Part shown: in pieces, positions 1-55,615 of the stretch
How positions within the stretch are numbered: the first letter of the stretch is position 1
Layout of the letters: each line of letters begins with the position of its first letter
Origin: Candidatus Saccharimonadota bacterium
Lineage (GTDB): Bacteria; Patescibacteriota; Saccharimonadia; Saccharimonadales; EFPC-124
Direction: 5' to 3'
Length of the DNA: 55,615 nucleotides
Assembly: GCA_029288315.1 (NCBI GenBank)
Contig: JARIHL010000068.1
Location: 1-55,615, forward strand
Program-made: the position numbers and the translations under genes
Notes under the pieces: generated by a model
Databases searched by the model: none
Seen by the model: the letters and a program-made list of their open reading frames with translations, nothing else
Told to the model about the DNA's origin: nothing

Positions 1-349
1 GAAAAATCCACTGTCTAAAGTAATATTTAGACAACCTTCTGTGAGAAAGAAGCGCCCGAGCCGGATTTCTGTCCGGTGAAAGCACTAAGGAAATTCACTT
101 TACCTAAGTACTCAGATCGAACAAAAATCTGTGACTGATCGTAAGAGAGAACTCCCAACCGTACAGAAGACAATATCAGCTTTTCACACTTATTGCAAGA
201 CTTTTTAGAGACTCTTAAAATATCTATCAAACTTAAACTCGTTTCGTTGCGGCATTTTTACATTTGATCAAAGTGCTTTTTTATTAATTAGGTTGACGCC
301 ATTTCTAGGTGTTTCCAATATAAGCCGTTATTTTGTCATTATTGAATTT

Positions 350-820
350 TTAGTAATCAAAGGTGTGTATATACCGTCTGCCAAGTATAACTGGTACAGC
401 AATAAACGCGATTGCAAACCACACAGTATTTGCCTGATATATATCTGGGATAAACTGCAAAGCCAGAAAAAACAATGAAGCACTTGTTGTGGCAATCAGG
501 CTACCACCTAAACCGTTCATATAAAAGCTCTGTTGCGACTTCTTATCTTTCCCAATTTTACCCATTAAAGCAAGTAGTCCAATGCTTGCAAAAACCATTC
601 CAACCGTCGTAACTACTTGAAAAATCGAAATACTCGTAGGATGACGATAGACGCCAATGGCTAAACCACCGAGGCCCATCAGGAGCACGAGTATAAAAAA
701 GCTAATCACTGACAGTTTCTGCCAATTTTTCATATCTAATCTTGGATTACAAGTGGCAATGGCTGTTAATAACAACAGAATAAAACCTTTATAAATATGT
801 ATAGTAATAAATATTTCCAT
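350..820 (-). CDS. small integral membrane protein, function unknown
   Basis: 156-aa ORF made almost entirely of hydrophobic helices (4-5 predicted TM segments). It lies directly downstream of a MerR regulator on the same strand. Confidence 0.5.
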   Translation of the reverse strand: MEIFITIHIYKGFILLLLTAIATCNPRLDMKNWQKLSVISFFILVLLMGLGGLAIGVYRHPTSISIFQVVTTVGMVFASIGLLALMGKIGKDKKSQQSFYMNGLGGSLIATTSASLFFLALQFIPDIYQANTVWFAIAFIAVPVILGRRYIHTFDY

Positions 821-851
821 ATTCTAGTTTTTGTAGGTCACTGTTTCACGC

Positions 852-1199
852 CTACATTTTCTCAATCTTTGCTGCAATATATTGTTTCGTGGCTTGCAGT
901 TGTTCAATGCGTTCCTGAATGCGTTGTAATTGTTTATTAAAAACTGCTTTTTTCTCAGCAGATGTAAGCTCTCCACTTTCCCATAACTGAAGGCCGACTG
1001 TTAACTCACGCAATGAAAACCCTGCTGCTTGACCTAATTTTATAAACCGCATTCTCCTACTGGCTACCTCGGTAAAATAACGGTAGCCGTTTGTACCACG
1101 AGTTATATGCCGCTCATCAAGGAGGCCAACTTTTTCATAATGGCGGATGGCGGCGCAAGATACATTATACTGACGGGATAATTGTTTAATTGTCATCAC
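852..1199 (-). CDS. MerR family transcriptional regulator
   Basis: N-terminal HTH TIKQLSRQYNVSCAAIRHYEKVGLL, followed by a coiled-coil dimerisation helix (LQRIQERIEQLQATKQYI). This is the typical MerR layout. Confidence 0.85.
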   Translation of the reverse strand: MMTIKQLSRQYNVSCAAIRHYEKVGLLDERHITRGTNGYRYFTEVASRRMRFIKLGQAAGFSLRELTVGLQLWESGELTSAEKKAVFNKQLQRIQERIEQLQATKQYIAAKIEKM

Positions 1200-1268
1200 A
1201 TTAAAACCTGCATCGCGTTTTATCTTTCTGCTTTACGATACCTCACTAAACACTTCGACTACGCACCG

Positions 1269-1688
1269 TCAAAAAGTAGTAGGCTTAGCCATGACTAACT
1301 TCGAAATGATGGCACTCAAAGCAAGTATCGTAGCCGCCGCAAAAGGGATGGCGTGGCTTGCATCTGAAGGAGTAAGGAGCAAAAGTTCAATAATAGTGAT
1401 TGCTCCAACCGCCGCGCTTAAAGAAAGGAGTACAGATGCAATTTTCCAGTGTGATCTCTGGGGCCGCATGAGATAACTTGCCCCGAGGGTAATGGCCGAG
1501 ACGAGTGCGAAAAGCGTTGTACCAGTTAATTGGCTGGCAAGCAAACGATTGTTCCAATAAGCTTGATCCGCATGGAAGTAGTCACTCAAACCACTTATTC
1601 CCACCGTAGTATAGCCAATAGCAGATATCAGCCAGATCACCCCTGCGACGAGTGCAAGCACAATTGGTACATAGATAGATAGTTTCAT
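1269..1688 (-). CDS. integral membrane protein (about 4 TM), function unknown
   Basis: 139-aa hydrophobic ORF with an ATG start. No recognisable catalytic motif. Confidence 0.5.
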   Translation of the reverse strand: MKLSIYVPIVLALVAGVIWLISAIGYTTVGISGLSDYFHADQAYWNNRLLASQLTGTTLFALVSAITLGASYLMRPQRSHWKIASVLLSLSAAVGAITIIELLLLTPSDASHAIPFAAATILALSAIISKLVMAKPTTF

Positions 1689-1736
1689 ACTTTGTTACCT
1701 TAGTTTAGATAAGCTCTATTTTAACACAATAAAAAA

Positions 1737-1784
1737 CCGTGATGAACGGTGACGCCTGTTTCAGGCTGTCACCGTTCATCACGG
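1737..1784 (-). terminator. rho-independent terminator of the SLOG operon
   Basis: Perfect 17-bp stem ccgtgatgaacggtgac / gtcaccgttcatcacgg. On the minus strand it is followed by a T-run (aaaaaa at 1731-1736 on plus). It starts 15 nt after the stop at 1799. Confidence 0.7.
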
Positions 1785-1798
1785 GAACATCATGAAGC

Positions 1799-2722
1799 TC
1801 AGAGTATCTCGCCGAAGCCGTGATCCTGCAGCCAGCGCTGGGCTTGACGAGGATCGGTGCTGTCAACGACAGTCACCTGATCCACGTTGCCCATGGCCGT
1901 CGGATCCGCCTGAATCTGCTCCAGAACCTCATGATTAGCGTCCACCAGATCGAACCGGCCATCGAGAACCCTGATGAAGTTGTCGACAATGCGGCCAGAT
2001 CCCCGAGGCAAGAGCATCGGGAAGCCCCGCTGGAGCGAGAGCCAGATCTCTTTGGCGGTTACTCCACCACCGCTGTAGAAGAACTGCGCCGCCTCACCTT
2101 CTCCGCTGAGCCGGATGATATCCATTAGGTCATGATAAGCGATCAGGTCGCCGTCCCATCCACTCGTATCGCTGGCATTTTGCTGTACCAGCCACAAGAA
2201 ATGAATATCAGGGTTGGCGATGGTATTTGTATCAGCTTCTTCCGCCAAAGAGAAACTGCTGCGATCGCCCTCATATCCCAGAGTCTTGGCAGTTCTGGGC
2301 GCATGTCCGGCGGTTCGCACGCATGGATCAAGACGATGAATTAACCCCGGCACCTCGACAATAGTCATGGTGCCCGTAGGGCTGCCGTCGGACAGTCCTG
2401 CTTCGAGTACCCTGGTACCGCCACTCATTGCGCCAAAGGGGTATGTTTGGAACGGATAGTCCGGGTTGCCGCCAAAGACACTCTGGAAGTACCAGAATTG
2501 ATCTTTTCGAGCAGCTTCCTCTTTGACAGTGGTGGCGCCTGCGAAGTTGAGGATACCTTTCATACCGCCGCAGCGAGTGAGAACCGATCGGGGTACACCT
2601 TCGCTCGGAAAATTACTGACCATTAGCGCCACCCTGTGGTGACCGTGATAACTCGCAACAGTGACACGCTGTCCTTGGCCAGGCACGAAGAAGTCCTTGT
2701 AGCCAATCGAGAGCTGCGCCAT
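1799..2722 (-). CDS. SLOG (LSDAT/TRPM-N-terminal-like) domain protein, paralog B with a degenerate first glycine loop
   Basis: High-GC ORF. I chose the internal ATG at 2722 (MAQLSIGYKD) because AAGGAG lies 9 nt upstream and the upstream gene stops at 2727. Motifs FFYSGGGVTAKEIW and MLLPRGSGRIVDNF match the GGxxT..E and (E/x)GSGR(I/A)AD signatures of TRPM MHR1/2 / SLOG domains. Confidence 0.6.
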   Translation of the reverse strand: MAQLSIGYKDFFVPGQGQRVTVASYHGHHRVALMVSNFPSEGVPRSVLTRCGGMKGILNFAGATTVKEEAARKDQFWYFQSVFGGNPDYPFQTYPFGAMSGGTRVLEAGLSDGSPTGTMTIVEVPGLIHRLDPCVRTAGHAPRTAKTLGYEGDRSSFSLAEEADTNTIANPDIHFLWLVQQNASDTSGWDGDLIAYHDLMDIIRLSGEGEAAQFFYSGGGVTAKEIWLSLQRGFPMLLPRGSGRIVDNFIRVLDGRFDLVDANHEVLEQIQADPTAMGNVDQVTVVDSTDPRQAQRWLQDHGFGEIL

Positions 2723-2726
2723 GTCG

Positions 2727-3590
2727 TCACACTCCTTGTAGTTGTGGGGCGAACCCCATTTGACGGACCACGGTTGTGAGTTCCGCCTTCGTGCAGGACA
2801 CCACGTGCGGATGAGATGCACGCCACGCCAGGTTGTTAGCAAACTCGGTTGCCGCCCTACCACTATCTTCAACCAGCACTATCCACCAGGGATTCACTGG
2901 ATCATGTGGCAAATCAGCGACATGCAATATCTCTTTACGAGTGTACTCGCCACCGTTATATACCAAATGAAGCGACCGATGGTCACCTTCTCGGCGTAGC
3001 AAGTCCATATAGTCCAGGCAGACGAGTGCTTCATCAAACCAGGTCAGGTTCGGCCGGTCGGTGTTGAACTGCGCCAATACGCAGACCGGCGCCCTTTCGT
3101 CAAGGATAGTGTAGTGTGGCTCATCCGGCCGATTCTCGATGATTATCGAACCGCCATACAGGCGAGGCCCGTTGATGGTTGGTGCCACTCCCACAGTTTT
3201 GCCTAGAGCTCCCAAACGAGCAAGCTCGCAGAGGACATCCATCACACCTGGCTTGCGATGCGAAATAGTAGCAGCGCCTGCATGGAGCGGGCAATACGTT
3301 CTATTTCGATCGCACTCAGCGCAAATGCCGGGCTCTGGCCGACTAATAACCATAGTAGCCCCAGCTAAAACTGATGCCAGGCAATCTACACCGCCAAGCG
3401 CCTCGGCCAGTAGTTGGGCCACTCCGGCGCCTTCGTCAGCTGACATGTGCCCAGCACCACCGGTTACTCGCACGACTGCCTTGAGAAGAGAAGAGGCCAA
3501 ACGGACCAAATCTACTCGTGTCACGGCATCAGCGCGAGAGATAGCGATACTGCACATTCTCAACCAAGCGCCTAATTGAAGGTTGGGCAT
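2727..3590 (-). CDS. SLOG (LSDAT/TRPM-N-terminal-like) domain protein, paralog A
   Basis: High-GC 287-aa ORF with all three signature loops: VVRVTGGAGHM (compare TRPM ISVTGGAKNF), LVYNGGEYTRKEI, and IVLVEDSGRAATEFA (compare VVVEGSGRIADVI). Confidence 0.6.
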   Translation of the reverse strand: MPNLQLGAWLRMCSIAISRADAVTRVDLVRLASSLLKAVVRVTGGAGHMSADEGAGVAQLLAEALGGVDCLASVLAGATMVISRPEPGICAECDRNRTYCPLHAGAATISHRKPGVMDVLCELARLGALGKTVGVAPTINGPRLYGGSIIIENRPDEPHYTILDERAPVCVLAQFNTDRPNLTWFDEALVCLDYMDLLRREGDHRSLHLVYNGGEYTRKEILHVADLPHDPVNPWWIVLVEDSGRAATEFANNLAWRASHPHVVSCTKAELTTVVRQMGFAPQLQGV

Positions 3591-3768
3591 AACACCCCCC
3601 TCTCGTAGCTTGTGAATAGTCGCGAGGGACGCGACACGACAATGATCACCCCAGATGAGTGAACAAAGTTAACAAAACTATACAACTATCTATGGATATT
3701 GTCTAGAGCAGCTTCTATAAAAGGTTACCGTTCATATAAGCTTCACCTTCCTAGGAGGAACGAGCAAT

Positions 3769-3787
3769 TAGCATAATCATTATGCTA
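3769..3787. promoter_or_regulatory. perfect 19-nt palindrome, candidate operator
   Basis: TAGCATAAT-C-ATTATGCTA lies 66 nt upstream of the ATG at 3853. It shares the TAGCATA core with motifs at 28866, 29361 and 50865. Confidence 0.3.
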
Positions 3788-3852
3788 GCCATAAAGGATT
3801 TGCTGCGTTATCATTAAAATTAAGAATGTAATAATGTAATTATTTAGCAAGC

Positions 3853-4476
3853 ATGGCACGACTACCAGAATTAGGAGGAGACGAGGGTACGTGGGGAATT
3901 GTTCTCAACGATTACCTTCAAGTCTCTCTCAATGCCGACGGCACCTTGAAGGCGAGCGCCACACCAGTACAATCAGTTGCCAGTAAAACCGGTGCTATTT
4001 CTTTGGTCAAGAGCGACGTTGGCCTGGGTAATGTTGATAATACTGCTGACACCAACAAACCTATCTCCACCGCCACTCAAACTGCCCTCAATGGTAAAGC
4101 GGACGTTAACACCACCGATGCGCTGGATACCCGAATTGATGCTTTAGAAACTGCAGGCATCGTCAGCTTAACTGATGGGGCTACCATTGCGACGAATGCG
4201 GCTACCGGAAAACACTTTCGCGTTACTGTGGCAGGCAATAGAACCTTAAGCACTCCTACCAATGCCACCGATGGCATGCGACGCATCTGGGAAATAACGG
4301 CCTCAGGCGCAGATAGAACTATCACCTTCACTACTGGCGTTGCTGGAAGTTTTGAGTTAACAACAAATATTACTTCGCCAATTACCATTACCAGCGGCAA
4401 GACGCACTTTATCGGTGCAATATATAACGCCTCAGGCGATCGATGGACTATATTGGCATCAAGAGCGACTTCATAA
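3853..4476 (+). CDS. phage tail-fibre/minor-tail-like protein (short paralog)
   Basis: The N-terminus MARLPELGGDEGTWGIVLNDYLQVSLNADGTLKAS is nearly identical in pattern to that of the 19185 gene. This LPxxGxDEGTWGxxLNDxL motif is one I associate with actinophage minor tail/fibre proteins. The rest is Thr/Ala/Gly-rich and beta-type. Confidence 0.5.
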   Translation: MARLPELGGDEGTWGIVLNDYLQVSLNADGTLKASATPVQSVASKTGAISLVKSDVGLGNVDNTADTNKPISTATQTALNGKADVNTTDALDTRIDALETAGIVSLTDGATIATNAATGKHFRVTVAGNRTLSTPTNATDGMRRIWEITASGADRTITFTTGVAGSFELTTNITSPITITSGKTHFIGAIYNASGDRWTILASRATS

Positions 4477-5031
4477 ATGGCGAGTTATAGCGACGATTTT
4501 AATCGATCAGATTCGACAAATATAGGCAACTGGGTAGAATGGAACGATGACTGGTCTATCACCAGCAATCAGCTGGCACCGGGCACGGCTTCAATCGCAT
4601 TTGTAATCTACGCGTCACCACTTGCTACATCCGATCATTACACACAAGCGGTACTGGCTAATGCCACTACCTCTTCGATGGGTGTCTTCGCTCGATCTAC
4701 ATCGGACGGCAGTTCATATTACTTATGGCGTAGCAATGGATCTGTCTGGAACTTATTCCGTCAAGTCGGCGGTTCGTTCATCGATTTAGGATCCTACAAT
4801 GCTTCGCTGGCCAATGGCGATGTGGCTCGGATTGAATGCGTTGGCTCTACCATCAAAGGTTATGTGAATGGCATTGAACGTCTATCCGTTACTGATACGG
4901 TTATAACTTCTGGATTATACGCTGGTATTCGCAGCACTCCAAGCTCAACCGCACGATACGACAATTTTTTAACAAGCGATATCAGCCCGATCGTTGACAG
5001 TGACATAGGTGCATTTTTTGACTTTATGTAG
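4477..5031 (+). CDS. LamG/concanavalin-A-like lectin-fold protein
   Basis: The start ATG directly abuts the upstream TAA (taaATG). The sequence pattern YYLWRSNGSVWNLFRQVGGSF...GDVARIECVGSTIKGYVNGIE is typical of the ConA-like/LamG jelly roll. Confidence 0.5.
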   Translation: MASYSDDFNRSDSTNIGNWVEWNDDWSITSNQLAPGTASIAFVIYASPLATSDHYTQAVLANATTSSMGVFARSTSDGSSYYLWRSNGSVWNLFRQVGGSFIDLGSYNASLANGDVARIECVGSTIKGYVNGIERLSVTDTVITSGLYAGIRSTPSSTARYDNFLTSDISPIVDSDIGAFFDFM

Positions 5032-5037
5032 GCTGTT

Positions 5038-5544
5038 ATGAAATCGCAAGGATTAGGTGATAACCAAGCTCGCACATTTACACCTCTCTTAGTGATGTTT
5101 GGTATCGTGCTTTGTTGGGCAACAGCGTTGACTTATCCCTGGTCAAGCCATCATGCTGGGCACGACTGGATGCGGCATGTGATGGGCGGATTTTTCCTGC
5201 TTTTTGGGGGGCTGAAGGTTGTCAATTTGCGTTCTTTTGCATTTTTATTTCGTGAATACGACATTATTGCAAAGCGAGTTGCAGTCTATGGCTCTATCTA
5301 TCCATTTCTTGAAATTGCACTTGGTATCGCTTACACCTTTAGTTTCTTTTTATTGGCTACAAATGTCATAACTGTAGTAATCATGAGTATTGGCGCTATT
5401 GGAATCATCCAAAAACTGCTAGCTAGACCGAAGTTCACCTGCGCATGCCTGGGCGGGCTTTTTACTATACCCCTCACCTGGCTCACTGCCGCCGAAAATA
5501 TAGTTATGGCGGCCATGGCTATCTATATGATTTTCTTCTCCTAA
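5038..5544 (+). CDS. MauE/DoxX-family membrane protein
   Basis: 168 aa with 4-5 TM segments. It has the CACLGG motif (compare the CGCFG of the MauE family) in the last helices. Confidence 0.55.
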   Translation: MKSQGLGDNQARTFTPLLVMFGIVLCWATALTYPWSSHHAGHDWMRHVMGGFFLLFGGLKVVNLRSFAFLFREYDIIAKRVAVYGSIYPFLEIALGIAYTFSFFLLATNVITVVIMSIGAIGIIQKLLARPKFTCACLGGLFTIPLTWLTAAENIVMAAMAIYMIFFS

Positions 5545-5613
5545 AACATTTTAAGGAGTCAGCTCAAATTGTAGTGAGGGCTGCTGAGGATAACCCCTGC
5601 AGCCCTCACGTCT

Positions 5614-6606
5614 TCACGCACCTATACCCATCAGCAAATGTGCAACTGCTTTGCCGATAGGTTGCCCAGTGGCTTGTTCTACAAAAAACCAGACGCCGAG
5701 GGTATTAATTTCAAAGAACCAATGAACACCTGAACAATCTACCCTCATATCGATCGCTCCATATTGTATCCCCAGATGCTGAAGCAGATCAGCACAACGC
5801 CGTTCAATCTCTGCAGGCAATGTGTAGGGCTCAATAGAAATGTTACCGCTTACCGTCCGCCCTACTGCCCGCCAGTCGCATACGGGGCCGGAATATCCTT
5901 GATCATTCGTGAGTTTGACAGCAAATACTTTTGCGCCTACGACAATAATGCGCAGATCTTCTCCTTCGATGTATTGCTGAAAGATTGCCGGTGCCCGAGG
6001 AAGTCCACTAAGACGCGGCAAAGATTCTGGTGTTATTTTGCCAGACCAAAATACCAAATAATGATCTTCTTGAGGCGTTATCGGAGCCCAGTCAGAACAG
6101 GTTTTAACCATGCAACAGCCTGTTCGATTTTGTTCAGCTGCAATGAATGTTGCTGCTCTGGCTGGATCTGACGTCTGAAGCGTGCGTGGCACAGAAAAAC
6201 CAAGTGAAGCGGCAACTTGCAGTTGCCAAGGCTTGCAGTCAACGCGCATCATGTCATAGGGATCTGATACCCAAAGAGCATTACTAAACCAGGCACCCAT
6301 CGCCTTGGCGTGCCGTTCGACAGCAGCCTTCGAGTAATCCCGCAGAAAACTCGGGATTTGTTCAAATGGCAGTTTATCTCCAATAAGCGCTATGGGTTGG
6401 CGCCACCATATTGCCGAAACATCAGTGAGTTGTTGCCCTCCAACATAGATAGAACTTTTTTTGTCTTCTTGGCAATACGATATTTCTTCTCCTTGTGGAA
6501 TAGCAGCGAGATCAACAATTATGAGTTCGCAATCCATGTGCGGAGAAACAAGAGAGTAATGAGCATCCCTTGGGTCTATCACAGCCAATATCTGCCCATT
6601 CGGCAC
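5614..6606 (-). CDS. ATP-grasp peptide ligase of the microviridin MvdC/MvdD (graspetide macrocyclase) type
   Basis: Block-wise similarity to MvdD as I remember it: VSAIWWRQP (VSAVWYRR), KPWQLQVAASLGFSVPRTLQTSDP (KQLQLQVARQLGLLIPGTLTSNNP), DWRAVGR (DWRKEGR), and YGAIDMRVDCSGVHWFFEINTLGVWFFVE (YGAIDMIVTPDERYIFLEINPVGEFFWLE). Confidence 0.8.
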   Translation of the reverse strand: MPNGQILAVIDPRDAHYSLVSPHMDCELIIVDLAAIPQGEEISYCQEDKKSSIYVGGQQLTDVSAIWWRQPIALIGDKLPFEQIPSFLRDYSKAAVERHAKAMGAWFSNALWVSDPYDMMRVDCKPWQLQVAASLGFSVPRTLQTSDPARAATFIAAEQNRTGCCMVKTCSDWAPITPQEDHYLVFWSGKITPESLPRLSGLPRAPAIFQQYIEGEDLRIIVVGAKVFAVKLTNDQGYSGPVCDWRAVGRTVSGNISIEPYTLPAEIERRCADLLQHLGIQYGAIDMRVDCSGVHWFFEINTLGVWFFVEQATGQPIGKAVAHLLMGIGA

Positions 6607-6645
6607 CGGGGTTCTCCTTCTTGATGGGAACGATTATGAAGGTGC

Positions 6646-6679
6646 GAGACTGGAGTGCCAATTTTGGCACTCCAGTCTC
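6646..6679 (-). terminator. intercistronic hairpin between the candidate precursor and the ATP-grasp gene (attenuator or processing site)
   Basis: Perfect 14-bp stem gagactggagtgcc / ggcactccagtctc with a 6-nt loop. It lies 22 nt after the stop at 6702 and 39 nt before the ATP-grasp start. No clear T-run follows it. Confidence 0.5.
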
Positions 6680-6701
6680 TCAGGCGTACAGCGAGACAGC
6701 C

Positions 6702-6872
6702 CTAAAGATTCTCTCCAGTCGGCCCACCGCCGGTCTCATCAACCGTTGAAGCCGAAATCCATCCCGCAGGAGGCGAGAACCTCCTCGGTTGCGGGAACAT
6801 AAGCTCCGGATATCCGAATACCTCGAGAGAGTTGCCCGTGAAGAGCGTTTCAGTGATTGTCGGCGTGTCCAT
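6702..6872 (-). CDS. candidate graspetide (omega-ester/amide RiPP) precursor peptide
   Basis: 56-aa ORF MDTPTITETLFTGNSLEVFGYPELMFPQPRRFSPPAGWISASTVDETGGGPTGENL with AAGGA 5 nt upstream of its ATG. In-frame alternative starts exist at 6878 and 6932. It sits immediately upstream of, and on the same strand as, the ATP-grasp ligase. The C-terminus is rich in Thr/Ser and Asp/Glu. Confidence 0.4.
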   Translation of the reverse strand: MDTPTITETLFTGNSLEVFGYPELMFPQPRRFSPPAGWISASTVDETGGGPTGENL

Positions 6873-7048
6873 ACCCATCCTTTGTCGTCGGGCAAGTACG
6901 TCACTTTTGTTTATAGCAAGCCTTACAGGCATAGTCAATAAAATGGTAATGTATCAAGCGTAACCAAACTGACTGATTATGATTCAATCTAAGTTAGCCC
7001 AGATTATGCAAGTACAACGATTGATGCGAATGATAAGTTGGGCGTTAA

Positions 7049-8074
7049 TTAAATATGCCCGCCTGCAAGTGCCAAAATAATACCTAACGCGGCGCACACC
7101 TGCCCAACAATCCAAAATCTCATGGTTACTTTAGTCTTTGGCCAACCAATAGCCTCAAGATGGTGATGAAACGGTGCTGAGATAAATATTTTACGGTGAA
7201 AGATTTTTTTAGAAAGTATTTGTGTCAGGCTTGAGCCAGCCTCGGCAACAAACACGAGGCCAATAATCGGTAGCAGGAATAATGTATCAGTCAACATGGC
7301 TACCACTCCCAATGCTGTTCCCAGCGCAAATGAGCCCGCATCTCCCATAAAGAAGCGCGCCGGGGGGATATTAAACCACACATATGCCAGGAGTGATCCG
7401 ACAACTGTCATACAGAATGCAGCAATGCCAAAATTACCCTGTAGTGCGGCAATAATCCCAAATGTTCCATACGCACTCATCAAGAGCCCGCCCGCTAAGC
7501 CATCTAATCCATCACTGATATTAACAGCATTACCAGTACTGACGACTACTAAAATAAAAAGTGGGATGAGCAGCCAGCCAAGTGCTATATCTCCTACAAA
7601 CGGAATGTGTGCCGCTGTGTAGCCTAGCTTGTAATAGAAAAACCATGCACCGATTGCCGCAACAGCCGTGATCATGGCAAATTTTATTGGAGACCGCAAG
7701 CCCGCTACACCGCCGCCCTTACCTCTGACATTAATAATATCGTCGATCAGCCCAACAATCCCGCCCCCCAACAATGCAGCCAAAGGCAGCCATGTCTGCT
7801 GGCGATCAAGATTAAATAACACCGTTACAGCGGTAACGGCAACTAGAATAATCACCCCAGCCATAGTCGGTATGTTTGGCCTACGAGTGCGCAACCGGGC
7901 AATAACTTCGAGCACTTCGCCCGTTGCCGAAGTAGTACGCGACAACTTCCAAAATTTATAGCGATACGCAAAGAATGTATAGATCGGCGTCAACAACATG
8001 GCCACACAAAAGGTGAGAAAACTCAGCGATAAAACCATTATTGCTTCTTGAGTGAGCTGTTCGAGTGTGAGCAT
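7049..8074 (-). CDS. mraY: phospho-N-acetylmuramoyl-pentapeptide transferase
   Basis: Polytopic membrane protein with NAVNISDGLDGLAGG, FMGDAGSFALG and a C-terminal PFHHHLE, which are the canonical MraY motifs. Confidence 0.9.
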   Translation of the reverse strand: MLTLEQLTQEAIMVLSLSFLTFCVAMLLTPIYTFFAYRYKFWKLSRTTSATGEVLEVIARLRTRRPNIPTMAGVIILVAVTAVTVLFNLDRQQTWLPLAALLGGGIVGLIDDIINVRGKGGGVAGLRSPIKFAMITAVAAIGAWFFYYKLGYTAAHIPFVGDIALGWLLIPLFILVVVSTGNAVNISDGLDGLAGGLLMSAYGTFGIIAALQGNFGIAAFCMTVVGSLLAYVWFNIPPARFFMGDAGSFALGTALGVVAMLTDTLFLLPIIGLVFVAEAGSSLTQILSKKIFHRKIFISAPFHHHLEAIGWPKTKVTMRFWIVGQVCAALGIILALAGGHI

Positions 8075-8241
8075 GTAATTCCTTTTGCGTGTTTAGTTTA
8101 CTTTACCATAGAGCTCTCAATGAGAAGCAGGAAACTTTCTCATTAGCTTCGAAAGCTCTCCATCAAGTCGACGAACAAAGCGTTCCTTGGGGCAGGGAAG
8201 TAAATTGCTATTTCATATAAAAATATACTACGATAAGGCCT

Positions 8242-8865
8242 ATGAATATAGAAGCAACAACAGAACAGAACAGAAATCAATTTCATGAGTTGCATCATCC
8301 AATACTGATTATAGTAAGAGGCGTACCAGGCAGTGGTAAATCTTATTTAGCTGCCGCCTTACAAGAATCTCTCGGAAAAGAAAATGTAGTAACTCTTGAT
8401 CCTGACTCCATAGATCAAACCAGCAAAGAATATAGTGACTTTTCCAAAGCTTTAACCACAGAAGGAGTCGATACAAAGCTTCACCCCTACAGATTTTCAA
8501 GATCAAAAGCTTATGAGGCAATCGTTGCCCATAAAATTATTATCTGGAATCAACCTTTTATAGATTTTGAGGGATTTAGAAAAACAATCGATAGATTGCA
8601 AACATATGCCGCAGAACACACTACTCAGTTGCCAGCACTTGTTGTAGAGGTTGAAGTTAGTGAGGCCATCGCTAAAAAAAGAGTGATGAGCAGAAAAGAA
8701 CAGGGCGGGCACGGCCCAGCCGAAGATATTTTTGCTTACTTTATAAGCCAATATAAAAGTTTTTCAGAAAAAGGATACACCACCGTAATCGTTCAGGGTG
8801 AAGATGATGTAGCCGTATCTGTATCGGCAGTCAAGAATGCGCTCAGGAAATTACAGGAGAGATAG
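8242..8865 (+). CDS. P-loop NTPase/kinase (AAA_33 / zeta-toxin-like fold), function unknown
   Basis: Walker A GVPGSGKSYLA near the N-terminus. About 200 aa, the size of a small nucleotide/polynucleotide kinase. Confidence 0.55.
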   Translation: MNIEATTEQNRNQFHELHHPILIIVRGVPGSGKSYLAAALQESLGKENVVTLDPDSIDQTSKEYSDFSKALTTEGVDTKLHPYRFSRSKAYEAIVAHKIIIWNQPFIDFEGFRKTIDRLQTYAAEHTTQLPALVVEVEVSEAIAKKRVMSRKEQGGHGPAEDIFAYFISQYKSFSEKGYTTVIVQGEDDVAVSVSAVKNALRKLQER

Positions 8866-8931
8866 CAGCGTTTACATCAGAACAGTATGCGTAAGCCCGT
8901 AATGGCTATCTTAAGGGGCAGGCGCCCCCGC

Positions 8932-9387
8932 CTACATGGCGGGGGCATCGAGCTTCGAAGGAGTGGGGGGTGACGCTATCTCAGTGCGTCTGGGGAATAC
9001 CAGTTTCTCAGCAACCAGAAGATTAATCGTACCCGGCACGATGAGGCTCACCAAATATGCGAGCATATAAGGCATACTCATCCAGACAGTCAGCACCACA
9101 AAGCCTAGTTGGTTCATGATGGTACTGCCTGCTATTAATGCATGAAACCTATACCATTGCTGCCATAAAGTCGTGGTGTGCTCACCTTTCCAGGTAAATT
9201 TCTTGTGGATATAAAAATGCAGTTGAGTTGTGCATGGCATTCTTATTACGTTTGCCAGAACAGGAAACAGACCCGCACCACTCACCAACACCCACAGTAC
9301 CACTCCATTTACTACCGTCATAAAGATGCCGACACCCATAAACTTAAGGGAGTGTTTCATGCGCCCCTTCAGCGCCCGCCAGGTCAT
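8932..9387 (-). CDS. GtrA-family membrane protein
   Basis: Four TM helices beginning LKFMGVGIFMTVVNGVVLWVLV, with an internal HFYIHKKFTW. This is the typical GtrA pattern. The true start may be the internal ATG at 9357. Confidence 0.65.
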   Translation of the reverse strand: MTWRALKGRMKHSLKFMGVGIFMTVVNGVVLWVLVSGAGLFPVLANVIRMPCTTQLHFYIHKKFTWKGEHTTTLWQQWYRFHALIAGSTIMNQLGFVVLTVWMSMPYMLAYLVSLIVPGTINLLVAEKLVFPRRTEIASPPTPSKLDAPAM

Positions 9388-9459
9388 TCGTCCTCCTTAC
9401 GTTGGTCGTGACCGGCTCAAGCTCGTGTAATACAATACCATGAATCTATATATAATCAA

Positions 9460-9553
9460 AAATATTCTGCGCCACCCTCCATTCCTCTGTCAAACGCCGC
9501 CTTCCCGGCGGTGTCACCTGATCTGGAGGAATGGAGGGTGGCGCAGAATATTT
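9460..9553. repeat. 94-bp palindromic element (28-bp perfect arms with an inner GC hairpin)
   Basis: aaatattctgcgccaccctccattcctc (9460-9487) is the exact reverse complement of 9526-9553. The loop contains cgccg-ccttcc-cggcg. It lies downstream of the TolB-like gene and upstream of the GtrA gene. Confidence 0.8.
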
Positions 9554-9600
9554 GGTTGCTTCATTCAGGAAGCGTCGAGCCTCTTTCAGTAATTACACCC

Positions 9601-10614
9601 CTAAGGCCGTGCTTGCCAATTTAACTCATTGCTCTCACCATGAGCGAGCAAGATCAGAGAATTCGCCTCTTCTATATTCAGCGAGAATATATCATCAACT
9701 CGATCTTTACCTACACCATACCCCATAGTAAATACGAGTTTCGTTCCATCGGGTGACCACACTGGCGGCCCAACCTCCTGATAATCACCCTTATCGATTG
9801 GTAGTTGAATAACGCTACCATCATCTTCGCTAATACTTATCGCTTCGCCATCCAGTTCTTCCAAAAAAGCAATTCTAGTACCATCTGGCGACCAGGCCGC
9901 ATTATAACTATCACCATCTGAAATAACTGTCCGCCCACTGCCATCTGGCCATATTGTATAAATCTCATTGTTACTATCGTTATAAAGAATTTTTTTACCA
10001 TTGGGCGACCATGCTACATGCGAGCGTATAGGGTCCGAAAGCTCGACAAGCTTCTTAACCTCACCGCTGCGTAAGTCTTTAATAAAGAGGTTGCTCTGGT
10101 CAGCAGTATATTTTTCGTAAACTAACTTGTTGCCATCGGGTGACCAAGAAGGCGACGCGTACCCAGCATTATTCGCCCAGCCTGTCACATTTATTTCGGT
10201 TGAACCATTTGCCCTGACTATGAATAGCGCACTCTGTTTATTGCTTTCGCGCACAAATGCAATATGCAACCCATCAGGTGACCACATCGGAGAGTGTTCA
10301 TTATAGCCTCGTACCTCTGTTAGCTTCTTCTGACTGCTGCCATTACTATTCATACGATATAATTGGCTACCACGCCAACTTTCAGTCACCAAAACAATTT
10401 TACGACCATCAGGCGACCATACAGGACTACGAGCGTTTTTACGAAGTACTCTGGCATGATCACCATGCCCACTCATTGCCCAAACCATATCTGACCTTGA
10501 AAATACAATAGCACCGTTTTGCCCAGAGAATGTTATTGCCTTAACCGGCATAACATGGAGACTTCCCAGCATCAACCCCATTATAGTCGCCGTATAAAAG
10601 GTCCGACAAATCAC
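9601..10614 (-). CDS. secreted TolB-like beta-propeller protein (PD40/WD40-like repeats)
   Basis: N-terminal signal-like helix, then repeated WSPDG(x)K/R(I/L) units: VWSPDGRKIV, MWSPDGLHIAF, SWSPDGNKLVY, AWSPNGKKILY, AWSPDGTRIAF, VWSPDGTKLVF. Confidence 0.8.
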   Translation of the reverse strand: MICRTFYTATIMGLMLGSLHVMPVKAITFSGQNGAIVFSRSDMVWAMSGHGDHARVLRKNARSPVWSPDGRKIVLVTESWRGSQLYRMNSNGSSQKKLTEVRGYNEHSPMWSPDGLHIAFVRESNKQSALFIVRANGSTEINVTGWANNAGYASPSWSPDGNKLVYEKYTADQSNLFIKDLRSGEVKKLVELSDPIRSHVAWSPNGKKILYNDSNNEIYTIWPDGSGRTVISDGDSYNAAWSPDGTRIAFLEELDGEAISISEDDGSVIQLPIDKGDYQEVGPPVWSPDGTKLVFTMGYGVGKDRVDDIFSLNIEEANSLILLAHGESNELNWQARP

Positions 10615-10888
10615 TATAATTACCCCTTTATTTAGTTGAACGTATGGTAATATAAATTTCCCTCAAAGAGCAAGGGTAGTTTTAAAAATACCTTATGCCC
10701 ACATGATTAATGCTGGCTTTCCTTAAAATCATCTGTGCTCGGTATTTGCATTTAGGGGTTTTGAGCATGTATTTGAATTTTTACCACTTTTATTGTAATT
10801 TATGGAATGAGTTTCACGGTTTTCGTTTTGAACCGTTGATTCTAGATAACCTTTCACCTGGTATACCGCCGATCCGGAAGGAAAGAGA

Positions 10889-12139
10889 GTGACTACCAAA
10901 GATCGTACCTTGCAGCAGGTCATCGCGCTGATGCGCACCGACGAGGTCATGAATACTGGCACCAAGCAAAAGCTAGTCACTACCGCAGGCACGTGCAAGG
11001 TTTCTGACTTGATCAACTTTGACGGAGCGAGCCTGGCCGAGTTTTTGCTCACTACCGACCCTACCCTGACCGATACTTGCGACCTGCTGACTGTATCAGA
11101 ACGTCTATTGCAGGCATTCGGACAAGCTGCAACCACCGCAGGCACTAGTTCACCAGCTACGCAGGCAGTCGATCAGGCCATCAAAGTTCAAGTTGAATTG
11201 CCACGCAACGTTGGTGATATGTCCCTTCGTGAGCTTCTGGAGCTCTTGCGTAGCAACCCTGACCGTGCCGATGAAATCCTGGCCTACGTGCAAGTACAAC
11301 CGCAAGTGGCCAGAGCATGCCGCAAGAGCGAACGCCTCGCCATCCTTCGCGATGGCCAGCTAGATGTCGAGGCCACCCTACGGTACATTACCCATGTGGC
11401 CCGAGACTATACGCAACTAAGCGAATTGTTCGAAGGCGTTCGCCCTACGACATTCGCCAAGGCGGCGGGTACGGATTCGCGGCCCTATATTCACCCCTTT
11501 ACTGGCGAGCCAGTTGAAGGTGCAGATGAACTAGGCTTCGACTTCAGTGCACTGAATGAGGAGCTTCATAACGCCCTCCTCTGGGCGTCGGTAACGAGGC
11601 ACCCCGCCTGGCCGGCAACAATCGACCGTTTCACCATGTCGCAGGAAGTCTTCGAGACGACTTTGCCACGCAGATGGCAGCTTATCCTCGATGCCTATCG
11701 GGCAGCCAAAGCTGACAATGACGAAGTTGCAACTCGCATCAACCGCTACTATCCTAAGGAGTTGATGAGAAGTCTCGGATTGGCTGGCCCTTCCGGGAGC
11801 CGCCACCCTTTCGGTCATGAGTCAAAACGGACCCCAGAGTGGTACGAAGAACAGCTCCGAGCGATTGCCGAAGCGCCCATCAGCGTAATCGGCAGCAACG
11901 TTCACAGACGGCAATGTGTATTGACGTCTGTTTCGACCCAAGGCGGCAACATCCATCTTGGTGACGTCATTCTGCTGGGCAGAGCCGTTACCACTGGTGG
12001 AAATCTCAGCGGCAAAGCCTGCATGCCTACAGGTGTTGGTGCCCACACAGTGGGTGGCGACAACAATCTGCAGGCGTACAACTTCTCGTGGAAGAAGCTC
12101 TACGAGAAAGCTGTTGAGCTTGGCTTGATCGACGTCTGA
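10889..12139 (+). CDS. hypothetical protein (high-GC orphan, no family recognised)
   Basis: 416-aa ORF with a GTG start preceded by GGAAGGAAAGAGA. GC rises abruptly at the start codon and falls after the terminator at 12166-12199. The C-terminus has short GG-containing beta-like repeats (GGNIHLGDVILLGRAVTTGGNLSG). Confidence 0.6.
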   Translation: MTTKDRTLQQVIALMRTDEVMNTGTKQKLVTTAGTCKVSDLINFDGASLAEFLLTTDPTLTDTCDLLTVSERLLQAFGQAATTAGTSSPATQAVDQAIKVQVELPRNVGDMSLRELLELLRSNPDRADEILAYVQVQPQVARACRKSERLAILRDGQLDVEATLRYITHVARDYTQLSELFEGVRPTTFAKAAGTDSRPYIHPFTGEPVEGADELGFDFSALNEELHNALLWASVTRHPAWPATIDRFTMSQEVFETTLPRRWQLILDAYRAAKADNDEVATRINRYYPKELMRSLGLAGPSGSRHPFGHESKRTPEWYEEQLRAIAEAPISVIGSNVHRRQCVLTSVSTQGGNIHLGDVILLGRAVTTGGNLSGKACMPTGVGAHTVGGDNNLQAYNFSWKKLYEKAVELGLIDV

Positions 12140-12165
12140 ACCGCAAAAGCACGACCAGGTAAAGA

Positions 12166-12199
12166 TCAGGAAGGCAGCACTTAATCGCTGCCTTCCTGA
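12166..12199 (+). terminator. hairpin terminator of the high-GC orphan gene
   Basis: 13-bp stem tcaggaaggcagc / gctgccttcctga with an 8-nt loop, 27 nt after the stop codon. Confidence 0.6.
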
Positions 12200-12284
12200 A
12201 TCTTCCAGTTTCTAAATATCCTTATGAATAGCCGTGCAACAAACCCCCTTGGCTGATAAACTATAAGCATAAGGAGAAACAGCC

Positions 12285-14684
12285 TTGACTAATCGCCCTA
12301 TGACGGCGGAATTCGGTTTGTTACGCAAGCTATCGGTCTTGGTTCTTATAGCCGTGCCACTCGTTGCGCTGCTAGGATGGGTGTTTAATGTACCCATTTT
12401 GCGCACTATAGCACCCGGTCTCACTCCTATGAACCCCTTGACGGCAGTATGTTTTTTAACCACTGCCCTCGTCATGTGGTTTTTATTAACTCACCAGGAT
12501 CCTGATAAGGCCACGCCCCGGCAGCGTGCCATCTTGTATTTCGTGGGCGCCGGGTTGGTGCTTGTGGGCGGCTCAGTTATTTTTCGCAGCCTTTTTGGTT
12601 GGCCGCTTAACCCTGATACAATTCTTTTTAGCGAACATCTCGGCACTAACAGAATGGCGCCGAATACCGCCTTAAACTTCTTACTGCTTGGCCTAGCTCT
12701 TATCTGCATGACAACAGTTGCCTTAATTCAATACGGCATTGTACGGATCAGTGCAATGATTGTATTTTCTGTTGCTCTGTCGGCCATTATAGGATATGGA
12801 TTTAATTTATTGCCGCTCTACAGCCTGGGTACGCTCACGCCTATGGCACTCCATACAGCAATCTTGTTCCTTATTATTAGCAGCGGTATGCTGACGGTAC
12901 GCTTTCAAGAGAACGACCTAAATCGCAAAGTCCTCTTGGGTTTGGTGGTTATGCTAACAGCGATTTTGAGTGTTGTGTCGCTTGTGGTTGCAAGTTTTAA
13001 TAGTCAGCACCATCTACAAGACAGAATCACCAAAGCAGAGCAAATCACTACAACAAGTGCCGAACTCTTATCCACCATGAAGGATGCCGAAACAGGTCAA
13101 CGCGGCTATCTGCTCACTGGCAATCAAAACTTCTTGGAACCATATGATTCAGCGGTGGCTCATTATCCAACGTTGCTACAAACGCTTCGCGACATAACCA
13201 AAGATGATCCAGACCAAGCACCGCGCATCGCCGAACTTGAACTACTTATTCAAAGAAAATTTGATTTTATTGCCCTCACTATCACTACCTACCGACAACA
13301 AGACGCTGCTTCCAGTATTGCCATAATTAAAACCAATCAAGGCAAGCTTATTATGGATGCTATTAGAAGGGTGACTGATGAGATATCGCAGAATGCCCGC
13401 ACCGACGCGAGCGCTCTTGTGGCTGCACAACAAGCAACCGATGACCGCACGCTTTACTACATTCAGCTAACGAGCGCTCTGGCGATGGTGCTTATTATTG
13501 GCATTATGCTCCTGCTTATCCGTGAAACCGGTGGTCGTACAAGAGCCGAGCGGGCACTAAGAGAAGAAAGGAACGTGGCCATTGCCGCCAAAGCCAAAGA
13601 CGAAGCGATTCTCTCAAGCATCGGTGATGGTGTGTTCGCACTCGACAGTCATAACCGTATTATCTTATTCAATAAAGCTGCGCAGCATATAAGCGGCTAT
13701 AATGAGCAAGAAGCGCTCGGCAAGCTCTATTCTGATGTCCTGGCTTTCAGTAGCGAAGATGGCAAAACGAAGCACGCTACTTTTATCGAACAGGCACAAC
13801 GTGGGATACAAGCCCAGATGGAAAATCATACTGTGCTTAAAAATAAAGCTGGCGAACTTATTCCAGTTGATGACTCAGCCGCCCCCATTCGTAATGCCGA
13901 TGGTAAGCAGATTGGTATAATTATCGTATTCCGCGATATTACAAAACAACGTCAACTTGAACGAGCAAAAGATGAATTTATCTCACTCGTTTCACATCAA
14001 TTGCGTACACCGCTTACCGCTATTCGGCTGTTTGTCGAAATGCTAAAAGGCGAACAAGTCGGGAAGCTGAATGCGCAACAAAAAGGCTATATCGAAAAAG
14101 TACATCTTTCAACCGAACGAATGATTAAGTTAGTAGGTGATATTCTAAATGTCTCACGTATCGAACTTGGCCGCATAAAAGTCGAACCAACCACAACTGA
14201 TACCAACGCACTTATCTTATCCCATATAGATGAGGTTGCACCATTGGCGAAAGAGAAAAAGGTAGCAATCACCTTTATCCCTCGAAAAGACCTACCCAAG
14301 CTATCGGTCGATCCAATCCTGTTTGGTCAAATTGTCCACAATTTACTGACAAATGCTATTCGATATACGAAAGATAAAGAAGGTAAAGTCAACCTTACCT
14401 TTTTACAAAAAGGAAAGGATTTTGAACTCAGCGTCAAGGATAATGGTATTGGTATCCCAACAGCAGAACAATCACATATCTTTGAACGTTTTTACCGAGC
14501 GGAAAACGCCAAGCAAGCAATCGGTGAAGGTACTGGCCTTGGGCTTTACCTTATAAAACTCATCCTAACAACAGCTGGTGGCGCTATCCGTTTTGAATCA
14601 ACACAAGGAAAAGGCACCACATTTTACGTCACAATTCCTGCAAGCGGCATGAAGCCAAAACGAGGTGACAGGAGTCTAGGTTAA
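12285..14684 (+). CDS. sensor histidine kinase (multi-TM N-terminus, CHASE3, PAS, HisKA, HATPase_c)
   Basis: TTG start 8 nt after AAGGAG. Motifs: CHASE3 signature AETGQRGYLLTGNQNFLEPY, a PAS region (SIGDGVFALDSHNRIILFNKAA), H-box SLVSHQLRTPLTAI, N-box LLTNAIRYT and G-boxes DNGIGIP / GTGLGL. Confidence 0.9.
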   Translation: MTNRPMTAEFGLLRKLSVLVLIAVPLVALLGWVFNVPILRTIAPGLTPMNPLTAVCFLTTALVMWFLLTHQDPDKATPRQRAILYFVGAGLVLVGGSVIFRSLFGWPLNPDTILFSEHLGTNRMAPNTALNFLLLGLALICMTTVALIQYGIVRISAMIVFSVALSAIIGYGFNLLPLYSLGTLTPMALHTAILFLIISSGMLTVRFQENDLNRKVLLGLVVMLTAILSVVSLVVASFNSQHHLQDRITKAEQITTTSAELLSTMKDAETGQRGYLLTGNQNFLEPYDSAVAHYPTLLQTLRDITKDDPDQAPRIAELELLIQRKFDFIALTITTYRQQDAASSIAIIKTNQGKLIMDAIRRVTDEISQNARTDASALVAAQQATDDRTLYYIQLTSALAMVLIIGIMLLLIRETGGRTRAERALREERNVAIAAKAKDEAILSSIGDGVFALDSHNRIILFNKAAQHISGYNEQEALGKLYSDVLAFSSEDGKTKHATFIEQAQRGIQAQMENHTVLKNKAGELIPVDDSAAPIRNADGKQIGIIIVFRDITKQRQLERAKDEFISLVSHQLRTPLTAIRLFVEMLKGEQVGKLNAQQKGYIEKVHLSTERMIKLVGDILNVSRIELGRIKVEPTTTDTNALILSHIDEVAPLAKEKKVAITFIPRKDLPKLSVDPILFGQIVHNLLTNAIRYTKDKEGKVNLTFLQKGKDFELSVKDNGIGIPTAEQSHIFERFYRAENAKQAIGEGTGLGLYLIKLILTTAGGAIRFESTQGKGTTFYVTIPASGMKPKRGDRSLG

Positions 14685-14873
14685 TAACCATAACTTTCAT
14701 CAATCTTAGTTGTTATCTTTAGCCCATCTACATTATTTGTATAGGTTTTATAGTCCAGCACCCATTGGTACAAACGAATTAGCTGTTATTGCAGCCCAGT
14801 TAATTGACTTAATCAATAATAGATTTTATTATATATAAGGTCAGGGTATTACCGCTCATTAAGGAGACCTTTT

Positions 14874-15098
14874 GTGACGGAAAACATTGAGAATGGCAAA
14901 GTGCTTGATGGCAGCGTTATTTCCACTTGTCACAATAGTCCTCTGGATGCTTCACGAGGTGATGGTGTTTCAATTGGCTGGTGTCGACAATGTGGCACGG
15001 CTATCGTCCGCATTAATCCACGCACTCGGGTTGAAGAATACCTCGATGGCCGATCTCCCTGGACAGAACAAGATAATCTCAGGCCAGTCCTACGGTAG
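14874..15098 (+). CDS. small hypothetical protein with a single CxxC
   Basis: 74 aa, GTG start with AAGGAG 7 nt upstream. Contains GWCRQCGTAIVRI. A strong hairpin follows it. Confidence 0.4.
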   Translation: MTENIENGKVLDGSVISTCHNSPLDASRGDGVSIGWCRQCGTAIVRINPRTRVEEYLDGRSPWTEQDNLRPVLR

Positions 15099-15106
15099 CG
15101 GCCCTT

Positions 15107-15149
15107 GCTATCTCCAGGTTTTTCATTCAATGATAAACCTGGAGATAGC
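15107..15149 (+). terminator. hairpin terminator
   Basis: Perfect 15-bp stem gctatctccaggttt / aaacctggagatagc with a 13-nt loop, 9 nt after the stop at 15098. Confidence 0.6.
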
Positions 15150-15292
15150 TGTAAGTATTGAATCACACCACCACGTTCTCCTGGATCAATACCATCTAAA
15201 AGCAGATAAACATAAGCAGCCGATAGTCGTGTTGCTCATGACGATTGCTCGTATATCAAAGGTAATCTAGAATCAAATCCTGAACTCTGAAC

Positions 15293-15907
15293 TCATAACA
15301 GCACTTTATTACTTTGTCTGGCTTTCAAGGCCGTATTCTCAAATACTCGTTTCAGAGCTTCGTAATCTGCTCTGGCTTCTTCCTTCTCGTCTGCAAAGAA
15401 AATCTTAGTGCCGAAATCTCTCTCAATTTTTGCGGTAAACCACCTCTGCCATTCTTCGTAGGTATGACTAGTATCTGGCCGATTCATATAACAAATAACT
15501 GGAAAGAAGTTCGTTTGTAAGTGCCGCATGCCATCCGCAGTGGCTAACACTTTTCCTTCTAGCGCGGTTGGGAGATGTCCTGGATGACAGGAATGAGTAC
15601 GGATAGCCTCAAGGATTTCATCACGCTCATGTTTGCGGAATTCGGCGTTTCTTAGTATTGCTTTAGCCGTTTCCCACGACCATGTGTCAAAATTTGCATG
15701 GTCTCTTTCATAACGGCTGTCGCCTAAGTCGTGAAGCAAAGCAGCACAATACACTTTCTCGGTATCGGCTCCATATTTTTCGGCTAATTGTTTGGCCTTA
15801 TCGGCCACCCATTGCGTGTGATTATGCCACATCCACTCGCCCATGCTGGTTGTGGCTGCTTGGTATAACGTACGAACCTCAGAGAATGTTATTTTGCTTT
15901 TGTCCAT
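15293..15907 (-). CDS. HD-domain phosphohydrolase
   Basis: H...HD signature (WMWHNHTQWV ... CAALLHDLGD) in a 204-aa all-helical protein. Confidence 0.7.
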   Translation of the reverse strand: MDKSKITFSEVRTLYQAATTSMGEWMWHNHTQWVADKAKQLAEKYGADTEKVYCAALLHDLGDSRYERDHANFDTWSWETAKAILRNAEFRKHERDEILEAIRTHSCHPGHLPTALEGKVLATADGMRHLQTNFFPVICYMNRPDTSHTYEEWQRWFTAKIERDFGTKIFFADEKEEARADYEALKRVFENTALKARQSNKVLL

Positions 15908-16059
15908 ATACCAACCATAACAATGCCCGAGAGTTTATAAAATAGTTTTACGAACTCAATTAATAAAGTCGGCGAGGTATTCATAAAAAGCCTCCAAAGT
16001 TGCGGAAGCTTTTATGGTCAGTTAAGTGTTGGGATCAAACGTGACAATAATTTTCAAAT

Positions 16060-16192
16060 GGCAAGTATACCCTACGTCATGGAACGTCAGGCGGAGTGCA
16101 ACTCGGGAATATATACCCAGGTAAATTTTTAAAAATTTACCTGGGTATATATTCCCTAGTGAAGCGTGTCCATGACGTAGGGTATACTTGCC
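16060..16192. mobile_element. MITE copy A (133 bp) with an 8-bp target-site duplication
   Basis: Terminal inverted repeats ggcaagtataccctacgtcatgg / ccatgacgtagggtatacttgcc. The element is flanked by an identical tttcaaat at 16052-16059 and 16193-16200. An internal second palindrome (gggaatatatacccaggtaaattttt / aaaaatttacctgggtatatattccc) is absent from copy B. Confidence 0.85.
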
Positions 16193-16228
16193 TTTCAAAT
16201 ATCTTCTATTATCAAGTACTATAAAATA

Positions 16229-16861
16229 GTGAAAACTTTAGAGTTAAGTAGCGCTAAACATACTGTCGACTTTTTAAACAGGAGAGTGGGTACTGAGAAC
16301 GAAGTTTTACATGGATCTTCACGCCTCGATCTGCCGGAATTACTACCTTATACAACAGATCACCGACGCTTTCATCGCGAGTCTGAACGTGAGCCACTTA
16401 TCTATGCGACCAAGATTGCTGCGATAGCAATTTTTTATGCTACAGTTATGAGACCGGTACGAGATGCGCAGTTTCATCGAGCTTGCGGCACTAAGCCCGA
16501 CCCTGCTAGTGAGTTTGGATATCAATTTCAAATGAGTGATGCCGCGAAAGAGCTTATTAGGCGCCGAGAAAAAGCAGGACTTTGCGGCGCTGTGTACTAT
16601 ATTTCACAGGCCCATTTTCAGCCAGAGGGCATAGAGTGGATCGCGAAAGCGCCTATTCCTAATCCACAGTCAGTAGCAACTACCACTGTCTGTCTTCCTT
16701 TCAATATATGGGATCTTCCCGCTCCTCAAAGTGACCCATGGACACGCGAACATCATGATCAATATGGTACTCCACCAGAGACACAACTAGACGAGGTTAA
16801 TAAAGTGAATATAAGTAGACAAATAGCGCGAACGGCTGTCAGCAATTGTTCTCTTGCATAA
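16229..16861 (+). CDS. hypothetical protein
   Basis: 210-aa ORF with a GTG start and no obvious SD. It begins 29 nt after the MITE target-site duplication. No family recognised. Confidence 0.4.
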   Translation: MKTLELSSAKHTVDFLNRRVGTENEVLHGSSRLDLPELLPYTTDHRRFHRESEREPLIYATKIAAIAIFYATVMRPVRDAQFHRACGTKPDPASEFGYQFQMSDAAKELIRRREKAGLCGAVYYISQAHFQPEGIEWIAKAPIPNPQSVATTTVCLPFNIWDLPAPQSDPWTREHHDQYGTPPETQLDEVNKVNISRQIARTAVSNCSLA

Positions 16862-17513
16862 TATAATCACCGGTCATGCTGTACACTCTATCAACCATAA
16901 TGAGCTTCGCGGATTGTCGCGATGCTCCTCAAGGCACAGCCTCCAGCGAAGTCAAGTTATCCTGTAAATAGCTAGCGAGCACAGCGCCACTATCTCTCGC
17001 AATTTTAGCGCCTCATACATAGTTTCGTGAGCTGATTTATCGAAAAATAGCGCACTTGTGTGCCGGGATGACCCTATAGATATGAGTGTAACTGTAGGAA
17101 ATGCTATGCTGCCCTTGGTGCCGATCAGCCTCAGCCGATTTTTCCTCAACTTCGTTATAGCTGTCAGGGCTTGCCACCAAGCGCCCAACTGGGATGTCAC
17201 CCTATTTTTTAATATGGGTAGTACACCTCCTTACATTTCGGGGTCAAGGTCAGCCCTGGATAGTTACACGAGGCAAAATCAGAATCGAGGCCTTTCTAAC
17301 CTATTAAGTGTTCCAGATATAAAAATAATGTCATAGTGAGCTACACGGGTTCTCAATGGAACGAATTACAAAATAAAGTCTTGATAATTAATCGTAAATG
17401 CGAGAACCCGCTCCTTAGCGGAGCAAGGCTCAACGCATGGAGCGGGGTAGTAGCCGGAAAAAGAGGGGGTCCGCGCAGGCAGTAATTCCACATACCACTT
17501 TTACAAAAGGTGA

Positions 17514-17911
17514 TCAGGATGTTGCCAGCAACTCGTCGAGCAACATCTTCATCGTAGCCAATCCCCGTCCAGCCGACGGATCGTTGGCTGTGCAGAGAAC
17601 CACCCAGACGTGAATGTGCTTCTCGGTCTGGCCCGCCGCTTCGCCCAAGTTGAAGGAGATAATGGCATCGTCACCCATCTCCTCTTTCTGGCGCTCGGCT
17701 TCCAGCATGATGGCGTCCCATGTGCCAACCAGGCTCGAAGCATTCTCGGCATGCTGCCTGGGGATCACAAGTCTGTATCTGCTGGGATCCCATTCCACTA
17801 GTTGGCCGGCGCCTTGTCCTTTCTCAGGGGGATCACCACATATACTTTCTCGTCTTCGGCGATAACCTCCCAGGGCTTCTCCGCAGGAATGCGACAAAGC
17901 ATGCAACTCAT
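17514..17911 (-). pseudogene. HIT-family hydrolase, frameshifted (or assembly indel), high-GC
   Basis: The ATG at 17911 (GGAG 5 nt upstream) opens MSCMLCRIPAEKPWEVIAEDEKVYVVIPLRKDKAPAN-stop. A second frame continues with LVIPRQHAENASSL ... GQTEKHIHVWVV (HIT HxHxH-type motif). The frames switch near the GC run gcgccggcc at about 17805. Confidence 0.6.
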
Positions 17912-19184
17912 CGAGTCTCCCTTTTGCTGGTTCAATGCGTAATTCGGCAATATTATTATAGAATGAAAAACAAAATTAGTCCAGACCTACTATACATGCC
18001 CCTGCGCAATAGCGAGGCAAAGCAACCGTTTTAAAATCCGATTACCATCATTAAGAGCCACTACTCATAGGCTGCGACATACATAAACAAAATCCGCTCA
18101 TCAACATAAGCGGATTTGGATAATGTCATGAATAAAAGGCGGAACACCATTCCTCAAAGTCTACTCATAATACATGAAAAACTTAGAAAGCTCGATTTTA
18201 TGCCGACAACCAACTTCACTAAACAATGCGCCATACATCCTCACTGTGACCACGCATTAATCTTGAACATTACAGCGAGGGCTAGTATATAGTGAATGAT
18301 GATGGAGGTACCATTTCTACCTTCTAAAGAAAGGTTTTAAAACAATGCCTAAGTTAAACGACTTCGAACAGCGAGTCCCCGGTATTCTTGATCCGCCAGG
18401 CGTCGTAAGGCCCGATCATTACCATCGAATCGATGCGGAGTTCACTCAATTCAGAATACCCGATGATCCACTTGCGCCGGCCAGTATCCATGTCAATGTC
18501 CAACGTGCTAGCGTACTTGAACCCTTGGTTATGGGCCCCGGAAAGACACACCGAGAAAGGGACCTAAACCCGATTAAGTGGCTTTCCGGGACGCTTCGAA
18601 GGTAGTGCTCTTACCGCATGGGACTATTACCAGGAACGGCAGAGTGGTGAGAATTGGCATAGTAAATATCACGACAACTTTCTCGTTGCCCAGGAGCTAT
18701 TAAAAACTACTCTCTCTTCCGCGCCGAGATAGTCGCATGGCAGAGTTCCGGGACTTCCTAACCGAGGCAACCTATATGGTCTTCGGCCGTTTACCAACCC
18801 TTTTGCCCAACGGTTCACATACGCAGTATTGGGGACCGGACCTTGCTGATGATGTAGCGATAGTCCTTTATATGTCTTCTCGCACTATCCAGGAAGGCAG
18901 ATCGTTTTCTAAATATAGGCACGCTCACCTGGGATTAGCTTGTTCGAATGACTTACAAAGGTGAAAGAACAAATAAAAAGTTTCAGCTAATATTTCCTGA
19001 ACATTTTACCTCTGTGAGAATTGAATAATGTCATACCCGAAAGCATTCGTTCGAAATGGCGCTAGTAAGCATATTCATGATTCATGATGGTTGTATGCCG
19101 TGAGCTTCTCAATAGTAAGCTTCCATTATAGCCACAAGCAATTTGATAGGTTATTATAAGATAAGTAATTATAATAAATGGTAT

Positions 19185-20090
19185 ATGGTACGACTACCGC
19201 AACCAGGAGCTGATGAAGGGACATGGGGAGAGATCCTCAATGATTTCTTGAATGTTGAGCACAATGCTGATGGCACGCTGAAAGCCAGTGGTTCGCTCGC
19301 AAGCAAAGCTAACGATTTAGCAGTGGTACATAATACTGGCAACGAAGCTATTGCTGGCATCAAAACCTTCAACGCTTCCCCGGTTATACCCACGCCAACC
19401 GCAGCCAACCAGGCTGCAAGCAAAGGGTATGTGGATGGTGCCGTCGGCGCTGCTGATGCCACAACCAGCAGTAAAGGTGTAGTCCAGTTGTCAGGTGATT
19501 TGGGTGGCGCCGGCACTACGGCCAGTGCGCCGGTAATTAGTGATGGCGCTATCACCACAGCCAAGCTCGCTAGTGGTGCGGTCACCTCAAATGAGATTGC
19601 TGACGGTACGATTATCAATACTGATATCTCCGGCTCGGCTGCTATCGCTAAATCAAAATTAGCTAGTCTGAGCATTGTTGATGCTGACATCTCAAGCATC
19701 TCTGAGAGTAAGGTTACCAATTTAACGACCGATCTAGCAGCACGAACCACCACCACAAACGGCGGTGGCGAAATTTACTTCGATGCCGGCAATTCTGGCG
19801 CGGCAAAAACGCTTGATCTGGCCAATGGTAATGTACAAAAACTCACTTTGACTGCTAGTTGCACCATTACGCTCACCAGCCCAGCTTCAGGGGCAATGCG
19901 CTCGCTTACCTTGCTAGTGTTCCAAGATGGCACCGGATCACGCACGATCACCTGGCCTGCTTCGCTAAAATGGGGTAATGCCGGAGCACCGGTGCTAACT
20001 ACTACCGCAGCCAAAATGGACATTATTTCACTCTTCACCGTTGATGGCGGTACCAATTGGTATGGCGCACTTGGCGCTAAAGGATATTAA
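19185..20090 (+). CDS. phage tail-fibre/minor-tail-like protein (long paralog)
   Basis: The ATG at 19185 gives MVRLPQPGADEGTWGEILNDFLNVEHNADGTLKAS, paralogous to the 3853 gene. The middle carries fibre-like repeats (ITTAKLASGAVTSNEIADGTIINTDISGSAAIAKSKLASLSIVDADIS). The C-terminal half aligns with the 3853 protein (TLTASCTITLTSPASGAMRSLTLLV vs FRVTVAGNRTLSTPTNATDGMRRIWEI). Confidence 0.55.
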   Translation: MVRLPQPGADEGTWGEILNDFLNVEHNADGTLKASGSLASKANDLAVVHNTGNEAIAGIKTFNASPVIPTPTAANQAASKGYVDGAVGAADATTSSKGVVQLSGDLGGAGTTASAPVISDGAITTAKLASGAVTSNEIADGTIINTDISGSAAIAKSKLASLSIVDADISSISESKVTNLTTDLAARTTTTNGGGEIYFDAGNSGAAKTLDLANGNVQKLTLTASCTITLTSPASGAMRSLTLLVFQDGTGSRTITWPASLKWGNAGAPVLTTTAAKMDIISLFTVDGGTNWYGALGAKGY

Positions 20091-20095
20091 ATTAC

Positions 20096-20782
20096 ATGAC
20101 CAGCCTCCCTTCAGCCCGGCTGACGGCATTGCGACGGCGAGAGCAGCACCCGAACTTGCTTGGTGCTTGGGGCTTTGATGAAGGCACTGGCACAATCGCC
20201 CGTGATAGCTCAGAACATAATGCATCATTGACCGTCAGCCCCAGCTTAGCATGGGTAGCCGGGCACTCCGCCGGTACTGCTATTAGCAATACCGGCGGAG
20301 GTGGCAGTTCAGCCTACACCACCTGGACCGTCAGCGTGCCCATTACCATTATGGGTTGGGCTCGGCCTACCGATTTAACACCCGGCTCTACCCGGCCGCT
20401 TTTTGGTATTTGGGATACAAGCGACTTCTCTGGCTCCACCCAATGCGCCATCTCAGCCCAACGCGGCGATTTCGGCACACCCAATGTCTTGCAAGGCAAC
20501 GTGCGTGTTAATGGTGGGCTAGTCGAGATAGCTCACACTGCTCTCACAGTTAATACATGGTATCATCTTGCGTTATCCTATGATGGCACTACCATCCGTC
20601 TTTTTCGAGATGGATCAGAGGTTGCCACAGTCTCTATTACTGGCACAATTTTTTCAGCTGCCTATTTCTTTGCGGTAGTTCCAGGTCCCACAAACGCACA
20701 GGTTGATGACGCCCGGGTGTTTAATGCCGCGCTCACTGCCGCTCAAGTCGCCGCCTTTATGGGTGATCCAGTAGCACCATAA
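20096..20782 (+). CDS. LamG (Laminin_G_3-like) domain protein
   Basis: WYHLALSYDGTTIRLFRDGSEV ... VDDARVFNAALTAAQV is the classic LamG_3 ending (compare iDevriynraLsaaei). It starts 5 nt after the fibre-like gene, the same arrangement as 3853/4477. Confidence 0.7.
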   Translation: MTSLPSARLTALRRREQHPNLLGAWGFDEGTGTIARDSSEHNASLTVSPSLAWVAGHSAGTAISNTGGGGSSAYTTWTVSVPITIMGWARPTDLTPGSTRPLFGIWDTSDFSGSTQCAISAQRGDFGTPNVLQGNVRVNGGLVEIAHTALTVNTWYHLALSYDGTTIRLFRDGSEVATVSITGTIFSAAYFFAVVPGPTNAQVDDARVFNAALTAAQVAAFMGDPVAP

Positions 20783-20885
20783 CCTATGCAAAGAAGTTTG
20801 CTCAAGTTGCCATAGAAGCCTCTGGCAGCTGTACTGCTTTTCGGTTACAACAGGGAAAACTGTCAACATGGTAGCCAATTGGTGA

Positions 20886-21236
20886 ACCACCTATCCTCCC
20901 AAAGACCTAGAAGAGAAAAGAGCCAAGAAAGAAACTCAGCGACCAGCCGATTTAGCACGCGTACTGGACAGGGCTAGACATTTCGCCGAAAACCTTGATC
21001 AGTTACTCATTCAACAGATTGACCCAATCAAAAAAGCTCGTCTTTTTGGTGTAATTTTTGATCGCACACCAACCTATGATGATTTGCAACTTGGAAACAC
21101 GAAAACACCCCTTTTTACAGGGGTGAATCCGTTCTTCCAAAAATCTATTATGGTGAGCCTGCGGAGCAAAAACTGGAACACTTTGCAGGCAAGCTTGGAT
21201 CGCTTGGACAGCCAGATTACAAAACTAGGATTTTAA
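20886..21236 (+). pseudogene. 5'-truncated remnant of a recombinase/integrase-like gene (copy 1) ending in a tRNA 3'-end fragment
   Basis: Open frame without a start codon: ...FAENLDQLLIQQIDPIKKARLFGVIFDRTPTYDDLQLGNTKTPLFTGVNPFFQ... Positions 21018-21156 repeat at 26765-26920, including tatggtga(g/c)cc, which in copy 2 is the 3' end of tRNA-Glu. Assignment to a recombinase is from memory of similar tRNA-overlapping C-termini and is not verified. Confidence 0.45.
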
Positions 21237-22112
21237 GGCTGTTTCACTGCCAATTTTCCAAATACCCTTCTCACGGAAGGCTGGAATAGTCTGGCGACGC
21301 GCAGCATTTAAAAGCGAGTTCGCAGACTCGCCAGCTCGCTTTGCATAGTCAGTTAGAGCGATTATCTCTTGGCCTTCCAGATACGTGATGCGCTTATGTA
21401 AAGATTCCATAAGCGAAAGCGCCAGCAAGCCATCGAGCTTTTCAGTGCCTTTACTATCTTGATAGGACTGGAAGGCTGGATAGTAGTAATCACGTTTACC
21501 CTTATTGCGAATAATCACTGGCGGATAACCATGAAGCATTAGCTGCATGTTAATAAGTACGCGACCAATGCGGCCATTGCCATCAACGAAGGGGTGGATG
21601 CGTTCAAATTCAAGATGGAAGCGCGAAATACGATCGAGGAAATAGTCATCATGTGAGCTTTCGTAGTCTGTCAAAAGATTATCAAGAAGCTGCTCTATAT
21701 GTTCCGGCGCTGGTGCGATGTGGCTACCAACCCGAACGTACTCGTGCGAAGCGCGAAATCTGCCGGCAATCTTGTCGTCAATACCACCAATGAGCATATG
21801 ATGTAAGAGTAAAATGGCTTCCTTATCAAGCTTAATGTCCGGTTTATTGCGAATATATTCTGTGACGCGTGCCAGGTTTTTCGCCTCAAATAGCTCACGT
21901 ACACTTATATTACGAGCAACTTCCAGCTCAAGCAGAATACGCTCAGTTTCTTGTAGTGTGAGTGTCGAGTTTTCAATAGCGTTTGAGTTATACACAAGCT
22001 CAGGAACTTCGACTTCGTCAATCATGACAAGCAGAGAACTTTTGCCATTCCTGAGCTGCTCGTATACTTGTTTAAGCTGCTTAATTCTAGACTTATTGTA
22101 GTAACTTATCAT
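21225..22112 (-). CDS. Fic-family protein (AMPylase type) with an N-terminal autoinhibitory motif
   Basis: Fic core HPFVDGNGRIGR (HxFx[D/E]GNGRxxR). The upstream SNAIEN matches the (S/T)xxxE(G/N) inhibitory helix motif of class II Fic proteins. Confidence 0.9.
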   Translation of the reverse strand: MISYYNKSRIKQLKQVYEQLRNGKSSLLVMIDEVEVPELVYNSNAIENSTLTLQETERILLELEVARNISVRELFEAKNLARVTEYIRNKPDIKLDKEAILLLHHMLIGGIDDKIAGRFRASHEYVRVGSHIAPAPEHIEQLLDNLLTDYESSHDDYFLDRISRFHLEFERIHPFVDGNGRIGRVLINMQLMLHGYPPVIIRNKGKRDYYYPAFQSYQDSKGTEKLDGLLALSLMESLHKRITYLEGQEIIALTDYAKRAGESANSLLNAARRQTIPAFREKGIWKIGSETALKS

Positions 22113-22149
22113 GCTAACAGTATAACAAATTAACGCTAAAACATCAATA

Positions 22150-22189
22150 AATCGTTAATATTACGTTAAAACGTACCGAATTAACGATT
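22150..22189. promoter_or_regulatory. inverted repeat in the Fic upstream region (candidate operator)
   Basis: AATCGTTAAT-N20-ATTAACGATT, plus further TTAACG/CGTTAA hexamers at 22130 and 22164. It lies 38-77 nt upstream of the Fic start. Confidence 0.3.
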
Positions 22190-22644
22190 CTGCTGCACCC
22201 AAACCATCTAACAAAATGCAGAATACACATTAGGCAATTGTATTAGATTTTATAGCCTACACTATGCCACGGCTTCTGGAGAATCAAAATCTTTACAAAG
22301 ATGAAAGATTCTCTTACGAACTCACTACATATCAGGCGGAACACCATTTTCAGTAGGAATCTTCAACTCTGAGACAGCACGAAAGCCCAGTAAATAGTAC
22401 GGATCTCGATATCATAAAAAGGGCATAATAAGCATGATCGCTTCTGTCGCACGCCAAAGACAAACTAGATATTGATGTAATACTTGCAATGGTGAACCTT
22501 GAGCCTTCGATTTATAACCAAATAGTGGTGGAAATAGTGCGTTGGAATGATGTTATCCGTAATACTGGCAAGCAGTCCAATCTGTTACAGCTAAGCTAGT
22601 GTGTTTATAGTATTCCCCTGTATTGAATAGAACCCTCTTGAAAT

Positions 22645-22665
22645 GGAAAACCCCGCGAAACGGGG
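22645..22665 (-). terminator. GC hairpin plus T-run terminator of the small high-GC gene
   Basis: ccccg-cgaaa-cgggg directly abuts the TGA at 22666-22668. On the minus strand it is followed by TTTTCC. Confidence 0.6.
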
Positions 22666-23013
22666 TCACCATGATGGTGTTGCCGTTGCGGGGCTAGCTC
22701 GTTGATACCCTGTCACGGACTCCGAGAAGTGGAAGACGATGCGCGAGATGTTCTTCACGCTGTCGACGTCGACCTTGACGGTGACCTGAGCGGGTTTGAG
22801 GTGGAGACGCTGGGCGATCAGATTCGTGATCCTGGTCCCTATGACATTGAATATCACGATGGGATCCTGATCCGACTTGCGCCACTCTGCCCACTTGTTG
22901 ATCGAGATGCCATTCGCACGAAGCGAGGGAGCGTCGTTGATCGGTGCGACTGTGGTGCCACGCTTCTTCTTCAACCTGTTGGCGACGACGGCGATGGCTT
23001 TGTCGGCGATCAC
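22666..23013 (-). CDS. hypothetical protein on a roughly 400-bp high-GC patch
   Basis: 115-aa ORF with a GTG start. The frame stays open further upstream to about 23050. The sense frame has normal amino-acid usage, whereas the overlapping frames are D/G/R-rich antisense-type. Only a faint resemblance to Asp23/Gls24-type proteins (VIADKAIAVVA ... VTVKVDVDSV), not trusted. Confidence 0.4.
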   Translation of the reverse strand: MIADKAIAVVANRLKKKRGTTVAPINDAPSLRANGISINKWAEWRKSDQDPIVIFNVIGTRITNLIAQRLHLKPAQVTVKVDVDSVKNISRIVFHFSESVTGYQRASPATATPSW

Positions 23014-23058
23014 TGTGACGAAGTCGTCCTCGAGATTTATACATTCTACCCTTGAGAT

Positions 23059-23292
23059 ATGAGTAATCCGGATGAAACAAAACTATTAAAGGCTTTTGGC
23101 AAGCGAATTGCTGAAGTCCGGAAAAGCAAAAACGTAACTCAAAGCGATCTAGCAGAACGCGTTAATATGAGTGTCGTCACTATTGCATACATAGAAACTG
23201 GCAAGCGGTGGGTGCGCCTAAGCACTTTGGACAAAATAGCAAAAGCACTCAAGGTAGACATTGCTGACCTGCTCAAAGGAGTAAAGGGCTAG
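23059..23292 (+). CDS. XRE-family helix-turn-helix transcriptional regulator
   Basis: FGKRIAEVRKSKNVTQSDLAERVNMSVVTIAYIETGKR is the canonical Cro/C1-type HTH. 77 aa. Confidence 0.85.
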   Translation: MSNPDETKLLKAFGKRIAEVRKSKNVTQSDLAERVNMSVVTIAYIETGKRWVRLSTLDKIAKALKVDIADLLKGVKG

Positions 23293-23335
23293 TTGGCTTA
23301 CAGTTTAGTCTAGGGTAACATTAGTCGGTTACGGA

Positions 23336-24130
23336 TCACTTTTTCCATATCAGCGTCCCAATAAGCAGCGAGAGGGCTGTTAGGACGATAGCACCACCGG
23401 CGGCGGCTCCTGCATAAAACGCAATGATCAGACCGGCAACAACCGACAGCAGGGCAAAGACAATAGCATAGCGCATGGTAGCGCCGAAGCCAGTACTGAA
23501 ACGACTAGCCGTCACGACCGGCATAACGAGGATTGCACTAATTAGCAGGCCACCGACGATACGCAGCGACAAAACAACGATGGCCGCTGTAAGGGCTACG
23601 GTTACATAATTGAGTAATTCGACGCGCTTTCCGGCAATACGCGCACTGTCTTCATCGTATGAAATATGGAGCAGAGTCCGATAATTACGACTTACGAACA
23701 CAACTACCAATAGGCTAATTATGGCCAAGGTAATAACGTCGCTCAGAGTAGTTGTAGTGATACTGCCAAACAAATAACTGCTAAAGTCGGTATTTGCACC
23801 GCGCGCCAGATTAGCAAACACTATAGCGAGCGCCAAACCGCTGCTCATAAGAATCGCAAGGCTGACATCACCGCTGATACGCCGTTTCTGGCGTAACCAT
23901 TCGAGTAGTAAGGCACCAGCAACCGTGACTGGTATAGCCATGTATATCGGAGTTAGGCCCAGCAACAAGCCCGCTCCGACCCCAGCCAAGCTGACATGCG
24001 CCAGACTATCGCTGATCAAAGCATAGCGGCGAGCAACCAAAAAACTGCCGAGCATCGGTACTACGAGCGCTACTAATATCCCCGCGATGAGCGCCCGCAC
24101 CATGAACGAATACTGAAAAATCTCAAGCAT
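23336..24130 (-). CDS. znuB: metal (Zn/Mn) ABC transporter permease
   Basis: 264-aa polytopic protein of the ABC-3 family (FMVRALIAGILVAL..., SDSLAHVSLAGVG). It overlaps the upstream ATPase gene by 8 nt. Confidence 0.8.
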   Translation of the reverse strand: MLEIFQYSFMVRALIAGILVALVVPMLGSFLVARRYALISDSLAHVSLAGVGAGLLLGLTPIYMAIPVTVAGALLLEWLRQKRRISGDVSLAILMSSGLALAIVFANLARGANTDFSSYLFGSITTTTLSDVITLAIISLLVVVFVSRNYRTLLHISYDEDSARIAGKRVELLNYVTVALTAAIVVLSLRIVGGLLISAILVMPVVTASRFSTGFGATMRYAIVFALLSVVAGLIIAFYAGAAAGGAIVLTALSLLIGTLIWKK

Positions 24131-24815
24131 GGCCGTCTCCGTACTGGTGATGCAACTTCAGATGATATTTCGCATATGCTCCAGGTAGGTACTTATCCGC
24201 CTCAAAATGTTCCGGCGGCCCATCATACAAAACCGTACGGTTCAGGCAAATAACGCGTGTCACTAGTTTCGAGACCGTATCTACCTCATGCGACACCATG
24301 ATAATAGTCGTGCCCTCGGCGTGCAGATAGCGGAGAAGGTTATAAAACTCTGTCTGACTATGCTCATCTACGCCCGCCGTGGGCTCGTCTAGAATTAGAA
24401 CATTAGCACTCCCCGCAAGTGCTTTGGCAATGCTAACGCGCTGCTGCTGGCCGCCGGAAAGTTCAGTAAATCGTTTGTGAGCGTAAGCTTCCATATGTAC
24501 GGAAGTAAGAGCCCGCGTGGCTTTCGCCTTTGAGCCCTCGGCACCCAGCATCACTACTTCGAGCACGCTGACCGGCACGGTACCGTTATACAGGTTGCCC
24601 CGCTGCGGCACATAACCCAGTATCGTATCGTGCCGGGTAATCGTGCCCGTAGTTGGTTTTAACAGTCCAAGCACTGCGCGTAGTAGTGTTGTCTTGCCCG
24701 CGCCATTCGGGCCAATCAAGCCAATGAATTCGCCGCTATGCACACAGCAAGAGACAGTATCAAGTACTGTCTCTGTGCCGTAGCGCACGCTTACATTATC
24801 TATGTCTAGCTGCAT
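24123..24815 (-). CDS. znuC: metal ABC transporter ATP-binding protein
   Basis: Walker A GPNGAGKTT, signature LSGGQQQRV, Walker B LILDEP. I chose the ATG at 24815 (MQLDIDNVSVRYG), 4 nt after the znuA stop, rather than the longer overlapping ORF. Confidence 0.85.
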   Translation of the reverse strand: MQLDIDNVSVRYGTETVLDTVSCCVHSGEFIGLIGPNGAGKTTLLRAVLGLLKPTTGTITRHDTILGYVPQRGNLYNGTVPVSVLEVVMLGAEGSKAKATRALTSVHMEAYAHKRFTELSGGQQQRVSIAKALAGSANVLILDEPTAGVDEHSQTEFYNLLRYLHAEGTTIIMVSHEVDTVSKLVTRVICLNRTVLYDGPPEHFEADKYLPGAYAKYHLKLHHQYGDGHA

Positions 24816-24819
24816 TGAT

Positions 24820-25740
24820 TTATTGACATGCCAAGGATGTGCGGAGGTTTTGGAGGTTTTCCCGCTGGACACTGAGGTAGTTTTTGCCTTGTTTTTGATC
24901 TGCATCACTTAATCCTTCAATCGGGTCGAATACCAATGTTTTTGCACCTGTCTCGGAAGCAATCGTATCAGCCAGCCGTGGACTAACGAGGCTTTCAAAG
25001 AACACGTAGTTAATGCCTTTATCCTTTACCAACTGACTTAACTCGGCTAGTTTGGCGGCACTTGGTTCTTCTTCCGGGCTTAATCCGGCGATAGACGCTA
25101 TATCAAGATTATACCGTTTACCCAGGTAAGAAAAGGCGTCGTGAGAACTAATAACCGTGCGGAGTTTACACTGACTGAGACCACTGCGGAAATCATCGTC
25201 AAGTTTAGCAAGTTGCGCCTTATAGTCACTAGCGTTCTTGGCATAGAAGTCTTGGTTTGCAGGGTCGGCCTTGCTAAAGCCGTCGCGGATATTGTCTACA
25301 ATTTTTTGAGCTAGTACAGGGTCGAGCCAGAAGTGCGGGTCTTGCACTTTCTCGGCAGGATTATCTTCGGCTTCCGCACTTAATAGGTCAATGCCGTCGC
25401 TTGCCTTAACGGGGGTATTTTTGTAGTCATGGAGGAATCCGCTTACCCACGGTTCCATGTAGCCGCCGTTATAAACGAACACTGGGGCTTTCTGAGCATC
25501 GGCTAATGCTTTTGCGGATGGTTCGTAATCATGTGGCTCGCTGCCTGCAGGTGTCATATTACTCACCAACACCTTGTCCTTGCCGACATTCTTTGCAAAG
25601 TCATATAGCGGATAATATGAGGCTACGACGCGTAACTTATCGTTACTGCTACTGCCTGTACTGTTGTATTTGGTGGCATATACCACGCCCGCTACTACAA
25701 CGAGTAACAGCACGAGGCTTGCCAAGATTTTCTTAGTCAT
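24820..25740 (-). CDS. znuA: metal ABC transporter substrate-binding protein (TroA/ZnuA family)
   Basis: Signal/lipobox-like N-terminus. Motifs: GSEPHDYEPS and DPHFWLDP (metal-ligand histidines), plus SHDAFSYL. Confidence 0.85.
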   Translation of the reverse strand: MTKKILASLVLLLVVVAGVVYATKYNSTGSSSNDKLRVVASYYPLYDFAKNVGKDKVLVSNMTPAGSEPHDYEPSAKALADAQKAPVFVYNGGYMEPWVSGFLHDYKNTPVKASDGIDLLSAEAEDNPAEKVQDPHFWLDPVLAQKIVDNIRDGFSKADPANQDFYAKNASDYKAQLAKLDDDFRSGLSQCKLRTVISSHDAFSYLGKRYNLDIASIAGLSPEEEPSAAKLAELSQLVKDKGINYVFFESLVSPRLADTIASETGAKTLVFDPIEGLSDADQKQGKNYLSVQRENLQNLRTSLACQ

Positions 25741-25803
25741 TTGATACCTTTCTCATGGTTTTCATGTCATTATTCTAGATAAGCTCATAAAATACTGCAA
25801 ATT

Positions 25804-25833
25804 TGTCGCAATTTATGATATAATTTTGCGTCA
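25804..25833. promoter_or_regulatory. candidate Zur/Fur operator in the znuA-zur divergent region
   Basis: Imperfect inverted repeat TGTCGCAA-N14-TTGCGTCA in an AT-rich spacer, overlapping the zur start. It does not match any Zur box consensus I can recall exactly. Confidence 0.25.
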
Positions 25834-26378
25834 TGACAGATGAATCATTGCGATTACTACAAAAGGTATTGAAAAATAACAAATACAGCCTAACCGAACC
25901 TCGCCGGGTTGTATGCAGTTTGCTCTGGAACGCAGAGCCGCTATCCATGCACGAACTCAGTGAGCGTTCAAAAGGCTTGATTGACCGCGCAAGTTTGTAT
26001 CGTACGGTCGAACTATTTGAAAAACTCGGCTTAGTGCAGCGCATCTATATCGGTTGGAAGTACAAGATTGAACTGAGCGACGTTTTAACGCATCACCATC
26101 ACCACATTAGTTGTCTAGATTGCGGCAAAATTGTTGCCATTACTGAGGAGGAAGAAATCGAGGCCATGATTGATAGCATTGCGCAGCGACATGGCTTTGT
26201 TGCAGCCAATCACCAATTGGAAGTCCGGGGATATTGCGCGGCATGTAGTAAGCAGCGTGACATTAACTATAGCAACCCCAAAACAAAACCCCACTTAACC
26301 AACCTCATCGCTTTGCGGATGAGCGACCGGCTGGAGGCCTTGGGCATCGATCAGGATATGGAGGAGCGCAATGTTTAG
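25833..26378 (+). CDS. zur: Fur-family metalloregulator (probable Zur) with a C-terminal extension of about 35 aa
   Basis: Winged-helix N-terminus (RRVVCSLLWNAEPLSMHEL), HHHHHISCLDCGK and GYCAACSK (two CxxC pairs). It is divergent from znuABC. The stop overlaps the next gene's start (ATGTTTAG). Confidence 0.8.
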   Translation: MTDESLRLLQKVLKNNKYSLTEPRRVVCSLLWNAEPLSMHELSERSKGLIDRASLYRTVELFEKLGLVQRIYIGWKYKIELSDVLTHHHHHISCLDCGKIVAITEEEEIEAMIDSIAQRHGFVAANHQLEVRGYCAACSKQRDINYSNPKTKPHLTNLIALRMSDRLEALGIDQDMEERNV

Positions 26379-26769
26379 ACGCTTCGGAGCCAAAGTGAAC
26401 GTAAGCGGCTTGTTCAGCTCCGGGCTATACGACCAGAATACATTCTATAAAGCCTTCATCCAAGACTTGCATACGTGCCAGGGCGAAGTCATTATTGAAA
26501 GTCCGTTTATAACTGGCAATAGAATCGCCAGTTTACTTCCCATTTTTAGCAAAATGAGAAGTCGAGGTATAAGTATGACCGTCAATACGCGCCACCCTGC
26601 AACTCACGAGACACCGTTTGATGATCAAGCCAATGCAGCAATAACAGAACTGCAAAGTTTAGGTGTAAATGTACTATTTACAGGCGGCCATCACCGTAAG
26701 TTGGCGATCCTTGACCAGCGAATACTATGGGAGGGCAGCCTCAACATATTGTCTCAAAATGATAATTGA
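26371..26769 (+). CDS. PLD-superfamily (HKD) nuclease-like protein, probably 3'-truncated
   Basis: HKD motif GGHHRKLAILDQRILWEGSLNILS (HxKx4Dx6GSxN). The ORF ends exactly where the repeated recombinase remnant begins (26765). Confidence 0.6.
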   Translation: MFRRFGAKVNVSGLFSSGLYDQNTFYKAFIQDLHTCQGEVIIESPFITGNRIASLLPIFSKMRSRGISMTVNTRHPATHETPFDDQANAAITELQSLGVNVLFTGGHHRKLAILDQRILWEGSLNILSQNDN

Positions 26770-26912
26770 CCCGATCAAAAAAGCCCGTCTTTTTGGTGTC
26801 ATTTTTGACCGCACCCCAACCTACGCAGATTTACAACTTGGAAACACGAAAACACCCCTTTTTACAGGGGTGAATCCGTTCTTTCAGCTATTGAAAAATG
26901 AAAAATCTCTTA
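26765..26912 (+). pseudogene. recombinase/integrase-like 3' remnant (copy 2) abutting tRNA-Glu
   Basis: Encodes DPIKKARLFGVIFDRTPTYADLQLGNTKTPLFTGVNPFFQ. Differences from copy 1 are almost all synonymous third-position changes. The reading frame runs on into the antisense of the tRNA (..VTPRGIEPLLPG). Confidence 0.5.
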
Positions 26913-26987
<75 letters not shown>

Positions 26988-27074
26988 AAATATAGTAATT
27001 TGACAGAGTGGATTATAACAAAAACAGAGAGGATGTTAAAGGTCTGTTCGGCCTAGGTGCTGATGCAAGGTTGC

Positions 27075-28403
27075 TCACTTTGTTGAACAACGAACAGCTC
27101 TGACGAGTGGTAATTCCGCCCAACTAGTCATGTAGGCGGGGCTGCGTTGTTCACGTTTACTGTGCCAGGCATTGCGGTCAATGTGCTCGCTTGCGTGACG
27201 CACCAGCCTCGTGTTAAATCGTTTATTAATTGCATCAACAGATCGCATAAGAGCGCTCTGACGCTCAAGACGTTGAGGGTTAGTTTCAAAGAGCGACACC
27301 TGCACAGCTTGGGCCGATTTCAGATCAACTAGTATAACTCCTCCCTTTTTATAACTAAGATCAGGATCATAAATGGCTTGAAGCCCTTTGAGTGCCGCTT
27401 CAATAATTACTCCTGTATCGGCGCTTGGCTGCATTAGACGAATTACTACTGAGGTGCTCTGATATTGCTCGAATCGTCTGGCTGGCCGTAAAAAGATCAT
27501 CACTGCCTCTGTCAATTCTTGCTGAGAACGCAGTTTAGCGCTAGCCTGAGCAGCAAAGGTGGCAATTGCCCCCTCTAATTCATAATAATTACGCATATTG
27601 TGCCCAAAAGAACGTGTACGGGCAATAGATTTTTGGGGCTCACGATCTGTGGCAAGCCTAAACCATACTTCGCCCTTGAGTTCTCTAACAGTTTGTACAC
27701 CTCTGATGCCCATCTGAGCCTGAGCCCAGGCATCACTTACCTGCGCCAGATCATAGGCGGTTGCGATACCTCTCTGGCGAAGTTTTGGAGCTGTTCGCCA
27801 GCCAATCCCCCAGATGTCGCTAACTGATAACCACTTTAGTAATCGTTCCCTATCCATCTCAGTTTGAGCATGGTAAGCGCCCTCAGTTTCAGGTAATTGC
27901 TTTGCATATTCAGCCGCAGCTTTCGCCAACGTTTTGGTTGACGCCACCCCTATTGAGACGGGGATGCCCGTCCACTGAAATATGCACTGACGTAAGGCTC
28001 GGGCCCACCCAGTGTAATCAGAAAGGCGCAGTGAGGAAATTTCTAAAAATGACTCGTCAACAGAGTAGACCTCAACATAAGGAGCTGCAGCCTGTAATAT
28101 TTTAACGACACGCTGCGAAAAGTCGCCATACAGGGGAAAGTTCCCCGAAAACAGCGTAACTTTATGAGCTTCTAATACATCTCTTACCTTAAACAGAGGT
28201 ATGCCCATTGGTACACCGAGAAGTTTGACTTCGTTGCTACGAGCTACAATACATCCGTCATTATTACTGAGTACTGCAACCGGTTTATTCCAGAGGTCAG
28301 GACGAAAAACCCGCTCACAACTAACAAAGAAGTTATTGCAGTCTACTAATGCAAACACTGCACCCCTAGAATCACACACAATCGTATGTCCATTTTGCTT
28401 CAT
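27075..28403 (-). CDS. umuC: Y-family DNA polymerase (Pol V catalytic subunit-like)
   Basis: N-terminus FALVDCNNFFVSCERVFRPDLWNKPVAVLSNNDGCIVARS and SVDESFL are hallmark UmuC/DinB motifs. 442 aa. Confidence 0.9.
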   Translation of the reverse strand: MKQNGHTIVCDSRGAVFALVDCNNFFVSCERVFRPDLWNKPVAVLSNNDGCIVARSNEVKLLGVPMGIPLFKVRDVLEAHKVTLFSGNFPLYGDFSQRVVKILQAAAPYVEVYSVDESFLEISSLRLSDYTGWARALRQCIFQWTGIPVSIGVASTKTLAKAAAEYAKQLPETEGAYHAQTEMDRERLLKWLSVSDIWGIGWRTAPKLRQRGIATAYDLAQVSDAWAQAQMGIRGVQTVRELKGEVWFRLATDREPQKSIARTRSFGHNMRNYYELEGAIATFAAQASAKLRSQQELTEAVMIFLRPARRFEQYQSTSVVIRLMQPSADTGVIIEAALKGLQAIYDPDLSYKKGGVILVDLKSAQAVQVSLFETNPQRLERQSALMRSVDAINKRFNTRLVRHASEHIDRNAWHSKREQRSPAYMTSWAELPLVRAVRCSTK

Positions 28404-28460
28404 TCATGCTTTTTAGCATTTTAGGCTAAAATCAGTAAAAAGATAGCATGACAACTCGCT

Positions 28461-28502
28461 AGGGCACGACCATAACTGCTTTTCAAGTTATGGTCGTGCC
28501 CT
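28461..28502 (-). terminator. strong hairpin between orf111 and umuC
   Basis: Perfect 17-bp stem agggcacgaccataact / agttatggtcgtgccct with an 8-nt loop, 10 nt after the stop at 28512. Confidence 0.6.
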
Positions 28503-28511
28503 CTTCTTCGA

Positions 28512-28847
28512 TTACTTAGAAAAATACCCTCCAGCCCCTTTAATCTCATTAAAAACAATATTCCAGTCCCGCGAAGCATGGGGTAGGTGCCGATCTAATA
28601 CATAGCATTGATTAGGCGTATGGCATTCCAACCGAAATCTCACTCGTATCTGATAGGCCGGAGGTTTTAAAAGGCTATTAAGATCACCGCGCAACTTTCT
28701 CTGAGCCTTCACTATTGCTCGATGAGCATCACGTGCTCTCCCTTGCCACACCACCCGGCTCATTGCAGAATCATAAGCGTTAGGGGCGGTTCTATAATAG
28801 GCGAAGACTTCCCGAACTACCCGATATTTCGGATTCTTCAAGCTCAT
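28512..28847 (-). CDS. basic hypothetical protein inserted between umuD and umuC
   Basis: 111 aa with a strong SD (AGGAGGAGCG before the ATG). No family recognised. Confidence 0.55.
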   Translation of the reverse strand: MSLKNPKYRVVREVFAYYRTAPNAYDSAMSRVVWQGRARDAHRAIVKAQRKLRGDLNSLLKPPAYQIRVRFRLECHTPNQCYVLDRHLPHASRDWNIVFNEIKGAGGYFSK

Positions 28848-28942
28848 CGCTCCTCCTGGAATGCAATAGTAGCTATGCTATCAGGTATGTATTTTTATCG
28901 TAAATCTTCTATTTGTCAATCTAATCTCATGAAATCAAAGTG

Positions 28943-29353
28943 TTAGCGATGTTTATGAATAGTAAAGGTTACTACACCCCAAACAGCCACCTCTGATACT
29001 TCATGTAGGGGAATGGGTGCATATTTGGAATGTTCAGCCATTAGCCAAGCTCGGCTGCCGTCTTTTTTAAGGCGTTTAAGTGTAAAATCACCTTCTACAG
29101 CCGCCACCACAATGTCTCCGCTCCGTGCCTCAAGTGCTTTGTCTACTACCACGATATCTCCCGGGAAAATCCCCGCCCCTGTCATCGAATCTCCTTCTAC
29201 TCGCAAATAATAAGTACTAATGGGGTGTTTCACTAAATAATCATTCAGATCAAGGGCCAAGCCTCCCGCATCTTCAGCTGGATTCGGAAAACCAGCCTTA
29301 ATAGAGGTGTTCATAAGAGATGGGCGGTGTAACGGTATATTCTTTCGAGGCAT
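28943..29353 (-). CDS. umuD: LexA/UmuD-type S24 self-cleaving peptidase
   Basis: GFPNPAEDAGG (Ala-Gly cleavage-site region), VEGDSMTGAGIFPGDIVVVD (catalytic Ser) and FTLKRLKK (catalytic Lys). There is no N-terminal HTH, so it is UmuD-like rather than LexA. Confidence 0.85.
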   Translation of the reverse strand: MPRKNIPLHRPSLMNTSIKAGFPNPAEDAGGLALDLNDYLVKHPISTYYLRVEGDSMTGAGIFPGDIVVVDKALEARSGDIVVAAVEGDFTLKRLKKDGSRAWLMAEHSKYAPIPLHEVSEVAVWGVVTFTIHKHR

Positions 29354-29507
29354 AATTCTTATAGCATAGCACCGCTTGACAAAAGTTAATTGTAGCCATA
29401 GCTAGCTATAGAGGTTAGGAGCTGGACCAAAATAACCATAATCTCATTGACATGTTGTCATGTATGTTACACTATACTTAAAGAAGTACTGTAAGGAGGT
29501 TTCAGAG

Positions 29508-30890
29508 GTGCAGAAGTTGTCGATTTTTATTAATTATGTGCGATTTGTTCAGAGCAGTAAGTTTTTGATGGCGAGCGCAGTAGTGGCAGGAATAAGTTTG
29601 TTTGTAATTACAGGAGTATTGCGACCTCAGTCTGTGGCAGCTGCTCTGCCACGAGATTGTGATGCAAATTCTATTATCAACTGTGGCGCAGTCACGAAAG
29701 AAGAATTTGTGCAGAAATACAATCAAAACCAACCTGGCGACCTCAAAGCCGTATATGAACACTTTGGTTTAAGCCAAAGCGAAATTGAGCGCTTTCAGCA
29801 AACTGCCAAAATGGGGACCGTCTATAAAGATGGCCGAGTAGTCGTTGACGGTAAGGTGGTAGGCACTCATGCCACCAGTATTGGCCGTCACAATAAGCCT
29901 TCCTCGACTCCTTTAAACATTGCCGGTAAAACCTACTATACTCGTACTAATCAGACAGCTTTTCAATCTGATGCTATCCAGGCGCATGTGATGATGAATG
30001 GTGATCAAGCAGAGTTTATTGCGCTCACCTCTTGCGGTAATCCTGTTACTGTTACCCATCCAGTTCAGCCAACTTATCGTTGTGACATGCTTAATCGTGA
30101 ACAGATTGATCGCGATACTTATAAATTTAGTACTAAAGTGACGGCGAAAGATGGTGCCAAGCTTACCAAAGTGGTGTACGAGTTTGGTGATGGCCAAAAA
30201 GTTGAAAAAACTAACCCAACAGAGGTAGTAACTCACACGTATCAAAAAACTGGCGATTTTACCGCCAAAGTGACAGCTTACTTCGAGGTGAACGGCAAAA
30301 CGCAAACTCATACCACCGCTGAATGCACAAAACCAGTCGAAATTAAGCCTGAAGCTGAAAAACCAACCTATAAGTGCACCTCTCTGACCGCTCGGCAGAT
30401 TACACGTAATAAGTATGAATTTACAGCTAACGCCACTGTAACTGGTGATGCCCACCTAAAAGACGCTAAATTTGACTTTGACGATGGGCAAACCGCTGAA
30501 GGCATTATCCCAACAGAGAGCAATAAGGTAGTTGTAGAACATGAATACGCAAAAGAAGACTCTTATACCATTGTTGCTACCCTGAACTTTACCGTTGCCA
30601 ACGGCGTCAAAAGTGACAAATGCGAGGTAAGGATTACCGTTTCACCAGAAACGTGCCCTATTAACCCATCTGTTTCAAAAAATAGCCCCGAGTGTGAACC
30701 ATGCCCACATAACAAGGATCTATCGAAAAACTCTCCTGAATGTAAAGCTCCAGAAACTCCTAAGAATTTGCCGAGCACTGGCCCAGCCGAAATGATCAGT
30801 GGTGCCCTTGGTTTTGGCAGTATCATGACCGCTGGTAGTTATTATCTGCGCAGTCGGCGTGATCTGTTAGCGGTTATCTTTAAACGCTAA
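29508..30890 (+). CDS. LPSTG-anchored surface protein with three PKD/Ig-like repeats
   Basis: GTG start 8 nt after AAGGAGG (an alternative ATG lies further in). It has a signal peptide. A Y(K/R)C-led repeat of about 95 aa occurs three times (YRCDMLNREQI..., YKCTSLTARQI...). The C-terminus is NLPSTGP plus a hydrophobic helix plus RSRRDLL, which is a sortase sorting signal. Confidence 0.8.
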   Translation: MQKLSIFINYVRFVQSSKFLMASAVVAGISLFVITGVLRPQSVAAALPRDCDANSIINCGAVTKEEFVQKYNQNQPGDLKAVYEHFGLSQSEIERFQQTAKMGTVYKDGRVVVDGKVVGTHATSIGRHNKPSSTPLNIAGKTYYTRTNQTAFQSDAIQAHVMMNGDQAEFIALTSCGNPVTVTHPVQPTYRCDMLNREQIDRDTYKFSTKVTAKDGAKLTKVVYEFGDGQKVEKTNPTEVVTHTYQKTGDFTAKVTAYFEVNGKTQTHTTAECTKPVEIKPEAEKPTYKCTSLTARQITRNKYEFTANATVTGDAHLKDAKFDFDDGQTAEGIIPTESNKVVVEHEYAKEDSYTIVATLNFTVANGVKSDKCEVRITVSPETCPINPSVSKNSPECEPCPHNKDLSKNSPECKAPETPKNLPSTGPAEMISGALGFGSIMTAGSYYLRSRRDLLAVIFKR

Positions 30891-30910
30891 TGATCACCCC
30901 TGTTAATGGA

Positions 30911-30942
30911 ATAAGCCTCATCTGTTATAAGATGAGGCTTAT
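30911..30942 (+). terminator. hairpin terminator
   Basis: 12-bp stem ataagcctcatc / gatgaggcttat with an 8-nt loop, 21 nt after the stop. Confidence 0.65.
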
Positions 30943-30947
30943 CGTTA

Positions 30948-31123
30948 TATAAGCACAACTTGCTGGCTAACAGATACGAAATCCCATAAACACTGGGGTG
31001 GCACGCGGCGGGGCGGCCCCAAAAATGTTTTTTTGTACTCAGAAAAAATTTTAGGGGCGGACCGCGTGACAGGACCCCTTCCAAAAGGATTTCGTATCTG
31101 TTAGCCAGCAAGTTGTGCTTATA
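30948..31123. repeat. 176-bp palindromic element (37-bp perfect arms, GC-rich partly palindromic core)
   Basis: tataagcacaacttgctggctaacagatacgaaatcc (30948-30984) is the exact reverse complement of 31087-31123. The core also pairs partially (ggggtggcacgcgg.. / ..ccgcgtgacaggacccc). The outer TA dinucleotides cannot be told apart from a TA target duplication. Confidence 0.85.
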
Positions 31124-31688
31124 ACCTACTATGATATAACTATTGACAATTTTTGATAATAATGATATATTTAGTCCTGTCATCGTTTTGCGGCATGTGA
31201 GGTGGAGATCTCTAGCCCAGAAGATGGGTACCATAACATATAATGTATTTGCCTGAATATCGGCTCGTTCGAGATCAGGCTTTTCTTATACAAGGTACCT
31301 TTGTCTTTAGCGGTTCCGCGAGATGAGAAGGGCACATTAACAAGTCGAATCATTACAGTTCATTTAGCTACTTAACCAGTGTAGCGATGCGTTCTTTCGA
31401 AAGGCATCGCCGCAATCCTCGCCTTCCTGAGAGGGCGCTTCGCTGCACTGCAATAACAGTAGCAGCTGGCTACCAATGGCCTTCACAGGCCGTGTTTAGT
31501 CAGTTAGATATAGCATCTGCAAGCTGCTTTAGCTTGATGTGTCGCATTTGGCGTTTTGCCGGCTTCTTTATTATATAAAGCCGTCAGCACGCCAAATGTG
31601 TACTGTCTCGCGAGCAGCGCACATCAGCCTCCGACGTGGAGGCATTTGGCACTGTCAAAAGTACCGAAGACTCCACGAAGGAGATATC

Positions 31689-32708
31689 GTGACCACCGTA
31701 ACCAACAACCCCCAGCCCACCACTGACACTCAGGCACTGCGCGACCTCGAGGCGGCTCTGGGCCGTATCGTCAGTCAGCAAACGTCTGGCATGCAGAGCA
31801 AGATCGATCAGGTCACTGCTGGACAGGCCGACCTGACCGGTGTTCGCCAGGCCCTCGAGGCTCTCGACCCGATCGTGTCCCGTCACACGGACCAGATCGG
31901 CGACCTGAACAGTCGGCTGGGTACCATCGCCAGCCTCCTCCAGACCGCTGGCACCACGCTGCTGCAGCAGGCGCAAAACCTGCCCAGCGGTAACCTGGAC
32001 TCTAGCGCGCTCACCGCGAGCCGCCAGCAGCTTCAGGAGGTCGCCCAGCAGCTTCAGGAGGTCGCGGCCACCGCCGCATCCCGCCTGGAGCGGATCGAGA
32101 CGGCGCTGGGAATGGACCCGGACACCGGGCGCTCCCGCGTTCTCGACGACCACGGTTGGCGGCTTCACCATGTCAGCAACGCGCTGGACATGGATGCAAC
32201 TGGCCAGTCTGGTCACGTCAACAAGATCAACGCTCTGCTCGGTCTCGACCGTCCCGACGGTCAGCCCGACATCATCAAAGAGCTGACCGCTGGACAGGAG
32301 GCCATTGCAACAGCAGTCGCTGGAGTCAACTCCGCGCTGCTCATGCAGCCGGATGGTCGCGCGGACCGCATTGAGCGGATCGAAAGCCGGGTCGCCGCCC
32401 TGGAGAACCAGGGAGGCGGGCTCGGTAGGTCGCTACTGATCGGCGGAGCCGTCGGTCTGGTAACGTGGCTGTTCGTCGCCGTCGTCTTTGCCACCCCTGG
32501 ATGGGTGGATATCGTGATCGGTCTTACGACCTTCCTGGCCGTGACTGGTGTTGCGATGTTCCTTGGTGGCGGTAACAGCCGTCGTCCGGCTCGGCCTCGC
32601 CACACACCGCGGCGAGTTGTCCCGACACGGACCCCAGCGCCGGCAAACCAGCGAGGTAACGGTCAGAACCCTGCCACACCGGCCAACCCGCCGGCAAACC
32701 AGGCCTGA
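31689..32708 (+). CDS. coiled-coil membrane protein with a Pro/Arg-rich tail (high-GC, actinobacterial style)
   Basis: GTG at 31689, 5 nt after GAAGGAG. About 250 aa of heptad-like coiled coil include the tandem QQLQEVAQQLQEVA. Two or three TM helices follow (LLIGGAVGLVTWLFVAVVF, IVIGLTTFLAVTGVAMFLGG), then RRPARPRHTPRRVVPTRTPAPANQ. Confidence 0.65.
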   Translation: MTTVTNNPQPTTDTQALRDLEAALGRIVSQQTSGMQSKIDQVTAGQADLTGVRQALEALDPIVSRHTDQIGDLNSRLGTIASLLQTAGTTLLQQAQNLPSGNLDSSALTASRQQLQEVAQQLQEVAATAASRLERIETALGMDPDTGRSRVLDDHGWRLHHVSNALDMDATGQSGHVNKINALLGLDRPDGQPDIIKELTAGQEAIATAVAGVNSALLMQPDGRADRIERIESRVAALENQGGGLGRSLLIGGAVGLVTWLFVAVVFATPGWVDIVIGLTTFLAVTGVAMFLGGGNSRRPARPRHTPRRVVPTRTPAPANQRGNGQNPATPANPPANQA

Positions 32709-32714
32709 GTAATT

Positions 32715-32750
32715 GGCCCAGCCAGAGTGATTTTCTACTCTGGCTGGGCC
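32715..32750 (+). terminator. intercistronic hairpin
   Basis: Perfect 14-bp stem ggcccagccagagt / actctggctgggcc between the two island genes. Confidence 0.5.
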
Positions 32751-32775
32751 ATCCCCACACTTCAAGGAGAAGTAA

Positions 32776-33816
32776 ATGCCAAACAGACGCAGACGCGCAG
32801 GCGGACTAGTGTTGGCTAGCAGTGGGGTGCTCCTGACCCTGCTGTTTGCCCTGGTCCTTCTCGGTGTCGTTCCCTCACCCATTCCGGGCGTCGGGCCGGC
32901 ACCGGCACAAGCAGCTCAGACGTGCATCAACGAGGTGCACGTTCATTACTACGATCACAACAAGAACCACCCTGGCGATTTCGGCGCACCAGTCACCACG
33001 ACCGATGCCACCGAAGCCACGGAAATCGAACGGCAAACCCGGTGTGAAGATCCATACATCACGGCCAGTCACATGGCTGAAAAAGGGTGGATCACCAATA
33101 CCGATTCGGCCATCCAGGCTGAAGCTGAACGATACCAACTTGATCGAGTCGCCTGGCAACAGTCACTCGATCGCTTAGATCGATGGGAAGAAGGAGCTAC
33201 TGCTACCATCGAAGATGCGCCGTCTTCATACTGGACGTACGCGATGCGGGCTGGTGCCGATCGTACTTCGGTGTCAGTTTACCAAACGCATGTTGCGCAT
33301 GGCTCAGGTAAGGTTCTGGTCTATCGGCGTGACGGCGTGACCGTTATGCACCGGTTAGACTGCTTGTTCCAGCCGGTCAGCGTCCAGCAACTTCCCGAGC
33401 AAGTACCTCCAATCCGAGAGGTGCCCAAGGGACAAGGTGGCGAACAGCCTCCGGGCTCACCGCCGCCGAGCAGTTCGGTTCCGCCGCCACCCGGTACGGG
33501 TGACTGCAAGCCCAACTGCCCGACCACGACCGTCCCTCCGCCGCCGAGTGATGATTGTCATGACCGTGGAGACTGCAAGTCGTCCAATCCGGACGACTAT
33601 GTCTACCCTGATGGCAAACAGAAGGTGGATGCACCTGGCGCAGCCGATCCGGCTCCGCTAGTAGTGGAAACCCAACGGCATGAGCCGGAGCCTGCGCCAG
33701 TCATCACACCTGGTAACACAACCGACGACACTCCTGTCGACACCGGTAGTGACACCAACCACGGAACCGTTCCAACGGATCCGGGGCAAGGATGCACCAA
33801 CCCCGACTTCTGCTGA
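32776..33816 (+). CDS. secreted Cys-containing protein with a Pro-rich C-terminal half (high-GC)
   Basis: RRRR-containing signal peptide MPNRRRRAGGLVLASSGVLLTLLFALVLLGVV ... AQA. GGAGAAG lies 4 nt upstream of the ATG. It has PPPSSSVPPPPGTGDCKPNCPTTTVPPPPSDDC linkers. No family recognised. Confidence 0.65.
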   Translation: MPNRRRRAGGLVLASSGVLLTLLFALVLLGVVPSPIPGVGPAPAQAAQTCINEVHVHYYDHNKNHPGDFGAPVTTTDATEATEIERQTRCEDPYITASHMAEKGWITNTDSAIQAEAERYQLDRVAWQQSLDRLDRWEEGATATIEDAPSSYWTYAMRAGADRTSVSVYQTHVAHGSGKVLVYRRDGVTVMHRLDCLFQPVSVQQLPEQVPPIREVPKGQGGEQPPGSPPPSSSVPPPPGTGDCKPNCPTTTVPPPPSDDCHDRGDCKSSNPDDYVYPDGKQKVDAPGAADPAPLVVETQRHEPEPAPVITPGNTTDDTPVDTGSDTNHGTVPTDPGQGCTNPDFC

Positions 33817-33867
33817 TCCAGCAGAAGTCGGGCGGGGCCTGCCGGGCAATCATGCCCGGCAGGCCCC
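33803..33867 (+). terminator. two tandem GC-rich hairpins ending the island operon
   Basis: The 13-bp stem ccgacttctgctg / cagcagaagtcgg spans the stop codon. It is followed by the 14-bp stem ggggcctgccgggc / gcccggcaggcccc. Confidence 0.65.
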
Positions 33868-34081
33868 AGAGGCCCTATGCTATATCTATCACTCCGAGAG
33901 GGTGTACTAATTGTCGAGCCTTACAGCTCCAAGACGTACACTCCTCTCGAGAAAAACCTTATACATGATGTGACCTGTAATGATTCGACTTAAAGTGCCT
34001 GAGGAACGTTAACAATTTGGACCAAAGAGATTTGCAATTTAATCAAGTTTACTATTTAATTACTAATACTAAGGAGACTAT

Positions 34082-36016
34082 ATGAAGAAGCTACTTGAAA
34101 AGCTTCGTCGCGCACCCAAGCAGGTGGCGTTGACAGCACTTGCTGTTGCCGCCATTGTGACCCCCGCCATTGCCATGGCTTGGGGCCCAGATCGTGCAAC
34201 CTTTACGATCGCTAACCCTGCTCCGTACGTGACGTTTAACTCGATCACCGACAACCCTGCACACGGTGACGAACGCAATTTTATGCAGGTAAAGCCGACT
34301 GGCGCTCCTAATTCTGCTTACAGCGAGAAAGTGAACGTCGAAGCTGGCAAAGAGTATGACGTTTTTGTCTACTATCACAACAACGCAAAAACAAGCCTTA
34401 ACGCCAGCGGTGTTGGTATTGCTCAAGGGGCGAAAGTCCGTGCGCAAATTCCTGCCGTTGTCGAAGGTGATAAAAAGGCCGTGAGTTATATTGAAGCTGA
34501 CAACGCCAATCCTAAAAGTGTTTGGGACGATGTTACTTTTGCCAGCGCAACCAAACTGAACCTTGACTATGTACCTGGCTCAGCCACCATTCACAGCAAG
34601 GGTAAAGTAAACGGTAAAACACTACCTGACAGTATTGTCGCTGGTGGTGCAGCCCTTGGTTATGACGACCTTAACGGTGTATTGCCTGGCTGTGAGCAGT
34701 TTTCTGGCTACGTGGTTTTCCGCGTCAAAGCCACTGCTGAAAAGCCCGACTTCACCATCAAAAAGGAAGTCCGCGAAGCTGATAAAAACGCCACTTGGGC
34801 CGAGAACGTTAAAGTCGCTCCCGGTACCAAGGTTAATTACCGTCTTACCTTTACCAACACTGGTAAAACCGATCTCAAGAATGTTCAATTGAAAGATCAA
34901 CTGCCTGCTGGTATGTCAATCGTATCTGGCAGCGTAAAGATCATGAATGCTTCACATCCAAATGGCGCGCCAATTACAAATGGTGACCAGCTGGTTGCTA
35001 ATGGTGTCAACATTGGTTCTTACACCCCTGGTTCTAACGCGCTTGTCGTGTTTGACGCAACAGTTGCCGCCGAGAAAGATTTGCCCTGTGGTAAGAAAAC
35101 TTTCCGTAACGTCGCCAGCGCTAAGCCAGAAGGCCAGAATCCAAAAGAGGACGATGCCAATGTTGAAACTGAAAAGAAGTGTGAAGAGACAAAACAGCCA
35201 ATCTATAAGTGTACTGGCTTAAATGTCGAGACAATCTCGCCTACCCAGTTTAAATTTACTGGTGAAAAGCAGGTTGAGAACGCTGAATTCGTGAAATTCA
35301 TCTACGTTATCCGTGATGAAGCTGGCAAAGAAATTGCCCGCAACGAGCAAGGTGGTTTTACCATCGACAAAGTTGGTAAGTACACTGCTGAAGCAATCTT
35401 GGTGGTTAAAGTTGACGGCCAAGAGAAGCAAGCTACTGCTGCTGAATGTAAGAAACCTTTCGAAGTGAAAGAACAACCCAAGCAGCCAGTATACCGCTGT
35501 GACTCATTAACCGTTAAACCAGTTCGCATTGATGGCAAAGACAGCCGTGACCAGTTTGAGTTTACGGTTCAGCCGTACTCTGAAGGTAACGTAAAAGTCA
35601 AAGAATACAGCTTTGACTACGATGACGGTCAAACTCAGATCGTCGGTGCCGACCAAAAAACAGTGAAGCATACCTATCAGAAAGCTGGTGACTACACTGC
35701 CAAGGTAGCAATTACCTTCGAAGTTGATAGCAAAACCGTCCCTGGTGTTACCGGTGACAAATGTAAGGTTAGCCTGAATGTTAAACCTGTACCTCCTGCA
35801 GAATGTAAGCCCGGCATTCCGATGAATGACGCGCGCTGTGAGGAAAAGCCAGGTCAACCAGGCCAGCCTGAACAACCAAAAACACCTGAGTCATTGCCTT
35901 CAACTGGCCCAGAAGCCATCCTCGGCAGTCTCTTTGGTTCAAGCGCGCTTGGTCTTGGTGTGCACACGTGGCTGAACAGCCGCCGTGCCCTCCGCAGCGT
36001 CGTAAACAAGAAGTAA
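34082..36016 (+). CDS. LPSTG-anchored surface protein (DUF11/Cna-B-like domain plus PKD/Ig-like repeats)
   Basis: TAAGGAG upstream and a signal peptide. TFTNTGKTDLKNVQLKDQLPAGMSIVSGSVKI is DUF11-type. Two Y(K/R)C-led repeats are paralogous to those of the 29508 gene (for example FDYDDGQTQ...HTYQKAGDYTAKV vs FGDGQKV...HTYQKTGDFTAKV). The C-terminus is SLPSTGP plus a helix plus NSRRALR. Confidence 0.85.
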   Translation: MKKLLEKLRRAPKQVALTALAVAAIVTPAIAMAWGPDRATFTIANPAPYVTFNSITDNPAHGDERNFMQVKPTGAPNSAYSEKVNVEAGKEYDVFVYYHNNAKTSLNASGVGIAQGAKVRAQIPAVVEGDKKAVSYIEADNANPKSVWDDVTFASATKLNLDYVPGSATIHSKGKVNGKTLPDSIVAGGAALGYDDLNGVLPGCEQFSGYVVFRVKATAEKPDFTIKKEVREADKNATWAENVKVAPGTKVNYRLTFTNTGKTDLKNVQLKDQLPAGMSIVSGSVKIMNASHPNGAPITNGDQLVANGVNIGSYTPGSNALVVFDATVAAEKDLPCGKKTFRNVASAKPEGQNPKEDDANVETEKKCEETKQPIYKCTGLNVETISPTQFKFTGEKQVENAEFVKFIYVIRDEAGKEIARNEQGGFTIDKVGKYTAEAILVVKVDGQEKQATAAECKKPFEVKEQPKQPVYRCDSLTVKPVRIDGKDSRDQFEFTVQPYSEGNVKVKEYSFDYDDGQTQIVGADQKTVKHTYQKAGDYTAKVAITFEVDSKTVPGVTGDKCKVSLNVKPVPPAECKPGIPMNDARCEEKPGQPGQPEQPKTPESLPSTGPEAILGSLFGSSALGLGVHTWLNSRRALRSVVNKK

Positions 36017-36047
36017 TTTCTTTAGACAGGCGACCAACCGCTCACGT

Positions 36048-36079
36048 AAAACCACCCCCCATTTTTGAGGGGTGGTTTT
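36048..36079 (+). terminator. rho-independent terminator
   Basis: Stem aaaaccacccc / ggggtggtttt with a trailing T-run, 32 nt after the stop. Confidence 0.7.
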
Positions 36080-36190
36080 CGTATCAACACATGTTATCCC
36101 CACTTCTGTACATTACGCTTGCAGATAATGGATTGGCGGGGCATAATATCTGCTCATGCGTTTTGCCGCTATGACTTAGGCAGGAGAGGG

Positions 36191-36414
36191 ATGATGAGTA
36201 GACGCAAAGGTAAGGCTCGACCCGTAAAAAAGAGTTCCTTAATCAGCAGGAGCTTGTCCCGGACGAACCAGAGAAGCAAGAGAAACCGCTGACTGGAAAA
36301 CAGAGGCGTGCTAAAAGGAGAGCAGCTGAACGAAGCGAACTTCCACCCGAGGACAGAACTCCTCGATCTCGCCGAAGATTAGAAGAGAAGTCGAAAAAGC
36401 CAGGAAGGAAATAA
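36191..36414 (+). CDS. small highly basic protein requiring a -1 frameshift at A_AAA_AAG (or carrying a homopolymer indel)
   Basis: AGGAG lies 5 nt before ATGATG. The zero frame gives 33 aa (MMSRRKGKARPVKKSS...RNR, stop at 36290-36292). In the zero frame, codons GTA AAA AAG place A_AAA_AAG at 36226-36232 in phase. The -1 frame is open for a further 60+ codons with no start of its own (KKEFLNQQELVPDEPEKQEKPLTGKQRRAKRRAAERSELPPEDRTPRSRRRLEEKSKKPGRK, stop at 36412-36414). Confidence 0.35.
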
Positions 36415-36504
36415 TAGCTCCTAAAGAATATCGCTTTTTCGGCCTCGTTGAGTCAAAAGAGCACAAGACCATATTAACGACGGCAAAAGGCGCATACAGT
36501 TCAG

Positions 36505-36548
36505 CATGCATTCCGCCTTTTCGTAACTACGAAAGGGCGGAATGCATG
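36505..36548 (+). terminator. 19-bp hairpin (one G-U pair)
   Basis: catgcattccgccttttcg / cgaaagggcggaatgcatg with a 6-nt loop, lying between the basic ORF and the 36564 gene. Confidence 0.5.
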
Positions 36549-36563
36549 TATACTTAAGATACA

Positions 36564-36788
36564 ATGAGTAAACGAAATCGCAAGCATCGCCACAAATCCT
36601 ACCAAGGCGAAGACGCTAAAACACCCAGCCAAGGCCCTACCGTTACTCGCTATAAAGCTATAGTACGCTCACCACTTGGAGAATGGTGGCATGAACATAA
36701 ACGCAGTACCAAAATAATTGGCGGTATTACTGGCGGCGTTGTTATTGCTGCCTGGCTTTTGTTCGAGTTGTTTCGACTCGTTTTTTAA
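36564..36788 (+). CDS. small basic single-TM protein
   Basis: 74 aa: a Lys/Arg/His-rich N-terminus (MSKRNRKHRHK) and a C-terminal helix IIGGITGGVVIAAWLLFELF. Its 3' end overlaps the convergent kinase gene. Confidence 0.45.
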   Translation: MSKRNRKHRHKSYQGEDAKTPSQGPTVTRYKAIVRSPLGEWWHEHKRSTKIIGGITGGVVIAAWLLFELFRLVF

Positions 36789-38937
36789 ACTTGCTGGTGA
36801 GTGGCAATTTGAAGCCAAAAACACTTCCTTTATGTTCTTGGCTTTCGAAAATCATTTCACCTCCGTGCGCCGCAATAACCATTTTAGCCATAAATAGTCC
36901 GATGCCAGTGCCATCCGGCCGGACCTGCCGTGCATTGCTAGCCCGAAAAAATTTTGTAAATAGACTGGCTTGCTCTTTCGGGGGCACACCAATACCATTA
37001 TCTTCTACGGTCAATATAACTTGCTTATCATTTTCAGAAAGCGTTATCAAAATGTCGCCACCGCTATTTGAATAGAAAATTGCATTATCAATAAAATTCA
37101 TAATAACCTGCCGAATCTTGGTTTCATCAAGCTGCATTACGAGGAAATCAACAGGAACGTGCGTTCGTATAGTTATGCCCCTTGCTTTTGCCGCAGCCGT
37201 TAATTGGCTCACTTCTTCATGTATCAAATCTGGCAAACTCACAGTACTTGGTTCGAGCAAAAACTTGCCAGTTTTTAGCCGTGAGATATTTAAAAAGTCA
37301 GCTATCATATAGACCATGCGCTGAGCACTTGCATAAGCTTCTTGCAGCAGTTTCCTCTGATCGGTATTTAAAGCCCCTGCATCTCCCTCAAGCACCATCG
37401 ATACATAACCTTTAACACTTGTCAGCGGCGTGCGCAACTGATGAGAGGCCATGCTAATGAATTCGTCTTTGGCCTCATCAAGCGCACGGAGTTTTTTGTT
37501 GCTCTCGCGCAACTGTTTTGTTGCTTCATCCACCTCTGCTTGCAATGTCTCATTAAAATGCGCAATCTCTTCAAATCGAAGCGCGTTTTGCACCGCCACC
37601 GCTAATTCATCGCTTGCGATGCGGATGAGATTGATGTCTTGATTAGTATAAATATTACCGCTAGACTTGTAGCCAAATACTATATAACCAATAAGCTCTT
37701 TAGAGGTCTCAATCCGGGCAATAATCCCAATATTTTCTTGGTGCATTAATCGATAAAGATGCGATGTCTGAGCAGCTAAGTCATCTTGCACAATGATAAT
37801 ATCATTGTAGTGGGCAATTTCGGTGAGGAGTTTTCCTGTATCTTGATTTTTTGGAAGACGACCAACTGAAAAATGCCGCTCATTAACTTGTTTAGAGCTA
37901 ATAAGATAAATCGCAATATAATCAGCTTTGATAGATTTTTGCAGAATAGCAAGAGCATCGTGCGCAAGTTTTTGTACAGCATTTGTACTTACTAAAATAT
38001 TGGCTAGTCTATCAAGAACTTGCTGAGTTTCATACATATCTTGGTAAAAGATAGCTTTACTAATTTTATCAAAGAAATTCTTCATAGGTCCGAACGTCGT
38101 GGCTAAAACTAAAGCGAGAAAAATATAAACCATCTCTCGAGTTAATGAAGTCTGCGGTTCACCTTGGAGTAAGCCTGCAGCCAAAGCGAATGCTAATAAG
38201 CTATATACAGCAGCGATAGTCACCAACGATAAAACATAGGCGACAAACCGCGCCACCACTAAACGAATATCAAAAAGTCTGTGTCTAACAATGGCATACG
38301 CTGTGCCGCCTACTAATAAAAGCGAGAAGACTGGTCCAAACTGGACATAACTGTAATTACCCAACATTGGTAACACCAGGTTGAGGATAACTCCTAAAAA
38401 GGCACTGCTACTAAAACTGGCGATAATTATTCGAATTCTAGCACGACTAGCCCCCCGATGAGTTCCCACTGCTCTCCATAGAGCAATAACACCCGCAAGC
38501 AAGTAGGTAATAATAATCAGACCATACAGTATTAAAGAAAAGGCGTTAGTAATAATGGTGTTATCCACTATTGTAACTGCAACTACACCAGGTATTGCTG
38601 AAAAGATGGCCGTGATACACCCCATGCCGATTAGTACAGATTGCTGCCAGGATTTAATTTTTGCATCGCTTAACTTTAGGCAAAATAATAGAAAAAATAG
38701 GACTATAAAAGCTGCTGCAGCGTAGCTTGCGAGTGCAATACTATATTTTAGCTCGCCGCTAACTTGTTGATATAGAACATTAGTAATGCTCCAGATAGTT
38801 ATTGAAAACGCTTGACCGAAAAATAAACGGTTCAGAATACTCCTGGAATTGCGTAATAACACGATCAAACCAACACCAAGGTTTGCAAGAGATGCAATAA
38901 TCAAGAGGGAGTGTGCCCAAAACATATGCGTTATCAA
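36742..38937 (-). CDS. sensor histidine kinase (about 8 TM N-terminal domain, GAF-like, HisKA, HATPase_c)
   Basis: About 290 aa of TM helices and a central GAF-like region. Motifs: H-box SMASHQLRTPLTSV, N-box FIDNAIFYS, DNGIGVP and GTGIGL. It starts 4 nt after the stop of the acyltransferase gene. Confidence 0.9.
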   Translation of the reverse strand: MITHMFWAHSLLIIASLANLGVGLIVLLRNSRSILNRLFFGQAFSITIWSITNVLYQQVSGELKYSIALASYAAAAFIVLFFLLFCLKLSDAKIKSWQQSVLIGMGCITAIFSAIPGVVAVTIVDNTIITNAFSLILYGLIIITYLLAGVIALWRAVGTHRGASRARIRIIIASFSSSAFLGVILNLVLPMLGNYSYVQFGPVFSLLLVGGTAYAIVRHRLFDIRLVVARFVAYVLSLVTIAAVYSLLAFALAAGLLQGEPQTSLTREMVYIFLALVLATTFGPMKNFFDKISKAIFYQDMYETQQVLDRLANILVSTNAVQKLAHDALAILQKSIKADYIAIYLISSKQVNERHFSVGRLPKNQDTGKLLTEIAHYNDIIIVQDDLAAQTSHLYRLMHQENIGIIARIETSKELIGYIVFGYKSSGNIYTNQDINLIRIASDELAVAVQNALRFEEIAHFNETLQAEVDEATKQLRESNKKLRALDEAKDEFISMASHQLRTPLTSVKGYVSMVLEGDAGALNTDQRKLLQEAYASAQRMVYMIADFLNISRLKTGKFLLEPSTVSLPDLIHEEVSQLTAAAKARGITIRTHVPVDFLVMQLDETKIRQVIMNFIDNAIFYSNSGGDILITLSENDKQVILTVEDNGIGVPPKEQASLFTKFFRASNARQVRPDGTGIGLFMAKMVIAAHGGEMIFESQEHKGSVFGFKLPLTSKFKKRVETTRTKARQQ

Positions 38938-38940
38938 GCA

Positions 38941-39786
38941 CTATAAAGCATACGAGTTTTCAAGTCCACTCTCTACCCATTTAGTCGTTCTTTGGTGGAC
39001 TGGATTAGTACTTTGTTGAAGTGTTGTGAGAGCCTCAGGGGTATTAACATAACAAAAATGCGATTCATCATTATCATGAACGTCAATTCTGCCACTGACC
39101 AATACATGCGTTTGAATCCCCAATTTAGTTAGCAAGTCTTTCATTTTAGTAGTAGTTGTGAAGAACCAATAAGTTGATTCATCGGCCTCAGTATGGTTTG
39201 TTTCAGAGATACCGGCCCCCATTAGATACATCATACCTTCTATAATCTCGCGGCTGCTTACCGATCCATCTAATGGATGGACTAGCCGTGTTTGATCCCA
39301 AAGTCTGCCCTCTTCGGCTGCTGTTTGAAGGATCTGTAAGCTATCTGCTTGTTCTTTTTGTACAGTTATTTTCATTGATTCGTTAAGCATAGACCAACTC
39401 AGCGAATGCTCTACTGCATCAACAGGAGTTAAGCGCATCCCACAAGTCATCTTTACCTCAGCGTCAAGCCCTGCTTTTTCTTGTGCGAGTTTTATAAAAT
39501 AACGAGTTTGTGCATCTATATTATCGTATTCGTCTGTATCGTCTTCTCTGGAATTGAACCATCGCATGCCAATAACGAATTCTCTACGTAATTGTAAATA
39601 ATTAGCATAGAGTAGTTGCGCTAGTTGATTAGAAGCAACCTCATCGCGTTCAAATTTATACACCCCCAAAGTGGGGGTGTATCTTTCAGCGTTTTGCCTA
39701 GAAAGCTCATAATTAAGTGCTTCTGATGCCGATGCAATATGAGGCGGCGACTGCTCGTTATAACCTTCAATTAATTTTTCTGACAT
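38941..39786 (-). CDS. LuxI-family autoinducer synthase-like / FeeM-type N-acyltransferase (GNAT fold)
   Basis: LRREFVIGMRWFNSREDDTDEYDNID aligns with the TraI block RLRATVFGGRLEWDVSIIAGEERDQYDN (R..F...W......[E/D]xD.YD). TCGMRLTP aligns with GCVRLLP. LWDQTRL aligns with VESSRF. FFTTTTKMKDLLTKLG aligns with IVTATDLRFERILKRAG. Confidence 0.55.
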   Translation of the reverse strand: MSEKLIEGYNEQSPPHIASASEALNYELSRQNAERYTPTLGVYKFERDEVASNQLAQLLYANYLQLRREFVIGMRWFNSREDDTDEYDNIDAQTRYFIKLAQEKAGLDAEVKMTCGMRLTPVDAVEHSLSWSMLNESMKITVQKEQADSLQILQTAAEEGRLWDQTRLVHPLDGSVSSREIIEGMMYLMGAGISETNHTEADESTYWFFTTTTKMKDLLTKLGIQTHVLVSGRIDVHDNDESHFCYVNTPEALTTLQQSTNPVHQRTTKWVESGLENSYAL

Positions 39787-39957
39787 AATTATTGGCGTGG
39801 TTATGTTTGTATTTTTATAATAGCATATCTAATAGAAAAATTCAATACAAATATACTCTTTTTAGGTACATTGCAAATTTTTTACCTTAACCAGAACCAC
39901 CCTCTATGAGCTTGCCAAGTATGATATGGTAGAAACAGTAACTGTAGAGGTAAATGT

Positions 39958-40329
39958 ATGCCAGTCAAGATCGCCATTATTGAAGATGATCCGACGATTT
40001 CCCAGATGTATCGGATGAAGTTTGAGGCCGAGGGCTTTGACGTACAGACAGCAAGTAATGGCAGGCTAGGCGTCGCGTTGGTGGAAAAGATGCGACCAGA
40101 TGTTTTGCTTCTTGACCTGCGCATGCCAGAAATGGATGGCGCTGAAGCATTGGCAGAAATCCGCAAAGAAAGCTGGGGCAAACATATACCTGTACTTGTT
40201 TTAACGAATGTTGGTGAAGAAGAAGCACCCAAAACACTCAAATCGCTGGATGTCTATGACTATATTGTGAAGGCTGATCTCACACCGCGCCAAGTGGTTG
40301 AGAAAGTTAAAGAAGCCCTGACGGCTTAG
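39958..40329 (+). CDS. single-domain response regulator (receiver only)
   Basis: IAIIEDD, LLLDLRMPEMDG (phospho-acceptor Asp), VLVLTN, and the conserved-Lys region KADL. 123 aa with no output domain. It is divergent from the acyltransferase-kinase operon. Confidence 0.9.
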   Translation: MPVKIAIIEDDPTISQMYRMKFEAEGFDVQTASNGRLGVALVEKMRPDVLLLDLRMPEMDGAEALAEIRKESWGKHIPVLVLTNVGEEEAPKTLKSLDVYDYIVKADLTPRQVVEKVKEALTA

Positions 40330-41131
40330 CTTTAGATTCATTTGCTGCACGAATCACGTTTTCAAATAAGGCGCAGACGGTTAGCGGACCAACGCCTCCT
40401 TTTTCAGGGGTGATGGTTACATCTTCACGCTGTCGAACGTTTTCATCTACATCACCGATCAATTTTCCGCCTTCTGTTGCTACACCAGCATCAACCACGA
40501 CCGTATTTGGCCTGATCATATCACTCTTCAGTACTCCTGGTGAACCAGTGGCGGTAATAATAATATCTGCTTGACGTGTCAGGGAACCAAGATCTTCAGT
40601 TTGGCGATCAGCCATCATGACTTCACAGCCAGAATCTCGCAACATGCGTGCAAGAGGTTCACCAACTAGTCTGCCCTTGCCCACAATAACAATCACTCTA
40701 CCTTTTAGCTCAATATTATAACCAGCCAAAAGCCATATCACTGCCAGTGGAGTGGCTGGATCTATGGTAGCTTTTTGCCCCAACCCATCGACGTCTTTTT
40801 GGGGCGCAACGGCATCAACAAGTTCTTGTGTTTGTAGTGGATGAGGAAGCGGTAATTGCACGATTATACCGTGCACTGAGCTATCCTGATTAAGACGTTC
40901 TATTAAATCGTGTGCCTCGGCTTGCAGTATAAAGTAAGCTTCTACTTCAACTGCGATATCTGCTCCGTAACGCTTCTTCAAAGCAACATATTTATTAATA
41001 ACCGGGCTATCGAAGGTTTGAACAATAGCCAATTTCGGAGTGATGTGCCGAGCCTGGCGCATGCTACGCACTTGGCGCGCTTGTCTCGCCTTAATAAATC
41101 CCGCTAATTCGGAGCCATTTAACAGTCGCAT
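40307..41131 (-). CDS. folD: bifunctional methylenetetrahydrofolate dehydrogenase/cyclohydrolase
   Basis: MRLLNGSELAGFIK..., VQLPLP, VIVGKGRLVGEPLARML and PGGVGPLTVCALFENV are canonical FolD motifs. I chose the ATG at 41131 over the longer ORF. Confidence 0.9.
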   Translation of the reverse strand: MRLLNGSELAGFIKARQARQVRSMRQARHITPKLAIVQTFDSPVINKYVALKKRYGADIAVEVEAYFILQAEAHDLIERLNQDSSVHGIIVQLPLPHPLQTQELVDAVAPQKDVDGLGQKATIDPATPLAVIWLLAGYNIELKGRVIVIVGKGRLVGEPLARMLRDSGCEVMMADRQTEDLGSLTRQADIIITATGSPGVLKSDMIRPNTVVVDAGVATEGGKLIGDVDENVRQREDVTITPEKGGVGPLTVCALFENVIRAANESKAKPSGLL

Positions 41132-41174
41132 GGTGTTTATTATACCAACTCTGTTATAAGCAGTAAAAACCAAA

Positions 41175-41408
41175 TCAGATTATAGGGTTACTAGAACCAC
41201 CAAAGCCTTGCTGCAACTGTTGCTGTTGTTGATCAAGTTGTTGTTGGTGACGCCGCAGGTCATTGGTTTGCCGCTCTAGATCGTTTGCATTCCGGTCATG
41301 TTGATCCGCACTTTGGTTAAGTTCTCCTGCAAGCGCACGTAATCGCTTTGCAATTTCACGAAGCTCTTGTACGCGGTCTTGTAGATCATTGGCATTCATT
41401 GGGTTCAT
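41175..41408 (-). CDS. small Gln-rich coiled-coil protein
   Basis: 77 aa, helical heptads ending QQLDQQQQQLQQGFGGSS. Function unknown. Confidence 0.45.
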   Translation of the reverse strand: MNPMNANDLQDRVQELREIAKRLRALAGELNQSADQHDRNANDLERQTNDLRRHQQQLDQQQQQLQQGFGGSSNPII

Positions 41409-41436
41409 AGAGCATTCTCCTTACTGTACTAGTATA

Positions 41437-42210
41437 TCAGCTCGCGATACGGCGGCAACGTTCAGCGCTGTTTGCTAACTGCTGTTGCACGTTGAGCTTC
41501 GCTTGGCCAGAAAGTGGAGTGTCGGCTTGACCCACGATTTCAGCCAGCTCACGCAGCATTGGTTCATATTTTTTTGCAAGGGCAGTTGCTTTCAGCGGAT
41601 TTTTGGCGAGAATAAGTTCAAGGTCAGCAGTATTATCAAGTACATCACACGCTTTAATAATGCGTGCATCAGGATGACTGGCGAGTTTTTGCAGCACATT
41701 GGCGCGGTACAATTCATGGCGTTCCCCGCGAGGCATTGCCGGATCAAGCGGAGGGTTGGTCAAGATATTCACTAAACGAGCCACGCGCTCATTAAACATA
41801 GACTGCAAAATATCCAGTGCCATAGCATGGAGCATCTCTAGTTCGTAGGTTGGTGAATCGAAACTTTCTTGGTTTTCATCTTGAATCAATTTATTATGGT
41901 GATTTTCCACTGTATCGTGAAGAATAGCTGCAACAATTACATCTATGTCAGCAAATTCAGAATCTTGTAAGATGCGTAAAGTTACTCTTAGGACGTGGTT
42001 TATATAAGGCTCGCGAACTCGTTGTTCACCATCATGCAAAAAAGTAGCAAGCTCTAATGCGCCATCAATGAAAGCGCTATCTTCACCAGAGAAACGCTTT
42101 GCTTCAAACGCAAACTGCTCGCGCAGTCCCTGCTCTCCCCATCTTTCAGTAATTTCTTCGAGCGAAAGCAAATATAGCTGCTCTTGCCTCAGGGCACTGC
42201 GTTCAACCAT
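41437..42210 (-). CDS. HD-domain protein resembling the SpoT/Mesh1-type (p)ppGpp hydrolase domain
   Basis: YINHVLRVTLRIL ... VAAILHDTVEN (H..HD..E[D/N] arrangement as in RelA/SpoT hydrolase domains). 257 aa with no synthetase domain. Confidence 0.55.
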   Translation of the reverse strand: MVERSALRQEQLYLLSLEEITERWGEQGLREQFAFEAKRFSGEDSAFIDGALELATFLHDGEQRVREPYINHVLRVTLRILQDSEFADIDVIVAAILHDTVENHHNKLIQDENQESFDSPTYELEMLHAMALDILQSMFNERVARLVNILTNPPLDPAMPRGERHELYRANVLQKLASHPDARIIKACDVLDNTADLELILAKNPLKATALAKKYEPMLRELAEIVGQADTPLSGQAKLNVQQQLANSAERCRRIAS

Positions 42211-42386
42211 ATTTTATTCTGACTTGTATGTATGGTGTGTGTCAAATCGCTTTTGGTTAAGTAAGTAAACTTTGACATAGTACATAGCAGTCTACTATAA
42301 TAATTTATCTATCCTAGACCCCTAGGAGGACGGGAAGCCCGAGCGTATCTACGAACCCAGAACCAACGAATTGAGGGAAGAGACGC

Positions 42387-42755
42387 ATGCCACTCCTAGA
42401 CATAGCACGTGAGGCATTAGCTGCATATCTTCAAGAGCAAGATGAACGCCAAGCTAAAATGACAGCACTGGTGCAGGCAGGACGTGCCGCTCACCTGATT
42501 GTTGATGAGTATGCCAAGCAGATTGGCGTTGATTCTGACTGGCGTAAAACAGTGACAGTCACCGTGCAGGTTGCTTTAACGTCTCATACGAGCATCACTG
42601 TAAATTTCACGCTGAACACCGAGGGAGAACTAACCATCGAGAACCCCACTGAGACGAACATCAAATCAGTGAGCGAAGAGCATCTCATCGAGCGGATCGT
42701 CCGGGTGCTGATGATCGAACTTGATAAACATCGGCAAGCTCGCGCAACCAACTAG
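42387..42755 (+). CDS. hypothetical protein
   Basis: 122 aa, SD GAGGGAAG upstream. No family recognised. Confidence 0.45.
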   Translation: MPLLDIAREALAAYLQEQDERQAKMTALVQAGRAAHLIVDEYAKQIGVDSDWRKTVTVTVQVALTSHTSITVNFTLNTEGELTIENPTETNIKSVSEEHLIERIVRVLMIELDKHRQARATN

Positions 42756-42862
42756 CACAGACCGTTCCGTGGGCTTGTTATCTCAGCACGAGACGGCAAG
42801 CCCACGGAGCACATACGAATCCCCTGGAGGGATTTTTTATTTTGTGCTCAGACCAAACTACT

Positions 42863-42984
42863 ATTCCAAAGTTGCCATCATTGTTTCCGCCTCCAGGGAA
42901 ACAGTCCGCTCGCCAAAGCTCGCTGCCTTCCTCCCGAGAAGGTCGAGTCCCTGGAGGCGGAAACAATGATGGCAACTTTGGAAT
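42863..42984. repeat. 122-bp palindromic element (37-bp perfect arms, GC-rich core)
   Basis: attccaaagttgccatcattgtttccgcctccaggga (42863-42899) is the exact reverse complement of 42948-42984. It lies between convergent genes. A separate 11-bp hairpin, ccgtgggcttg / caagcccacgg, precedes it at about 42764-42808. Confidence 0.85.
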
Positions 42985-43003
42985 TCAATAACAGTCGTAC
43001 CTC

Positions 43004-44191
43004 TTATGAACCGACAAAGGTTAATGCGTGGCCAGCTTTACCAGCTCGCCCGGCGCGGCCAATACGGTGTACGTAATCTTCGTAAGATCCAGGTACGCTG
43101 TAGTTAATAACATGTGTGATATCTGCTACATCAATACCACGTGCCGCTACATCAGTAGCAACCAAAATATTCACTTCGTTTTTACGGAAACGATTTAAGG
43201 CACGTTGGCGTTGCCCCTGAGTTTTACCGCCGTGTAGTGAATCAGCTGCAAAACCGCGTGAGACAAGCTCTTTACTGAGGCGCTCTACACTTCGCTTTGT
43301 GTCGTCAAACACGAGTGCTTTTGAGACACCGGTTTGAATTAACACATCATGCAATTTTTCCATCTTGTTTTCGCCAGCGGCATACCGCACCACATCTTGG
43401 GCAACGTTATCGCTGGTTTCACCGGTTTTAACCGAAATTGTAATGGGGTTATTCGTAAAGCTCTGAATGAGCAATTCGATTTTTTTATCCATAGTGGCTG
43501 AGAAAAAGAGTGACTGGCGTTGCTGGTTAAGACGACCAAGCAGCATACGAATATCACCGATGAACCCCATGTCTAGCATGCGATCAACTTCATCAAGTAC
43601 GACAATATTAAAGTCTGAAAGGTCAAGCAATTCACGTTGCACATGATCTTTAATACGGCCTGGTGTACCGATCACAATGCGCGGCTTGCGGCGAAGTTCA
43701 GAGATCTGCGCACCCATTGAAGCTCCACCAATCAGCAGAGCACCAGATAAGCCGCTATTTTTGGCGAGTGATCGAATTTCTTCTTCAATTTGTTGAGCCA
43801 GTTCGCGGGTGGGCGCAATAATAAGCGCCTTTACTCCTTCAAATAGCAATAATTGGTGTAGGGCAGGGATTGCGAAAGCCGCTGTCTTACCGGTACCAGT
43901 ATTAGCGATGCCCACGACGTCTTTACCAGCAAGTGCATGGGGGATGGCTTGATCTTGAATATGTGAAGGCGTAACAAAACCTTTGTTTTCAATATTCTTC
44001 TTCAGCAAATCGTGAATGTCAAAATCAGCAAACTGATGCTTTGGCGCGTAAGGCTTAACCTCTACGACTCGAGCAGGTTTGATAAATTGGCTGAAATGAA
44101 TAGTTTGTTTCGCGAATGCACGCTTAGGGGCTGGACCGCGTGAATGTGACATATGTCGGTTGCGGCCAGTATGATATGAGTTTTTAGGCAT
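43004..44191 (-). CDS. DEAD-box ATP-dependent RNA helicase
   Basis: Q-motif region GFVTPSHIQ, motif I ANTGTGKTAAF, motif II VLDEVD, motif III SAT, motif VI HRIGRAGRAG. Confidence 0.9.
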   Translation of the reverse strand: MPKNSYHTGRNRHMSHSRGPAPKRAFAKQTIHFSQFIKPARVVEVKPYAPKHQFADFDIHDLLKKNIENKGFVTPSHIQDQAIPHALAGKDVVGIANTGTGKTAAFAIPALHQLLLFEGVKALIIAPTRELAQQIEEEIRSLAKNSGLSGALLIGGASMGAQISELRRKPRIVIGTPGRIKDHVQRELLDLSDFNIVVLDEVDRMLDMGFIGDIRMLLGRLNQQRQSLFFSATMDKKIELLIQSFTNNPITISVKTGETSDNVAQDVVRYAAGENKMEKLHDVLIQTGVSKALVFDDTKRSVERLSKELVSRGFAADSLHGGKTQGQRQRALNRFRKNEVNILVATDVAARGIDVADITHVINYSVPGSYEDYVHRIGRAGRAGKAGHALTFVGS

Positions 44192-44351
44192 AAAAATAGA
44201 ATCCTTTTCGTTAGTTCATAGAGTTCTCGATTGCTGTAATGAACATCGAGTGCCATATGCGCAAGAACTAACCCGGATTCATCAAACAATACTCAAATTA
44301 TAGTAGCATAATAAATATAATAAGTCAATCACCCTGCCTGCGAAGAGCTTG

Positions 44352-45155
44352 TCAATTGCTTTTAGTAGATGAAGAGCCCCCCTGTTGCCACAGCATTTCA
44401 AAAAAGTACCGCTGGCTATCAGCCAATTCTTGATTATGCACTTCTATGCCAAATATCTCCCCTTCTTTCCAATTGTAATAAGCAATGACATCGTTATAAA
44501 CCACCATTGAGTGGGTTATATGGAAAACCGAATCCGGTATATACCTGGCATGCCAATTGTTAAGCCGCTCATTATCATGCACATCATACCAATCACGGAT
44601 TGAAGTTTGAAAACGATCACCGATAATGCTTCTAAATTGCAAATTGCGTTCATTACAACGGTGCGCCCACCGTTCAAAGAATACTCGTCGCGTGTACGTC
44701 TGCATGCTTTCATACAGTATCGATAGATTTTCAGTTTGAGCGCGTGTTTCATTCCAAAGCATCTGCTTTAAACCAGCATCGCCTTTATAAAACTGTACGT
44801 GTGTGGCAGGCGATACAACTGCCGCTTGATCAGTCACTACCTTTTCAACCTCGCCGAATTCCTGACGAAGTTCTTTGATTTCATGTTCACGTTTATCAAT
44901 CAGTAATTGTAGATTACCAACAGGCGCAGCCTTGACAATGCTCCGTTTATAGTGAATTTCAGTTTCACTTAAATGCAAATCGGCCATGATATCAAGCAAT
45001 CGATAAACACGAGTACGTTCTACGTTTGCTCTTCTCGACACCTCAGAAATACTCTGTGGACCATATGCATTGAGCGCCAAGTAGAGATCGGCGATCTCCG
45101 GTTCTAAACCAAGTTTTGCAAAGTAATTCCGGATAACGTCTGTGTCTTGAGGCAT
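44352..45155 (-). CDS. TrmB-family transcriptional regulator
   Basis: N-terminal winged HTH LGLEPEIADLYLALNAYGPQSISEVSRRANVERTRVYRLLDIMADLHL. Size and C-terminal domain are typical of TrmB-like regulators. Confidence 0.7.
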   Translation of the reverse strand: MPQDTDVIRNYFAKLGLEPEIADLYLALNAYGPQSISEVSRRANVERTRVYRLLDIMADLHLSETEIHYKRSIVKAAPVGNLQLLIDKREHEIKELRQEFGEVEKVVTDQAAVVSPATHVQFYKGDAGLKQMLWNETRAQTENLSILYESMQTYTRRVFFERWAHRCNERNLQFRSIIGDRFQTSIRDWYDVHDNERLNNWHARYIPDSVFHITHSMVVYNDVIAYYNWKEGEIFGIEVHNQELADSQRYFFEMLWQQGGSSSTKSN

Positions 45156-45282
45156 ATTAGCATTTTATACCAGTTGTGTAGTCTCCGCACAACAGTTATT
45201 CATTTTTTACCTCAGTTAATAAACTTCTCATGACACACGGCAACGTCTGTCAACGCACCTTAAAAAATCGAGAGGCAGTGCC

Positions 45283-46206
45283 ATGACCAACCTCGGCCTA
45301 TGGGCCCCATTCATTGACGAGCAGGAAATGCGAAGCTGGTACGAATTGCCGACCAGCTTGCAGACTGAATGTCAAATTTACCAACCTGACGGGCATGAAC
45401 TTGACCCATTCTCTGAATCGGCTTTCGCCCGCTTGCATCGTGAAGCCGTGGCATATGCAGACCAATCAGTGGCCTACGCCAACCCTCCTTTCCATAACCA
45501 TGAGCATTTTCGGCAAGTCGAAGAGAACGGCTTGGCGGCAGCTGACGCCTACGCCAATGGTAATCGGCAGAAGTTGCCTGAGGCAGTGCGGCAAGCCCTG
45601 AGTCTTGCCCTGTACATGCACGATGCGCACCACTGTGCCAGTACTTTTCGCGTTGACGCTCGACACGGGTTGTATCGTCCTGAGCTTGGTGTGAATGTTT
45701 CACTCGAATGGGTGACGACAGGGGCAGCCAACGAATTCATGACCGCCAGAGGACTTTGCTTACCGGCACGGTTGTTCCAGGTTGGGATTATTTGGGCTTC
45801 AACGTATGGCGGCCAGACCCCTAAAGGTCGCGAACTGGGTATTCCAAACCCCCAACCACAAACCGTATGGGGCTGTATCACGCGAGCAGCCGATGTCTGT
45901 CCGCAGAAAGATTTTACTTCTTGGCTGCGAAAAGGCATCGCGGTGAACTACGGCGAGATTCCCGCTGCCAAAGCTGCTGATACTTGGCATGGTTTCTTTG
46001 ATCAGCTGAACAAATTTGTTGACTACGTCGAACACTGCATGAACAGGCTTGACACCACGGCGCAGGCACCGATTACCGTCACACTTGGATGGCGGAAACG
46101 GATCATTACCTTGCGCCAAGGACTGGCACAGCTCAAAGCTGGAGATCCGCAGCTGCGAACTTTCATTACTCAAGAGCTGCGTCAATACAACGCTACTCTC
46201 GGTTAA
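45283..46206 (+). CDS. HD-motif metal-dependent phosphohydrolase-like protein (moderately GC-enriched)
   Basis: FHNHEHFRQV ... LALYMHDAHH gives an H...HD arrangement. 307 aa with no closer family recognised. Confidence 0.45.
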   Translation: MTNLGLWAPFIDEQEMRSWYELPTSLQTECQIYQPDGHELDPFSESAFARLHREAVAYADQSVAYANPPFHNHEHFRQVEENGLAAADAYANGNRQKLPEAVRQALSLALYMHDAHHCASTFRVDARHGLYRPELGVNVSLEWVTTGAANEFMTARGLCLPARLFQVGIIWASTYGGQTPKGRELGIPNPQPQTVWGCITRAADVCPQKDFTSWLRKGIAVNYGEIPAAKAADTWHGFFDQLNKFVDYVEHCMNRLDTTAQAPITVTLGWRKRIITLRQGLAQLKAGDPQLRTFITQELRQYNATLG

Positions 46207-46235
46207 GATTGTGGGCGCCGGGGCGCCCACAATCT
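46206..46235 (+). terminator. GC-rich hairpin
   Basis: agattgtgggcgcc / ggcgcccacaatct overlaps the stop codon region of the 45283 gene. Confidence 0.55.
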
Positions 46236-46315
46236 ACTATTGGATCCGAGATTCAGATAATATATTCTTATTTCAAAAAGGCGTATACTAACATCATAAG
46301 TAAGAGGATAAAGCT

Positions 46316-46732
46316 ATGAATGTAGAAATAAACTGGCTTGCTGTTGCGCTGGCAACGGCTTCATCAATGGTAGTCGGCATGGTTTGGTATGCAAAATCAG
46401 TATTCGGAAAGCAATGGGCTAAACTGGTCAACCTTGATGAGAAGAAGATGAACGAGGGCGCCACCAAGGCTATTATTGTTACCATTGTAGTGAGCTTCTT
46501 GACTGCTTTCGTATTAGCACATGTTTCCGCTTTATCGCACGCTTACTTTAATAATCCTTATCTTCAAGATGTTCTGACGACCGCCTTTTGGCTTTGGCTT
46601 GGTTTGACCGCAGCGCGTATAATTACGCATGATATATTTGAAGGTCGGCCATTGCAACTGACAGCTATGAATGTGGCCCATGAATTCGTAACACTTATGG
46701 TTATGGGGCTGATTATTGGGCTCATCCCCTAA
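46316..46732 (+). CDS. DUF1761-like membrane protein
   Basis: INWLAVALATASSMVVGMVWYAKSVFGKQWAKL matches the N-terminal pattern I associate with DUF1761. 4 TM segments. Confidence 0.5.
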   Translation: MNVEINWLAVALATASSMVVGMVWYAKSVFGKQWAKLVNLDEKKMNEGATKAIIVTIVVSFLTAFVLAHVSALSHAYFNNPYLQDVLTTAFWLWLGLTAARIITHDIFEGRPLQLTAMNVAHEFVTLMVMGLIIGLIP

Positions 46733-46889
46733 ATTATTTTCACTACAATTGCCTATTTAATTTAAAAACTTCTCTGGAATGGTAGAGAGGTTTTTAATTT
46801 GGTTATTTAGATTGCAGAAATATTAAAATTCTATTAAGTTTTTTTGTTATACTAGTAAATTCATATAAGGATAACCATGATAGGAATTT

Positions 46890-48329
46890 ATGAATTATTC
46901 AAGTACCGCTTTTCACGAACAATATCCCACCTACGCCGATACTACTGAACTAGACAAGCTTCGAGCTATTGATTTTAAGCTTTTAGATGATACGAATGAA
47001 GTTTATTTAGACTACACAGGTGGCGGGCTGTATAGCACGTCCCAAGTAGCTGCTCATACAAAAATTCTACAAAATACCCTTTTTGGCAATCCACATTCTG
47101 ATAACCCTTCTTCAATTCGTGCAACAAAAATAATGGAGCAAGCACGTGCTGCTGTGCTAAGCTTTTTTGATGCTTCACCAGATGACTATTGCGTTATTTT
47201 TACTTCTAACGCTTCTGGCGCATTGCGCTTGGTCGGTGAAGCCTATCCTTTTAGGCTGACAGGTCAATTTTTGCAACTTATTGACAACCACAACTCTGTA
47301 AATGGTATTCGAGAATTTGCCCGGCAAGCTGGCTCATCAATTAGCCTTATTAAAAGTCAACGAGATGATCTTCAGGTTCGAACCGAAGATGTAATGACAG
47401 CTCTACGCAATCATCAAAAAGGTTCACGTCTCTTTGCCTATCCAGCGCAGTCCAACTTCAGTGGCGTGCAACATTCATTAGATTGGATCGCCTTGGCCCA
47501 AAGCGAGGGCTGGGATGTATTGCTTGATGCAGCCGCGTTTGTGCCGACTAACAAGCTTAGCTTTAGTCTCATAAAACCTGATTTCGTTTGCTTATCTTTT
47601 TACAAGATGTTTGGCTGGCCTACCGGTATTGGTTGCCTGATAGCTAAGAGGAGCTCCTTGCCAAAGTTGAAACGGCCTTGGTTCTCTGGCGGTACGGTAC
47701 AGGCTCTGAGCGTACAGGGAGACTGGCATATTATGGCCAATGAATATGAAGCATTTGAGGACGGTACAGTCAATTATTTAAATGCTCCTGCCATAACTCT
47801 TGGTCTTGATTACTTGCAAAAAATTGGTATAGAAACCATTCATACTCGCGTCATGTGTCTAACTGATTGGGTGCTGATGCAGCTAAAAACATTGAGACAT
47901 TCCAATGGAAGACCGCTTATAGAAATATATGGTCCGCTCACCACGCAAAACCGCGGTGCGGTCATCACCTTAAACTTTCTAACACCAGGAGGTCAGATTG
48001 TCGATGAACGCATTGTCAGCCGCGAGGCAAAAAAATACCGCATTTCTCTGCGCACGGGCTGTTTTTGTAACCCTGGCGCAGCAGAAATTGCTTTTAATTT
48101 GCCACCAGAAAAGCTGGCGGTCGGACGTAGTAATAGTAATGGTAATGGTAATGGTCAAAGCTTTGACCATTACCTGGCGCTTATGGAGTTGCAAAGCGGC
48201 AATGCGATCCGTATTTCATTTGGCTTGGCTAGCAACTTTAATGATGCGAAAGCTTTTTTGGAGTTTGCTCATACTTTTCGGGATACTCATTTTAGCACTC
48301 AAGATCTGCCGAAACGAGTTCATTGTTGA
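46890..48329 (+). CDS. class V PLP-dependent aminotransferase / molybdenum-cofactor-sulfurase-like desulfurase
   Basis: SFYKMFGWPTGIGCLI (PLP lysine context, as in the MOCOS N-terminal domain SFYKIFGFPTG), plus GNPHS and RTGCFCNPGA near the C-terminus. Confidence 0.7.
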   Translation: MNYSSTAFHEQYPTYADTTELDKLRAIDFKLLDDTNEVYLDYTGGGLYSTSQVAAHTKILQNTLFGNPHSDNPSSIRATKIMEQARAAVLSFFDASPDDYCVIFTSNASGALRLVGEAYPFRLTGQFLQLIDNHNSVNGIREFARQAGSSISLIKSQRDDLQVRTEDVMTALRNHQKGSRLFAYPAQSNFSGVQHSLDWIALAQSEGWDVLLDAAAFVPTNKLSFSLIKPDFVCLSFYKMFGWPTGIGCLIAKRSSLPKLKRPWFSGGTVQALSVQGDWHIMANEYEAFEDGTVNYLNAPAITLGLDYLQKIGIETIHTRVMCLTDWVLMQLKTLRHSNGRPLIEIYGPLTTQNRGAVITLNFLTPGGQIVDERIVSREAKKYRISLRTGCFCNPGAAEIAFNLPPEKLAVGRSNSNGNGNGQSFDHYLALMELQSGNAIRISFGLASNFNDAKAFLEFAHTFRDTHFSTQDLPKRVHC

Positions 48330-48428
48330 CCTCTTTTTTCTACACCACCTCACTTCCTCAAACCGTATTACCTGATCAAACAGATCAGGGAGGTGGCGTT
48401 CGACGTGAGAAAGTGAGTGTAGCTTTTT

Positions 48429-48526
48429 GGCAAGTATACCCCTACGTCATGGACACGCTTCACTTGGGTATATATTCGCCGGGTTGCACTCCGCTTGACG
48501 TTCCATGGCGTAGGGGTATACTTGCC
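48429..48526. mobile_element. MITE copy B (98 bp) with an 8-bp target-site duplication
   Basis: Same termini as copy A (ggcaagtatacccctacgtcatgg ... ccatggcgtaggggtatacttgcc). It is inverted relative to copy A and lacks A's central palindrome. An identical agcttttt flanks it at 48421-48428 and 48527-48534. Confidence 0.85.
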
Positions 48527-48591
48527 AGCTTTTTTATATTGAATTTTAAAGTTCTATGGGCTGAAGACCTACGGTCCGTCCCTAAAATTTT

Positions 48592-49683
48592 CTACAACTT
48601 TTCTAAAATATTCTTAAGTGTTGTCAAGAATTGATCGTTCTCAACCGGCAAGCCAACTGTTACACGCAGCCACTGTTCCATACCATACCCATCGAGCGGC
48701 CGCACAATGACACCGTGGCACAGCAACTTCTCATAGATAAGCTGAGCGGACGCCACTTTAAAGGTAATGAAGTTACCATAAGCTGGTAAATAATCTATAG
48801 CTAGACGCTTTAAACCAGCCATTATTTGAGCCTTTCCGTCAAGGTTCGCTTGGTAGCTCTTTGTTACAAAATCTTTGTCGGACAGAGCTGCTTGAGCTGC
48901 GACTAAGCCAATTGTACTAACGTTGAATGGCTGCCGAACCCGATTTAAATAGTCCCCTATTTCCGGAGAAGTCATGCCATAGCCAATACGTAATCCGGCA
49001 AGACCATAGATTTTAGAAAATGTTCGTACGAGGATGAGGTTTTGAAATACATCTAACCACTTGACTGTATCGACGCGATTTTTTGGCGTAAGGTAATCGT
49101 AATATGCTTCGTCAAGCACTACGATAATCTCAGGTGGCAGCTGTGTTAAAAAATCCTCTACTTGAGCATAAGGCAGAAAAGTACCAGTTGGATTATTGGG
49201 GTTGGCAATCCAGATCACTTTTGTAGCCGATGTCACCGCCTGAAGCATAGCAGATAAATCATGCCCGTACTGCCGGGCGGGCACAATACTATTACGTGCA
49301 CCGATTGCTTGGGTAGCTAATTGATACACAATAAAACTATATTGGGCAGAAATCGCTTCATCACCTGGCCCCAGGTAAGCACGAGCAACTAAATCCAGCA
49401 CATCATTTGAGCCATTACCCAAGACAAGTCTACCGGGCGCAAGATTATGGAGCACCGCCAGTTGATGTAAGAGATCATATTGGTCAGGATAGCGGTGAGC
49501 GCTTGTAGCCATCTGTTGTATGGCTTGGAGCGCTTTTGGGCTTGGGCCAAAGGGATTTTCATTAGAAGCCAGCTTTACGACTGCTTCTGCCGCGATACCA
49601 TATCGTTTTGTAATATAGTCTATCGGTAAACCAGGTTGATATGGATGAATAGTTTTAATTTGTAGGCGTGGTTTGCTGGTCAT
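48592..49683 (-). CDS. hisC: histidinol-phosphate/aromatic aminotransferase
   Basis: LASNENPFGPSP, NPNNPTG and FSKIYGLAGLRIGY (PLP lysine). It overlaps pheA by 4 nt (ATGA). Confidence 0.85.
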   Translation of the reverse strand: MTSKPRLQIKTIHPYQPGLPIDYITKRYGIAAEAVVKLASNENPFGPSPKALQAIQQMATSAHRYPDQYDLLHQLAVLHNLAPGRLVLGNGSNDVLDLVARAYLGPGDEAISAQYSFIVYQLATQAIGARNSIVPARQYGHDLSAMLQAVTSATKVIWIANPNNPTGTFLPYAQVEDFLTQLPPEIIVVLDEAYYDYLTPKNRVDTVKWLDVFQNLILVRTFSKIYGLAGLRIGYGMTSPEIGDYLNRVRQPFNVSTIGLVAAQAALSDKDFVTKSYQANLDGKAQIMAGLKRLAIDYLPAYGNFITFKVASAQLIYEKLLCHGVIVRPLDGYGMEQWLRVTVGLPVENDQFLTTLKNILEKL

Positions 49684-50753
49684 CGCCTAGCCTTGGGATA
49701 AGAGCCTACTATTTTAATAAGGCTTGAGTTAGCTTGTAAGCGAGCGAGTGCGCGGGCAACAGGCGCTTCAGTTTGGTGGCCCTCAATATCAATATAGAAG
49801 ATGTAATGCCAGAGCGCATGAGCCGCTGGTCGTGATTCAAGTTTGAGCATATTCACTCCCTCAGTGGCGAAAACGCGTAACAATTCCAACAAAGCACCTG
49901 GTTGATTTGGCGCCTGGCAAATCAACGACGTTTTGTCGGCACCACTTGGAACAGCTGTTGTAGTGCCTAGTAGTAAAAAACGGGTAGTATTGTGAGGATT
50001 ATTCTCAATATTTTTTGCTAGGATTGGCACATTATAGTGCACAGCAGCTCTTACACTAGCGATAGCGGCGACATTTGCAGCTTTATGCGTCATTTTGACT
50101 GCTGCAGCATTACTACTAGCCGGCTTTAGTTCAGCCTGTGGAATGTGCATGGCAAGCCAAGTTTGGCATTGGGCCAGTGCTTGCGGATGAGCAATCACCT
50201 TGCTAATTTCCCTTAGCGCTGTAGCGTATGATACTAATTGATGATGAATAGGGAGAGTAATCTCGCCAACAATAACAAGCGGTGTTTCAAGCAATAAATC
50301 AAGTGTACGATTAACACTCCCTTCAGTAGAATTTTCGACCGGCACGAGCGCGAGATCAGTAACCCCCGACTCAGTGGTACGCACAATATCATCAATAGTG
50401 GTGCAGGGTATGAACTCACTTGTCTGGCCGCAATAGTTCATAGCCGCTTCCTCGCTATACGTTCCCACTGGCCCAAGGTAAGCCATTCGTAAAGGTTGTT
50501 GGATATTACGGCAGCTGGCAATAATTTCTGTAAAAATAGTCTGTAAAGCTTGATTCGATAACGGCCCCAAATTATCTGCGGCTACCCTATTCAGTACAGC
50601 TGCTTCGCGTGCCGGATCATAAATGGAGCGGCCAGACTTAGCCTTACCAAGCTGCACAGCAATTTCGGCTCGCCTATTGAGCAAATAAACTAATTGCTGC
50701 GTAACATCATCTATCTGCTCACGTAGTCGCTGTAATTGATCGGTGTTGTCCAT
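49680..50753 (-). CDS. pheA: bifunctional chorismate mutase / prephenate dehydratase
   Basis: N-terminal CM helix LQRLREQIDDVTQQLVYLLNRRAEIAVQLGKAK, a PDT domain (AYLGPVGTYSEEA, TRFLLLG) and a C-terminal ACT domain (GALLELLRVFATEGVNMLKLESRP). Confidence 0.85.
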   Translation of the reverse strand: MDNTDQLQRLREQIDDVTQQLVYLLNRRAEIAVQLGKAKSGRSIYDPAREAAVLNRVAADNLGPLSNQALQTIFTEIIASCRNIQQPLRMAYLGPVGTYSEEAAMNYCGQTSEFIPCTTIDDIVRTTESGVTDLALVPVENSTEGSVNRTLDLLLETPLVIVGEITLPIHHQLVSYATALREISKVIAHPQALAQCQTWLAMHIPQAELKPASSNAAAVKMTHKAANVAAIASVRAAVHYNVPILAKNIENNPHNTTRFLLLGTTTAVPSGADKTSLICQAPNQPGALLELLRVFATEGVNMLKLESRPAAHALWHYIFYIDIEGHQTEAPVARALARLQANSSLIKIVGSYPKARR

Positions 50754-50891
50754 TAGTAGTTGATTGTAGCATTAAAGACGATCCCCAATCACCCACTACC
50801 ATTAGAATTCTACGCTTTCTCGCCATTCCTCAAATCAGGCCCAGTATTGAATTTATTTACTACGAGTAGCTATGCTACTATATGACAGATT

Positions 50892-52697
50892 ATGAGAGCT
50901 GATAGAAAGCTACCCGCCAAGGAGTATTTGTTGGCTGTGCTAGCAGTAGCCAAGCTTAGTTTTAAAACCGCCCCTTTGGCAGTTAGTTTCAAATTGGTTG
51001 GTGCGATCATTGACGCTAGTCTACCAATTGCAGTAACCTACTTCGCGGCGCTTACTACAACTGAGTTGGCCGCTGCCTATAATGGAGAGGCTGGCGCAGG
51101 CCACCAAGCACTTATGTACGTGGTTATAACCGCCAGCCTTGGTTTGGCTACCACAATATGGCGCAGTATTGATCAATATATCCAACAGCTTATGCGCTAC
51201 AAAGTTGAGGCCAAAGTGAGCGACATTATGTACGAACGCTTTCTGTCGCTAGAATTTTGGCGCTATGACGATAAAAATACTGCCGATCTCTACGATCGTG
51301 CCCAACGCTTTAGCCAGTTTTTTGCATACGTTTTTGACCGCTTGGCGGGTATTTTGACCCAAGTTATCACGCTCGTCTTTTCCATAGTTGCTCTGCTATT
51401 CTTTTTACCATGGATTGCCTTATTTGTGGCTATTGCCGTATGGCCAGGTGTGTATTTACAATTTAAATTATCTCGCGCCCAAATTAACCATTGGAATAAA
51501 AATGTCGATGTTCGTCGTGCTAAATCATATATTGAGTGGAATTTATTGCAGCCAAAATCAATTGCTGAGCTCCGGCTCAATGGATTAGTACGCCACTTGC
51601 TCGATTTGCGACAATCACTTCGAGACAAAGACGAACGTACACGTTTACAATTTGAGCGCAAGTTTATCAGCAAACGGCTTCTGGCAGATGCACTAGAAGC
51701 TGTGACTGAGCTGGGCGCGCTGGTTTGGATTGTATTACAAATTATCGCGCGCGAGCAACCAATTGGGCAATTTATTTACGTTCAGCAACTTGTTTCAAGG
51801 GCAATCGCCAGCGCGAATGGATTCGTGAGTCAGCTCAGTACTATTGACGAAGACCTGGCTAATTTATATGACTACCAGACGTTTATGGCATTACCTACGG
51901 GCCACGGCGGGACTCATCAACTTATTGACGCACCGGAAATTATCGAGTTTAAAGATGTCAGCTTTCGGTATCCAAAAGCTAAACGGTCAGTTCTCAAACA
52001 TATTAATCTGACGATTCAAAAAGGGCAGCATGTGGCCATCGTTGGCGAGAATGGCGCAGGTAAATCTACGCTCATTAAGCTGCTTACGGGGCTTTATCAG
52101 CCGACATCGGGCGTGATTGCGATAGATGGTAATCCTCTTACGGCTATCGATATTTCTACGTGGCACAAACAATTATCAGTATTACAGCAAGATTTTGAGA
52201 AGTATGGTTTTACCGACATTAAACATAATGTTTATTTTGGCGATGTGAATCGCCCTGTTAGTGACCGTCTTATTGATGATGTATTGCGTCAGGCTGAAGC
52301 AAGAGAGTTCGTTAATAAGTTGCCGCAGAAACTTCAAACATACCCAAGCACATGGATGGAAGACGACGAGGGCAATCAAGGAGTTAATCTTTCTGGTGGC
52401 CAATGGCAACGGCTGGCACTGGCTCGTAATTTTTATCGTAACTCTCCGATTATTATCTTAGACGAACCTACTAGCGCCATTGATGCGCTAGCGGAAACCC
52501 GAGTTTTTAAACGGCTGTTTGCTACATCCAATAATAAGACAGTCATTACCATTAGCCACCGGCTTACAACAGTGGAGCGCGCTGACTTTATTGTTGTGCT
52601 AGTGGCTGGCTCAATCGCCGAAGCTGGCACACATGCTGAATTGGTTGCCAAAAAAGGTGCATATTATCGTATGTTTGAGAGCCAGATTAAAAAATAG
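50892..52697 (+). CDS. ABC exporter, fused permease-ATPase (MsbA/type I exporter-like)
   Basis: Six TM helices N-terminal. Walker [10 protein letters not shown], signature [13 protein letters not shown], Walker [11 protein letters not shown]-loop ISHRL. Confidence 0.9.
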
Positions 52698-52804
52698 CAG
52701 AGCGATTAACTTTCTACTAGTTTATTTTATGTAAAATAATATACTTGACATTTTTCAAAAAAGTACTATATTAACATAACCAACTGTTTTAGGAGGTTAC
52801 GATA

Positions 52805-53509
52805 ATGGTAGGTGATACGACCGGGCAAAACGGCGAATATTTTGAAGATGCAGAATTCGGATTGGGCGGAGATTATACTGAACGTTTACGGCATGTTAAC
52901 GCAGCCAGTAAGCATATTATACCCGACCCTGAACTTCCGAACCGCACTGATTTAGCGGCTGAAGCTGAACGCATGCTAGAAGACGATACGGACTTAGAAA
53001 AAGAGCTCGTACTTCTACGCCAAGAGGCAAGGATCGCCGCTATGAAGGCTCCTTTAGAAGACCCAGACGACCAAACCGAGTGGTCTTCTGAACTTCATGA
53101 AGCGGTAGCCGAGTACGAAAAGTTACTTTCTGAGATAACAAATGTCAGGATAGCTGGTCTTCCTGAGCCTTTCCACGCCGGTGGCCCGCTGGAAGCTGCT
53201 GCGCAGGCTGCCTTTAAAAGTGCGGCCGCAGAAGTAACAATAGAAGAAATTACCCCTCAAGCACTCGCCGATCAATTGAGAGCCTTAATGGATATTGCTT
53301 TATTAGATCTTTTACCTGATGAAGGTTATCGCCGCGCTATGAGCCTTGTTAGTCTGGCAGCCGAGAGCGAAGCTGTTTGCGCAGATTGCGCAATAGAAGG
53401 ACAGAGTACTCCAGCCTTGCAAGAACTCGAAGTTTGTCGGTCACACGTACGTGCTTTTTTATTAGCGCACAAGGACCATAATCGTTACTCTGATCAAGAC
53501 TCAGCCTAG
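52805..53509 (+). CDS. acidic hypothetical protein
   Basis: 234 aa, AGGAGG 7 nt upstream. Strongly Glu/Asp/Ala-rich and helical, with a C-terminal CADCAIEG...CRSH. No family recognised. Confidence 0.5.
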   Translation: MVGDTTGQNGEYFEDAEFGLGGDYTERLRHVNAASKHIIPDPELPNRTDLAAEAERMLEDDTDLEKELVLLRQEARIAAMKAPLEDPDDQTEWSSELHEAVAEYEKLLSEITNVRIAGLPEPFHAGGPLEAAAQAAFKSAAAEVTIEEITPQALADQLRALMDIALLDLLPDEGYRRAMSLVSLAAESEAVCADCAIEGQSTPALQELEVCRSHVRAFLLAHKDHNRYSDQDSA

Positions 53510-53592
53510 TTAAGCCGTGGCGCCCAGGTATGCTACAGTAAGAATGCCGGAATTATGGCGTCAAATGTAATGCTGGTAAGGGGTAGTTAGTT

Positions 53593-53967
53593 ATGAACAA
53601 AATCATCATAGCCGATGATGACCAGTTTATGGAAACTGTTTACCGTGTTAAATTTGCGAGGCGAGGATTTGAAGTACGAATGGCCGCTGACGGCGACGAA
53701 GTATTTCGATTACTCAAGACCTTCACGCCAGATATTATTCTGTTAGATCTTGTCATGCCACATACTGACGGCTTTATGACGCTTATAAAAATGAGAAGGC
53801 ACGAGAAGTTTAAACATATACCTATTGTTGTTGCCTCAAACTTGGGACAACAAGAAGATATAGATAGGGCGCTTGCTTTAGGCGCTAATGATTATGTTAC
53901 CAAAAGTGATATGACAGTCGATGCTATTATCGATAAAGTAAACGCAGCACTCAATAAAACCAAATAG
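53593..53967 (+). CDS. single-domain response regulator (receiver only)
   Basis: IIIADDD, ILLDLVMPHTDG, IVVASN and the conserved-Lys region YVTKSD. 124 aa. Confidence 0.9.
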   Translation: MNKIIIADDDQFMETVYRVKFARRGFEVRMAADGDEVFRLLKTFTPDIILLDLVMPHTDGFMTLIKMRRHEKFKHIPIVVASNLGQQEDIDRALALGANDYVTKSDMTVDAIIDKVNAALNKTK

Positions 53968-54358
53968 GGTGCAAACACAAAAGAAGTTGATCGCATGAAG
54001 ATAGAATTTATTCCGTTCGCATCACATCAACTGTGCATCCTCTCGCAGCTATAAAATGGTTTACTGCTGATTGCTGGTGATGCCAGCAAGCTCAACGATG
54101 AGCAGCTTGGATCCGCGTCTTATTGGCTAGTTGATCTAAATTTACTGACAGGGAGATGGCGCTTGATGCTTAGATGTTGCTTACTCTTCTATGGTACATT
54201 AAAGATATGCCAAAGTTAAAATCAACAATCAGAAGCCATTGGTTATATAATAAAAAGTGACATGGCACTCGAGGCCATCATCGAACAAATTAATGCAGTC
54301 TTAGCTCAGGCGCAGCAAGCAGCTTGAAGCAAAAAAATAATATGGGTGGGAATACTTG

Positions 54359-55570
54359 ATGGAAATAAGTAATGCGCAGCTCTACAAAACACTTGAAGAG
54401 CTTGGTTATGTAAAACCAGTAGAGCTACAGCACGCTAAAGAACGAGCTGAAACAGAGCATATTTCACTTTACGATGCCTTACTAGGAAGTGATACTCTTT
54501 CGGATCAGGACTTAGGAAAAATCATTGCCTATTCGCTGAACCTTCCTTTTGTTTCTTTAGCTCAGCTCTCTATCCCTGATGAAGTTTTACGGCTCACGCC
54601 AGAAGATGTTGCTGCCCGGCACAAAGTTATTACTTTTGGCATTGACGATAAAGAACTTAAAATCGTCACCGTTAACCCAGCTACTACTGATCTTTTTGAG
54701 ATGTTAGCCAAAAAGGCTGGGGTTGCGAACTATCGGCTCTTTTACGCCACCCACCGCGACATTGAAGATGCGCTCAAATTGTACCGTAAACAGTTGCAAG
54801 CTACTTTTGAGGATTTGCTTTCAATAAAAATCAACAAGCAGGCTGAACCGCCGGTCGCGAAAATCGTTAATACGCTTATAGAATACGCCTATACCAGCAA
54901 GGCTTCAGATATCCACATTGAACCAATGCGCACCGCATCACTCGTCCGTTTTCGCATTGACGGCGTGCTGCATGATGAGATTCGGCTACCAAAAACGCTT
55001 CACAGCCAAGTAATAACACGTATTAAAGTGTTGGCGCGGCTGCGGACTGACGAACATTTCAGCGCTCAGGACGGACGCATGCGTTTTGCAATTGATGAAG
55101 ATGAAGAACTTGACATGCGCGTCTCAATCGTACCTGTTGTGAGCGGAGAAAAAGCAGTGCTGCGTTTGCTGAGTTCACATAATCGTCAATTTAGTTTGAC
55201 CGATCTTGGTATGGCAGAGGCCGATCTCGCCAAAGTACGTCGCGGGTTTAACCGGCCGTACGGTATGGTGTTGGCAACTGGGCCGACTGGTTCAGGTAAA
55301 ACCACGACTATGTACGCAATTTTGAAGATTCTTAATACGCGCGACCGCAATATTGCCACTATCGAAGACCCTGTTGAATATGAGATTGAAGGCATTAATC
55401 AAATTCAAACCAACTCCAAGGCGCGGCTAACATTTGCCCAAGGCTTACGTTCAATTTTGCGCCAAGACCCAAATATTATTTATGTTGGTGAAATTCGCGA
55501 TGATGAAACAGCCGACATTGCCCTCAACTCAGCCATGACTGGGCACTTAGTATTAAGCACACTTCATACT
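54359..55570 (+). CDS. pilB: type IV pilus / type II secretion ATPase (PilB/GspE family), 3'-partial
   Basis: Not in the ORF track because it has no stop before the adapter. My translation from the ATG at 54359 reads MEISNAQLYKTLEELGYV (GSPII_E N-domain), ASDIHIEP, RFRIDGVL, Walker A ATGPTGSGKTTT, TIEDPVEY, RQDPNIIYVGEIRD and GHLVLSTLHT. It is cut off at 55570 by adapter sequence. Confidence 0.9.
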
Positions 55571-55615
55571 CTGTCTCTTATACACATCTCCGAGCCCACG
55601 AGACTACGCTGCATC
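55571..55615. other. Illumina Nextera adapter read-through (non-biological)
   Basis: CTGTCTCTTATACACATCT-CCGAGCCCACGAGAC is the Nextera mosaic end plus read-2 adapter. It is followed by TACGCTGC, an 8-nt index slot that I recall as i7 N721, and ATC, the start of ATCTCGTATGCC. Confidence 0.95.

Follow-up and report, generated by a model that had tools for sequence, protein, structure and literature searches.

The window (the whole 55,615-nucleotide stretch of Candidatus Saccharimonadota DNA analyzed here) carries two adjacent minus-strand genes, designated A and B, whose features are collected in Table 1. Four nucleotides separate the stop codon of A (2729-2727) from the ATG of B (2722-2720), a spacing consistent with translational coupling, and the ATG of B, which is nested in a longer TTG open reading frame (1799-2872), is preceded by AAGGAG; the 4-nucleotide gap and the AAGGAG had been described in the first-pass annotation. 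The self-contained two-gene operon proposed there is likewise supported: A and B are co-transcribed from the promoter-like site to a strong intrinsic terminator, whose 17-bp stem had already been recognized and whose arms (1737-1753 and 1768-1784) pair perfectly, with a fold energy of -43.7 kcal/mol (z = -9.7) that none of 200 shuffles equaled. The promoter-like site is a consensus match only, the consensus scan of the region having returned four such sites versus 2.8 expected. Of the GC hairpin reported in the 5′ leader, the stem itself is present (3619-3635; 6 bp with a 5-nucleotide loop), but the leader folds no better than shuffled sequences (z = -1.1) and its minimum-energy fold leaves the stem unused; the hairpin does not exceed chance expectation. 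No Rfam family was matched within positions 1-8000, leader included.

The description of a high-GC operon amid lower-GC flanks also stands, with 55.7% GC in the operon versus 46.5% in the window, a value reached by 18 of 539 segments of equal size. GC3 is 0.53 in A and 0.61 in B (median, 0.43). The high GC of the operon is not unique in the window, since there are three further GC-rich islands. A 19-nucleotide imperfect inverted repeat around the module (1675-1693 and 3675-3693) matches at 16 of 19 positions versus a shuffle maximum of 15 and is probably due to chance; it is absent at the other loci examined except L010, where the match is likewise 16 of 19.

Table 1. Genes, signals and predicted nucleotide-binding elements of the A-B module (window coordinates).
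Feature	Positions	Strand	Description
Gene A	2727-3590	(-)	287 aa, ATG start
Gene B	1799-2722	(-)	307 aa, ATG start
Promoter-like site upstream of A	3677-3705	(-)	TAGACA, 17-nt spacer, TATAGT; 10/12 matches
5′ leader	3591-3676	(-)	Holds the GC stem and a G-rich Shine-Dalgarno before A
Shine-Dalgarno for B	2732-2737	(-)	AAGGAG, within the 3′ end of A
Intrinsic terminator	1731-1784	(-)	Perfect 17-bp stem, inner-helix extension, then U-tract
A loop 1, T43-G44-G45	3456-3464	(-)	Glycine loop after strand 1; invariant, 25 orthologues
A loop 2, G77-A78-T79-M80	3351-3362	(-)	Diverged form of family GGTR
A Cys3-His insert, C90/C93/C100/H103	3282-3323	(-)	All four invariant, 25 orthologues
A W184	3039-3041	(-)	Aligned with adenine-stacking F268 of srTRPM2
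A loop 4, NGGEYTRKE	2931-2957	(-)	GGxxTxxE motif; G213, G214 and E220 invariant in 66 family members
A loop 5, D242-S243-G244-R245	2856-2867	(-)	Invariant in orthologues; aligns with TRPM2 GSG
B loop 1, N59-F-A61-G62-A63-T64	2531-2548	(-)	Counterpart of TGGAG in A (alignments)
B loop 2, S100-G-G-T-R104	2411-2425	(-)	Canonical family GGTR; invariant in B orthologues; aligned to family
B W189	2156-2158	(-)	Invariant; counterpart of A W184 and TRPM2 F268
B loop 4, SGGGVTAKE	2048-2074	(-)	GGGVTAKE invariant in B orthologues; aligned to family
B loop 5, G241-S-G243-R244	1991-2002	(-)	Invariant in B orthologues; aligned to family

A and B are TRPM-type SLOG (LSDAT) domain proteins, as had been proposed from the motifs VVRVTGGAGHM, NGGEYTRKEI and VEDSGRAATEF in A and SGGGVTAKEI and PRGSGRIVDNF in B, all of which are present. 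LSDAT_prok (PF18171) is the only Pfam match of either protein, and both fall below its cut-off of 25.4 bits, A by 1.2 bits (24.2 bits, E = 2.3e-5) and B by about 12 bits (13.6 bits, E = 0.04). Distant members of the tandem-pair family pass the cut-off (27.3 and 34.7 bits; 27.7 bits for P0105, a long fusion protein whose N-terminal region has no PDB sequence match), and these are connected with A through its profile (about E = 1e-27) and with B at E = 8.6e-30, the value obtained when B was compared with the family alignment by hhalign (99.8% probability). Of the 29 homologues of A found, 14 (A included) have a precomputed PF18171 match. Neither protein matched LSDAT_euk (PF18139) at E values up to 1, and scans with PADLOC, NCBIfam and PHROGs returned no match for A or B.

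Structure prediction led to the same assignment, with TRPM MHR1/2 domains as the closest PDB structures for both models (E = 1e-6 to 1e-7). The AlphaFold2 model of A (pLDDT 86.4, pTM 0.86) has the MHR1/2 regions of TRPM2/3/7/4 as its top Foldseek matches (E = 1.6e-6 and weaker), followed by the type-II LOG structure 5wq3 as the first non-TRPM match (TM-score 0.59 on the target). The model of B is moderately confident (pLDDT 68.5, pTM 0.77, with 99 residues below 50), and its top matches are TRPM2 MHR1/2 (E = 7e-7). At the sequence level, the family profile aligns with residues 140-357 of srTRPM2 (about 216 positions, E = 1.4e-6) with the TGG, GGT, GGxGT and GSG motifs in register, loop 1 of A falling on the srTRPM2 TGG. 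A and B align with each other over 207 columns (hhalign, 76% probability, E = 2.3e-5), and none of the 145 family proteins examined has a hydrophobic segment resembling a membrane helix. A and B are ancient paralogues, each a soluble, stand-alone TRPM-type SLOG domain.

Alignment of 66 family members revealed that G44, G213, G214 and E220 (A numbering) are invariant and that conservation reaches at least 90% at R41, G45, G77, G134, W184, T217, S243 and G244, R199 being invariant within the A clade only. The nucleotide-binding loops (TGG, GGT, GGxxTxxE and SG) are conserved, with the clade variants GATM at loop 2 of A and AGAT at loop 1 of B. The first-pass annotation had read the pair as a ligand-binding subunit with a degenerate partner, B having lost its first loop at MVSNFPSEG. 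That string is present in B, but it had been misaligned; the real loop 1 is NFAGAT, in which N59, A61 and G62 are invariant and A63 and T64 at least 90% conserved among B orthologues, and profile-profile alignment places VRVTGGAG of A opposite LNFAGATT of B. A non-binding, scaffolding B would be in keeping with its Pfam score, far lower than that of A, and with a loop 1 (AGAT) poorer in glycine than the TGGCG of the family. Distant B proteins, however, still have GGCG at this loop; SGGTR, W189, GGGVTAKE and GSGR are all invariant in B, and the divergence at loop 2 (GGTR to GATM) is in A, whereas B keeps SGGTR. We therefore consider it very unlikely that A alone binds the ligand. With 69 invariant columns across its orthologues, B equals A in the number of invariant positions, which argues for a constrained partner with a pocket of its own and not a decayed one.

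The likeness to TRPM channels lies in fold and motifs, A and B having no channel, MHR3/4 or NUDT9-H domain. In srTRPM2, activation requires F268, which stacks against the ADPR adenine (PMC11479946), and the aromatic character of this position is retained, with Trp in A and B and Phe or Tyr in TRPM2. Conversely, the second residue essential for ADPR contact in srTRPM2, R275, falls opposite a position that is not conserved (C191 in A), and the ligand may therefore differ from ADPR; in addition, the Glu of GGxxTxxE is kept in A and B and is replaced in TRPM2 (GGPGTLGT). The Cys3-His insert of A, modeled with a pLDDT of about 90 at these residues and not present in the distant relatives L010-L013, is probably a zinc knuckle that would bind metal through its four invariant residues. 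Homology of this insert to the TRPM Cys3-His zinc site was considered and rejected, since the TRPM site precedes the SLOG core on its N-terminal side (drTRPM2 residues 53-95; PMC9112350) whereas the insert of A sits after loop 2, making the two analogous and not homologous.

The pair is inherited strictly as A followed by B. This order on the same strand was found wherever both sides of a locus could be read, in 20 of 20 cases (18 of 18 from L001-L020, plus L021 and L022), with intergenic gaps that are short or replaced by gene overlaps, and it is kept at 23-26% identity in the four loci L010-L013, where the first gene favors the A profile and the second the B profile. Saccharibacteria and other Patescibacteria carry the module rarely and as an accessory element, the family comprising 95 clusters among 1.84 billion representatives. 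In 11 of 12 Saccharibacteria-type loci the GC content of the pair exceeds that of its flanks by 9-16 points (4 points in the short L017). This anomalously high GC and the changing neighborhood suggest that the module probably moves horizontally, in agreement with the earlier proposal of a horizontally acquired element. A phage or plasmid origin was considered and is unsupported, as no relatives were found in phage and plasmid collections (at the protein level) or in IMG/VR, nor did structural comparison with the viral BFVD library yield a match.

Prokaryotic LSDAT_prok was reportedly described in 2015 by Burroughs et al. as the 'SLOG in TRPM' domain, and Pfam is reported to describe it as a predicted sensor working with SLATT effectors. 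Typical members are fused to or adjoin 2-TM SLATT effectors. The A/B clade shares with them the glycine loops as well as the GGxxTxxE and SGR motifs, but its proteins are soluble, stand alone, always occur as a heterologous tandem pair and lack an effector. The first-pass annotation had remarked on the missing fused or adjacent SLATT, TIR or nuclease, and our survey of homologue neighborhoods extends this observation to the 22 related loci, among which no effector or other neighbor family recurs across lineages and only residual synteny between close genomes is seen. SLATT is absent from the precomputed Pfam matches of the neighbors, and SIR2 and TIR are absent from all neighborhood listings. 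Among the other open reading frames of the window, the 25 most-matched PADLOC families are generic models for helicases, ATPases, kinases and Fic proteins.

These neighborhoods bear on the alternative that the pair makes up the sensing half of a conflict or signaling system whose generator and effector lie elsewhere in the genome, or an orphan left after their loss. The best-studied ligand-binding SLOG domains, TRPM MHR1/2 and ThsA, are pure sensors, so an unlinked effector may exist, and these are also the closest characterized relatives of the pair. The ThsA SLOG of type I Thoeris in particular is prokaryotic, binds the NAD-derived 3'cADPR and works through oligomerization; it belongs, however, to another SLOG clade and comes with a fused SIR2 effector and a TIR partner gene, both of which A and B lack. 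The SLATT-partnered sensor role predicted for LSDAT_prok and the apparent mobility of the module would also suit a sensor, as would the arrangement in one distant lineage (L011/L012), where genes for a PP2C phosphatase and a kinase-like protein immediately precede the pair, indicating that it can belong to a larger system. Motifs alone had suggested isochorismatase-like and vWA-like identities for two genes that precede the pair in L011/L012; Pfam and PDB sequence searches did not support these assignments, which were dropped. Against a sensor half, about 18 lineages show no recurring partner, and no TIR, cyclase or SLATT is found among the 25 most-matched Pfam and 25 most-matched PADLOC families of the window's other open reading frames; the strict conservation of the pair's motifs speaks against an orphan remnant. 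We regard this explanation as unlikely.

A second alternative is that A and B form a LOG-like heterodimeric N-glycosidase of nucleotide salvage, whose substrate, a nucleoside monophosphate or an ADPR-like compound, would be split into its base and ribose phosphate. LOG enzymes, which are cytokinin-activating phosphoribohydrolases, act as dimers and carry a PGGxGTxxE motif, the Glu of which is catalytic; the helix before this motif supplies a catalytic Arg. They have in common with A and B the SLOG Rossmann-like fold and GGxxTxxE with its invariant Glu, and the retention of this Glu in all 66 sequences and its replacement in TRPM2, the place of 5wq3 as first non-TRPM structural match and the lack of an effector would all accord with an enzyme. 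Saccharibacteria probably rely on scavenged nucleotides, which would suit such an activity. Neither protein, however, matches Pfam LOG (Lysine_decarbox) even at E values up to 1, and the helix before the GG motif has no family-wide Arg, a TRPM-like stacking Trp and a Glu (WxxE) being conserved instead; moreover, A and B are proposed to be heteromeric, and their rare, patchy distribution and GC anomaly are unlike those of a core salvage enzyme. The sporadic nucleotide-processing neighbors can be counted in favor of salvage: 4-5 lineages (L018, L019, L020 and L021 among them) have NUDIX genes in the vicinity of the pair, and at L016 and L020 the open reading frame directly after B weakly resembles a nucleoside deoxyribosyltransferase. 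The NUDIX proteins are, however, generic MutT-like, below all NCBIfam cut-offs and not conserved, and NUDIX genes are missing from the window, so that the link to the pair is a weak lead. Taken as a whole, a salvage N-glycosidase seems to us improbable.

The explanation we favor, with confidence that is evenly balanced, is that A and B assemble obligately into a hetero-oligomer, which would bind an ADPR-like adenine nucleotide and act directly on this ligand; both the assembly and the ligand are inferred. In each subunit the nucleotide pocket would retain the architecture of the TRPM2 MHR1/2 ADP-ribose site, with glycine-rich phosphate loops, a Trp placed to stack on adenine and the GGxxTxxE Glu. 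Given this likeness, the ligand is probably an adenine-ribose-phosphate compound, for example ADPR or another NAD-derived nucleotide. The missing effector domain or conserved neighbor in about 18 independent genomic contexts suggests that the pair is probably a functional endpoint, which would bind and then sequester or cleave its ligand, and not the sensor arm of a linked effector. A bolder form of this proposal, which we consider quite unlikely, is a hitherto unrecognized class of effector-less heteromeric SLOG machine serving episymbiotic Patescibacteria as a chromosomal 'sponge' or hydrolase that captures or destroys an NAD-derived nucleotide signal or toxin when these bacteria are in conflict with phages or with the bacteria that host them, and that would be the closest free-standing prokaryotic model of TRPM ADP-ribose sensing.

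Other SLOG clades have already been characterized, including ThsA (a 3'cADPR sensor), the LOG enzymes and YpsA. In the literature searched, no prokaryotic LSDAT protein was found to have been studied experimentally, in line with the first-pass annotation, and for the prokaryotic TRPM-type SLOG that literature gave nothing beyond the 2015 comparative-genomics prediction, which later papers cite. The present clade is small, soluble and self-contained and thus offers a convenient entry point. If the pair is a heteromer with two non-identical nucleotide pockets, it would show the fold working without a fused effector and would provide a bacterial, crystallizable stand-in for the TRPM ligand-binding domain. 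If it is a salvage hydrolase, it would be an ordinary metabolic addition. Lastly, if the module quenches or cleaves an NAD-derived signal, it would be a new kind of player in nucleotide-based immunity, arising from the almost entirely unexplored accessory genes of CPR/Patescibacteria.

Pfam placed each of the two adjacent proteins, A and B, in a single family, LSDAT_prok ("SLOG in TRPM, prokaryote"), with scores of 24.2 bits (E = 2.3e-5) for A and 13.6 bits (E = 0.04) for B against a cut-off of 25.4; PADLOC, NCBIfam and PHROGs scans of both gave no match. AlphaFold2 models built from homologue alignments (pLDDT 86.4 and pTM 0.86 for A; pLDDT 68.5 and pTM 0.77 for B) found their best PDB matches in the N-terminal MHR1/2 of TRPM2, TRPM3, TRPM4 and TRPM7 (E = 1e-6 to 1e-7), the first non-TRPM match of A being the type-II LOG enzyme 5wq3. 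In addition, a profile built from 66 family members matched residues 140-357 of the choanoflagellate TRPM2 "chanzyme" (srTRPM2; E = 1.4e-6), with the TGG, GGT, GGxGT and GSG loops in register. Based on these results, A and B belong by sequence and predicted fold to the TRPM-like SLOG clade, consistent with the first-pass annotation, which had recommended the profile searches and monomer models. One of the best structural matches to B (E = 4.4e-6, TM-score 0.53 on target) is chain 6A of PDB 9nw3, a protein from a ciliary-tip central pair that carries the annotation "cation channel family protein" and has 256 residues in the structure library and 346 in the sequence file, indicating that stand-alone TRPM-type SLOG proteins exist in eukaryotes too.

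BLASTP links A to B through the GGxxTxxE region only, while profile-profile comparison aligns them over 207 columns (E = 2.3e-5) and the B profile matches the wider family with 99.8% probability (E = 8.6e-30), identifying the two as paralogues. In these profile alignments, loop 1 reads VRVTGGAG in A and LNFAGATT in B, and loop 2 reads LAGATM in A and MSGGTRVL in B. Every peptide motif quoted in the first-pass annotation was found, but MVSNFPSEG, taken there for a lost first TGG loop suggesting a degenerate partner, belongs to an extension at the N-terminus of B, and the residues of the real loop 1 (N59, A61, G62, A63, T64) are invariant or nearly so in B orthologues. Distant pairs have a GGCG-type loop 1 and a GGT-type loop 2 in both proteins, and in the Saccharibacteria clade a different loop is altered in each paralogue (GGTR to GATM in A, TGGCG to AGAT in B). 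Pocket residues are conserved in both proteins, including a tryptophan (W184 in A, W189 in B) aligned with srTRPM2 F268, on which the adenine of ADP-ribose is stacked and which is essential for activation (PMC11479946), and the GGxxTxxE glutamate, invariant in 66/66 family sequences. The B alignment contains 69 invariant columns; this partner is constrained rather than decayed. The corrected loop alignment contradicts a pair composed of an active subunit and a degenerate scaffold, which is unlikely.

A also has an insert in which C90, C93, C100 and H103 are all invariant; it is well modelled by AlphaFold2, is missing in distant relatives and looks like a zinc knuckle. The Cys3-His zinc site of TRPM channels precedes the SLOG core on its N-terminal side (drTRPM2 residues 53-95; PMC9112350), and the resemblance is therefore one of analogy only.

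Searches of 5.8 billion proteins found 29 clusters for A and 11 for B, and a profile search run exhaustively over 1.84 billion representatives gave 95. Where a source is named, it is a Candidatus Saccharimonadales or Saccharibacteria MAG, apart from one "Patescibacteria group bacterium" and one contig binned as Candidatus Acidoferrum; phage, plasmid and IMG/VR collections and a viral structure library held no relatives. Counting loci readable on both sides, B directly follows A on the same strand in 18/18 of the related loci L001-L020, as well as in L021 and L022, and this order holds in four loci at just 23-26% identity to the window pair, where the A profile gives the higher score for the first gene and the B profile for the second. 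The order and adjacency of the two paralogous TRPM-type SLOG proteins are strictly conserved, and their spacing is compatible with translational coupling. Family proteins have a median length of 264 aa, and no member contains a membrane-helix-like segment. In three distant members (P0105, P0109 and P0121; 705-801 aa) the SLOG domain is C-terminal to a 450-550 aa region without a recognisable domain or Pfam match, one segment of which bears a by-eye candidate likeness to a GNAT-type acetyltransferase; one N-terminal stretch of P0105 checked against PDB sequences gave no match.

Features of the A/B operon in the window
Feature	Position	Strand	Description
Gene A	2727-3590	minus	ORF, 287 aa
Gene B	1799-2722	minus	ORF, 307 aa; ATG inside longer TTG-initiated ORF
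AAGGAG before B	2737-2732	minus	sequence
Perfect 17-bp inverted repeat + U-tract	1737-1753 / 1768-1784		downstream of B
Promoter-like site	3705-3677	minus	consensus match 10/12
Small GC stem in leader	3619-3635		present in sequence

The ORFs lie exactly where they had been placed, with 4 nt between the A stop and the B start, and the proposed terminator is upheld by its fold as RNA (-43.7 kcal/mol, z = -9.7 versus shuffles). Of the proposed leader hairpin only the stem stands: the leader shows no folding advantage over shuffled sequence (z = -1.1), and its minimum-energy fold leaves the stem unused. The operon is, as noted earlier, GC-rich relative to its surroundings (55.7% versus 46.5% for the window, with 18/539 equal-sized windows as high; GC3 of 0.53 (A) and 0.61 (B), median 0.43), though three other GC-rich islands (10889-12139, 31539-32708 and 32776-33816; GC 0.55-0.64, GC3 up to 0.71), whose 346-416 aa proteins have no Pfam match, make it one of several compositionally foreign patches in the window. 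An imperfect 19-nt inverted repeat (1675-1693 / 3675-3693, 16/19) flanks the module where the GC content changes; it exceeds shuffled controls by a narrow margin only, has a counterpart among the other loci only in L010 (also 16/19), and is probably due to chance. The pair exceeds its flanks by 9-16 GC points in 11/12 Saccharibacteria-type loci and by 4 in the short locus L017. This GC excess, together with shifting neighbourhoods and rarity, marks the module as accessory and probably horizontally mobile, in line with the acquisition proposed earlier.

The recommended survey of homologue neighbourhoods found B next to A wherever both sides could be read and no other recurring family, except for synteny left over among closely related genomes; no linked effector occurs in the window, where none fused or adjacent had been noted at first, or in the related loci surveyed. 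NUDIX hydrolase genes occur at most about 5 kb from the pair in 4-5 lineages (L018, 2843-3244, directly 3' of B; L019, 5398-5859; L020, 4627-5061; L021, 369-1199; L004, 226-3444), echoing the SLOG plus NUDT9-H combination of TRPM2; a Nudix-box motif scan of the window found none, but also missed the Pfam-annotated gene of L021. A small ORF family (L016, 8900-9478; L020, 613-1191; L005, 12836-13243) lies in one lineage directly 3' of B and in another at a distance of 3 kb, one member weakly matching nucleoside 2-deoxyribosyltransferase (PF05014, E = 7e-4, below cut-off). Such sporadic neighbours hint weakly at an ordinary LOG-like salvage hydrolase; however, the NUDIX proteins are generic and MutT-like, their association is not conserved, and the helix preceding GGxxTxxE lacks a family-wide conserved Arg and is occupied instead by the TRPM-like stacking Trp.

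In one distant lineage (L011, 1951-7078; L012, 2449-7067), same-strand genes precede the LSDAT pair, encoding a PP2C_2 phosphatase, a 628-aa protein that weakly matches protein kinases (E = 2.5e-4) and two conserved proteins without a known function; in L011 the pair is closely followed by genes for PnuC, an AAA_28 (NadR-type ATPase) domain protein and isochorismatase. The upstream array may be part of a larger signalling cassette, and its PP2C and kinase-like genes, like the analogy with TRPM2 and ThsA, lend support to the less likely reading of a sensor whose effector is unlinked.

Divergent from the operon in the window are two short ORFs (3853-4476 and 4477-5031, +) with PHROG matches to tail-fibre or minor-tail proteins (down to E = 1e-19) and matches to tail or virion proteins; a similar pair 15 kb away (19143-20090 and 20096-20782, +) has DUF5907/BppL_N baseplate-like and Laminin_G_3 domains. 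They may be remnants of a phage tail or surface proteins of a phage-like kind; L021, the closest relative of the A/B pair, lacks them at this position. Also <5 kb from the operon are a Zeta-toxin/AAA_33-type P-loop kinase (8242-8865, +) and an ATP-grasp-like protein (5614-6606, -; PHROG match, RimK-type family), whose orthologue near the pair in L001 is most likely leftover synteny.

We propose as the most likely reading that A and B would assemble as an obligate hetero-oligomer, in which the pocket of each subunit would resemble the ADPR site of TRPM2 in layout and bind an adenine-ribose-phosphate ligand. R275, which makes the second key ADPR contact in srTRPM2, lacks a conserved equivalent in the family, and the ligand therefore need not be ADPR itself. 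As no output domain is seen across about 18 independent contexts, the complex itself probably sequesters or cleaves its ligand, and the invariant GGxxTxxE glutamate, lost in TRPM sensors, leaves room for catalysis.

Both the LSDAT domain family and the nucleotide-binding role predicted for it have been described before, and by fold and transitive homology A and B belong with LSDAT_prok. The family is described with SLATT or other effectors; in contrast, A and B have none and form an invariant heterologous tandem pair. LSDAT_prok, the prokaryotic counterpart of TRPM MHR1/2, was introduced by Burroughs et al. 2015, as cited in PMC13143021. Our literature searches turned up no experimental study of a prokaryotic LSDAT protein, in agreement with the earlier statement that no characterised prokaryotic member is known; other SLOG clades (ThsA, LOG, YpsA) have been characterised. 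The A/B pair represents a compact, soluble and experimentally tractable system.

Follow-up and report, generated by a model that had tools for sequence, protein, structure and literature searches.

A probable two-gene graspetide cassette downstream of mraY in a soil Saccharimonadales genome

Does a small gene pair in the genome of a soil Saccharimonadales bacterium, a member of the candidate phyla radiation (CPR), encode a ring-forming peptide and the enzyme that closes its rings? Graspetide loci were predicted in CPR bacteria in 2022 (Makarova et al., 2022, Biol Direct 17:7, PMC8939145). That bioinformatic survey was the only work on CPR bacteria and graspetides in the searchable literature, which likewise yielded no ribosomal peptide natural product of the CPR that had been characterised by experiment. 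The pair studied here lies directly downstream of mraY, in a variable region of the 55,615-nucleotide stretch of DNA that was analysed (the 55.6-kb "window"), and related bacteria have previously been predicted to carry pairs of this kind. Our analysis leads us to regard it as probably a self-contained two-gene graspetide cassette, in which the identity of the enzyme is secure and the assignment of the precursor peptide is probable. The locus was found in three DNA sequencing runs from one soil sample, with contigs that carry no variants; the search of sequencing runs returned no RNA run carrying it.

The ligase gene is intact and has its own ribosome-binding signal:

5614..6606, minus strand: graspetide-type ATP-grasp peptide macrocyclase, 330 amino acids, GTG start at 6606, intact
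6614..6619, minus strand: Shine-Dalgarno-like AAGGAG, 7 nt before the ligase GTG, read from the sequence

When compared with NCBIfam, the ligase matched the maturase models TIGR04187 (7.4e-45), TIGR04184 (3.1e-43) and TIGR04185 (1.1e-34), whereas RimK scored 0.022 and cyanophycin synthetase 0.3; Pfam gave nothing at E < 0.1. An earlier reading of this DNA, made from the sequence without database searches (the sequence-only reading), had described the protein as matching MvdD block by block. That description is fair, because the match to TIGR04184 (MvdD) joins ligase residues 26-326 to positions 25-320 of the 321 in the model, which is nearly its full length. The same reading's label "microviridin-type" holds at the level of the enzyme superfamily and not below it: the ligase belongs to a separate, mostly CPR clade, and its scores lie far under the equivalog cut-offs (148 bits vs. 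475 for MvdD, 120 vs. 425 for MvdC), as does its TIGR04187 score (153.5 vs. 350).

Structural comparisons gave a concordant picture. A sequence search of the PDB with the ligase returned six solved structures, all of them graspetide ligases with MdnC at the head (2.1e-32), and no RimK, GshB or Ddl at E 0.01. An AlphaFold model of the ligase (pLDDT 87.2, pTM 0.86) was submitted to Foldseek, where ranks 1-32 were occupied entirely by the graspetide ligases CdnC, MdnC, AMdnB, PruB, PsnB and MdnB (E 1e-25 to 9e-16), and RimK structures appeared only from rank 33 on (2e-14). The residues expected of such an enzyme are R69 (in WWRQP), K168, Q210, R219 (in LRIIVVG), D244-W245-R246, D286 and E299-x-N301, and all are present. 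A study of PsnB reported Arg72, Arg213 and a D(F/W)R loop to be conserved in graspetide ligases; judged by alignment context, R69 would correspond to PsnB Arg72 and R219 to Arg213, and in the alignment D244-W245-R246 falls on the DWR found in MdnC and CdnC. Across 25 sequences of the clade R219 is invariant and R69 nearly so. The ligase departs from its relatives at nine of the 67 columns that are conserved in at least 85% of them, and none of the nine is a listed catalytic or ATP-binding residue. Five are conservative; of the remaining four, three lie together at 302-305, a region that resembles the EIN..G..FFW of MdnC and CdnC. By sequence, predicted fold and diagnostic residues, therefore, the protein is a graspetide maturase and not a RimK or GshB.

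A neighbour-joining tree, built without bootstrap and with Giovannonibacteria sequences left out, placed the ligase inside a clade that is almost confined to Saccharibacteria and WWE3 and that includes the 316-aa ligase of WWE3 bacterium RAAC2_WWE3_1 (locus L022); Streptomyces and proteobacterial ligases fell outside it. The window ligase has the longest branch of its clade, and two actinobacterial ligases (from Actinoallomurus, L013, and Labedaea, L024) nest within the CPR sequences. Flanking genes differ completely from locus to locus among the relatives, and the two closest relatives by mraY have no ligase, so that the gene is patchy and accessory among close relatives. From these two observations it follows that the conserved unit is the gene pair itself.

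That pairing is found in most of the clade. An adjacent small ORF of 45-123 aa with a leader motif accompanies 27 of the 30 ligases that could be evaluated (in 26 the ORF precedes the ligase on its strand or sits within a same-strand array, and in one it is convergent), and the remaining three have no recognisable adjacent precursor. The adjacent ORFs have in common a P-(F/Y)-G-x-x-(L/M/F) leader motif, whose Pro is shared by 29 of 30 precursors listed for the family, and a C-terminus rich in Thr/Ser plus Asp/Glu. Elsewhere in the relatives' loci motif and tail occur together in three of 1183 other small ORFs, by a pattern that was set after inspection of the data. NCBIfam assigned no family to the window peptide or to seven of the relatives' precursors. 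Among the outcomes that the sequence-only reading had named as counting against it were nearest homologues of RimK/GshB type with no adjacent peptides and a short ORF not conserved beside homologous ligases; neither was observed, because the nearest models are maturases (7e-45 to 1e-34 vs. 0.022 for RimK) and homologous ligases almost always have an adjoining precursor-like ORF.

The candidate precursor of the window lies upstream of the ligase on the same strand:

6702..6938, minus strand: candidate precursor peptide gene, from the ORF list and the sequence, with its stop codon at 6702-6704
6795..6827, minus strand: leader-like segment LEVFGYPELMF, by motif alignment with 28-30 family precursors
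6705..6761, minus strand: putative core WISASTVDETGGGPTGENL, after the small-residue doublet in PPAG

Three starts are available, a TTG at 6938 (78 aa), an ATG at 6932 (76 aa) and an ATG at 6872 (56 aa), of which we prefer the last; it is preceded by AAGGA at 6882-6878, 5 nt upstream, just as had been described from the sequence. The hydrophobic leader-like segment and the C-terminal cluster of Thr/Ser and Asp/Glu are likewise present as described, and the leader-like segment is a degenerate form of the clade motif P-(F/Y)-G-x-x-(L/M/F)-(L/M/F), in which Val replaces Pro and one residue is extra. We infer the boundary of the core from its position after PPAG. So delimited, it holds five Ser/Thr, three Asp/Glu and no Lys. 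The earlier suggestion of ester or amide macrocycles can thus be retained in its first half: a core without Lys has no means of forming lactams, which leaves omega-esters as the only possible rings, at most three of them.

Several measures point to a coding sequence of the right kind. The codon-usage score is highest in the candidate frame of all six (0.082; ligase, 0.093), and just 1.6% of off-frame scoring windows do as well. From the motif Gly to the end of the peptide there are 36 aa, where the family spans 31-70, and of the last 22 residues 5 are Ser/Thr and 3 Asp/Glu, the family median being 4 for each. Of the 1250 reading-frame segments of the window, 16 contain the leader motif in a loose form, and the candidate alone combines it with such a tail, by a pattern defined post hoc. 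Direct similarity to the family precursors did not emerge. A profile of the leader, made from 28 family precursors and anchored on the motif Gly, run against the 552 window ORFs of at least 30 aa, missed the candidate and ranked noise at the top. The alignment of the short ORF with peptides beside homologous ligases, which the sequence-only reading had called for, gave no significant similarity (Smith-Waterman of the 56-aa peptide against every family precursor, 500 shuffles, best p 0.07), and local alignment did not bear out a PAG-x-I-(S/T) likeness to the L006 precursor that had been seen by eye.

Database searches with the peptide returned little. An index of 5.8 billion proteins gave no match to the 78-aa form, the peptide itself included; since two other proteins of the contig, the ligase and MraY, are in the index, the ORF probably never received a gene call. 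An exhaustive HMMER search of 1.84 billion representatives gave one match (6.8e-9), to a 1128-aa Ser/Thr/Gly-rich repeat protein whose score was summed over six repeats, and which we rejected as a compositional or repeat artefact. We also rejected the idea that the leader is cut off at the GGG in the tail, as at a double-glycine site; cleavage there would leave a 6-residue core (PTGENL), presumably too small for graspetide rings.

On position, composition, codon usage and the degenerate leader motif, then, ORF 6702-6938 is probably the precursor of this ligase. How might it not be? The ligase could be a genuine graspetide maturase whose neighbour is a chance ORF or a decayed precursor, with the real substrate encoded elsewhere or lost and the enzyme left an orphan. 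We consider this unlikely, although several observations lean towards it: neither the leader profile nor the pairwise alignments tie the ORF to family precursors, it has no homologues and is missing from an index that holds its contig neighbours, the window ligase is the longest branch of its clade, three of 30 related ligases likewise have no recognisable adjacent precursor, and precursors were not found for most of Branch 2 of Makarova et al. either (PMC8939145). Val also stands in place of a nearly invariant Pro; the L031 family precursor (IFG) is likewise without that Pro. Set against the orphan reading are the position, strand and size of the ORF, which are those seen in 26 of 30 relatives, a ribosome-binding site and a gene-end hairpin, coding-like codon usage in the candidate frame only, a tail composition and motif-to-end distance inside the family range, and the combination of motif and tail in no other ORF of the window. 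The catalytic residues of the ligase are intact, which argues that a substrate is still in use.

A more radical doubt concerns the enzyme, which might be an amide ligase with a housekeeping function, like RimK, GshB or cyanophycin synthetase, that acts on a protein or small molecule and plays no part in making peptide natural products. Several sources do label homologues "glutathione synthase/RimK-type ligase-like ATP-grasp enzyme", and precomputed Pfam annotation assigns them to RimK (PF08443), for the most part weakly. Those labels are outweighed by the model E-values, by the failure of RimK, GshB and Ddl to appear in the PDB search and by the Foldseek ranking, in which every graspetide ligase precedes the RimK structures. 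The graspetide-specific Arg residues and DWR loop are present, a precursor-like ORF is conserved alongside the ligase, and the gene is patchy and accessory in close relatives. We therefore regard the housekeeping explanation as close to refuted.

Between the candidate precursor and the ligase lies a hairpin, and other signals are found nearby:

6646..6679, minus strand: perfect 15-bp stem with a 4-nt loop (RNAfold)
5574..5609, strand not assigned: imperfect hairpin with 16-nt arms of 88% complementarity (repeat search, I14), between the ligase stop and a convergent MauE-like gene
7003..7030, minus strand: sigma-70-like promoter match TTCGCA-16-CATAAT, 9/12, between the mraY stop and the short ORF
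6661-6633, minus strand: second promoter-like match TTGGCA-17-CATAAT, 10/12, overlapping the 3' arm of the hairpin

The hairpin at 6646-6679 is real: the perfect stem that the sequence-only reading had placed there is confirmed, at 15 bp rather than 14, the region folds with a z-score of -4.1 that none of 200 shuffles equalled (RNAfold), and a repeat search extends the arms to 19 nt at 95% complementarity. It starts 22 nt past the stop of the short ORF, and 39 nt separate its end from the start codon of the ligase. No canonical intrinsic terminator was called at the hairpin, because a U-tract is missing. The element is not a repeated one (its arm sequence is unique in the window), and the one match in an Rfam scan of 5300-7300, between the hairpin and a model of a microRNA precursor, is a chance one (E 0.22; 21.6 bits vs. 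a cut-off of 90). We think that it is probably a partial terminator or a transcript-stabilising element, and that the imperfect hairpin at 5574..5609 is likely a shared terminator that closes the locus.

The arrangement of precursor, hairpin and ligase, which had been proposed to favour precursor over enzyme transcript, recurs in relatives: two WWE3 loci (L022 and L030, with a U-tract) and one of Saccharibacteria (L033) have strong hairpins after the stop of the precursor and before the ribosome-binding site of the ligase. It is nonetheless a serious possibility, a little short of an even chance, that the hairpin is a generic terminator-like gene-end element of this genome with no part in the ratio, in which case the ligase may be transcribed from its own promoter-like site at 6661-6633. 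In the window at least eight other genes have perfect or near-perfect hairpins just past their stops, several of these hairpins between same-strand genes (I8, I13, I15, I17), and since unrelated gene ends carry similar hairpins, this one may be unrelated to the precursor:enzyme ratio; in most relatives, moreover, the two genes overlap or stand 0-50 nt apart with no hairpin between them. The promoter scan was by consensus only and found 6 sites where 3.0 +/- 1.8 were expected, which makes the two matches weak evidence. On the other side, the order of precursor, hairpin, ribosome-binding site and ligase recurs independently in WWE3 and in another Saccharibacteria lineage. A generic terminator at this place would still cut ligase transcription relative to the precursor, and the two readings of the hairpin thus overlap in effect.

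If the short ORF is the substrate, the biochemistry is expected to be ordinary graspetide chemistry. The ORF would be translated into a precursor of ~56 aa, whose leader LEVFGYPELMF would bind the ATP-grasp ligase. With ATP, the ligase would phosphorylate Asp/Glu side-chain carboxylates in the core, and Ser/Thr hydroxyls would attack the acyl phosphates to give up to three omega-ester (lactone) macrocycles. The hairpin would probably end or stabilise most precursor transcripts, which would leave more mRNA for the precursor than for the ligase. If the leader is removed and the product exported, the enzymes for this would be encoded at other places in the genome. Characterised graspetides most often inhibit proteases, and any bioactivity of the present product is conjectural.

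The surroundings of the pair are consistent with a minimal cluster, as had been suggested. The spacer between mraY and the ligase measures 442 nt, and the neighbouring genes encode, by Pfam, a MauE-like protein, MraY, a zeta-toxin-like kinase and GtrA, the rest being unannotated ORFs. The whole 55.6-kb window has no second ligase, Pfam identified no acetyltransferase, methyltransferase, peptidase or exporter in ORFs within ~10 kb, and it found no SPASM enzyme among the neighbour ORFs; the claim that accessory genes are missing nearby is borne out to this extent. The missing protease and exporter count against the reading as a two-gene graspetide locus. The two-gene layout recurs in relatives, and outside the microviridins clusters of biosynthetic genes only are usual (bioRxiv 10.1101/2023.06.21.545981).

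How does it compare with systems already described? One of the closest is Branch 2 of Makarova et al., to which Table S1 of PMC8939145 assigns the RAAC2_WWE3_1 ligase; the window ligase falls in one clade with it in the neighbour-joining tree. The hosts in both cases are uncultured CPR bacteria, and the candidate precursors of the clade, like those of Branch 2, are small and hypervariable with a Pro-containing hydrophobic leader motif. They differ in that the host here belongs to Saccharimonadales, and the word "Saccharibacteria" does not occur in the supplement text of PMC8939145 that was searched. The survey gave the RAAC2-type sub-branch no precursor, and it reported that every Branch 2 locus encodes a lipoprotein-like "cluster 23" protein. 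It often found SPASM enzymes, methyltransferases or peptidases too, and Pfam detects no enzyme of these three kinds here. The window peptide is not a strict fit to its Phhx(1,2)h motif.

With the Group 1 maturases MdnC/MvdD and MdnB/MvdC (PDB 5IG9, 5IG8) the ligase shares its fold, and MdnC, the best match among solved structures (TM ~0.8), resembles it in the N-terminal pre-ATP-grasp domain, the DWR loop and the ATP-grasp catalytic residues. Leader-dependent side-chain macrocyclisation, as proposed for the window system, would be common to both. Identity to the microviridin maturases is just ~26-27%, and the ligase falls outside Group 1 by its scores and by much else: microviridin clusters encode two ligases, a GNAT acetyltransferase and an ABC transporter, and the window has one ligase, with neither of the others found by Pfam within ~10 kb of it. 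The peptide lacks both the PFFARFL leader and the TxKxPSDx(D/E)(D/E) core, as the sequence-only reading had recognised for the core, and without Lys it could form no lactam.

The SAV_5884-type actinobacterial ligases of TIGR04187 provide the top NCBIfam model and form a neighbour-joining branch separate from the window clade. Their Streptomyces representatives, which we take to be the Group 13 graspimiditides of Ramesh, such as albusimiditide, have an upstream precursor with a P-W-G-M-x-R-M-x-P leader, clearly related to the P-F-G-x-x-L-M-x-P of the clade, and a core that is Thr-rich and then Asp-rich. The window locus stands apart from this group also by its score, by the missing methyltransferase and by having no curated precursor family; as no PIMT-type O-methyltransferase lies nearby, an aspartimide is not expected here.

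There is a serious possibility, a little short of an even chance, that the locus represents an undescribed graspetide family, a mobile two-gene cassette mainly of Saccharibacteria and WWE3 with occasional copies in Actinobacteria. Such a family would be defined by the P-(F/Y)-G-x-x-(L/M/F) leader and hypervariable cores, and part of Makarova's Branch 2 would gain from it the precursors that it has lacked. Actinobacteria are known hosts of cultured Saccharibacteria, and the family could point to a peptide-mediated interaction and to gene exchange between symbiont and host. CPR bacteria have tiny genomes and depend on hosts; that a cyclising cassette is kept, and apparently exchanged, suggests a role in symbiont-host or symbiont-symbiont interaction.

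At two genes and ~1.3 kb in total, the pair is easily tested by heterologous co-expression. The comparison as a whole yields ~30 precursor-ligase pairs with one simple leader motif, among them candidates for WWE3 ligases to which no substrate had formerly been assigned. As a panel, the pairs could be used to study how one enzyme scaffold accepts very different cores, of which the clade has two subtypes, one Thr-rich and then Asp-x-Asp, the other G-x-L-A-C ... DD.

On re-reading the sequence together with an ORF list and a repeat search, all coordinates and details in the sequence-only reading of this locus proved correct, including a 56-aa peptide starting at ATG 6872 with AAGGA 5 nt before the start. 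Other starts of the same short ORF are TTG 6938 (78 aa) and ATG 6932 (76 aa). The layout is as follows.

Features of the candidate graspetide locus
7049–8074, − strand: mraY, whose 3′ end is followed by a 110-nt spacer before the short ORF
6938–6702, − strand: short ORF, between mraY and the ligase
95-nt spacer between the short ORF and the ligase, − strand: contains a hairpin (6679–6646) and an AAGGAG box (6619–6614)
6606–5614, − strand: ligase ORF, 330 aa
5609–5574: second hairpin, imperfect, shared by the ligase and the convergent MauE-like gene
5038–5544: MauE-like membrane-protein gene, convergent with the ligase

The MraY beside the cassette is 83% identical to that of Candidatus Saccharimonadales MAGs, and the locus is present in three DNA runs, all from one soil metagenome sample; the window thus comes from a soil Saccharimonadales (Saccharibacteria/TM7, candidate phyla radiation). 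A zeta-toxin/AAA_33-like P-loop kinase gene (8242–8865, +) forms a divergent pair with mraY (7049–8074, −). This synteny is kept in the two closest mraY relatives (loci L088 and L089), where unrelated genes occupy the cassette site; the region downstream of mraY is variable, and the cluster is accessory. It had been described as minimal, and Pfam searches of neighbouring ORFs within ~10 kb bore this out, with no peptidase, exporter, methyltransferase, acetyltransferase or SPASM enzyme; a single ABC ATPase was detected in the whole window, 44 kb away. Such content is normal, since graspetide clusters outside the microviridins usually comprise biosynthetic genes only (bioRxiv 10.1101/2023.06.21.545981).

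Pfam gave no match to the ligase at E < 0.1. Among NCBIfam models, the best were TIGR04187 (GRASP_SAV_5884; E 7.4e-45), TIGR04184 (MvdD; 3.1e-43) and TIGR04185 (MvdC; 1.1e-34), followed by the grasp-with-spasm maturase (2e-10) and RimK (0.022). Every score was below its curated cut-off, and the protein is not an MvdD, MvdC or SAV_5884 equivalog. When all PDB sequences were searched, the only six matches were the graspetide ligases MdnC (2.1e-32), CdnC, AMdnB, PruB, MdnB and PsnB. An AlphaFold model made from an alignment of 25 sequences (pLDDT 87, pTM 0.86) had the same six enzymes as its best 32 Foldseek matches (TM ~0.7–0.8), with RimK appearing only from rank 33. The earlier assignment to graspetide ligases rather than RimK is therefore upheld by both the maturase models and the fold. 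In a study of PsnB, activity was found to depend on Arg72, Arg213 and a D(F/W)R loop, all of them conserved among graspetide ligases; the window ligase carries R69, R219 and D244-W245-R246, as well as the usual ATP-grasp residues K168, Q210, D286 and E299-x-N301. It deviates at nine of 67 columns conserved in ≥85% of relatives. Of these changes, five are conservative; three of the remaining four lie together at 302–305 (TL.V vs PN.Q), a stretch in which the protein is similar to MdnC and CdnC. Based on the ranking of the NCBIfam, PDB and Foldseek matches and on the diagnostic residues, we conclude that it is an intact graspetide macrocyclase.

The protein index held only 28 relatives (best 41% identity), and those with a named source were all Patescibacteria or Saccharimonadales. 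When one genome per GTDB species was scanned, 423 relatives emerged. The best 26 of these loci were mostly titled Saccharibacteria, Saccharimonadales, WWE3 or Patescibacteria, together with a few “uncultured bacterium” MAGs, one MAG labelled Pristimantibacillus, and two Actinobacteria (Actinoallomurus and Labedaea). A neighbour-joining tree placed them in a clade apart from Streptomyces and proteobacterial ligases, with the window ligase next to that of Saccharibacteria locus L008 and on a branch longer than any other in the clade. The clade also contains the 316-aa ligase of WWE3 RAAC2_WWE3_1 (locus L022), which Makarova et al. (2022; PMC8939145) place in their candidate phyla radiation “Branch 2” without assigning it a precursor.

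We catalogued small ORFs ≤500 nt from each ligase at 33 loci. An adjacent 45–123 aa ORF with shared features was found for 27 of the 30 distinct ligases with available flanks, 26 of them upstream on the same strand or within a same-strand array and one convergent; homologues devoid of adjacent peptides, which would have counted against the original proposal, are thus the exception. The shared leader motif is P-(F/Y/V/A)-G, then two hydrophobic residues two or three positions on (e.g., VQPFGADLMTP, VVPFGAKYLKK, EPYGTREMINV). It lies 31–70 residues from the C-terminus in the 27 ORFs, which end in a tail rich in Thr/Ser and Asp/Glu (e.g., NTNTGTGTSQPDADHD and TGTPTDGNDRDSDRVD). Motif and tail occurred together in 3 of 1183 other small ORFs at the same loci. 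Curated NCBIfam models matched neither the window peptide nor the seven relatives' precursors that were searched. Flanking genes differ by locus (ribosomal proteins and EF-G, trehalase, DHFR, a toxin–antitoxin pair), and because they are unrelated from locus to locus, the conserved unit is the gene pair. Locus L001 has two divergent precursor–ligase pairs, and L005 (JGI metagenome contig Ga0136846_1220526, 2286–6981) is a large array in which three ligases are accompanied by seven small ORFs on the same strand. The L005 precursors, and those of L012, L021, L028, L029 and the Actinoallomurus locus L013, belong to a subtype with a conserved G-x-L-A-C...DD motif and a long tail ending S-L-(F/L/A/V); the Cys in this motif may point to additional or altered chemistry. 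The more distant Streptomyces and proteobacterial ligases have their own precursors with related leaders, PWGMxRMxP in the former and PF(L/I)xxFA in the multi-core precursors of the latter, in agreement with the generalisation Phhx(1,2)h of Makarova et al. (PMC8939145). In the supplementary text of that paper that was searched, VVPFG and QPFG occur in actinobacterial precursors only. At L022:2756–2896 (CP006914.1), a 46-aa ORF, MKSKRKPVKVVPFGAKYLKKVAMANKRSSSNTNTGTGTSQPDADHD, precedes the 316-aa ligase by 102 nt. Between the two come a 12-bp hairpin, its U-tract and the ligase AAGGAGG; since Makarova et al. give this Branch 2 ligase no precursor, the ORF is a candidate for the missing one. A similar case is L030:2679–2897.

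Is the short ORF in the window a member of this family? It lies directly upstream of the ligase on the same strand, its size is within the family range, and it has a ribosome-binding site and, 3′ of its stop codon, a gene-end hairpin. Its frame had the best codon-usage score of the six (0.082 per codon, compared with 0.093 for the ligase, 0.167 ± 0.071 for true genes and −0.35 ± 0.23 for off-frames), a value reached by 1.6% of off-frame windows. Both the position of its FG-x3-LM segment, 36 residues before the C-terminus, and the make-up of its last 22 residues (five Ser/Thr, three Asp/Glu) are within the family range; of 1250 reading-frame segments in the window, the short ORF alone combined an FG-type motif with such a tail, a pattern chosen after the family had been seen. 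The main alternative is that the ligase is an orphan, or that its precursor is encoded elsewhere. In its favour, the motif is degenerate (VFGYPELMF has Val for the Pro present in 29 of 30 family precursors listed, and one extra residue), the leader profile of the family did not retrieve the short ORF from the window ORFs, and pairwise alignment to peptides beside homologous ligases, a check that the sequence-only reading had suggested, was not significant. Position, size, codon usage and tail speak against it, and on balance we think it likely that the short ORF encodes the ligase substrate. Also against the short ORF, no homologue of the peptide was found in the protein index or the representative library; the ORF probably had no gene call, being absent from an index in which both the ligase and MraY from this contig appear. 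A match in the representative library to P0150, a 1128-aa Ser/Thr/Gly-rich repeat protein, was judged coincidental: its E-value of 6.8e-9 sums six repeats of ~160 aa, each containing SALSVYGGGDLAFPALSQLSEPGG, which loosely resembles NSLEVFGYPELMFPQPRRFSPPAG of the window peptide.

The hairpin reported between peptide and ligase is real and lies exactly at 6646–6679, with 15 bp paired and a 4-nt loop by RNAfold. The 131-nt region folds at −53.3 kcal/mol (shuffles −37.4 ± 3.9; z −4.1). Its arm is not repeated in the window, it has no U-tract, and a terminator scan gave no call. At least eight other genes of the window have a perfect or near-perfect hairpin of 13–17 bp within ~30 nt of their stop codon (30911–30942, 36048–36079, 42766–42808 and 5574–5609, and also 1737–1784, 12166–12199, 32714–32751 and 46206–46235, which sit between same-strand genes). 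They appear to be the ordinary gene-end signal of this genome. Pointing the other way, the order precursor, hairpin, ribosome-binding site, ligase recurs in relatives with a 75–102 nt gap (WWE3 L022 and L030, a 12-bp stem then U-rich sequence; L033 of another Saccharibacteria lineage, a 12-bp stem); at most other related loci precursor and ligase abut or overlap. We put the chances that the hairpin is an attenuator at about even; on either reading, so strong a stem is expected to lower or interrupt transcription running on into the ligase, and it flags a gene end at the short ORF.

If the ligase works as MdnC and PsnB do, the leader motif would bind to it, a core Asp or Glu side chain would be phosphorylated by ATP, and a Ser or Thr hydroxyl would displace the phosphate to form an omega-ester. 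If it begins after the PPAG doublet, the core is WISASTVDETGGGPTGENL, with five hydroxyl donors; its three side-chain carboxylates and lack of Lys would permit at most three lactone rings and no lactam. The sequence gives no prediction of the ring pattern.

The graspetide class is well known, and Makarova et al. (2022; PMC8939145) had already predicted it in candidate phyla radiation bacteria. In the literature searched, no paper was found that links graspetides or microviridins to Saccharibacteria or Patescibacteria. The window locus is therefore new within a known kind, a rather divergent graspetide locus. Of modest interest as a by-product are a consistent precursor family for the clade, with candidates for WWE3 ligases to which no substrate had been assigned, and the actinobacterial members nested within it. 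The latter ligases are from cultured Actinobacteria, L013 (Actinoallomurus acaciae, 71% GC) and L024 (Labedaea rhizosphaerae, 66.5% GC), and nest within the otherwise candidate-phyla-radiation clade in an un-bootstrapped neighbour-joining tree. Both modules have a GC content 4–7 points below their flanks, and the L013 precursor is of subtype B, like the Saccharibacteria ones. A possible cause of the nesting is gene transfer between Saccharibacteria and Actinobacteria, to which the known hosts of Saccharibacteria belong.

Elsewhere in the window, two abutting ORFs (3853–4476 and 4477–5031, +; 207 and 184 aa), whose stop and start codons overlap by one base, lie just past the MauE-like gene converging on the ligase; neither had a Pfam match. 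Other accessory-looking genes encode a prokaryotic SLOG (LSDAT_prok) domain protein (2727–3590, −; weak match, 2.3e-5), a Fic/DOC protein (21225–22112, −) and an ImpB/UmuC-type Y-family polymerase (27075–28403, −), and there are two large sensor histidine kinases (12285–14684, with a CHASE3 domain, and 36742–38937). Between a divergent HD-domain gene (15293–15907, −) and an unannotated ORF at 16229–16861 (+) lies a 60-nt, AT-rich, near-perfect palindrome (16101–16160; 30-nt arms, 97% complementary, no spacer), which could be an operator or other protein-binding site.

Follow-up and report, generated by a model that had tools for sequence, protein, structure and literature searches.

The processing stems of 16S and 23S rRNA are RNase III substrates, formed by complementary sequences 1.5–3 kb apart that pair into a duplex of at least 20 bp. 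In the hok mRNA of the hok/sok system of plasmid R1, the 5′ tac sequence pairs with the 3′ fbi sequence, which governs stability and translatability. Flavivirus genomes are cyclised by several 5′–3′ complementary pairs that close a long coding RNA. Pairing of RNA ends over such distances, enclosing an entire operon and co-varying between genera, is known from rRNA; to our knowledge, no example has been described for the mRNA of a bacterial protein-coding operon.

The locus described here lies in a window of 55.6 kb (the whole stretch of DNA that was analysed, 55,615 nucleotides), which represents a Saccharibacteria chromosome. Two genes are bracketed by inverted repeats, and these conserved, co-varying repeats most likely pair the front and back ends of one mRNA. 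With moderate confidence, we regard the repeats as forming, with one strand each, the outer helix of a long-range pairing within one transcript, in which a leader of about 510 nt would pair with the 3′ UTR and close the coding region, serving RNase III processing or mRNA stability. As in the rRNA stems, a duplex of at least 20 bp would enclose RNA as a loop, its strands co-vary between species, and the span of 1.9–2.7 kb falls in the same range; in contrast to them, a two-gene mRNA is enclosed instead of rRNA, at least two nested helices occur among local hairpins, and cleavage is putative. Since the enclosed region consists of two protein-coding genes and has no rRNA match, the structure would work like an rRNA stem without being a member of that class. 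With hok mRNA it would share the closure of a bacterial mRNA by pairing between its 5′ and 3′ ends, but hok mRNA is about 400 nt long, encodes a small toxin and is controlled by an antisense RNA, whereas the mRNA considered here would be about 2.8 kb long and encode two envelope proteins, and neither an antisense RNA nor a toxin signature was seen. The cooperation of several separate, nested 5′–3′ elements would resemble flavivirus cyclisation by analogy only, as the latter concerns a eukaryotic RNA virus genome, closed for replication and without evolutionary relation to this locus. The features of the locus are listed in Table 1.

Table 1. Observed and predicted features of the locus, with positions in the window.
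Feature	Position	Strand	Details
Predicted sigma-70-type promoter	31143–31171	+	TTGACA, 17 nt, TATATT, upstream TG; 11/12 consensus match
Leader segment S1, outside the predicted long-range stem	31178–31329	+	sequence
Shine-Dalgarno-like GAGGTGGAGATC in S1	31199–31210	+	sequence
Terminator-like hairpin in S1	31251–31280	+	followed by T-run 31281–31287
Predicted helix 1, 5′ strand (left inverted repeat)	31330–31363	+	core 31342–31362 plus outer GGGCAC extension
Leader segment S2, inside the predicted stem	31364–31688	+	highly structured; hairpins 31384–31410 and 31545–31598
Predicted helix 2, 5′ strand (TAGATATAGCAT)	31505–31516	+	perfect 12-nt complement of 33877–33888
Putative ribosome-binding site GGAG in S2	31680–31683	+	upstream of gene 1
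Gene 1	31689–32708	+	339 aa; start GTG at 31689; 65% GC
Hairpin between gene 1 and gene 2	32714–32751	+	perfect 15 bp
Gene 2	32776–33816	+	346 aa; 59% GC
Three 3′ UTR hairpins	33802–33950	+	33802–33832, 33834–33867 and about 33895–33950; no T-run after any
Predicted helix 2, 3′ strand (ATGCTATATCTA)	33877–33888	+	83 nt upstream of the right arm
Predicted helix 1, 3′ strand (right inverted repeat)	33970–34000	+	core 33971–33991 plus GTGCC extension
DUF11/PKD surface protein, LPSTG anchor	34082–36016	+	Pfam DUF11 and PKD; constant downstream neighbour

The protein of gene 1 has a long helical, coiled-coil-like N-terminus, two transmembrane helices (about residues 246–292) and a Pro/Arg/Asn-rich tail. 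It has a single close relative (P0003, 53% identity); in other loci the architecture is kept at a sequence identity of about 22–25% or below detection. The protein of gene 2 comprises a signal anchor, an orphan alpha/beta domain with conserved Cys (residues about 50–205) and a Pro/Thr/Cys-rich tail, and has 27 distant relatives among 1.84 billion representatives, the window's own protein excluded. Its domain was modelled with a pLDDT above 90, and the model matched no fold in the PDB or among viral folds. A preliminary description of this DNA had interpreted the pair as an envelope or cell-surface module, which agrees with a membrane-anchored helical protein next to a secreted Cys/Pro-rich one and with neighbouring LPXTG, PKD and DUF11 surface proteins. 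The high GC content reported there is likewise borne out: the cassette has 62% GC versus 46.5% for the window, and GC3 is 0.74 in gene 1 and 0.59 in gene 2, versus 0.436 ± 0.073 in the other 43 ORFs of the window (mean GC 46.6 ± 4.2%). Across loci the cassette holds 57–66% GC, about 6–19 points above the genome, whatever the GC fraction of the flanks (0.39–0.56), and the divergence of its proteins is far more rapid than that of the genes on either side. The best explanation is that the gene pair is a chromosomal, vertically located, Saccharibacteria-specific envelope module, which evolves very fast and is kept at about 62% GC.

The repeats contain a perfect 17-mer, AAGTCGAATCATTACAG, at 31342–31358 (+) and 33975–33991 (−). 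It has only these two copies within the window with up to three mismatches allowed, and two matches were reached in 0 of 100 shuffles. A repeat search delimited the inverted repeat as 21 nt at 95% identity (31342–31362 and 33971–33991), with 33% GC. The outward extension proposed earlier was found on both sides (GGCAC at 31331–31335, GTGCC at 33995–33999) and joins the predicted duplex, which grows from a core of 21 pairs with one mismatch to 29 pairs; in other loci this helix measures 24–30 bp. Of the similarity suggested for the outer flanks, TGAGAAG and TGAGGAA are present, but match weakly (5/7), and the closest relative, L001, differs with GCGCGAAG. Each arm is unpaired when its own side is folded locally, the left arm within the leader and the right arm within the 3′ UTR.

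An inverted copy follows gene 2 in 10 of the 11 loci with enough sequence (the window, L002, L004, L005, L008, L009, L011, L012, L018 and L020). In the alignment of these ten loci, 90.8% of the cells pair, compared with 78.4% in shuffles (0 of 500 reached the observed value) and 27–39% when the partner is slid. Double-sided changes occur in 16 of 25 pairs, with a covariation score of 0.432 versus 0.190, and in L012 and L018 the arm sequences are largely different, yet match each other. Such covariation would also arise from one protein binding both arms, or from gene conversion between them. The differences between the arms show a strand asymmetry: read on the sense strand, they comprise 21 G·U versus 6 A·C combinations (binomial p = 0.006, uncorrected for shared ancestry), 90.8% of the cells pair on the sense strand versus 84.8% on the antisense strand, and the hairpin energy favours the sense strand in 6 of the 8 loci tested. 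The G·U combinations seen at positions 3 and 17 of the arm may go back to a few old events, and part of the G·U excess comes from AT-biased drift of the right arm.

A second complementarity is nested within the first. Its 12-nt perfect complement in the window is reached by 2% of shuffles. In L005 the same leader block has the sequence TAGATAGAGTTTTTG, which finds its 15-nt complement in the 3′ UTR of that locus, both sides having changed relative to the window. The conserved leader block TGTGACTAC of L002, L004, L008 and L011 pairs with TAGTCACA, located consistently 63–82 nt before the right arm, and L004 carries a double change (T to A, A to T). In 9 of 10 loci the best helix between leader and 3′ UTR exceeds the control with reversed sequence (Wilcoxon p = 0.006), with a Fisher-combined shuffle p of 2e-6; in single loci the shuffle p is modest (0.005–0.6). 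Both helices occur in the minimum-energy structure obtained by cofolding, at −344.6 kcal/mol versus −308.3 kcal/mol for the parts folded apart.

The predicted promoter, from which transcription would start near 31178, is kept in L001, and in L002–L005, L007, L008 and L011 an equivalent TTGACA...TAnAAT precedes the left arm by about 170 nt; the left arm is always located downstream of a promoter. A GGTGGGA-type block, a hairpin and a T-run recur in S1 of other loci. The leader as a whole (about 510 nt) folds at −209.5 kcal/mol (z = −7.6 versus shuffles) and the 3′ UTR with z = −9.4, and both are strongly structured and more conserved than the proteins: S2 is about 87% identical to that of L001, whereas the gene 1 protein is only 53% identical. 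Both leader hairpins of the preliminary description, as well as its three GC-rich hairpins (32714–32751, 33802–33832 and 33834–33867), proved to be real, and a further one lies at about 33895–33950. Searches against Rfam 15 gave only weak eukaryotic miRNA and lncRNA chance matches, far under the gathering scores, for the window at E ≤ 10, and likewise no match above weak chance level for eight related loci at E ≤ 0.5; for S1, nine sequences yielded no consensus structure. In the other loci with repeats, gene 2 is likewise followed by comparable GC-rich hairpins, again with no U-tract. Locus L015 has a canonical hairpin and T-run terminator after gene 2 instead; it keeps the genes and their high GC in the absence of leader and repeats, which indicates that the structure is dispensable.

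From these results we propose that the promoter, a strong one by its sequence, drives the leader, gene 1, gene 2 and the structured 3′ UTR as one primary transcript carrying both strands, as suggested by the promoter position and by the absence of a T-run after the hairpins that follow gene 2. The start and end of this transcript, and read-through past the three 3′ hairpins, are predicted from the sequence. Repeat conservation, covariation, strand asymmetry, the second helix, synteny and the GC pattern are direct observations, from which we infer the presence of both arms on the same RNA, their pairing in vivo and its effect. Through helix 1 (about 29 bp) and the nested helix 2, the 5′ leader and the 3′ UTR would then become a single composite RNA domain, and the 2.1-kb coding region would be closed into a loop, as done by the sequences flanking 16S and 23S rRNA. 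The pairing would probably control the fate of the mRNA. Duplexes of at least 22 bp are naturally suited to RNase III; no rnc gene is visible in the window itself. Cleavage would release the operon from a longer transcript and separate it from both S1 and the gene of the downstream surface protein. Another possibility is that closure of the ends protects the mRNA against exonucleases.

A different role of the arms, at the level of DNA, is conceivable but unlikely: both could be bound by one sequence-specific DNA-binding protein, for example a regulator linked to the neighbouring two-component system, which would roadblock the leader of the two genes and control the promoter of the downstream surface-protein gene, perhaps by looping. 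The left arm is nearly invariant across eight loci (0–1 change) with otherwise divergent leaders. Pairing alone requires far less conservation than this, which suggests that the left arm has a further sequence-specific partner. Covariation of the arms is what two sites recognised by one protein would show, a short motif recurs at both ends (TTAAC before the left arm, T(T/C)AACAAT 15–45 nt after the right arm), and a histidine kinase is a constant neighbour. However, the neighbouring response regulator (39958–40329) is a bare receiver domain with no DNA-binding output, and by inspection the motif has neither an internal dyad nor direct-repeat symmetry. Nor would an operator pair predict the preference of G·U over A·C, a second nested helix with double-sided changes, or complementarity extending to 26–30 bp.

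It is also improbable that the arms, together with the leader and the downstream gene, serve as recombination anchors, i.e. as the edges of an island swapped between Saccharibacteria lineages. Cassette replacement would explain the deviant GC, found at all loci irrespective of the flanks, and the unrelated gene contents. Flank scores (0.18–0.54) and gene 2 scores (0.02–0.27) show no correlation (Spearman 0.135, p = 0.43): the DUF11 neighbours are closest between L002 and L011 (0.52), but the gene 2 proteins of these two loci are not detectably related (0.025), and gene 2 of L002 and of L008 is not detectably related to that of other loci. Replacement would also fit the replacement flexible genomic islands of cell-surface genes (PMC4033161), with which the locus shares a fixed position, the same surface function served by divergent or unrelated genes, a deviant composition and conserved neighbours. 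Such islands have been described within species and are mostly large glycosylation clusters, whereas a two-gene cassette inside a conserved RNA framework is compared across genera here. Homologous replacement needs conserved flanks, not inverted repeats; moreover, S2, which the arms enclose, groups into the same families as the leader outside them, L015 has a high GC without arms, the scanned ORFs contain no recombinase, and helix 2 and the G·U bias are left unexplained. Replacement could thus be true of the evolution of the cargo without explaining the repeats.

A site-specific recombinase that flips the 2.6-kb segment and thereby uncouples the operon from a fixed promoter, as in phase variation, is a decidedly improbable explanation. 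Inverted repeats of about 21–30 bp flank surface-protein genes, with the promoter outside, and the arms co-vary. Short inverted repeats that bracket a segment tied to surface-protein expression are a feature shared with inversion switches such as Hin/hix, FimB/FimE-fimS and Bacteroides invertons. Unlike in those switches, whole genes are enclosed rather than a promoter, and the arms lack, by inspection, a dyad-symmetric core, which such sites typically have. In 12 of 12 readable loci the order is promoter, S1, left arm, S2, genes, and no recombinase, integrase or invertase domain was detected in the scanned ORFs of the 55.6-kb window or in the called genes of related loci. Helix 2 and the G·U bias are unexplained by inversion as well.

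The preliminary description had favoured a non-autonomous mobile vehicle, MITE-like or palindromic, with foreign, actinobacterial genes as its cargo, based on deviant GC, terminal-looking inverted repeats and a lack of transposase inside, the latter two features being shared with MITEs and IS-derived elements with passenger genes. The lack of a transposase or recombinase stands, as no such domain occurs in the scanned window ORFs of about 110 aa or more, and relatives keep the repeats, with the exception of L015. The vehicle itself and its foreign cargo are very unlikely, and were rejected as already contradicted by the fixed locus and by the conservation across the repeat. The gene pair behaves as part of the conserved backbone: in independent Saccharibacteria assemblies, this operon is adjoined by the same DUF11 surface gene and the histidine kinase, with the DUF11 homologue directly after gene 2 in L002, L008, L009/10, L011, L012, L015, L018/19 and L020/21. 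Similarity to the closest relative (L001) runs at about 85–87% for about 290 nt upstream of the left repeat, promoter included, and since it continues past this repeat, the latter is not an insertion boundary. Each locus has a single pair of repeats, no pair occurs anywhere else, and there is no multicopy family; the exact 21-mer was found in 3 records among 185,579 species genomes and in 2 among 241 million metagenome records, so that at this level there are five homologous loci and no dispersed copies. No target-site duplication was convincing (TGAGAAG and TGAGGAA agree in 5/7, and the left position of L001 reads GCGCGAAG). Neither gene has homologues in the phage and plasmid collections, and every relative with readable context has a Saccharibacteria-type neighbourhood. 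As judged from these sequence comparisons, the conserved, co-varying repeats are not the ends of a mobile element, and their retention in relatives makes the finding interesting. An assembly chimera or a chance repeat, to which the abrupt GC shift within a metagenomic contig might point, has a negligible probability and was rejected as already contradicted by the identical architecture in independent ENA, JGI, NCBI and Logan assemblies and by the 0 of 100 shuffles that reproduced the repeat.

In a broader and more tentative version of the pairing of mRNA ends, the locus may represent a dedicated and as yet undescribed cis-acting RNA architecture of Saccharibacteria, in which a leader of about 500 nt with no Rfam family and the structured 3′ UTR form a composite domain via at least two nested helices. 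By closing the operon, this domain would gate mRNA processing, storage or translation for a hypervariable envelope module of about 62% GC that is probably host-facing. If true, a bacterial mRNA would for the first time be known as an rRNA-style 'operon in a loop', and the locus would stand out as a prime candidate for host-interface genes. If the pairing of the mRNA ends is itself real, it would offer both a new way to control mRNA fate and a new large structured leader RNA, and cultivable Saccharibacteria systems would gain a concrete target for tests.

Saccharibacteria are tiny obligate epibionts that live on other bacteria, and their host-recognition and attachment factors are largely unknown. 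The orphan envelope proteins of this locus are encoded at a fixed place beside sortase-anchored surface proteins and a sensor kinase, and evolve much faster than their neighbours. Fixed position, orphan envelope genes, fast evolution and a GC content raised above that of the genome make the locus a natural candidate for a host or phage interface. Persistent and with no foreign origin detected, the GC anomaly provides a clean case for weighing selection on mRNA composition against GC-biased gene conversion. At the intergenic site between gene 1 and gene 2, L001 has a hairpin of a different, but still complementary, sequence.

Our comparative analyses somewhat favour the view that the 5′ leader and the 3′ UTR engage in a conserved multi-helix pairing around a hypervariable envelope operon of Saccharibacteria whose GC content is held. 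The inverted repeat at the ends of this cassette was confirmed: AAGTCGAATCATTACAG is found exactly twice in the window, in opposite orientations (31342-31358 and 33975-33991), and two matches were obtained in 0 of 100 shuffles, even when up to 3 mismatches were allowed. The repeat lengthens to 21 nt with one mismatch, and the outward ggcac/gtgcc extension, also recorded in the preliminary description, joins it to give a predicted duplex of 29 pairs (helix 1). Enclosed between the arms are, in order, a structured leader, gene 1, a hairpin, gene 2 and three 3′ hairpins; the promoter, some 170 nt ahead of the left arm, falls outside the repeat. The window itself is ordinary chromosomal DNA and encodes FolD, prephenate dehydratase, aminotransferases, ABC transporters, a DEAD-box helicase, two-component systems and a umuDC-like pair. 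Transposase, integrase and invertase domains are absent from the window ORFs scanned, in line with the preliminary description, which saw no transposase or recombinase in the cassette.

Features of the cassette and of the surrounding window
Feature	Position (strand)	Description
Pfam-less ORF	1799-2872 (-)	GC 0.54-0.56, GC3 0.54-0.62 (range of the three such ORFs)
Zeta-toxin-like kinase	8242-8865 (+)	
Pfam-less ORF	10889-12139 (+)	as above
Two neighbouring ORFs	19143-20782 (+)	phage-receptor-binding-like and lectin-like domains
Fic/DOC-family protein	21225-22112 (-)	
umuDC-like gene group	27075-29353 (-)	umuC/dinB-like Y-family polymerase (442 aa), 111-aa ORF, umuD/LexA-like S24 peptidase (136 aa)
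Terminator of PKD surface gene	30911-30942	
37-bp inverted repeat	30948-30984 / 31087-31123	perfect; 102-nt GC-rich spacer
Promoter	31143-31171	near-consensus, 11 of 12, extended -10 TG
S1 leader segment	31178-31329	hairpin and T-run at 31251-31287
Left arm	31330-31363	core 31342-31362
TTAAC	31337-31341	
S2 leader segment	31364-31688	
Helix 2	31505-31516 with 33877-33888	nested inside helix 1
Gene 1	31689-32708	GTG start; 339 aa; helical N-terminus, two TM helices, Pro/Arg tail
Tandem duplication in gene 1	32024-32065	perfect, 21 nt, two copies of CCAGCAGCTTCAGGAGGTCGC
Intergenic hairpin	32714-32751	perfect 15-bp
Gene 2	32776-33816	346 aa; signal anchor, Cys/Pro-rich
Right arm	33970-34000	core 33971-33991
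T(T/C)AACAAT	34010-34018	
Pfam-less ORF	45283-46206 (+)	as above

A degenerate search among related loci from other assemblies (L001-L021) showed that a second, inverted copy of the arm follows gene 2 in every locus with enough sequence, except L015. The arm pair is present in the window, L002, L004, L005, L008, L009/L010, L011, L012 (with a largely different 24-nt sequence, 92%), L018 and L020/L021 (with a 3-nt bulge), with an arm-to-arm span of 1.9-2.7 kb; L001, L003, L007 and L013 end before the expected position of the right arm. L015 is the sole locus without both leader and repeat.

When the arms of 10 loci were concatenated into a 25-pair helix, standard pairs occupied 90.8% of cells, compared with 78.4% in column shuffles (reached by 0 of 500), and pairing dropped to 27-39% of cells when the partner was slid by 1-3 columns. 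Both-sided changes occurred in 16 of the 25 pairs, and the covariation score was 0.432 versus 0.190. Substitutions present in both arms include G3A, A7G and C15T in L009, G6A in L005, and A7C together with an ATATAA core in L018.

Taken alone, the covariation of the arms fits RNA pairing, gene conversion between the arms, or a protein that reads both of them. The case for RNA on the sense strand comprises four observations; the evidence is wholly comparative and drawn from 10 loci. Where the arms differ by transitions, 21 G·U and 6 A·C combinations result on the sense strand (binomial p = 0.006), a count that ignores shared ancestry and includes two or three G·U pairs from an out-of-register stretch in L020. 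Pairing cells on the antisense strand amount to 84.8%, below the sense-strand value, and in 6 of the 8 loci tested the sense strand has the more favourable hairpin energy (-28.1 versus -16.3 in L004; -37.4 versus -27.7 in L011).

RNA pairing is further indicated by a second helix. In the window, TAGATATAGCAT in the leader is complementary to a block in the 3′ UTR (helix 2), and the same leader block in L005, TAGATAGAGTTTTTG, has an exact 15-nt complement in the 3′ UTR of that locus. In L002, L004, L008 and L011, it is the best-conserved leader block, TGTGACTAC, that is complementary to TAGTCACA, which holds a constant position 63-82 nt before the right arm; the second helix of L004 contains a T-to-A / A-to-T double change. 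With the arms excluded, the best leader-to-3′ UTR helix exceeded the reversed-sequence control in 9 of 10 loci (Wilcoxon p = 0.006), and the shuffle p-values of the 10 loci combined to 2e-6. Local minimum-energy folds leave both arms unpaired (z = -7.6 for the leader and -9.4 for the 3′ UTR), and the cofold of leader and 3′ UTR includes helices 1 and 2, with a gain of 36 kcal/mol over the separate folds. The left arm follows the promoter in every locus. In loci with the repeat, no T-runs accompany the GC-rich hairpins behind gene 2, but gene 2 of the repeat-less L015 is followed by a textbook terminator, a canonical hairpin with a T-run. The promoter position and the missing T-runs place the arms where a single transcript would contain both.

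Gene conversion would account for the covariation of the arms as such. An operator read at both arms by one protein would likewise be expected to covary, but the neighbouring response regulator consists of a receiver domain alone, and an operator does not predict the nested second complementary pair. An inversion switch needs a recombinase and both orientations, whereas here the orientation is identical in 12 of 12 readable loci, no recombinase is encoded nearby, the arm is without dyad symmetry, and a recombination site would again leave the nested pair unpredicted.

The proposal of a MITE-like mobile vehicle with foreign cargo is rejected. The repeats of a MITE mark its boundary and are accompanied by a target-site duplication and dispersed copies, and the cassette shows none of these. 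L001, a 1852-nt contig, carries the 53% relative of gene 1. Its upstream non-coding DNA shares about 87% identity with the window and is conserved far better than the protein; this identity runs about 290 nt past the left repeat and through the promoter, which means that the repeat does not mark an insertion boundary. Scans of large collections, which used exact patterns, found the 21-mer in three records among 185,579 species genomes, every one named Saccharibacteria or Saccharimonadales, and in two further metagenome records. In tblastn searches with the window's neighbouring genes, gene 2 had a DUF11 surface-protein homologue directly behind it in eight other distinct loci, represented by ten records because L009/L010, L018/L019 and L020/L021 are duplicate pairs, and a histidine-kinase homologue was nearby in seven (nine records). 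The exact gene order of the window is reproduced in L009/L010 and L020/L021. Since the architecture recurs in independent assemblies, misassembly into a chimera, which the preliminary description had considered, is excluded.

Foreign origin was also rejected: a word-index search of 5.8 billion proteins returned nothing beyond the window's own proteins and the one relative of gene 1, and tblastn found no homologues of the cassette proteins in phage and plasmid collections. A degenerate arm pattern matched two IMG/VR contigs, which we attribute to chance because both matches fall within a gene that is AT-rich and phage tail-fibre-like and have no other common feature. The umuDC-like gene group sits 2 kb upstream of the cassette in the window; a link to it was discarded, these genes not being adjacent to the cassette in other loci.

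The high GC content attributed to the two genes is real: gene 1 has 65% GC (GC3 0.74) and gene 2 59% (GC3 0.59), compared with a mean of 46.6 ± 4.2% (GC3 0.436 ± 0.073) in the remaining 43 window ORFs. Coding GC is 57-66% across nine loci, irrespective of flank GC, which ranges over 39-56%. It is also high in L015 (1931-3775), which keeps both genes at 0.59-0.61, versus 0.40-0.43 in the downstream flanking genes. High GC is thus a property of the operon across Saccharibacteria rather than a mark of recent import, and is independent of the repeats. Three candidate explanations may apply: selection acting on mRNA composition, GC-biased gene conversion if the locus is a recombination hot spot, or cassette replacement that has occurred repeatedly. 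Such replacement would resemble replacement flexible islands, which carry cell-surface genes (PMC4033161). Similarity of flanks and of cargo is uncorrelated (Spearman 0.135), and the DUF11 flanking gene of L002 is closest to that of L011, even though the second gene of L002 shows no detectable relationship to the gene 2 family. The second genes of L002 (reverse-strand 3355-4455) and L008 (1846-2835) are without detectable homology to the gene 2 family between homologous flanks, which is either non-orthologous replacement or extreme divergence. Three Pfam-less window ORFs with moderately raised GC may be other members of a GC-elevated class of orphan genes in this genome.

The proteins of genes 1 and 2 are near-orphans. 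HMMER, run exhaustively over 1.84 billion representatives, yielded, besides its own entry, 27 distant relatives of gene 2 (27-37% identity), and every one with a readable contig lies in the same kind of locus; matches of a gene 2 family profile were dominated by low-complexity words. Neither protein had a significant match in Pfam, PHROGs or NCBIfam, or a credible one in a PDB sequence search, and sub-threshold HTH_30, holin-X and MCE matches are probably compositional. The gene 2 model contains an orphan alpha/beta domain with conserved Cys (residues ~50-205, pLDDT above 90), for which Foldseek gave no match at E ≤ 0.001 against PDB and BFVD. The gene 1 model (pLDDT 44.6) is too low for use. 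Between subfamilies, gene 1 sequences are 22-25% identical or unalignable, and all loci keep the architecture of helical N-terminus, TM hairpin and low-complexity tail, with variants such as that of L003, which has the TM segments in its second gene. The earlier assignment to an envelope module is retained. Within the coiled-coil part of gene 1, the tandem duplication of CCAGCAGCTTCAGGAGGTCGC doubles seven residues (QQLQEVA).

We propose that a single transcript starting near 31178 would comprise S1, the left arm, S2, both genes, the 3′ hairpins and the right arm, and may extend into the DUF11 gene. Its leader would be tied to its 3′ UTR around the coding region by helices 1 and 2, like the flanks of 16S and 23S rRNA. 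Duplexes 22-29 bp long are natural substrates of RNase III, whose cleavage would free the gene 1-gene 2 mRNA, its ends paired, from S1 and the downstream gene; if uncleaved, closure would still shield both mRNA ends. The cassette would work like an rRNA processing stem and is by analogy like the 5′-3′ fold-back of hok mRNA, but belongs to neither: what it encloses is an mRNA, and signatures of a toxin or an antisense RNA are absent.

The left arm is near-invariant (0-1 change in 8 loci), beyond what RNA pairing explains, and probably has a second, sequence-specific partner. The conserved S2 block was rejected as a local alternative, its duplexes with the left arm being weak (-5 to -9 kcal/mol). 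The short motif TTAAC sits immediately 5′ of the left arm, and T(T/C)AACAAT recurs 15-45 nt beyond the right arm. Both ends have the motif in one and the same orientation, also in L002, L008, L011 and L020; it could be a protein-binding site.

S1 contains the Shine-Dalgarno-like GAGGTGGAGATC followed by a hairpin and T-run that looks like an attenuator. Its equivalents in L001-L005, L007, L008 and L011 carry GAGGTGGAGATC or GGTGGGA plus a hairpin and T-run; judged from sequence, the layout is that of a riboswitch or attenuator. A leader peptide was rejected on inspection, as the short ORF after the Shine-Dalgarno-like block is not conserved among the window, L001 and L005. The nine-sequence S1 alignment was too poor for a consensus structure (only 4 pairs predicted), and pairwise nucleotide identities of S1 and S2 were noisy, with no tie to cargo or flanks readable. 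No Rfam 15 match was found for leader or 3′ UTR, and full-text literature searching found no description of locus, leader or repeat in Saccharibacteria.

The perfect 37-bp inverted repeat is located after the terminator of the upstream PKD surface gene and before the cassette promoter. It has no further copies in the window, and partial conservation of its right arm is seen in L001. Several other loci have a related GCTTGTGC / GCACAAGC-like block ahead of the promoter, and the repeat may be an upstream regulatory element. Elsewhere in the window, the zeta-toxin-like kinase and the Fic/DOC-family protein may be toxin or defence modules, and the two neighbouring ORFs with phage-receptor-binding-like domains (BppL_N, DUF5907 repeat) and a concanavalin/laminin-G-like lectin domain may be adhesins.

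Follow-up and report, generated by a model that had tools for sequence, protein, structure and literature searches.

The locus lies in a window of 55,615 nucleotides (the whole stretch of DNA that was analysed) and comprises a gene referred to here as X, a sensor histidine kinase gene downstream of it on the same strand, and a divergent gene for a stand-alone receiver (RR). Every gene reported in a first-pass annotation is present at the coordinates given there and with the stated spacing, as are the three blocks of conserved sequence in X (Table 1). The stop codon of X (38943–38941), described there as lying 4 nt ahead of the kinase start, is separated from it by a 3-nt spacer if the kinase begins at TTG, or by 15 nt if it begins at the ATG chosen in the public gene call, and no terminator-like site was found between the two genes. 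The same annotation considered the genome to be low in GC and possibly episymbiotic. At 46.5% GC the window is not really low, with X at 40.7% and the kinase at 40.9%. The second suggestion holds at the level of the taxon: NCBI names on kinase orthologs at 43–46% identity are Candidatus Saccharimonadales or Patescibacteria, and the source genome is probably a member of the Saccharibacteria (TM7).

Table 1 Features of the locus, with positions in the window
Feature	Position	Strand	Description
Small ORF	36564–36788	+	74 aa; membrane-anchored; runs toward the kinase gene, whose 3' end it overlaps
Sensor histidine kinase	36742–38937	−	731 aa from TTG; 727 aa from ATG 38925
Kinase HATPase_c catalytic domain	36796–37128	−	PF02518, 92 bits
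Kinase HisKA dimerisation/phospho-acceptor domain	37267–37473	−	PF00512, 62.8 bits
Kinase GAF-like domain, residues 322–449	37591–37974	−	GAF E 1.8e-3
Kinase membrane sensor region	38068–38925	−	about 9 hydrophobic helices (hydropathy, ortholog alignment)
Gene X	38941–39786	−	281 aa, ORF; residues 1–40 variable, low-confidence
X block 3, residues 162–169	39280–39303	−	LWDQTRLV
X block 2, residues 115–122	39421–39444	−	CGMRLTPV; R118 aligns to LasI R70
X block 1, residues 66–88	39523–39591	−	LR..FV...W......D.D.YD
X–RR divergent intergenic region	39787–39957		171 nt
Stand-alone receiver (RR)	39958–40329	+	123 aa, ORF; divergent from X

The X family is unannotated and comprises about 210 clusters at 50% identity. 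X matched no Pfam or NCBIfam model, Autoind_synth, FeeM and Acetyltransf_5 included, and nearly all of its relatives likewise fall below the curated cut-offs for those three models and for NCBIfam; against PF00765, X scores nothing and the top family member reaches E 3.4e-4. The proposed check against Autoind_synth, FeeM and other GNAT-type models was negative. No curated model accepts X, and curated criteria thus give no ground for placing it in the LuxI or the FeeM family. Comparison of profiles by hhalign aligned the X family with LasI/TofI/BjaI/RpaI over 165 columns (probability 97.2%, E 4e-11). Among PDB sequences the family profile matched solely AHL synthases (TofI 2e-6, RpaI 4e-4, EsaI 5e-3), and the FeeM sequence gave no match at E ≤ 10. 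Two AlphaFold (AF2) models of X were available (pLDDT 75.7 and 89.4), and for both the top Foldseek matches were all AHL synthases, with TM-scores of 0.55–0.69 (normalised by target). For the model with pLDDT 89.4, AHL synthases occupy ranks 1–11 and 13, the nearest at E 5e-7. FeeM (2g0b) was found at E ~1e-3, about 1000-fold weaker, and ordinary GNATs lie far below. The predicted structure is a GNAT-like fold with a two-helix insert at residues ~129–158. Profiles and models thus support X as a remote homolog of LuxI-type AHL synthases with the LuxI/FeeM fold. On the same grounds we assign it to the LuxI/FeeM superfamily of acyl-thioester-dependent N-acyltransferases as a very divergent member, and we infer the corresponding catalysis.

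The nine LuxI signature positions R23, F27, W33, D44, D47, R70, E101, S103 and R104 (LasI numbering) correspond to R67, F70, W76, D85, D88, R118, D164, T166 and R167 of X, and each is at least 95% conserved in 148 members of the family. Within block 1 (L66-R67..F70.....W76......D83.D85.Y87-D88), R67 is kept in 147 members, F/Y70 in 141, W76 in 146, D85 in 148, Y87 in 140 and D88 in 148. In block 2, whose RpaI equivalent is AGMRMVPT, R118 is invariant (148/148) and T120 is present in 141/148. Block 3 (D164 148/148, T166 145/148, R167 147/148) aligns to strand beta4 and its beta-bulge; the LasI counterpart, IWELSRF, was checked against 1ro5. The LuxI signature is near-invariant in the family, with two conservative changes (E101 to D and S103 to T). 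This near-invariance, together with the hhalign alignment to the LuxI signature, shows that the blocks are not due to chance. The R, F and W positions and the S-R beta-bulge of LuxI have been tied to the SAM pocket (PMC1282579). In total, 12 positions are at least 95% conserved in sequences that are otherwise 22–39% identical. Such conservation, at positions that fall in the LuxI active-site cluster, speaks in favour of a retained catalytic site. The description of X as LuxI/FeeM-like thus stands for homology, fold and signature residues, and falls for every curated family model. The blocks are largely common to N-acyl amino acid synthases and OlsB-type enzymes, and so they do not fix the acceptor of X.

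The kinase is a divergent protein with the architecture HisKA_7TM, two TM helices, GAF, HisKA and HATPase. Hydropathy gives about nine hydrophobic segments in residues 1–285, where about eight transmembrane helices had been proposed. No Pfam model matched the sensor region of the window copy, and most orthologs carry PF16927, with HisKA_7TM scores of 53 (L001), 45 (L009) and 37 bits (L010; cut-off 28.6). The GAF-like domain is sub-threshold in the window copy (19.2 bits, cut-off 22.4), and the ortholog in L006 passes GAF_3 (28.7 bits, cut-off 27). The H-box is SHQLRTPL, and Pfam found no receiver domain in the protein, which is thus not a hybrid kinase. More than 100 full-length orthologs were found at 40–50% identity, several of them named Ca. 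Saccharimonadales.

The receiver contains PF00072 (Response_reg, 84 bits) and no other domain, as had been proposed. Its sequence contains the acidic pocket (E9-D10-D11), D53 as the phospho-acceptor, T83 and K104. The lack of an output domain counts against a signal circuit; because there is no DNA-binding domain, the receiver would act through protein–protein contact or as a phosphorelay step. Promoter-like hexamers are predicted by consensus match in the intergenic region for X (39845–39817, minus strand, TTGAAT-17-TATTAT with TG) and for RR (39792–39821, plus strand), and an imperfect inverted repeat spans 39807–39845. The small ORF, which is also in public gene calls, matched no Pfam model. 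By tblastn it recurs in L006, L023, L027 and L028, each time in the equivalent place and at 49–59% identity; it is thus a conserved syntenic neighbour of the module, with which it may be associated.

The order of divergent RR, X and kinase is found in 9 distinct related loci, and all readable related mid-GC loci keep the trio, with X just 27–42% identical between loci. The spacing between X and kinase ranges from −4 to 29 nt (L001, L002, L006, L009, L010, L023, L027). The close association that had been claimed, of X with a GAF kinase of many TM helices and a divergently transcribed receiver-only regulator, is thus conserved in the relatives. Mean identity across loci is 34.7% for X, 35.6% for the kinase TM sensor, 56–62% for the kinase core and 67.5% for RR (range 62–77%). 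X and the TM sensor evolve much faster than the kinase core or RR, a rate pattern that is that of diversifying signal/receptor pairs; distances for X and for the kinase TM domain are not significantly correlated (15 non-independent pairs, r 0.34, p 0.22).

The kinase-linked loci all belong to one lineage, in which shared synteny extends further (to FolD, the small ORF, a PKD surface protein and DinB), and adjacency could be inherited synteny with no functional link. X would then be a GNAT, generic or decayed, that acts on another substrate (e.g. as an acetyltransferase of small molecules or proteins), or else a partner of the kinase with no catalysis of its own. We consider this improbable. 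It would accommodate the failure of X in every curated model, but not readily the conservation of the 12 active-site positions, the distance of ordinary GNATs in the fold search, or the retention of short spacers while X proteins are ~35% identical. The gene at the X position in L028, which is not recognisably of the X family, also fits it, although the replacement shows a weak, full-length resemblance to FeeM (E 0.005).

In some sister loci, genes for lipid modification lie near the module, and they give rise to the main rival reading, a serious, non-signalling one. An acyltransferase gene of PF01553 (PlsC/OlsA/HdtS-type) is found between RR and X in both L027 and L028. In L006 the same place holds a gene with LPG_synthase_C (aminoacyl-phosphatidylglycerol synthase domain), a domain that in L028 is encoded beside FolD. 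X could accordingly resemble OlsB/GlsB and, by N-acyl transfer, supply the membrane of its own cell with a lyso-aminolipid or N-acyl amino-acid lipid; in some genomes the PlsC-type O-acyltransferase would complete the lipid. The 7TM-GAF kinase would monitor the membrane or envelope state, or the lipid, in a homeostatic or stress role and not in cell–cell signalling. The established two-step synthesis of ornithine and glycine lipids uses a LuxI/FeeM-related N-acyltransferase and a PlsC-type O-acyltransferase (OlsB/OlsA, GlsB/GlsA), and weak matches to FeeM (PF21926) and to Acetyltransf_5 occur in 16/148 and 10/148 members of the X family. The second count is small, and, unlike in those pathways, no PlsC-like or LPG-synthase gene is present in the module of the window, L001, L002, L009, L010 or L024, nor, by tblastn, anywhere in the window. 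No OlsB/OlsA or GlsB/GlsA pathway is known to be co-operonic with a sensor kinase, and the kinase is the sole invariant partner of X. In favour of the rival, LuxI-like, HdtS-like and kinase genes cluster in Taylorbacteria too (PMC7567580, Table S4). Fold and profile matches to AHL synthases are better than those to FeeM by some three orders of magnitude, and X and the sensor domain diverge at a speed that is unusual for a housekeeping lipid enzyme. We regard an aminolipid role as rather unlikely on balance.

Homologs of X also occur on contigs of 62–72% GC, without the kinase. In one such group the gene after X encodes a polytopic-membrane protein with GGDEF, an independent second association of X with a signalling protein; no sensor gene was found beside X in the high-GC loci L004 and L012, which counts against signalling. 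The high-GC proteins are 33–39% identical to Saccharimonadales X, as the latter are among themselves, and are scattered over a neighbour-joining tree without support values. The window itself contains a high-GC island of 2.4 kb, 5 kb away from the module. Such patterns would favour a reading in which the kinase mainly senses N-acyl compounds made by X homologs of an actinobacterial host, with the episymbiont's X modifying, mimicking or jamming the signal. We hold this to be very unlikely: nearly all of the high-GC contigs are without taxon labels, the single label, a Nakamurella MAG, could be a binning error, and no host link is known for this genome.

The reading that we prefer, with a confidence just short of even, is that X makes an N-acyl signal that is sensed in the membrane by the kinase. 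The trio looks like a lipid-signal circuit conserved across this lineage. X and the kinase share an operon, and the sensor consists of a polytopic membrane domain of the HisKA_7TM type followed by GAF. With acyl-ACP or acyl-CoA as the donor, X would attach a fatty acyl chain to the amine of an amino-acid-type acceptor, yielding an acyl-homoserine lactone if the acceptor is SAM and an N-acyl amino acid if it is a free amino acid; a membrane aminolipid, as in the rival reading, is the third candidate product. Saccharibacteria are generally reported to be without fatty-acid synthesis, so that acyl donor supply for X is uncertain. The amphipathic product would enter or cross the membrane and be bound by the membrane/GAF sensor, and we infer that ligand occupancy would alter kinase/phosphatase activity toward the divergently encoded receiver.

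LuxI-type AHL synthases (PF00765; LasI, TofI, EsaI, BjaI, RpaI, MesI) are the best structural neighbours of X and share its predicted GNAT-like alpha/beta/alpha fold, with homology detectable over the whole domain. Unlike them, X has a variable N-terminal extension of 40–60 residues and family-specific conserved positions W207, D238 and C245, and the LuxI segment PTTxPYML..FP.L is replaced by the longer two-helix insert with its own invariant S130 and M133. X is paired with a histidine kinase, LuxI-type enzymes with a LuxR-type receptor, and X is found in Saccharimonadales and high-GC bacteria, not in Proteobacteria. FeeM, other N-acyl amino acid synthases and TyzA have the same superfamily fold, although X is nearer to AHL synthases than to FeeM by sequence and structure. 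TyzA (Rv2336, M. tuberculosis), which has the same fold neighbours yet makes N-acyl-Tyr/Phe from acyl-CoA, is, by description, likewise an unannotated LuxI/FeeM-fold enzyme, from a Gram-positive lineage (PMC10404671). No tyzBC-like ThiF/nitroreductase partners are present near X.

The circuit had been thought undescribed, but gene pairs like this one had already been predicted. Bernard et al. 2020 (mSystems, PMC7567580) reported 36 LuxI-HMM matches in CPR genomes, found by PF00765, CATH or seed HMMs. Half of these (18/36) adjoin sensory kinases, usually on the same strand and with two Saccharibacteria genomes included, and were proposed as candidate complete QS systems. As in the window, a LuxI-like gene lies beside a sensor kinase in Patescibacteria. 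X is likely a more divergent subfamily missed in that study, set apart by scores and descriptions: it scores nothing on PF00765, whereas the Saccharibacteria match has 38.5 bits and lies two genes from the kinase. The main text and the covered part of Table S4 do not describe a divergent stand-alone receiver, a kinase of HisKA_7TM-GAF architecture, an asymmetry of rates or homologs on high-GC contigs.

By analogy, the window trio follows the logic of the pairs of synthase and membrane kinase LuxM/LuxN, AinS/AinR, CqsA/CqsS and LqsA/LqsS/LqsR, in which the synthase gene also adjoins that of a polytopic-membrane kinase. The synthases LuxM/AinS and CqsA/LqsA are not of the LuxI fold, unlike X. 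Nine TM helices are reported for LuxN, and the receiver protein LqsR, like the RR of the window, has no DNA-binding domain. The kinases of these pairs bind a hydrophobic autoinducer within the TM domain, as the window kinase may do. LuxN and CqsS are hybrid kinases that include a receiver domain; the window kinase is without one, adds GAF and has a TM domain of the HisKA_7TM type.

The 281-aa LuxI/FeeM-like protein (hereafter X), the membrane sensor histidine kinase downstream of it and the divergent receiver-only regulator (RR) are encoded by three open reading frames (ORFs), as the first-pass annotation had described. The stop codon of X lies 3 nt before the kinase if the latter starts at TTG, or 15 nt if it starts at ATG, and 171 nt separate X from the RR gene. 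The three sequence blocks reported for X were all found, at residues 66-88, 115-121 and 163-169. The genome had been called low-GC; the window is instead mid-GC (46.5%), with X and the kinase at about 41%. The window also encodes a PheA-type enzyme and two aminotransferases, amino-acid biosynthesis genes that are unexpected for a strongly reduced episymbiont genome, and thus the genome is not maximally reduced. Five kilobases from the X module is an island of 57-69% GC with flanks of 40-48%, in which a 346-aa ORF has a GC3 of 0.59, compared with 0.33-0.40 in adjacent genes. The island looks like DNA recently imported from a high-GC organism.

Features of the X module, of its surroundings in the window and of related loci (window positions unless a locus is named)
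Feature	Location	Strand	Description
X	38941-39786	-	281-aa ORF
X block 1	residues 66-88		L66-R67..F70.....W76......D83.D85.Y87-D88
X block 2	residues 115-121		C115-G-M-R118-L-T-P121
X block 3	residues 163-169		W163-D-Q-T166-R167-L-V
Kinase	36742-38937	-	731 aa from TTG; 727 aa from ATG 38925 (start in a public gene call)
RR	39958-40329	+	123-aa ORF, receiver only
Small ORF	36564-36788	+	74 aa; convergent with kinase, overlapping its 3' end
Second sensor kinase	12285-14684	+	CHASE3 and PAS domains
ORF	14887-15270		127 aa, immediately 3' of second sensor kinase
Fic-domain protein	21225-22112	-	
Metal uptake operon	23336-25740	-	ZnuABC-type
Translesion polymerase	27075-28403	-	DinB/ImuB-type
Surface protein	29460-30890	+	large, DUF11/PKD
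Surface protein	34082-36016	+	large, DUF11/PKD; terminates in LPSTG sortase-type sorting signal
High-GC island	31550-33950		
Island ORF	31539-32708	+	
Island ORF	32776-33816	+	Pro-rich, N-terminal TM/signal segment, no Pfam match
HD-domain protein	41437-42210	-	weak HD_4, RelA/SpoT-hydrolase-like
Aminotransferase	46890-48329	+	
Aminotransferase	48592-49683	-	
PheA	49680-50753	-	chorismate mutase/prephenate dehydratase
PlsC/HdtS-type acyltransferase	L027 8483-9112; L028 8481-9110		209 aa; between RR and X, in RR operon
LPG_synthase_C	L006 6836-7759		MprF C-terminal-like; between RR and X
LPG_synthase_C	L028 7156-8121		MprF C-terminal-like; adjoining FolD
ABC ATPase + FtsX-type permease	L023 3218-5415		between RR and X
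Gene at the position of X	L028 9179-9940		GCA_035710125.1, Ca. Saccharimonadales
X homolog, then GGDEF protein	L016 5935-6684, 6867-7934		example of L013-L021

On its own, X had no match in Pfam, NCBIfam or the PDB sequences, and a search of 5.8 billion clustered proteins gave only three close homologs. When a profile of four sequences was run against 1.84 billion representatives, 210 clusters were recovered at E <= 1e-3, 78 of them at E <= 1e-30; thus, the X family is real, sizeable and unannotated. A profile search of another, word-indexed protein database added hardly any members. X had no match to Autoind_synth (PF00765) at E <= 1, nor to the FeeM (PF21926) or Acetyltransf_5 (PF13444) models. 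Among 148 aligned relatives, 19 matched Autoind_synth weakly when scanned singly (best E 3.4e-4), 16 matched FeeM (best E 2.9e-4) and 10 matched Acetyltransf_5, in every case below threshold. The NCBIfam model for TraI-type acyl-homoserine-lactone (AHL) synthases was matched by 3 of 26 family members, with E values of at least 0.036. Against PDB sequences, the family profile retrieved AHL synthases only (TofI 2e-6, RpaI 4e-4, EsaI 5e-3), and the FeeM sequence was unmatched.

For profile-profile comparison, segments of TofI, BjaI and RpaI were aligned with LasI, the sequence of which was checked against 1ro5 and is identical save for a small loop that is replaced in the protein used for crystallisation. 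Based on hhalign, the X family matches this alignment with 97.2% probability (E 4e-11) over 165 columns, the entire LuxI domain. Residues R67, F70, W76, D85, D88, R118, D164, T166 and R167 of X correspond to R23, F27, W33, D44, D47, R70, E101, S103 and R104 of LasI. These nine signature positions are conserved in 141-148 of the 148 family members (95-100%), with systematic conservative changes at two of them. In LasI, R23, F27 and W33 form the putative SAM pocket, and the S103-R104 beta-bulge sets AHL synthases apart from other GNAT-fold proteins (Kozbial and Mushegian, PMC1282579).

AlphaFold models of X were built from 4 and from 148 sequences (pLDDT 75.7 and 89.4). For both, AHL synthases occupy ranks 1-11 of a Foldseek search of the PDB, led by MesI (5.4e-7) and TofI (1.4e-6) and followed by EsaI, BjaI, RpaI and LasI, the last at rank 18 or 13. 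TM-scores to AHL synthases are 0.55-0.69 (target-normalised). FeeM (2g0b) falls below them (E 1e-3 to 3e-3), and ordinary GNATs lie lower still. A GNAT toxin of the TacT/AtaT type was also considered, and was rejected given this ranking and the lack of an antitoxin-like partner. The link to LuxI-type enzymes came only from family profiles and structure, as direct family searches failed. We conclude that X is homologous to LuxI-type enzymes and has their fold, and that no curated model admits it as a member; the initial designation as LuxI/FeeM-like holds for homology and fold but not at curated family thresholds.

Ten longer family members (319-469 aa) were checked for fusions and carry no additional Pfam domain. 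One of them, the 469-aa homolog P0027 from locus L008, has a 265-residue N-terminal extension with no known domain, and at the contig end, on the opposite strand, is a short stretch similar to the N-terminus of the kinase; either a rearrangement or an assembly error may explain this configuration. No second copy of X was found in the window.

In the kinase, Pfam detects HisKA and HATPase_c. Its sensing region had been described as about eight transmembrane helices plus a GAF-like domain. The polytopic and GAF-like character stands, with about nine hydrophobic segments in residues 1-285 by hydropathy and a GAF match below threshold (19.2 bits, cut-off 22.4); the ortholog in L006 passes GAF_3. 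The membrane region of the window kinase has no match to HisKA_7TM (PF16927) at E <= 1. It is 33-43% identical to aligned orthologs, and 36-40% to those in L001, L009 and L010, which pass PF16927 with 37-53 bits (cut-off 28.6). Based on the matches of these three orthologs and of that in L006, the probable architecture is HisKA_7TM, two further transmembrane segments, GAF, HisKA and HATPase_c. More than 100 full-length orthologs were recovered at 40-50% identity, PF16927 being present in most of the best 120, and most of those with an NCBI name are listed as Candidatus Saccharimonadales bacterium or as Patescibacteria group bacterium. From these names, the window can be assigned with high probability to a Saccharibacteria (TM7) genome. 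The kinase has no receiver domain, and its H-box reads SHQLRTPL. RR is a single-domain response regulator, as originally proposed: Pfam finds a receiver only, and the acidic pocket D10/D11, D53, T83 and K104 can be read from its sequence. The module therefore contains the parts of a two-component system, namely HisKA with its His, HATPase_c, and a receiver with a phospho-acceptor Asp. A second sensor kinase is encoded elsewhere in the window; the ORF that follows it has no Pfam match and is thus not an obvious receiver.

The surroundings of X in related loci were read from look-ups of exact protein matches, a single metagenome scan and mapping with tblastn. Divergent RR, X and kinase occur together in every mid-GC locus (40-53% GC) with sufficient flanking DNA, that is, in nine distinct loci (the window, L001, L002, L006/L007, L009, L010, L023, L024/L025 and L027). 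Synthase and kinase are adjacent and co-oriented in all nine, with spacers of -4 to 29 nt; the three-gene arrangement is conserved in these relatives. FolD adjoins RR in all six loci with a long enough flank (the window, L001, L002, L006, L023/L024 and L027), and FolD, a small transmembrane ORF, a PKD surface protein and DinB are also shared with a Saccharimonadales assembly, in agreement with the taxon assignment. That X is an unrelated GNAT kept in place by such synteny is a minor rival explanation, and an improbable one. The product of the 74-aa ORF beside the kinase is basic at its N-terminus, contains the motif TVTRY.A.VRSP.G.WW and carries a transmembrane helix at its C-terminal end; it matches no family and is kept at the equivalent position in L006, L023, L027 and L028 (49-59% identity). 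L023, L027 and L028 likewise encode DUF11 and/or PKD-domain proteins, similar to those of the window, close to the kinase gene.

Some sister loci contain additional genes at the module, none of which is in the window: a PlsC-like acyltransferase (L027 and L028 only), LPG_synthase_C proteins and an ABC ATPase with an FtsX-type permease. The PlsC-like and LPG-synthase-like genes favor the main rival explanation, in which X is an OlsB/GlsB-like membrane aminolipid enzyme and the kinase an envelope monitor, as does the clustering of LuxI-like, HdtS-like and kinase genes in Taylorbacteria listed by Bernard et al. 2020 (PMC7567580). However, the window and most sister loci have neither type of gene, and the sole constant partner of X is the kinase; we consider this explanation unlikely, if a serious one. 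Saccharibacteria are thought to scavenge lipids, and a regulated aminolipid pathway in such organisms, if this explanation is right, would also be a useful result. In L028, the gene at the position of X was undetected by the X-family HMM or hhalign and has a full-length but sub-threshold FeeM match (E 0.005). To judge from this locus, the slot upstream of the kinase may hold alternative, very divergent enzymes of the LuxI/FeeM fold.

To describe divergence we used the mean pairwise identity among six loci, which is 67.5% for RR, 56-62% for the kinase core, 34.7% for X, 35.6% for the kinase transmembrane sensor and 30-44% for the kinase GAF domain. Divergence is thus far more rapid in the putative signal-making and signal-binding parts than in the transmitter and receiver. 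In a mirror-tree comparison of X with the kinase transmembrane domain, the distance correlation was positive and non-significant (r 0.34, p 0.22; six loci).

Our tentative reading, to which we give somewhat less than an even chance, is that X makes an N-acyl product sensed by the co-transcribed kinase. X would be an active acyl-thioester-dependent N-acyltransferase with an amphipathic product, an acyl-homoserine lactone if the acceptor is SAM and otherwise an N-acyl amino acid. The kinase would sense this product through its membrane/GAF module and so control phosphorylation of the stand-alone receiver, which would act onward by protein contacts or relay. The analysis itself shows the homology and fold of X, its conserved active site, the operon and the conserved trio; catalytic activity, product, pairing of ligand with receptor and output are inferred. 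That the module instead reads a host cue is a minor and very improbable alternative.

Homologs of X also occur on contigs of 62-72% GC, L004 (a Nakamurella-labelled MAG) and L011-L022; a search of genome contigs with the X family alignment gave one locus only, that in the Nakamurella-labelled MAG. No kinase or RR lies beside X on the high-GC contigs examined. On the closely related contigs L013-L021, the gene after X encodes a membrane GGDEF protein whose N-terminal membrane domain is polytopic (about 5-6 transmembrane helices), and in L004 and L012 no signalling gene adjoins X. We asked whether the GGDEF neighbor and the kinase share a sensor module and rejected this, as their transmembrane domains are not homologous (hhalign 0.2%). 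High-GC and Saccharimonadales X proteins are 33-39% identical, as similar as Saccharimonadales X proteins are among themselves, and high-GC members are scattered in a neighbor-joining tree. The scatter hints at transfer between Saccharibacteria and high-GC bacteria; with no support values and a crude composition proxy, the tree is a mere hint on its direction.

A broader reading, which we regard as a long shot, is that X represents a family of lipid-signal synthases undergoing fast diversification and transferred between Saccharibacteria and bacteria of high GC (actinobacterial, of host type), the N-acyl class serving as a private strain-specific language or an epibiont-host recognition cue. 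X of the epibiont would then be hard-wired to a 7TM-GAF kinase and receiver, and high-GC X would act beside a membrane diguanylate cyclase. If true, the Candidate Phyla Radiation (CPR) would have its first self-made signal for quorum or host sensing, and two-component and c-di-GMP receptors, not LuxR, would read the output of a LuxI-fold enzyme.

The first-pass annotation regarded the module as an undescribed signalling circuit, which proved incorrect, since LuxI-homolog/kinase pairs in CPR bacteria were predicted in 2020. Bernard et al. reported 36 LuxI-HMM hits in 2,503 CPR genomes; 18 of the 36 have a sensory kinase as neighbor, across eleven candidate phyla and including two Saccharibacteria genomes, and such pairs were proposed as complete quorum-sensing systems (PMC7567580). 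The adjacency of X and kinase in a Patescibacteria genome fits the pattern of their Table S4. We found no experimental work in the literature on CPR LuxI-homolog/kinase systems or on the trio described here, which is a variant of a kind so far predicted only. What is new is a family that is large, overlooked by standard models and likely more divergent; a receiver-containing trio kept in all related mid-GC (Saccharimonadales-type) loci read; the finding that synthase and sensor are the fast-evolving parts; and high-GC homologs beside a membrane GGDEF protein. For annotation, a family of about 210 clusters is missed by current Pfam and NCBIfam models, and its proteins are presumably called 'hypothetical'. 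Saccharibacteria live as obligate epibionts and have very small genomes; how they sense their partners and their own density is little understood. With its synthase-like enzyme, membrane kinase, lineage-wide occurrence and fast-evolving signal and sensor parts, the module is a concrete and testable candidate for such sensing. If confirmed, it would place LuxI-fold chemistry well outside Proteobacteria, with non-LuxR receptors.

Compared with LuxI, X carries Asp for E101 and Thr for S103 (LasI numbering), a longer helical insert with invariant S130 and M133 in place of the PTTxPYML..FP.L segment, and a variable N-terminal extension; W207 (invariant), D238 (133 of 148) and C245 (126 of 148) are specific to the X family. 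Its partner is a histidine kinase, not a LuxR-type receptor, and no such receptor (Autoind_bind plus GerE) is present in the approximately 45 window ORFs scanned with Pfam. X also differs from FeeM, missing the family threshold and having other structures as nearest neighbors, and from OlsB-type enzymes, with no Acetyltransf_5 match and no PlsC-type O-acyltransferase in the window. The unannotated TyzA of M. tuberculosis, a structural neighbor of FeeM and BjaI, makes N-acyl-Tyr/Phe from acyl-CoA (PMC10404671), so the acceptor cannot be deduced from the fold alone. In logic, the module is similar to LuxM/LuxN, AinS/AinR, CqsA/CqsS and LqsA/LqsS/LqsR; it differs in that its enzyme has the LuxI fold, its kinase is non-hybrid and of the HisKA_7TM-GAF type, and its regulator is a lone receiver.
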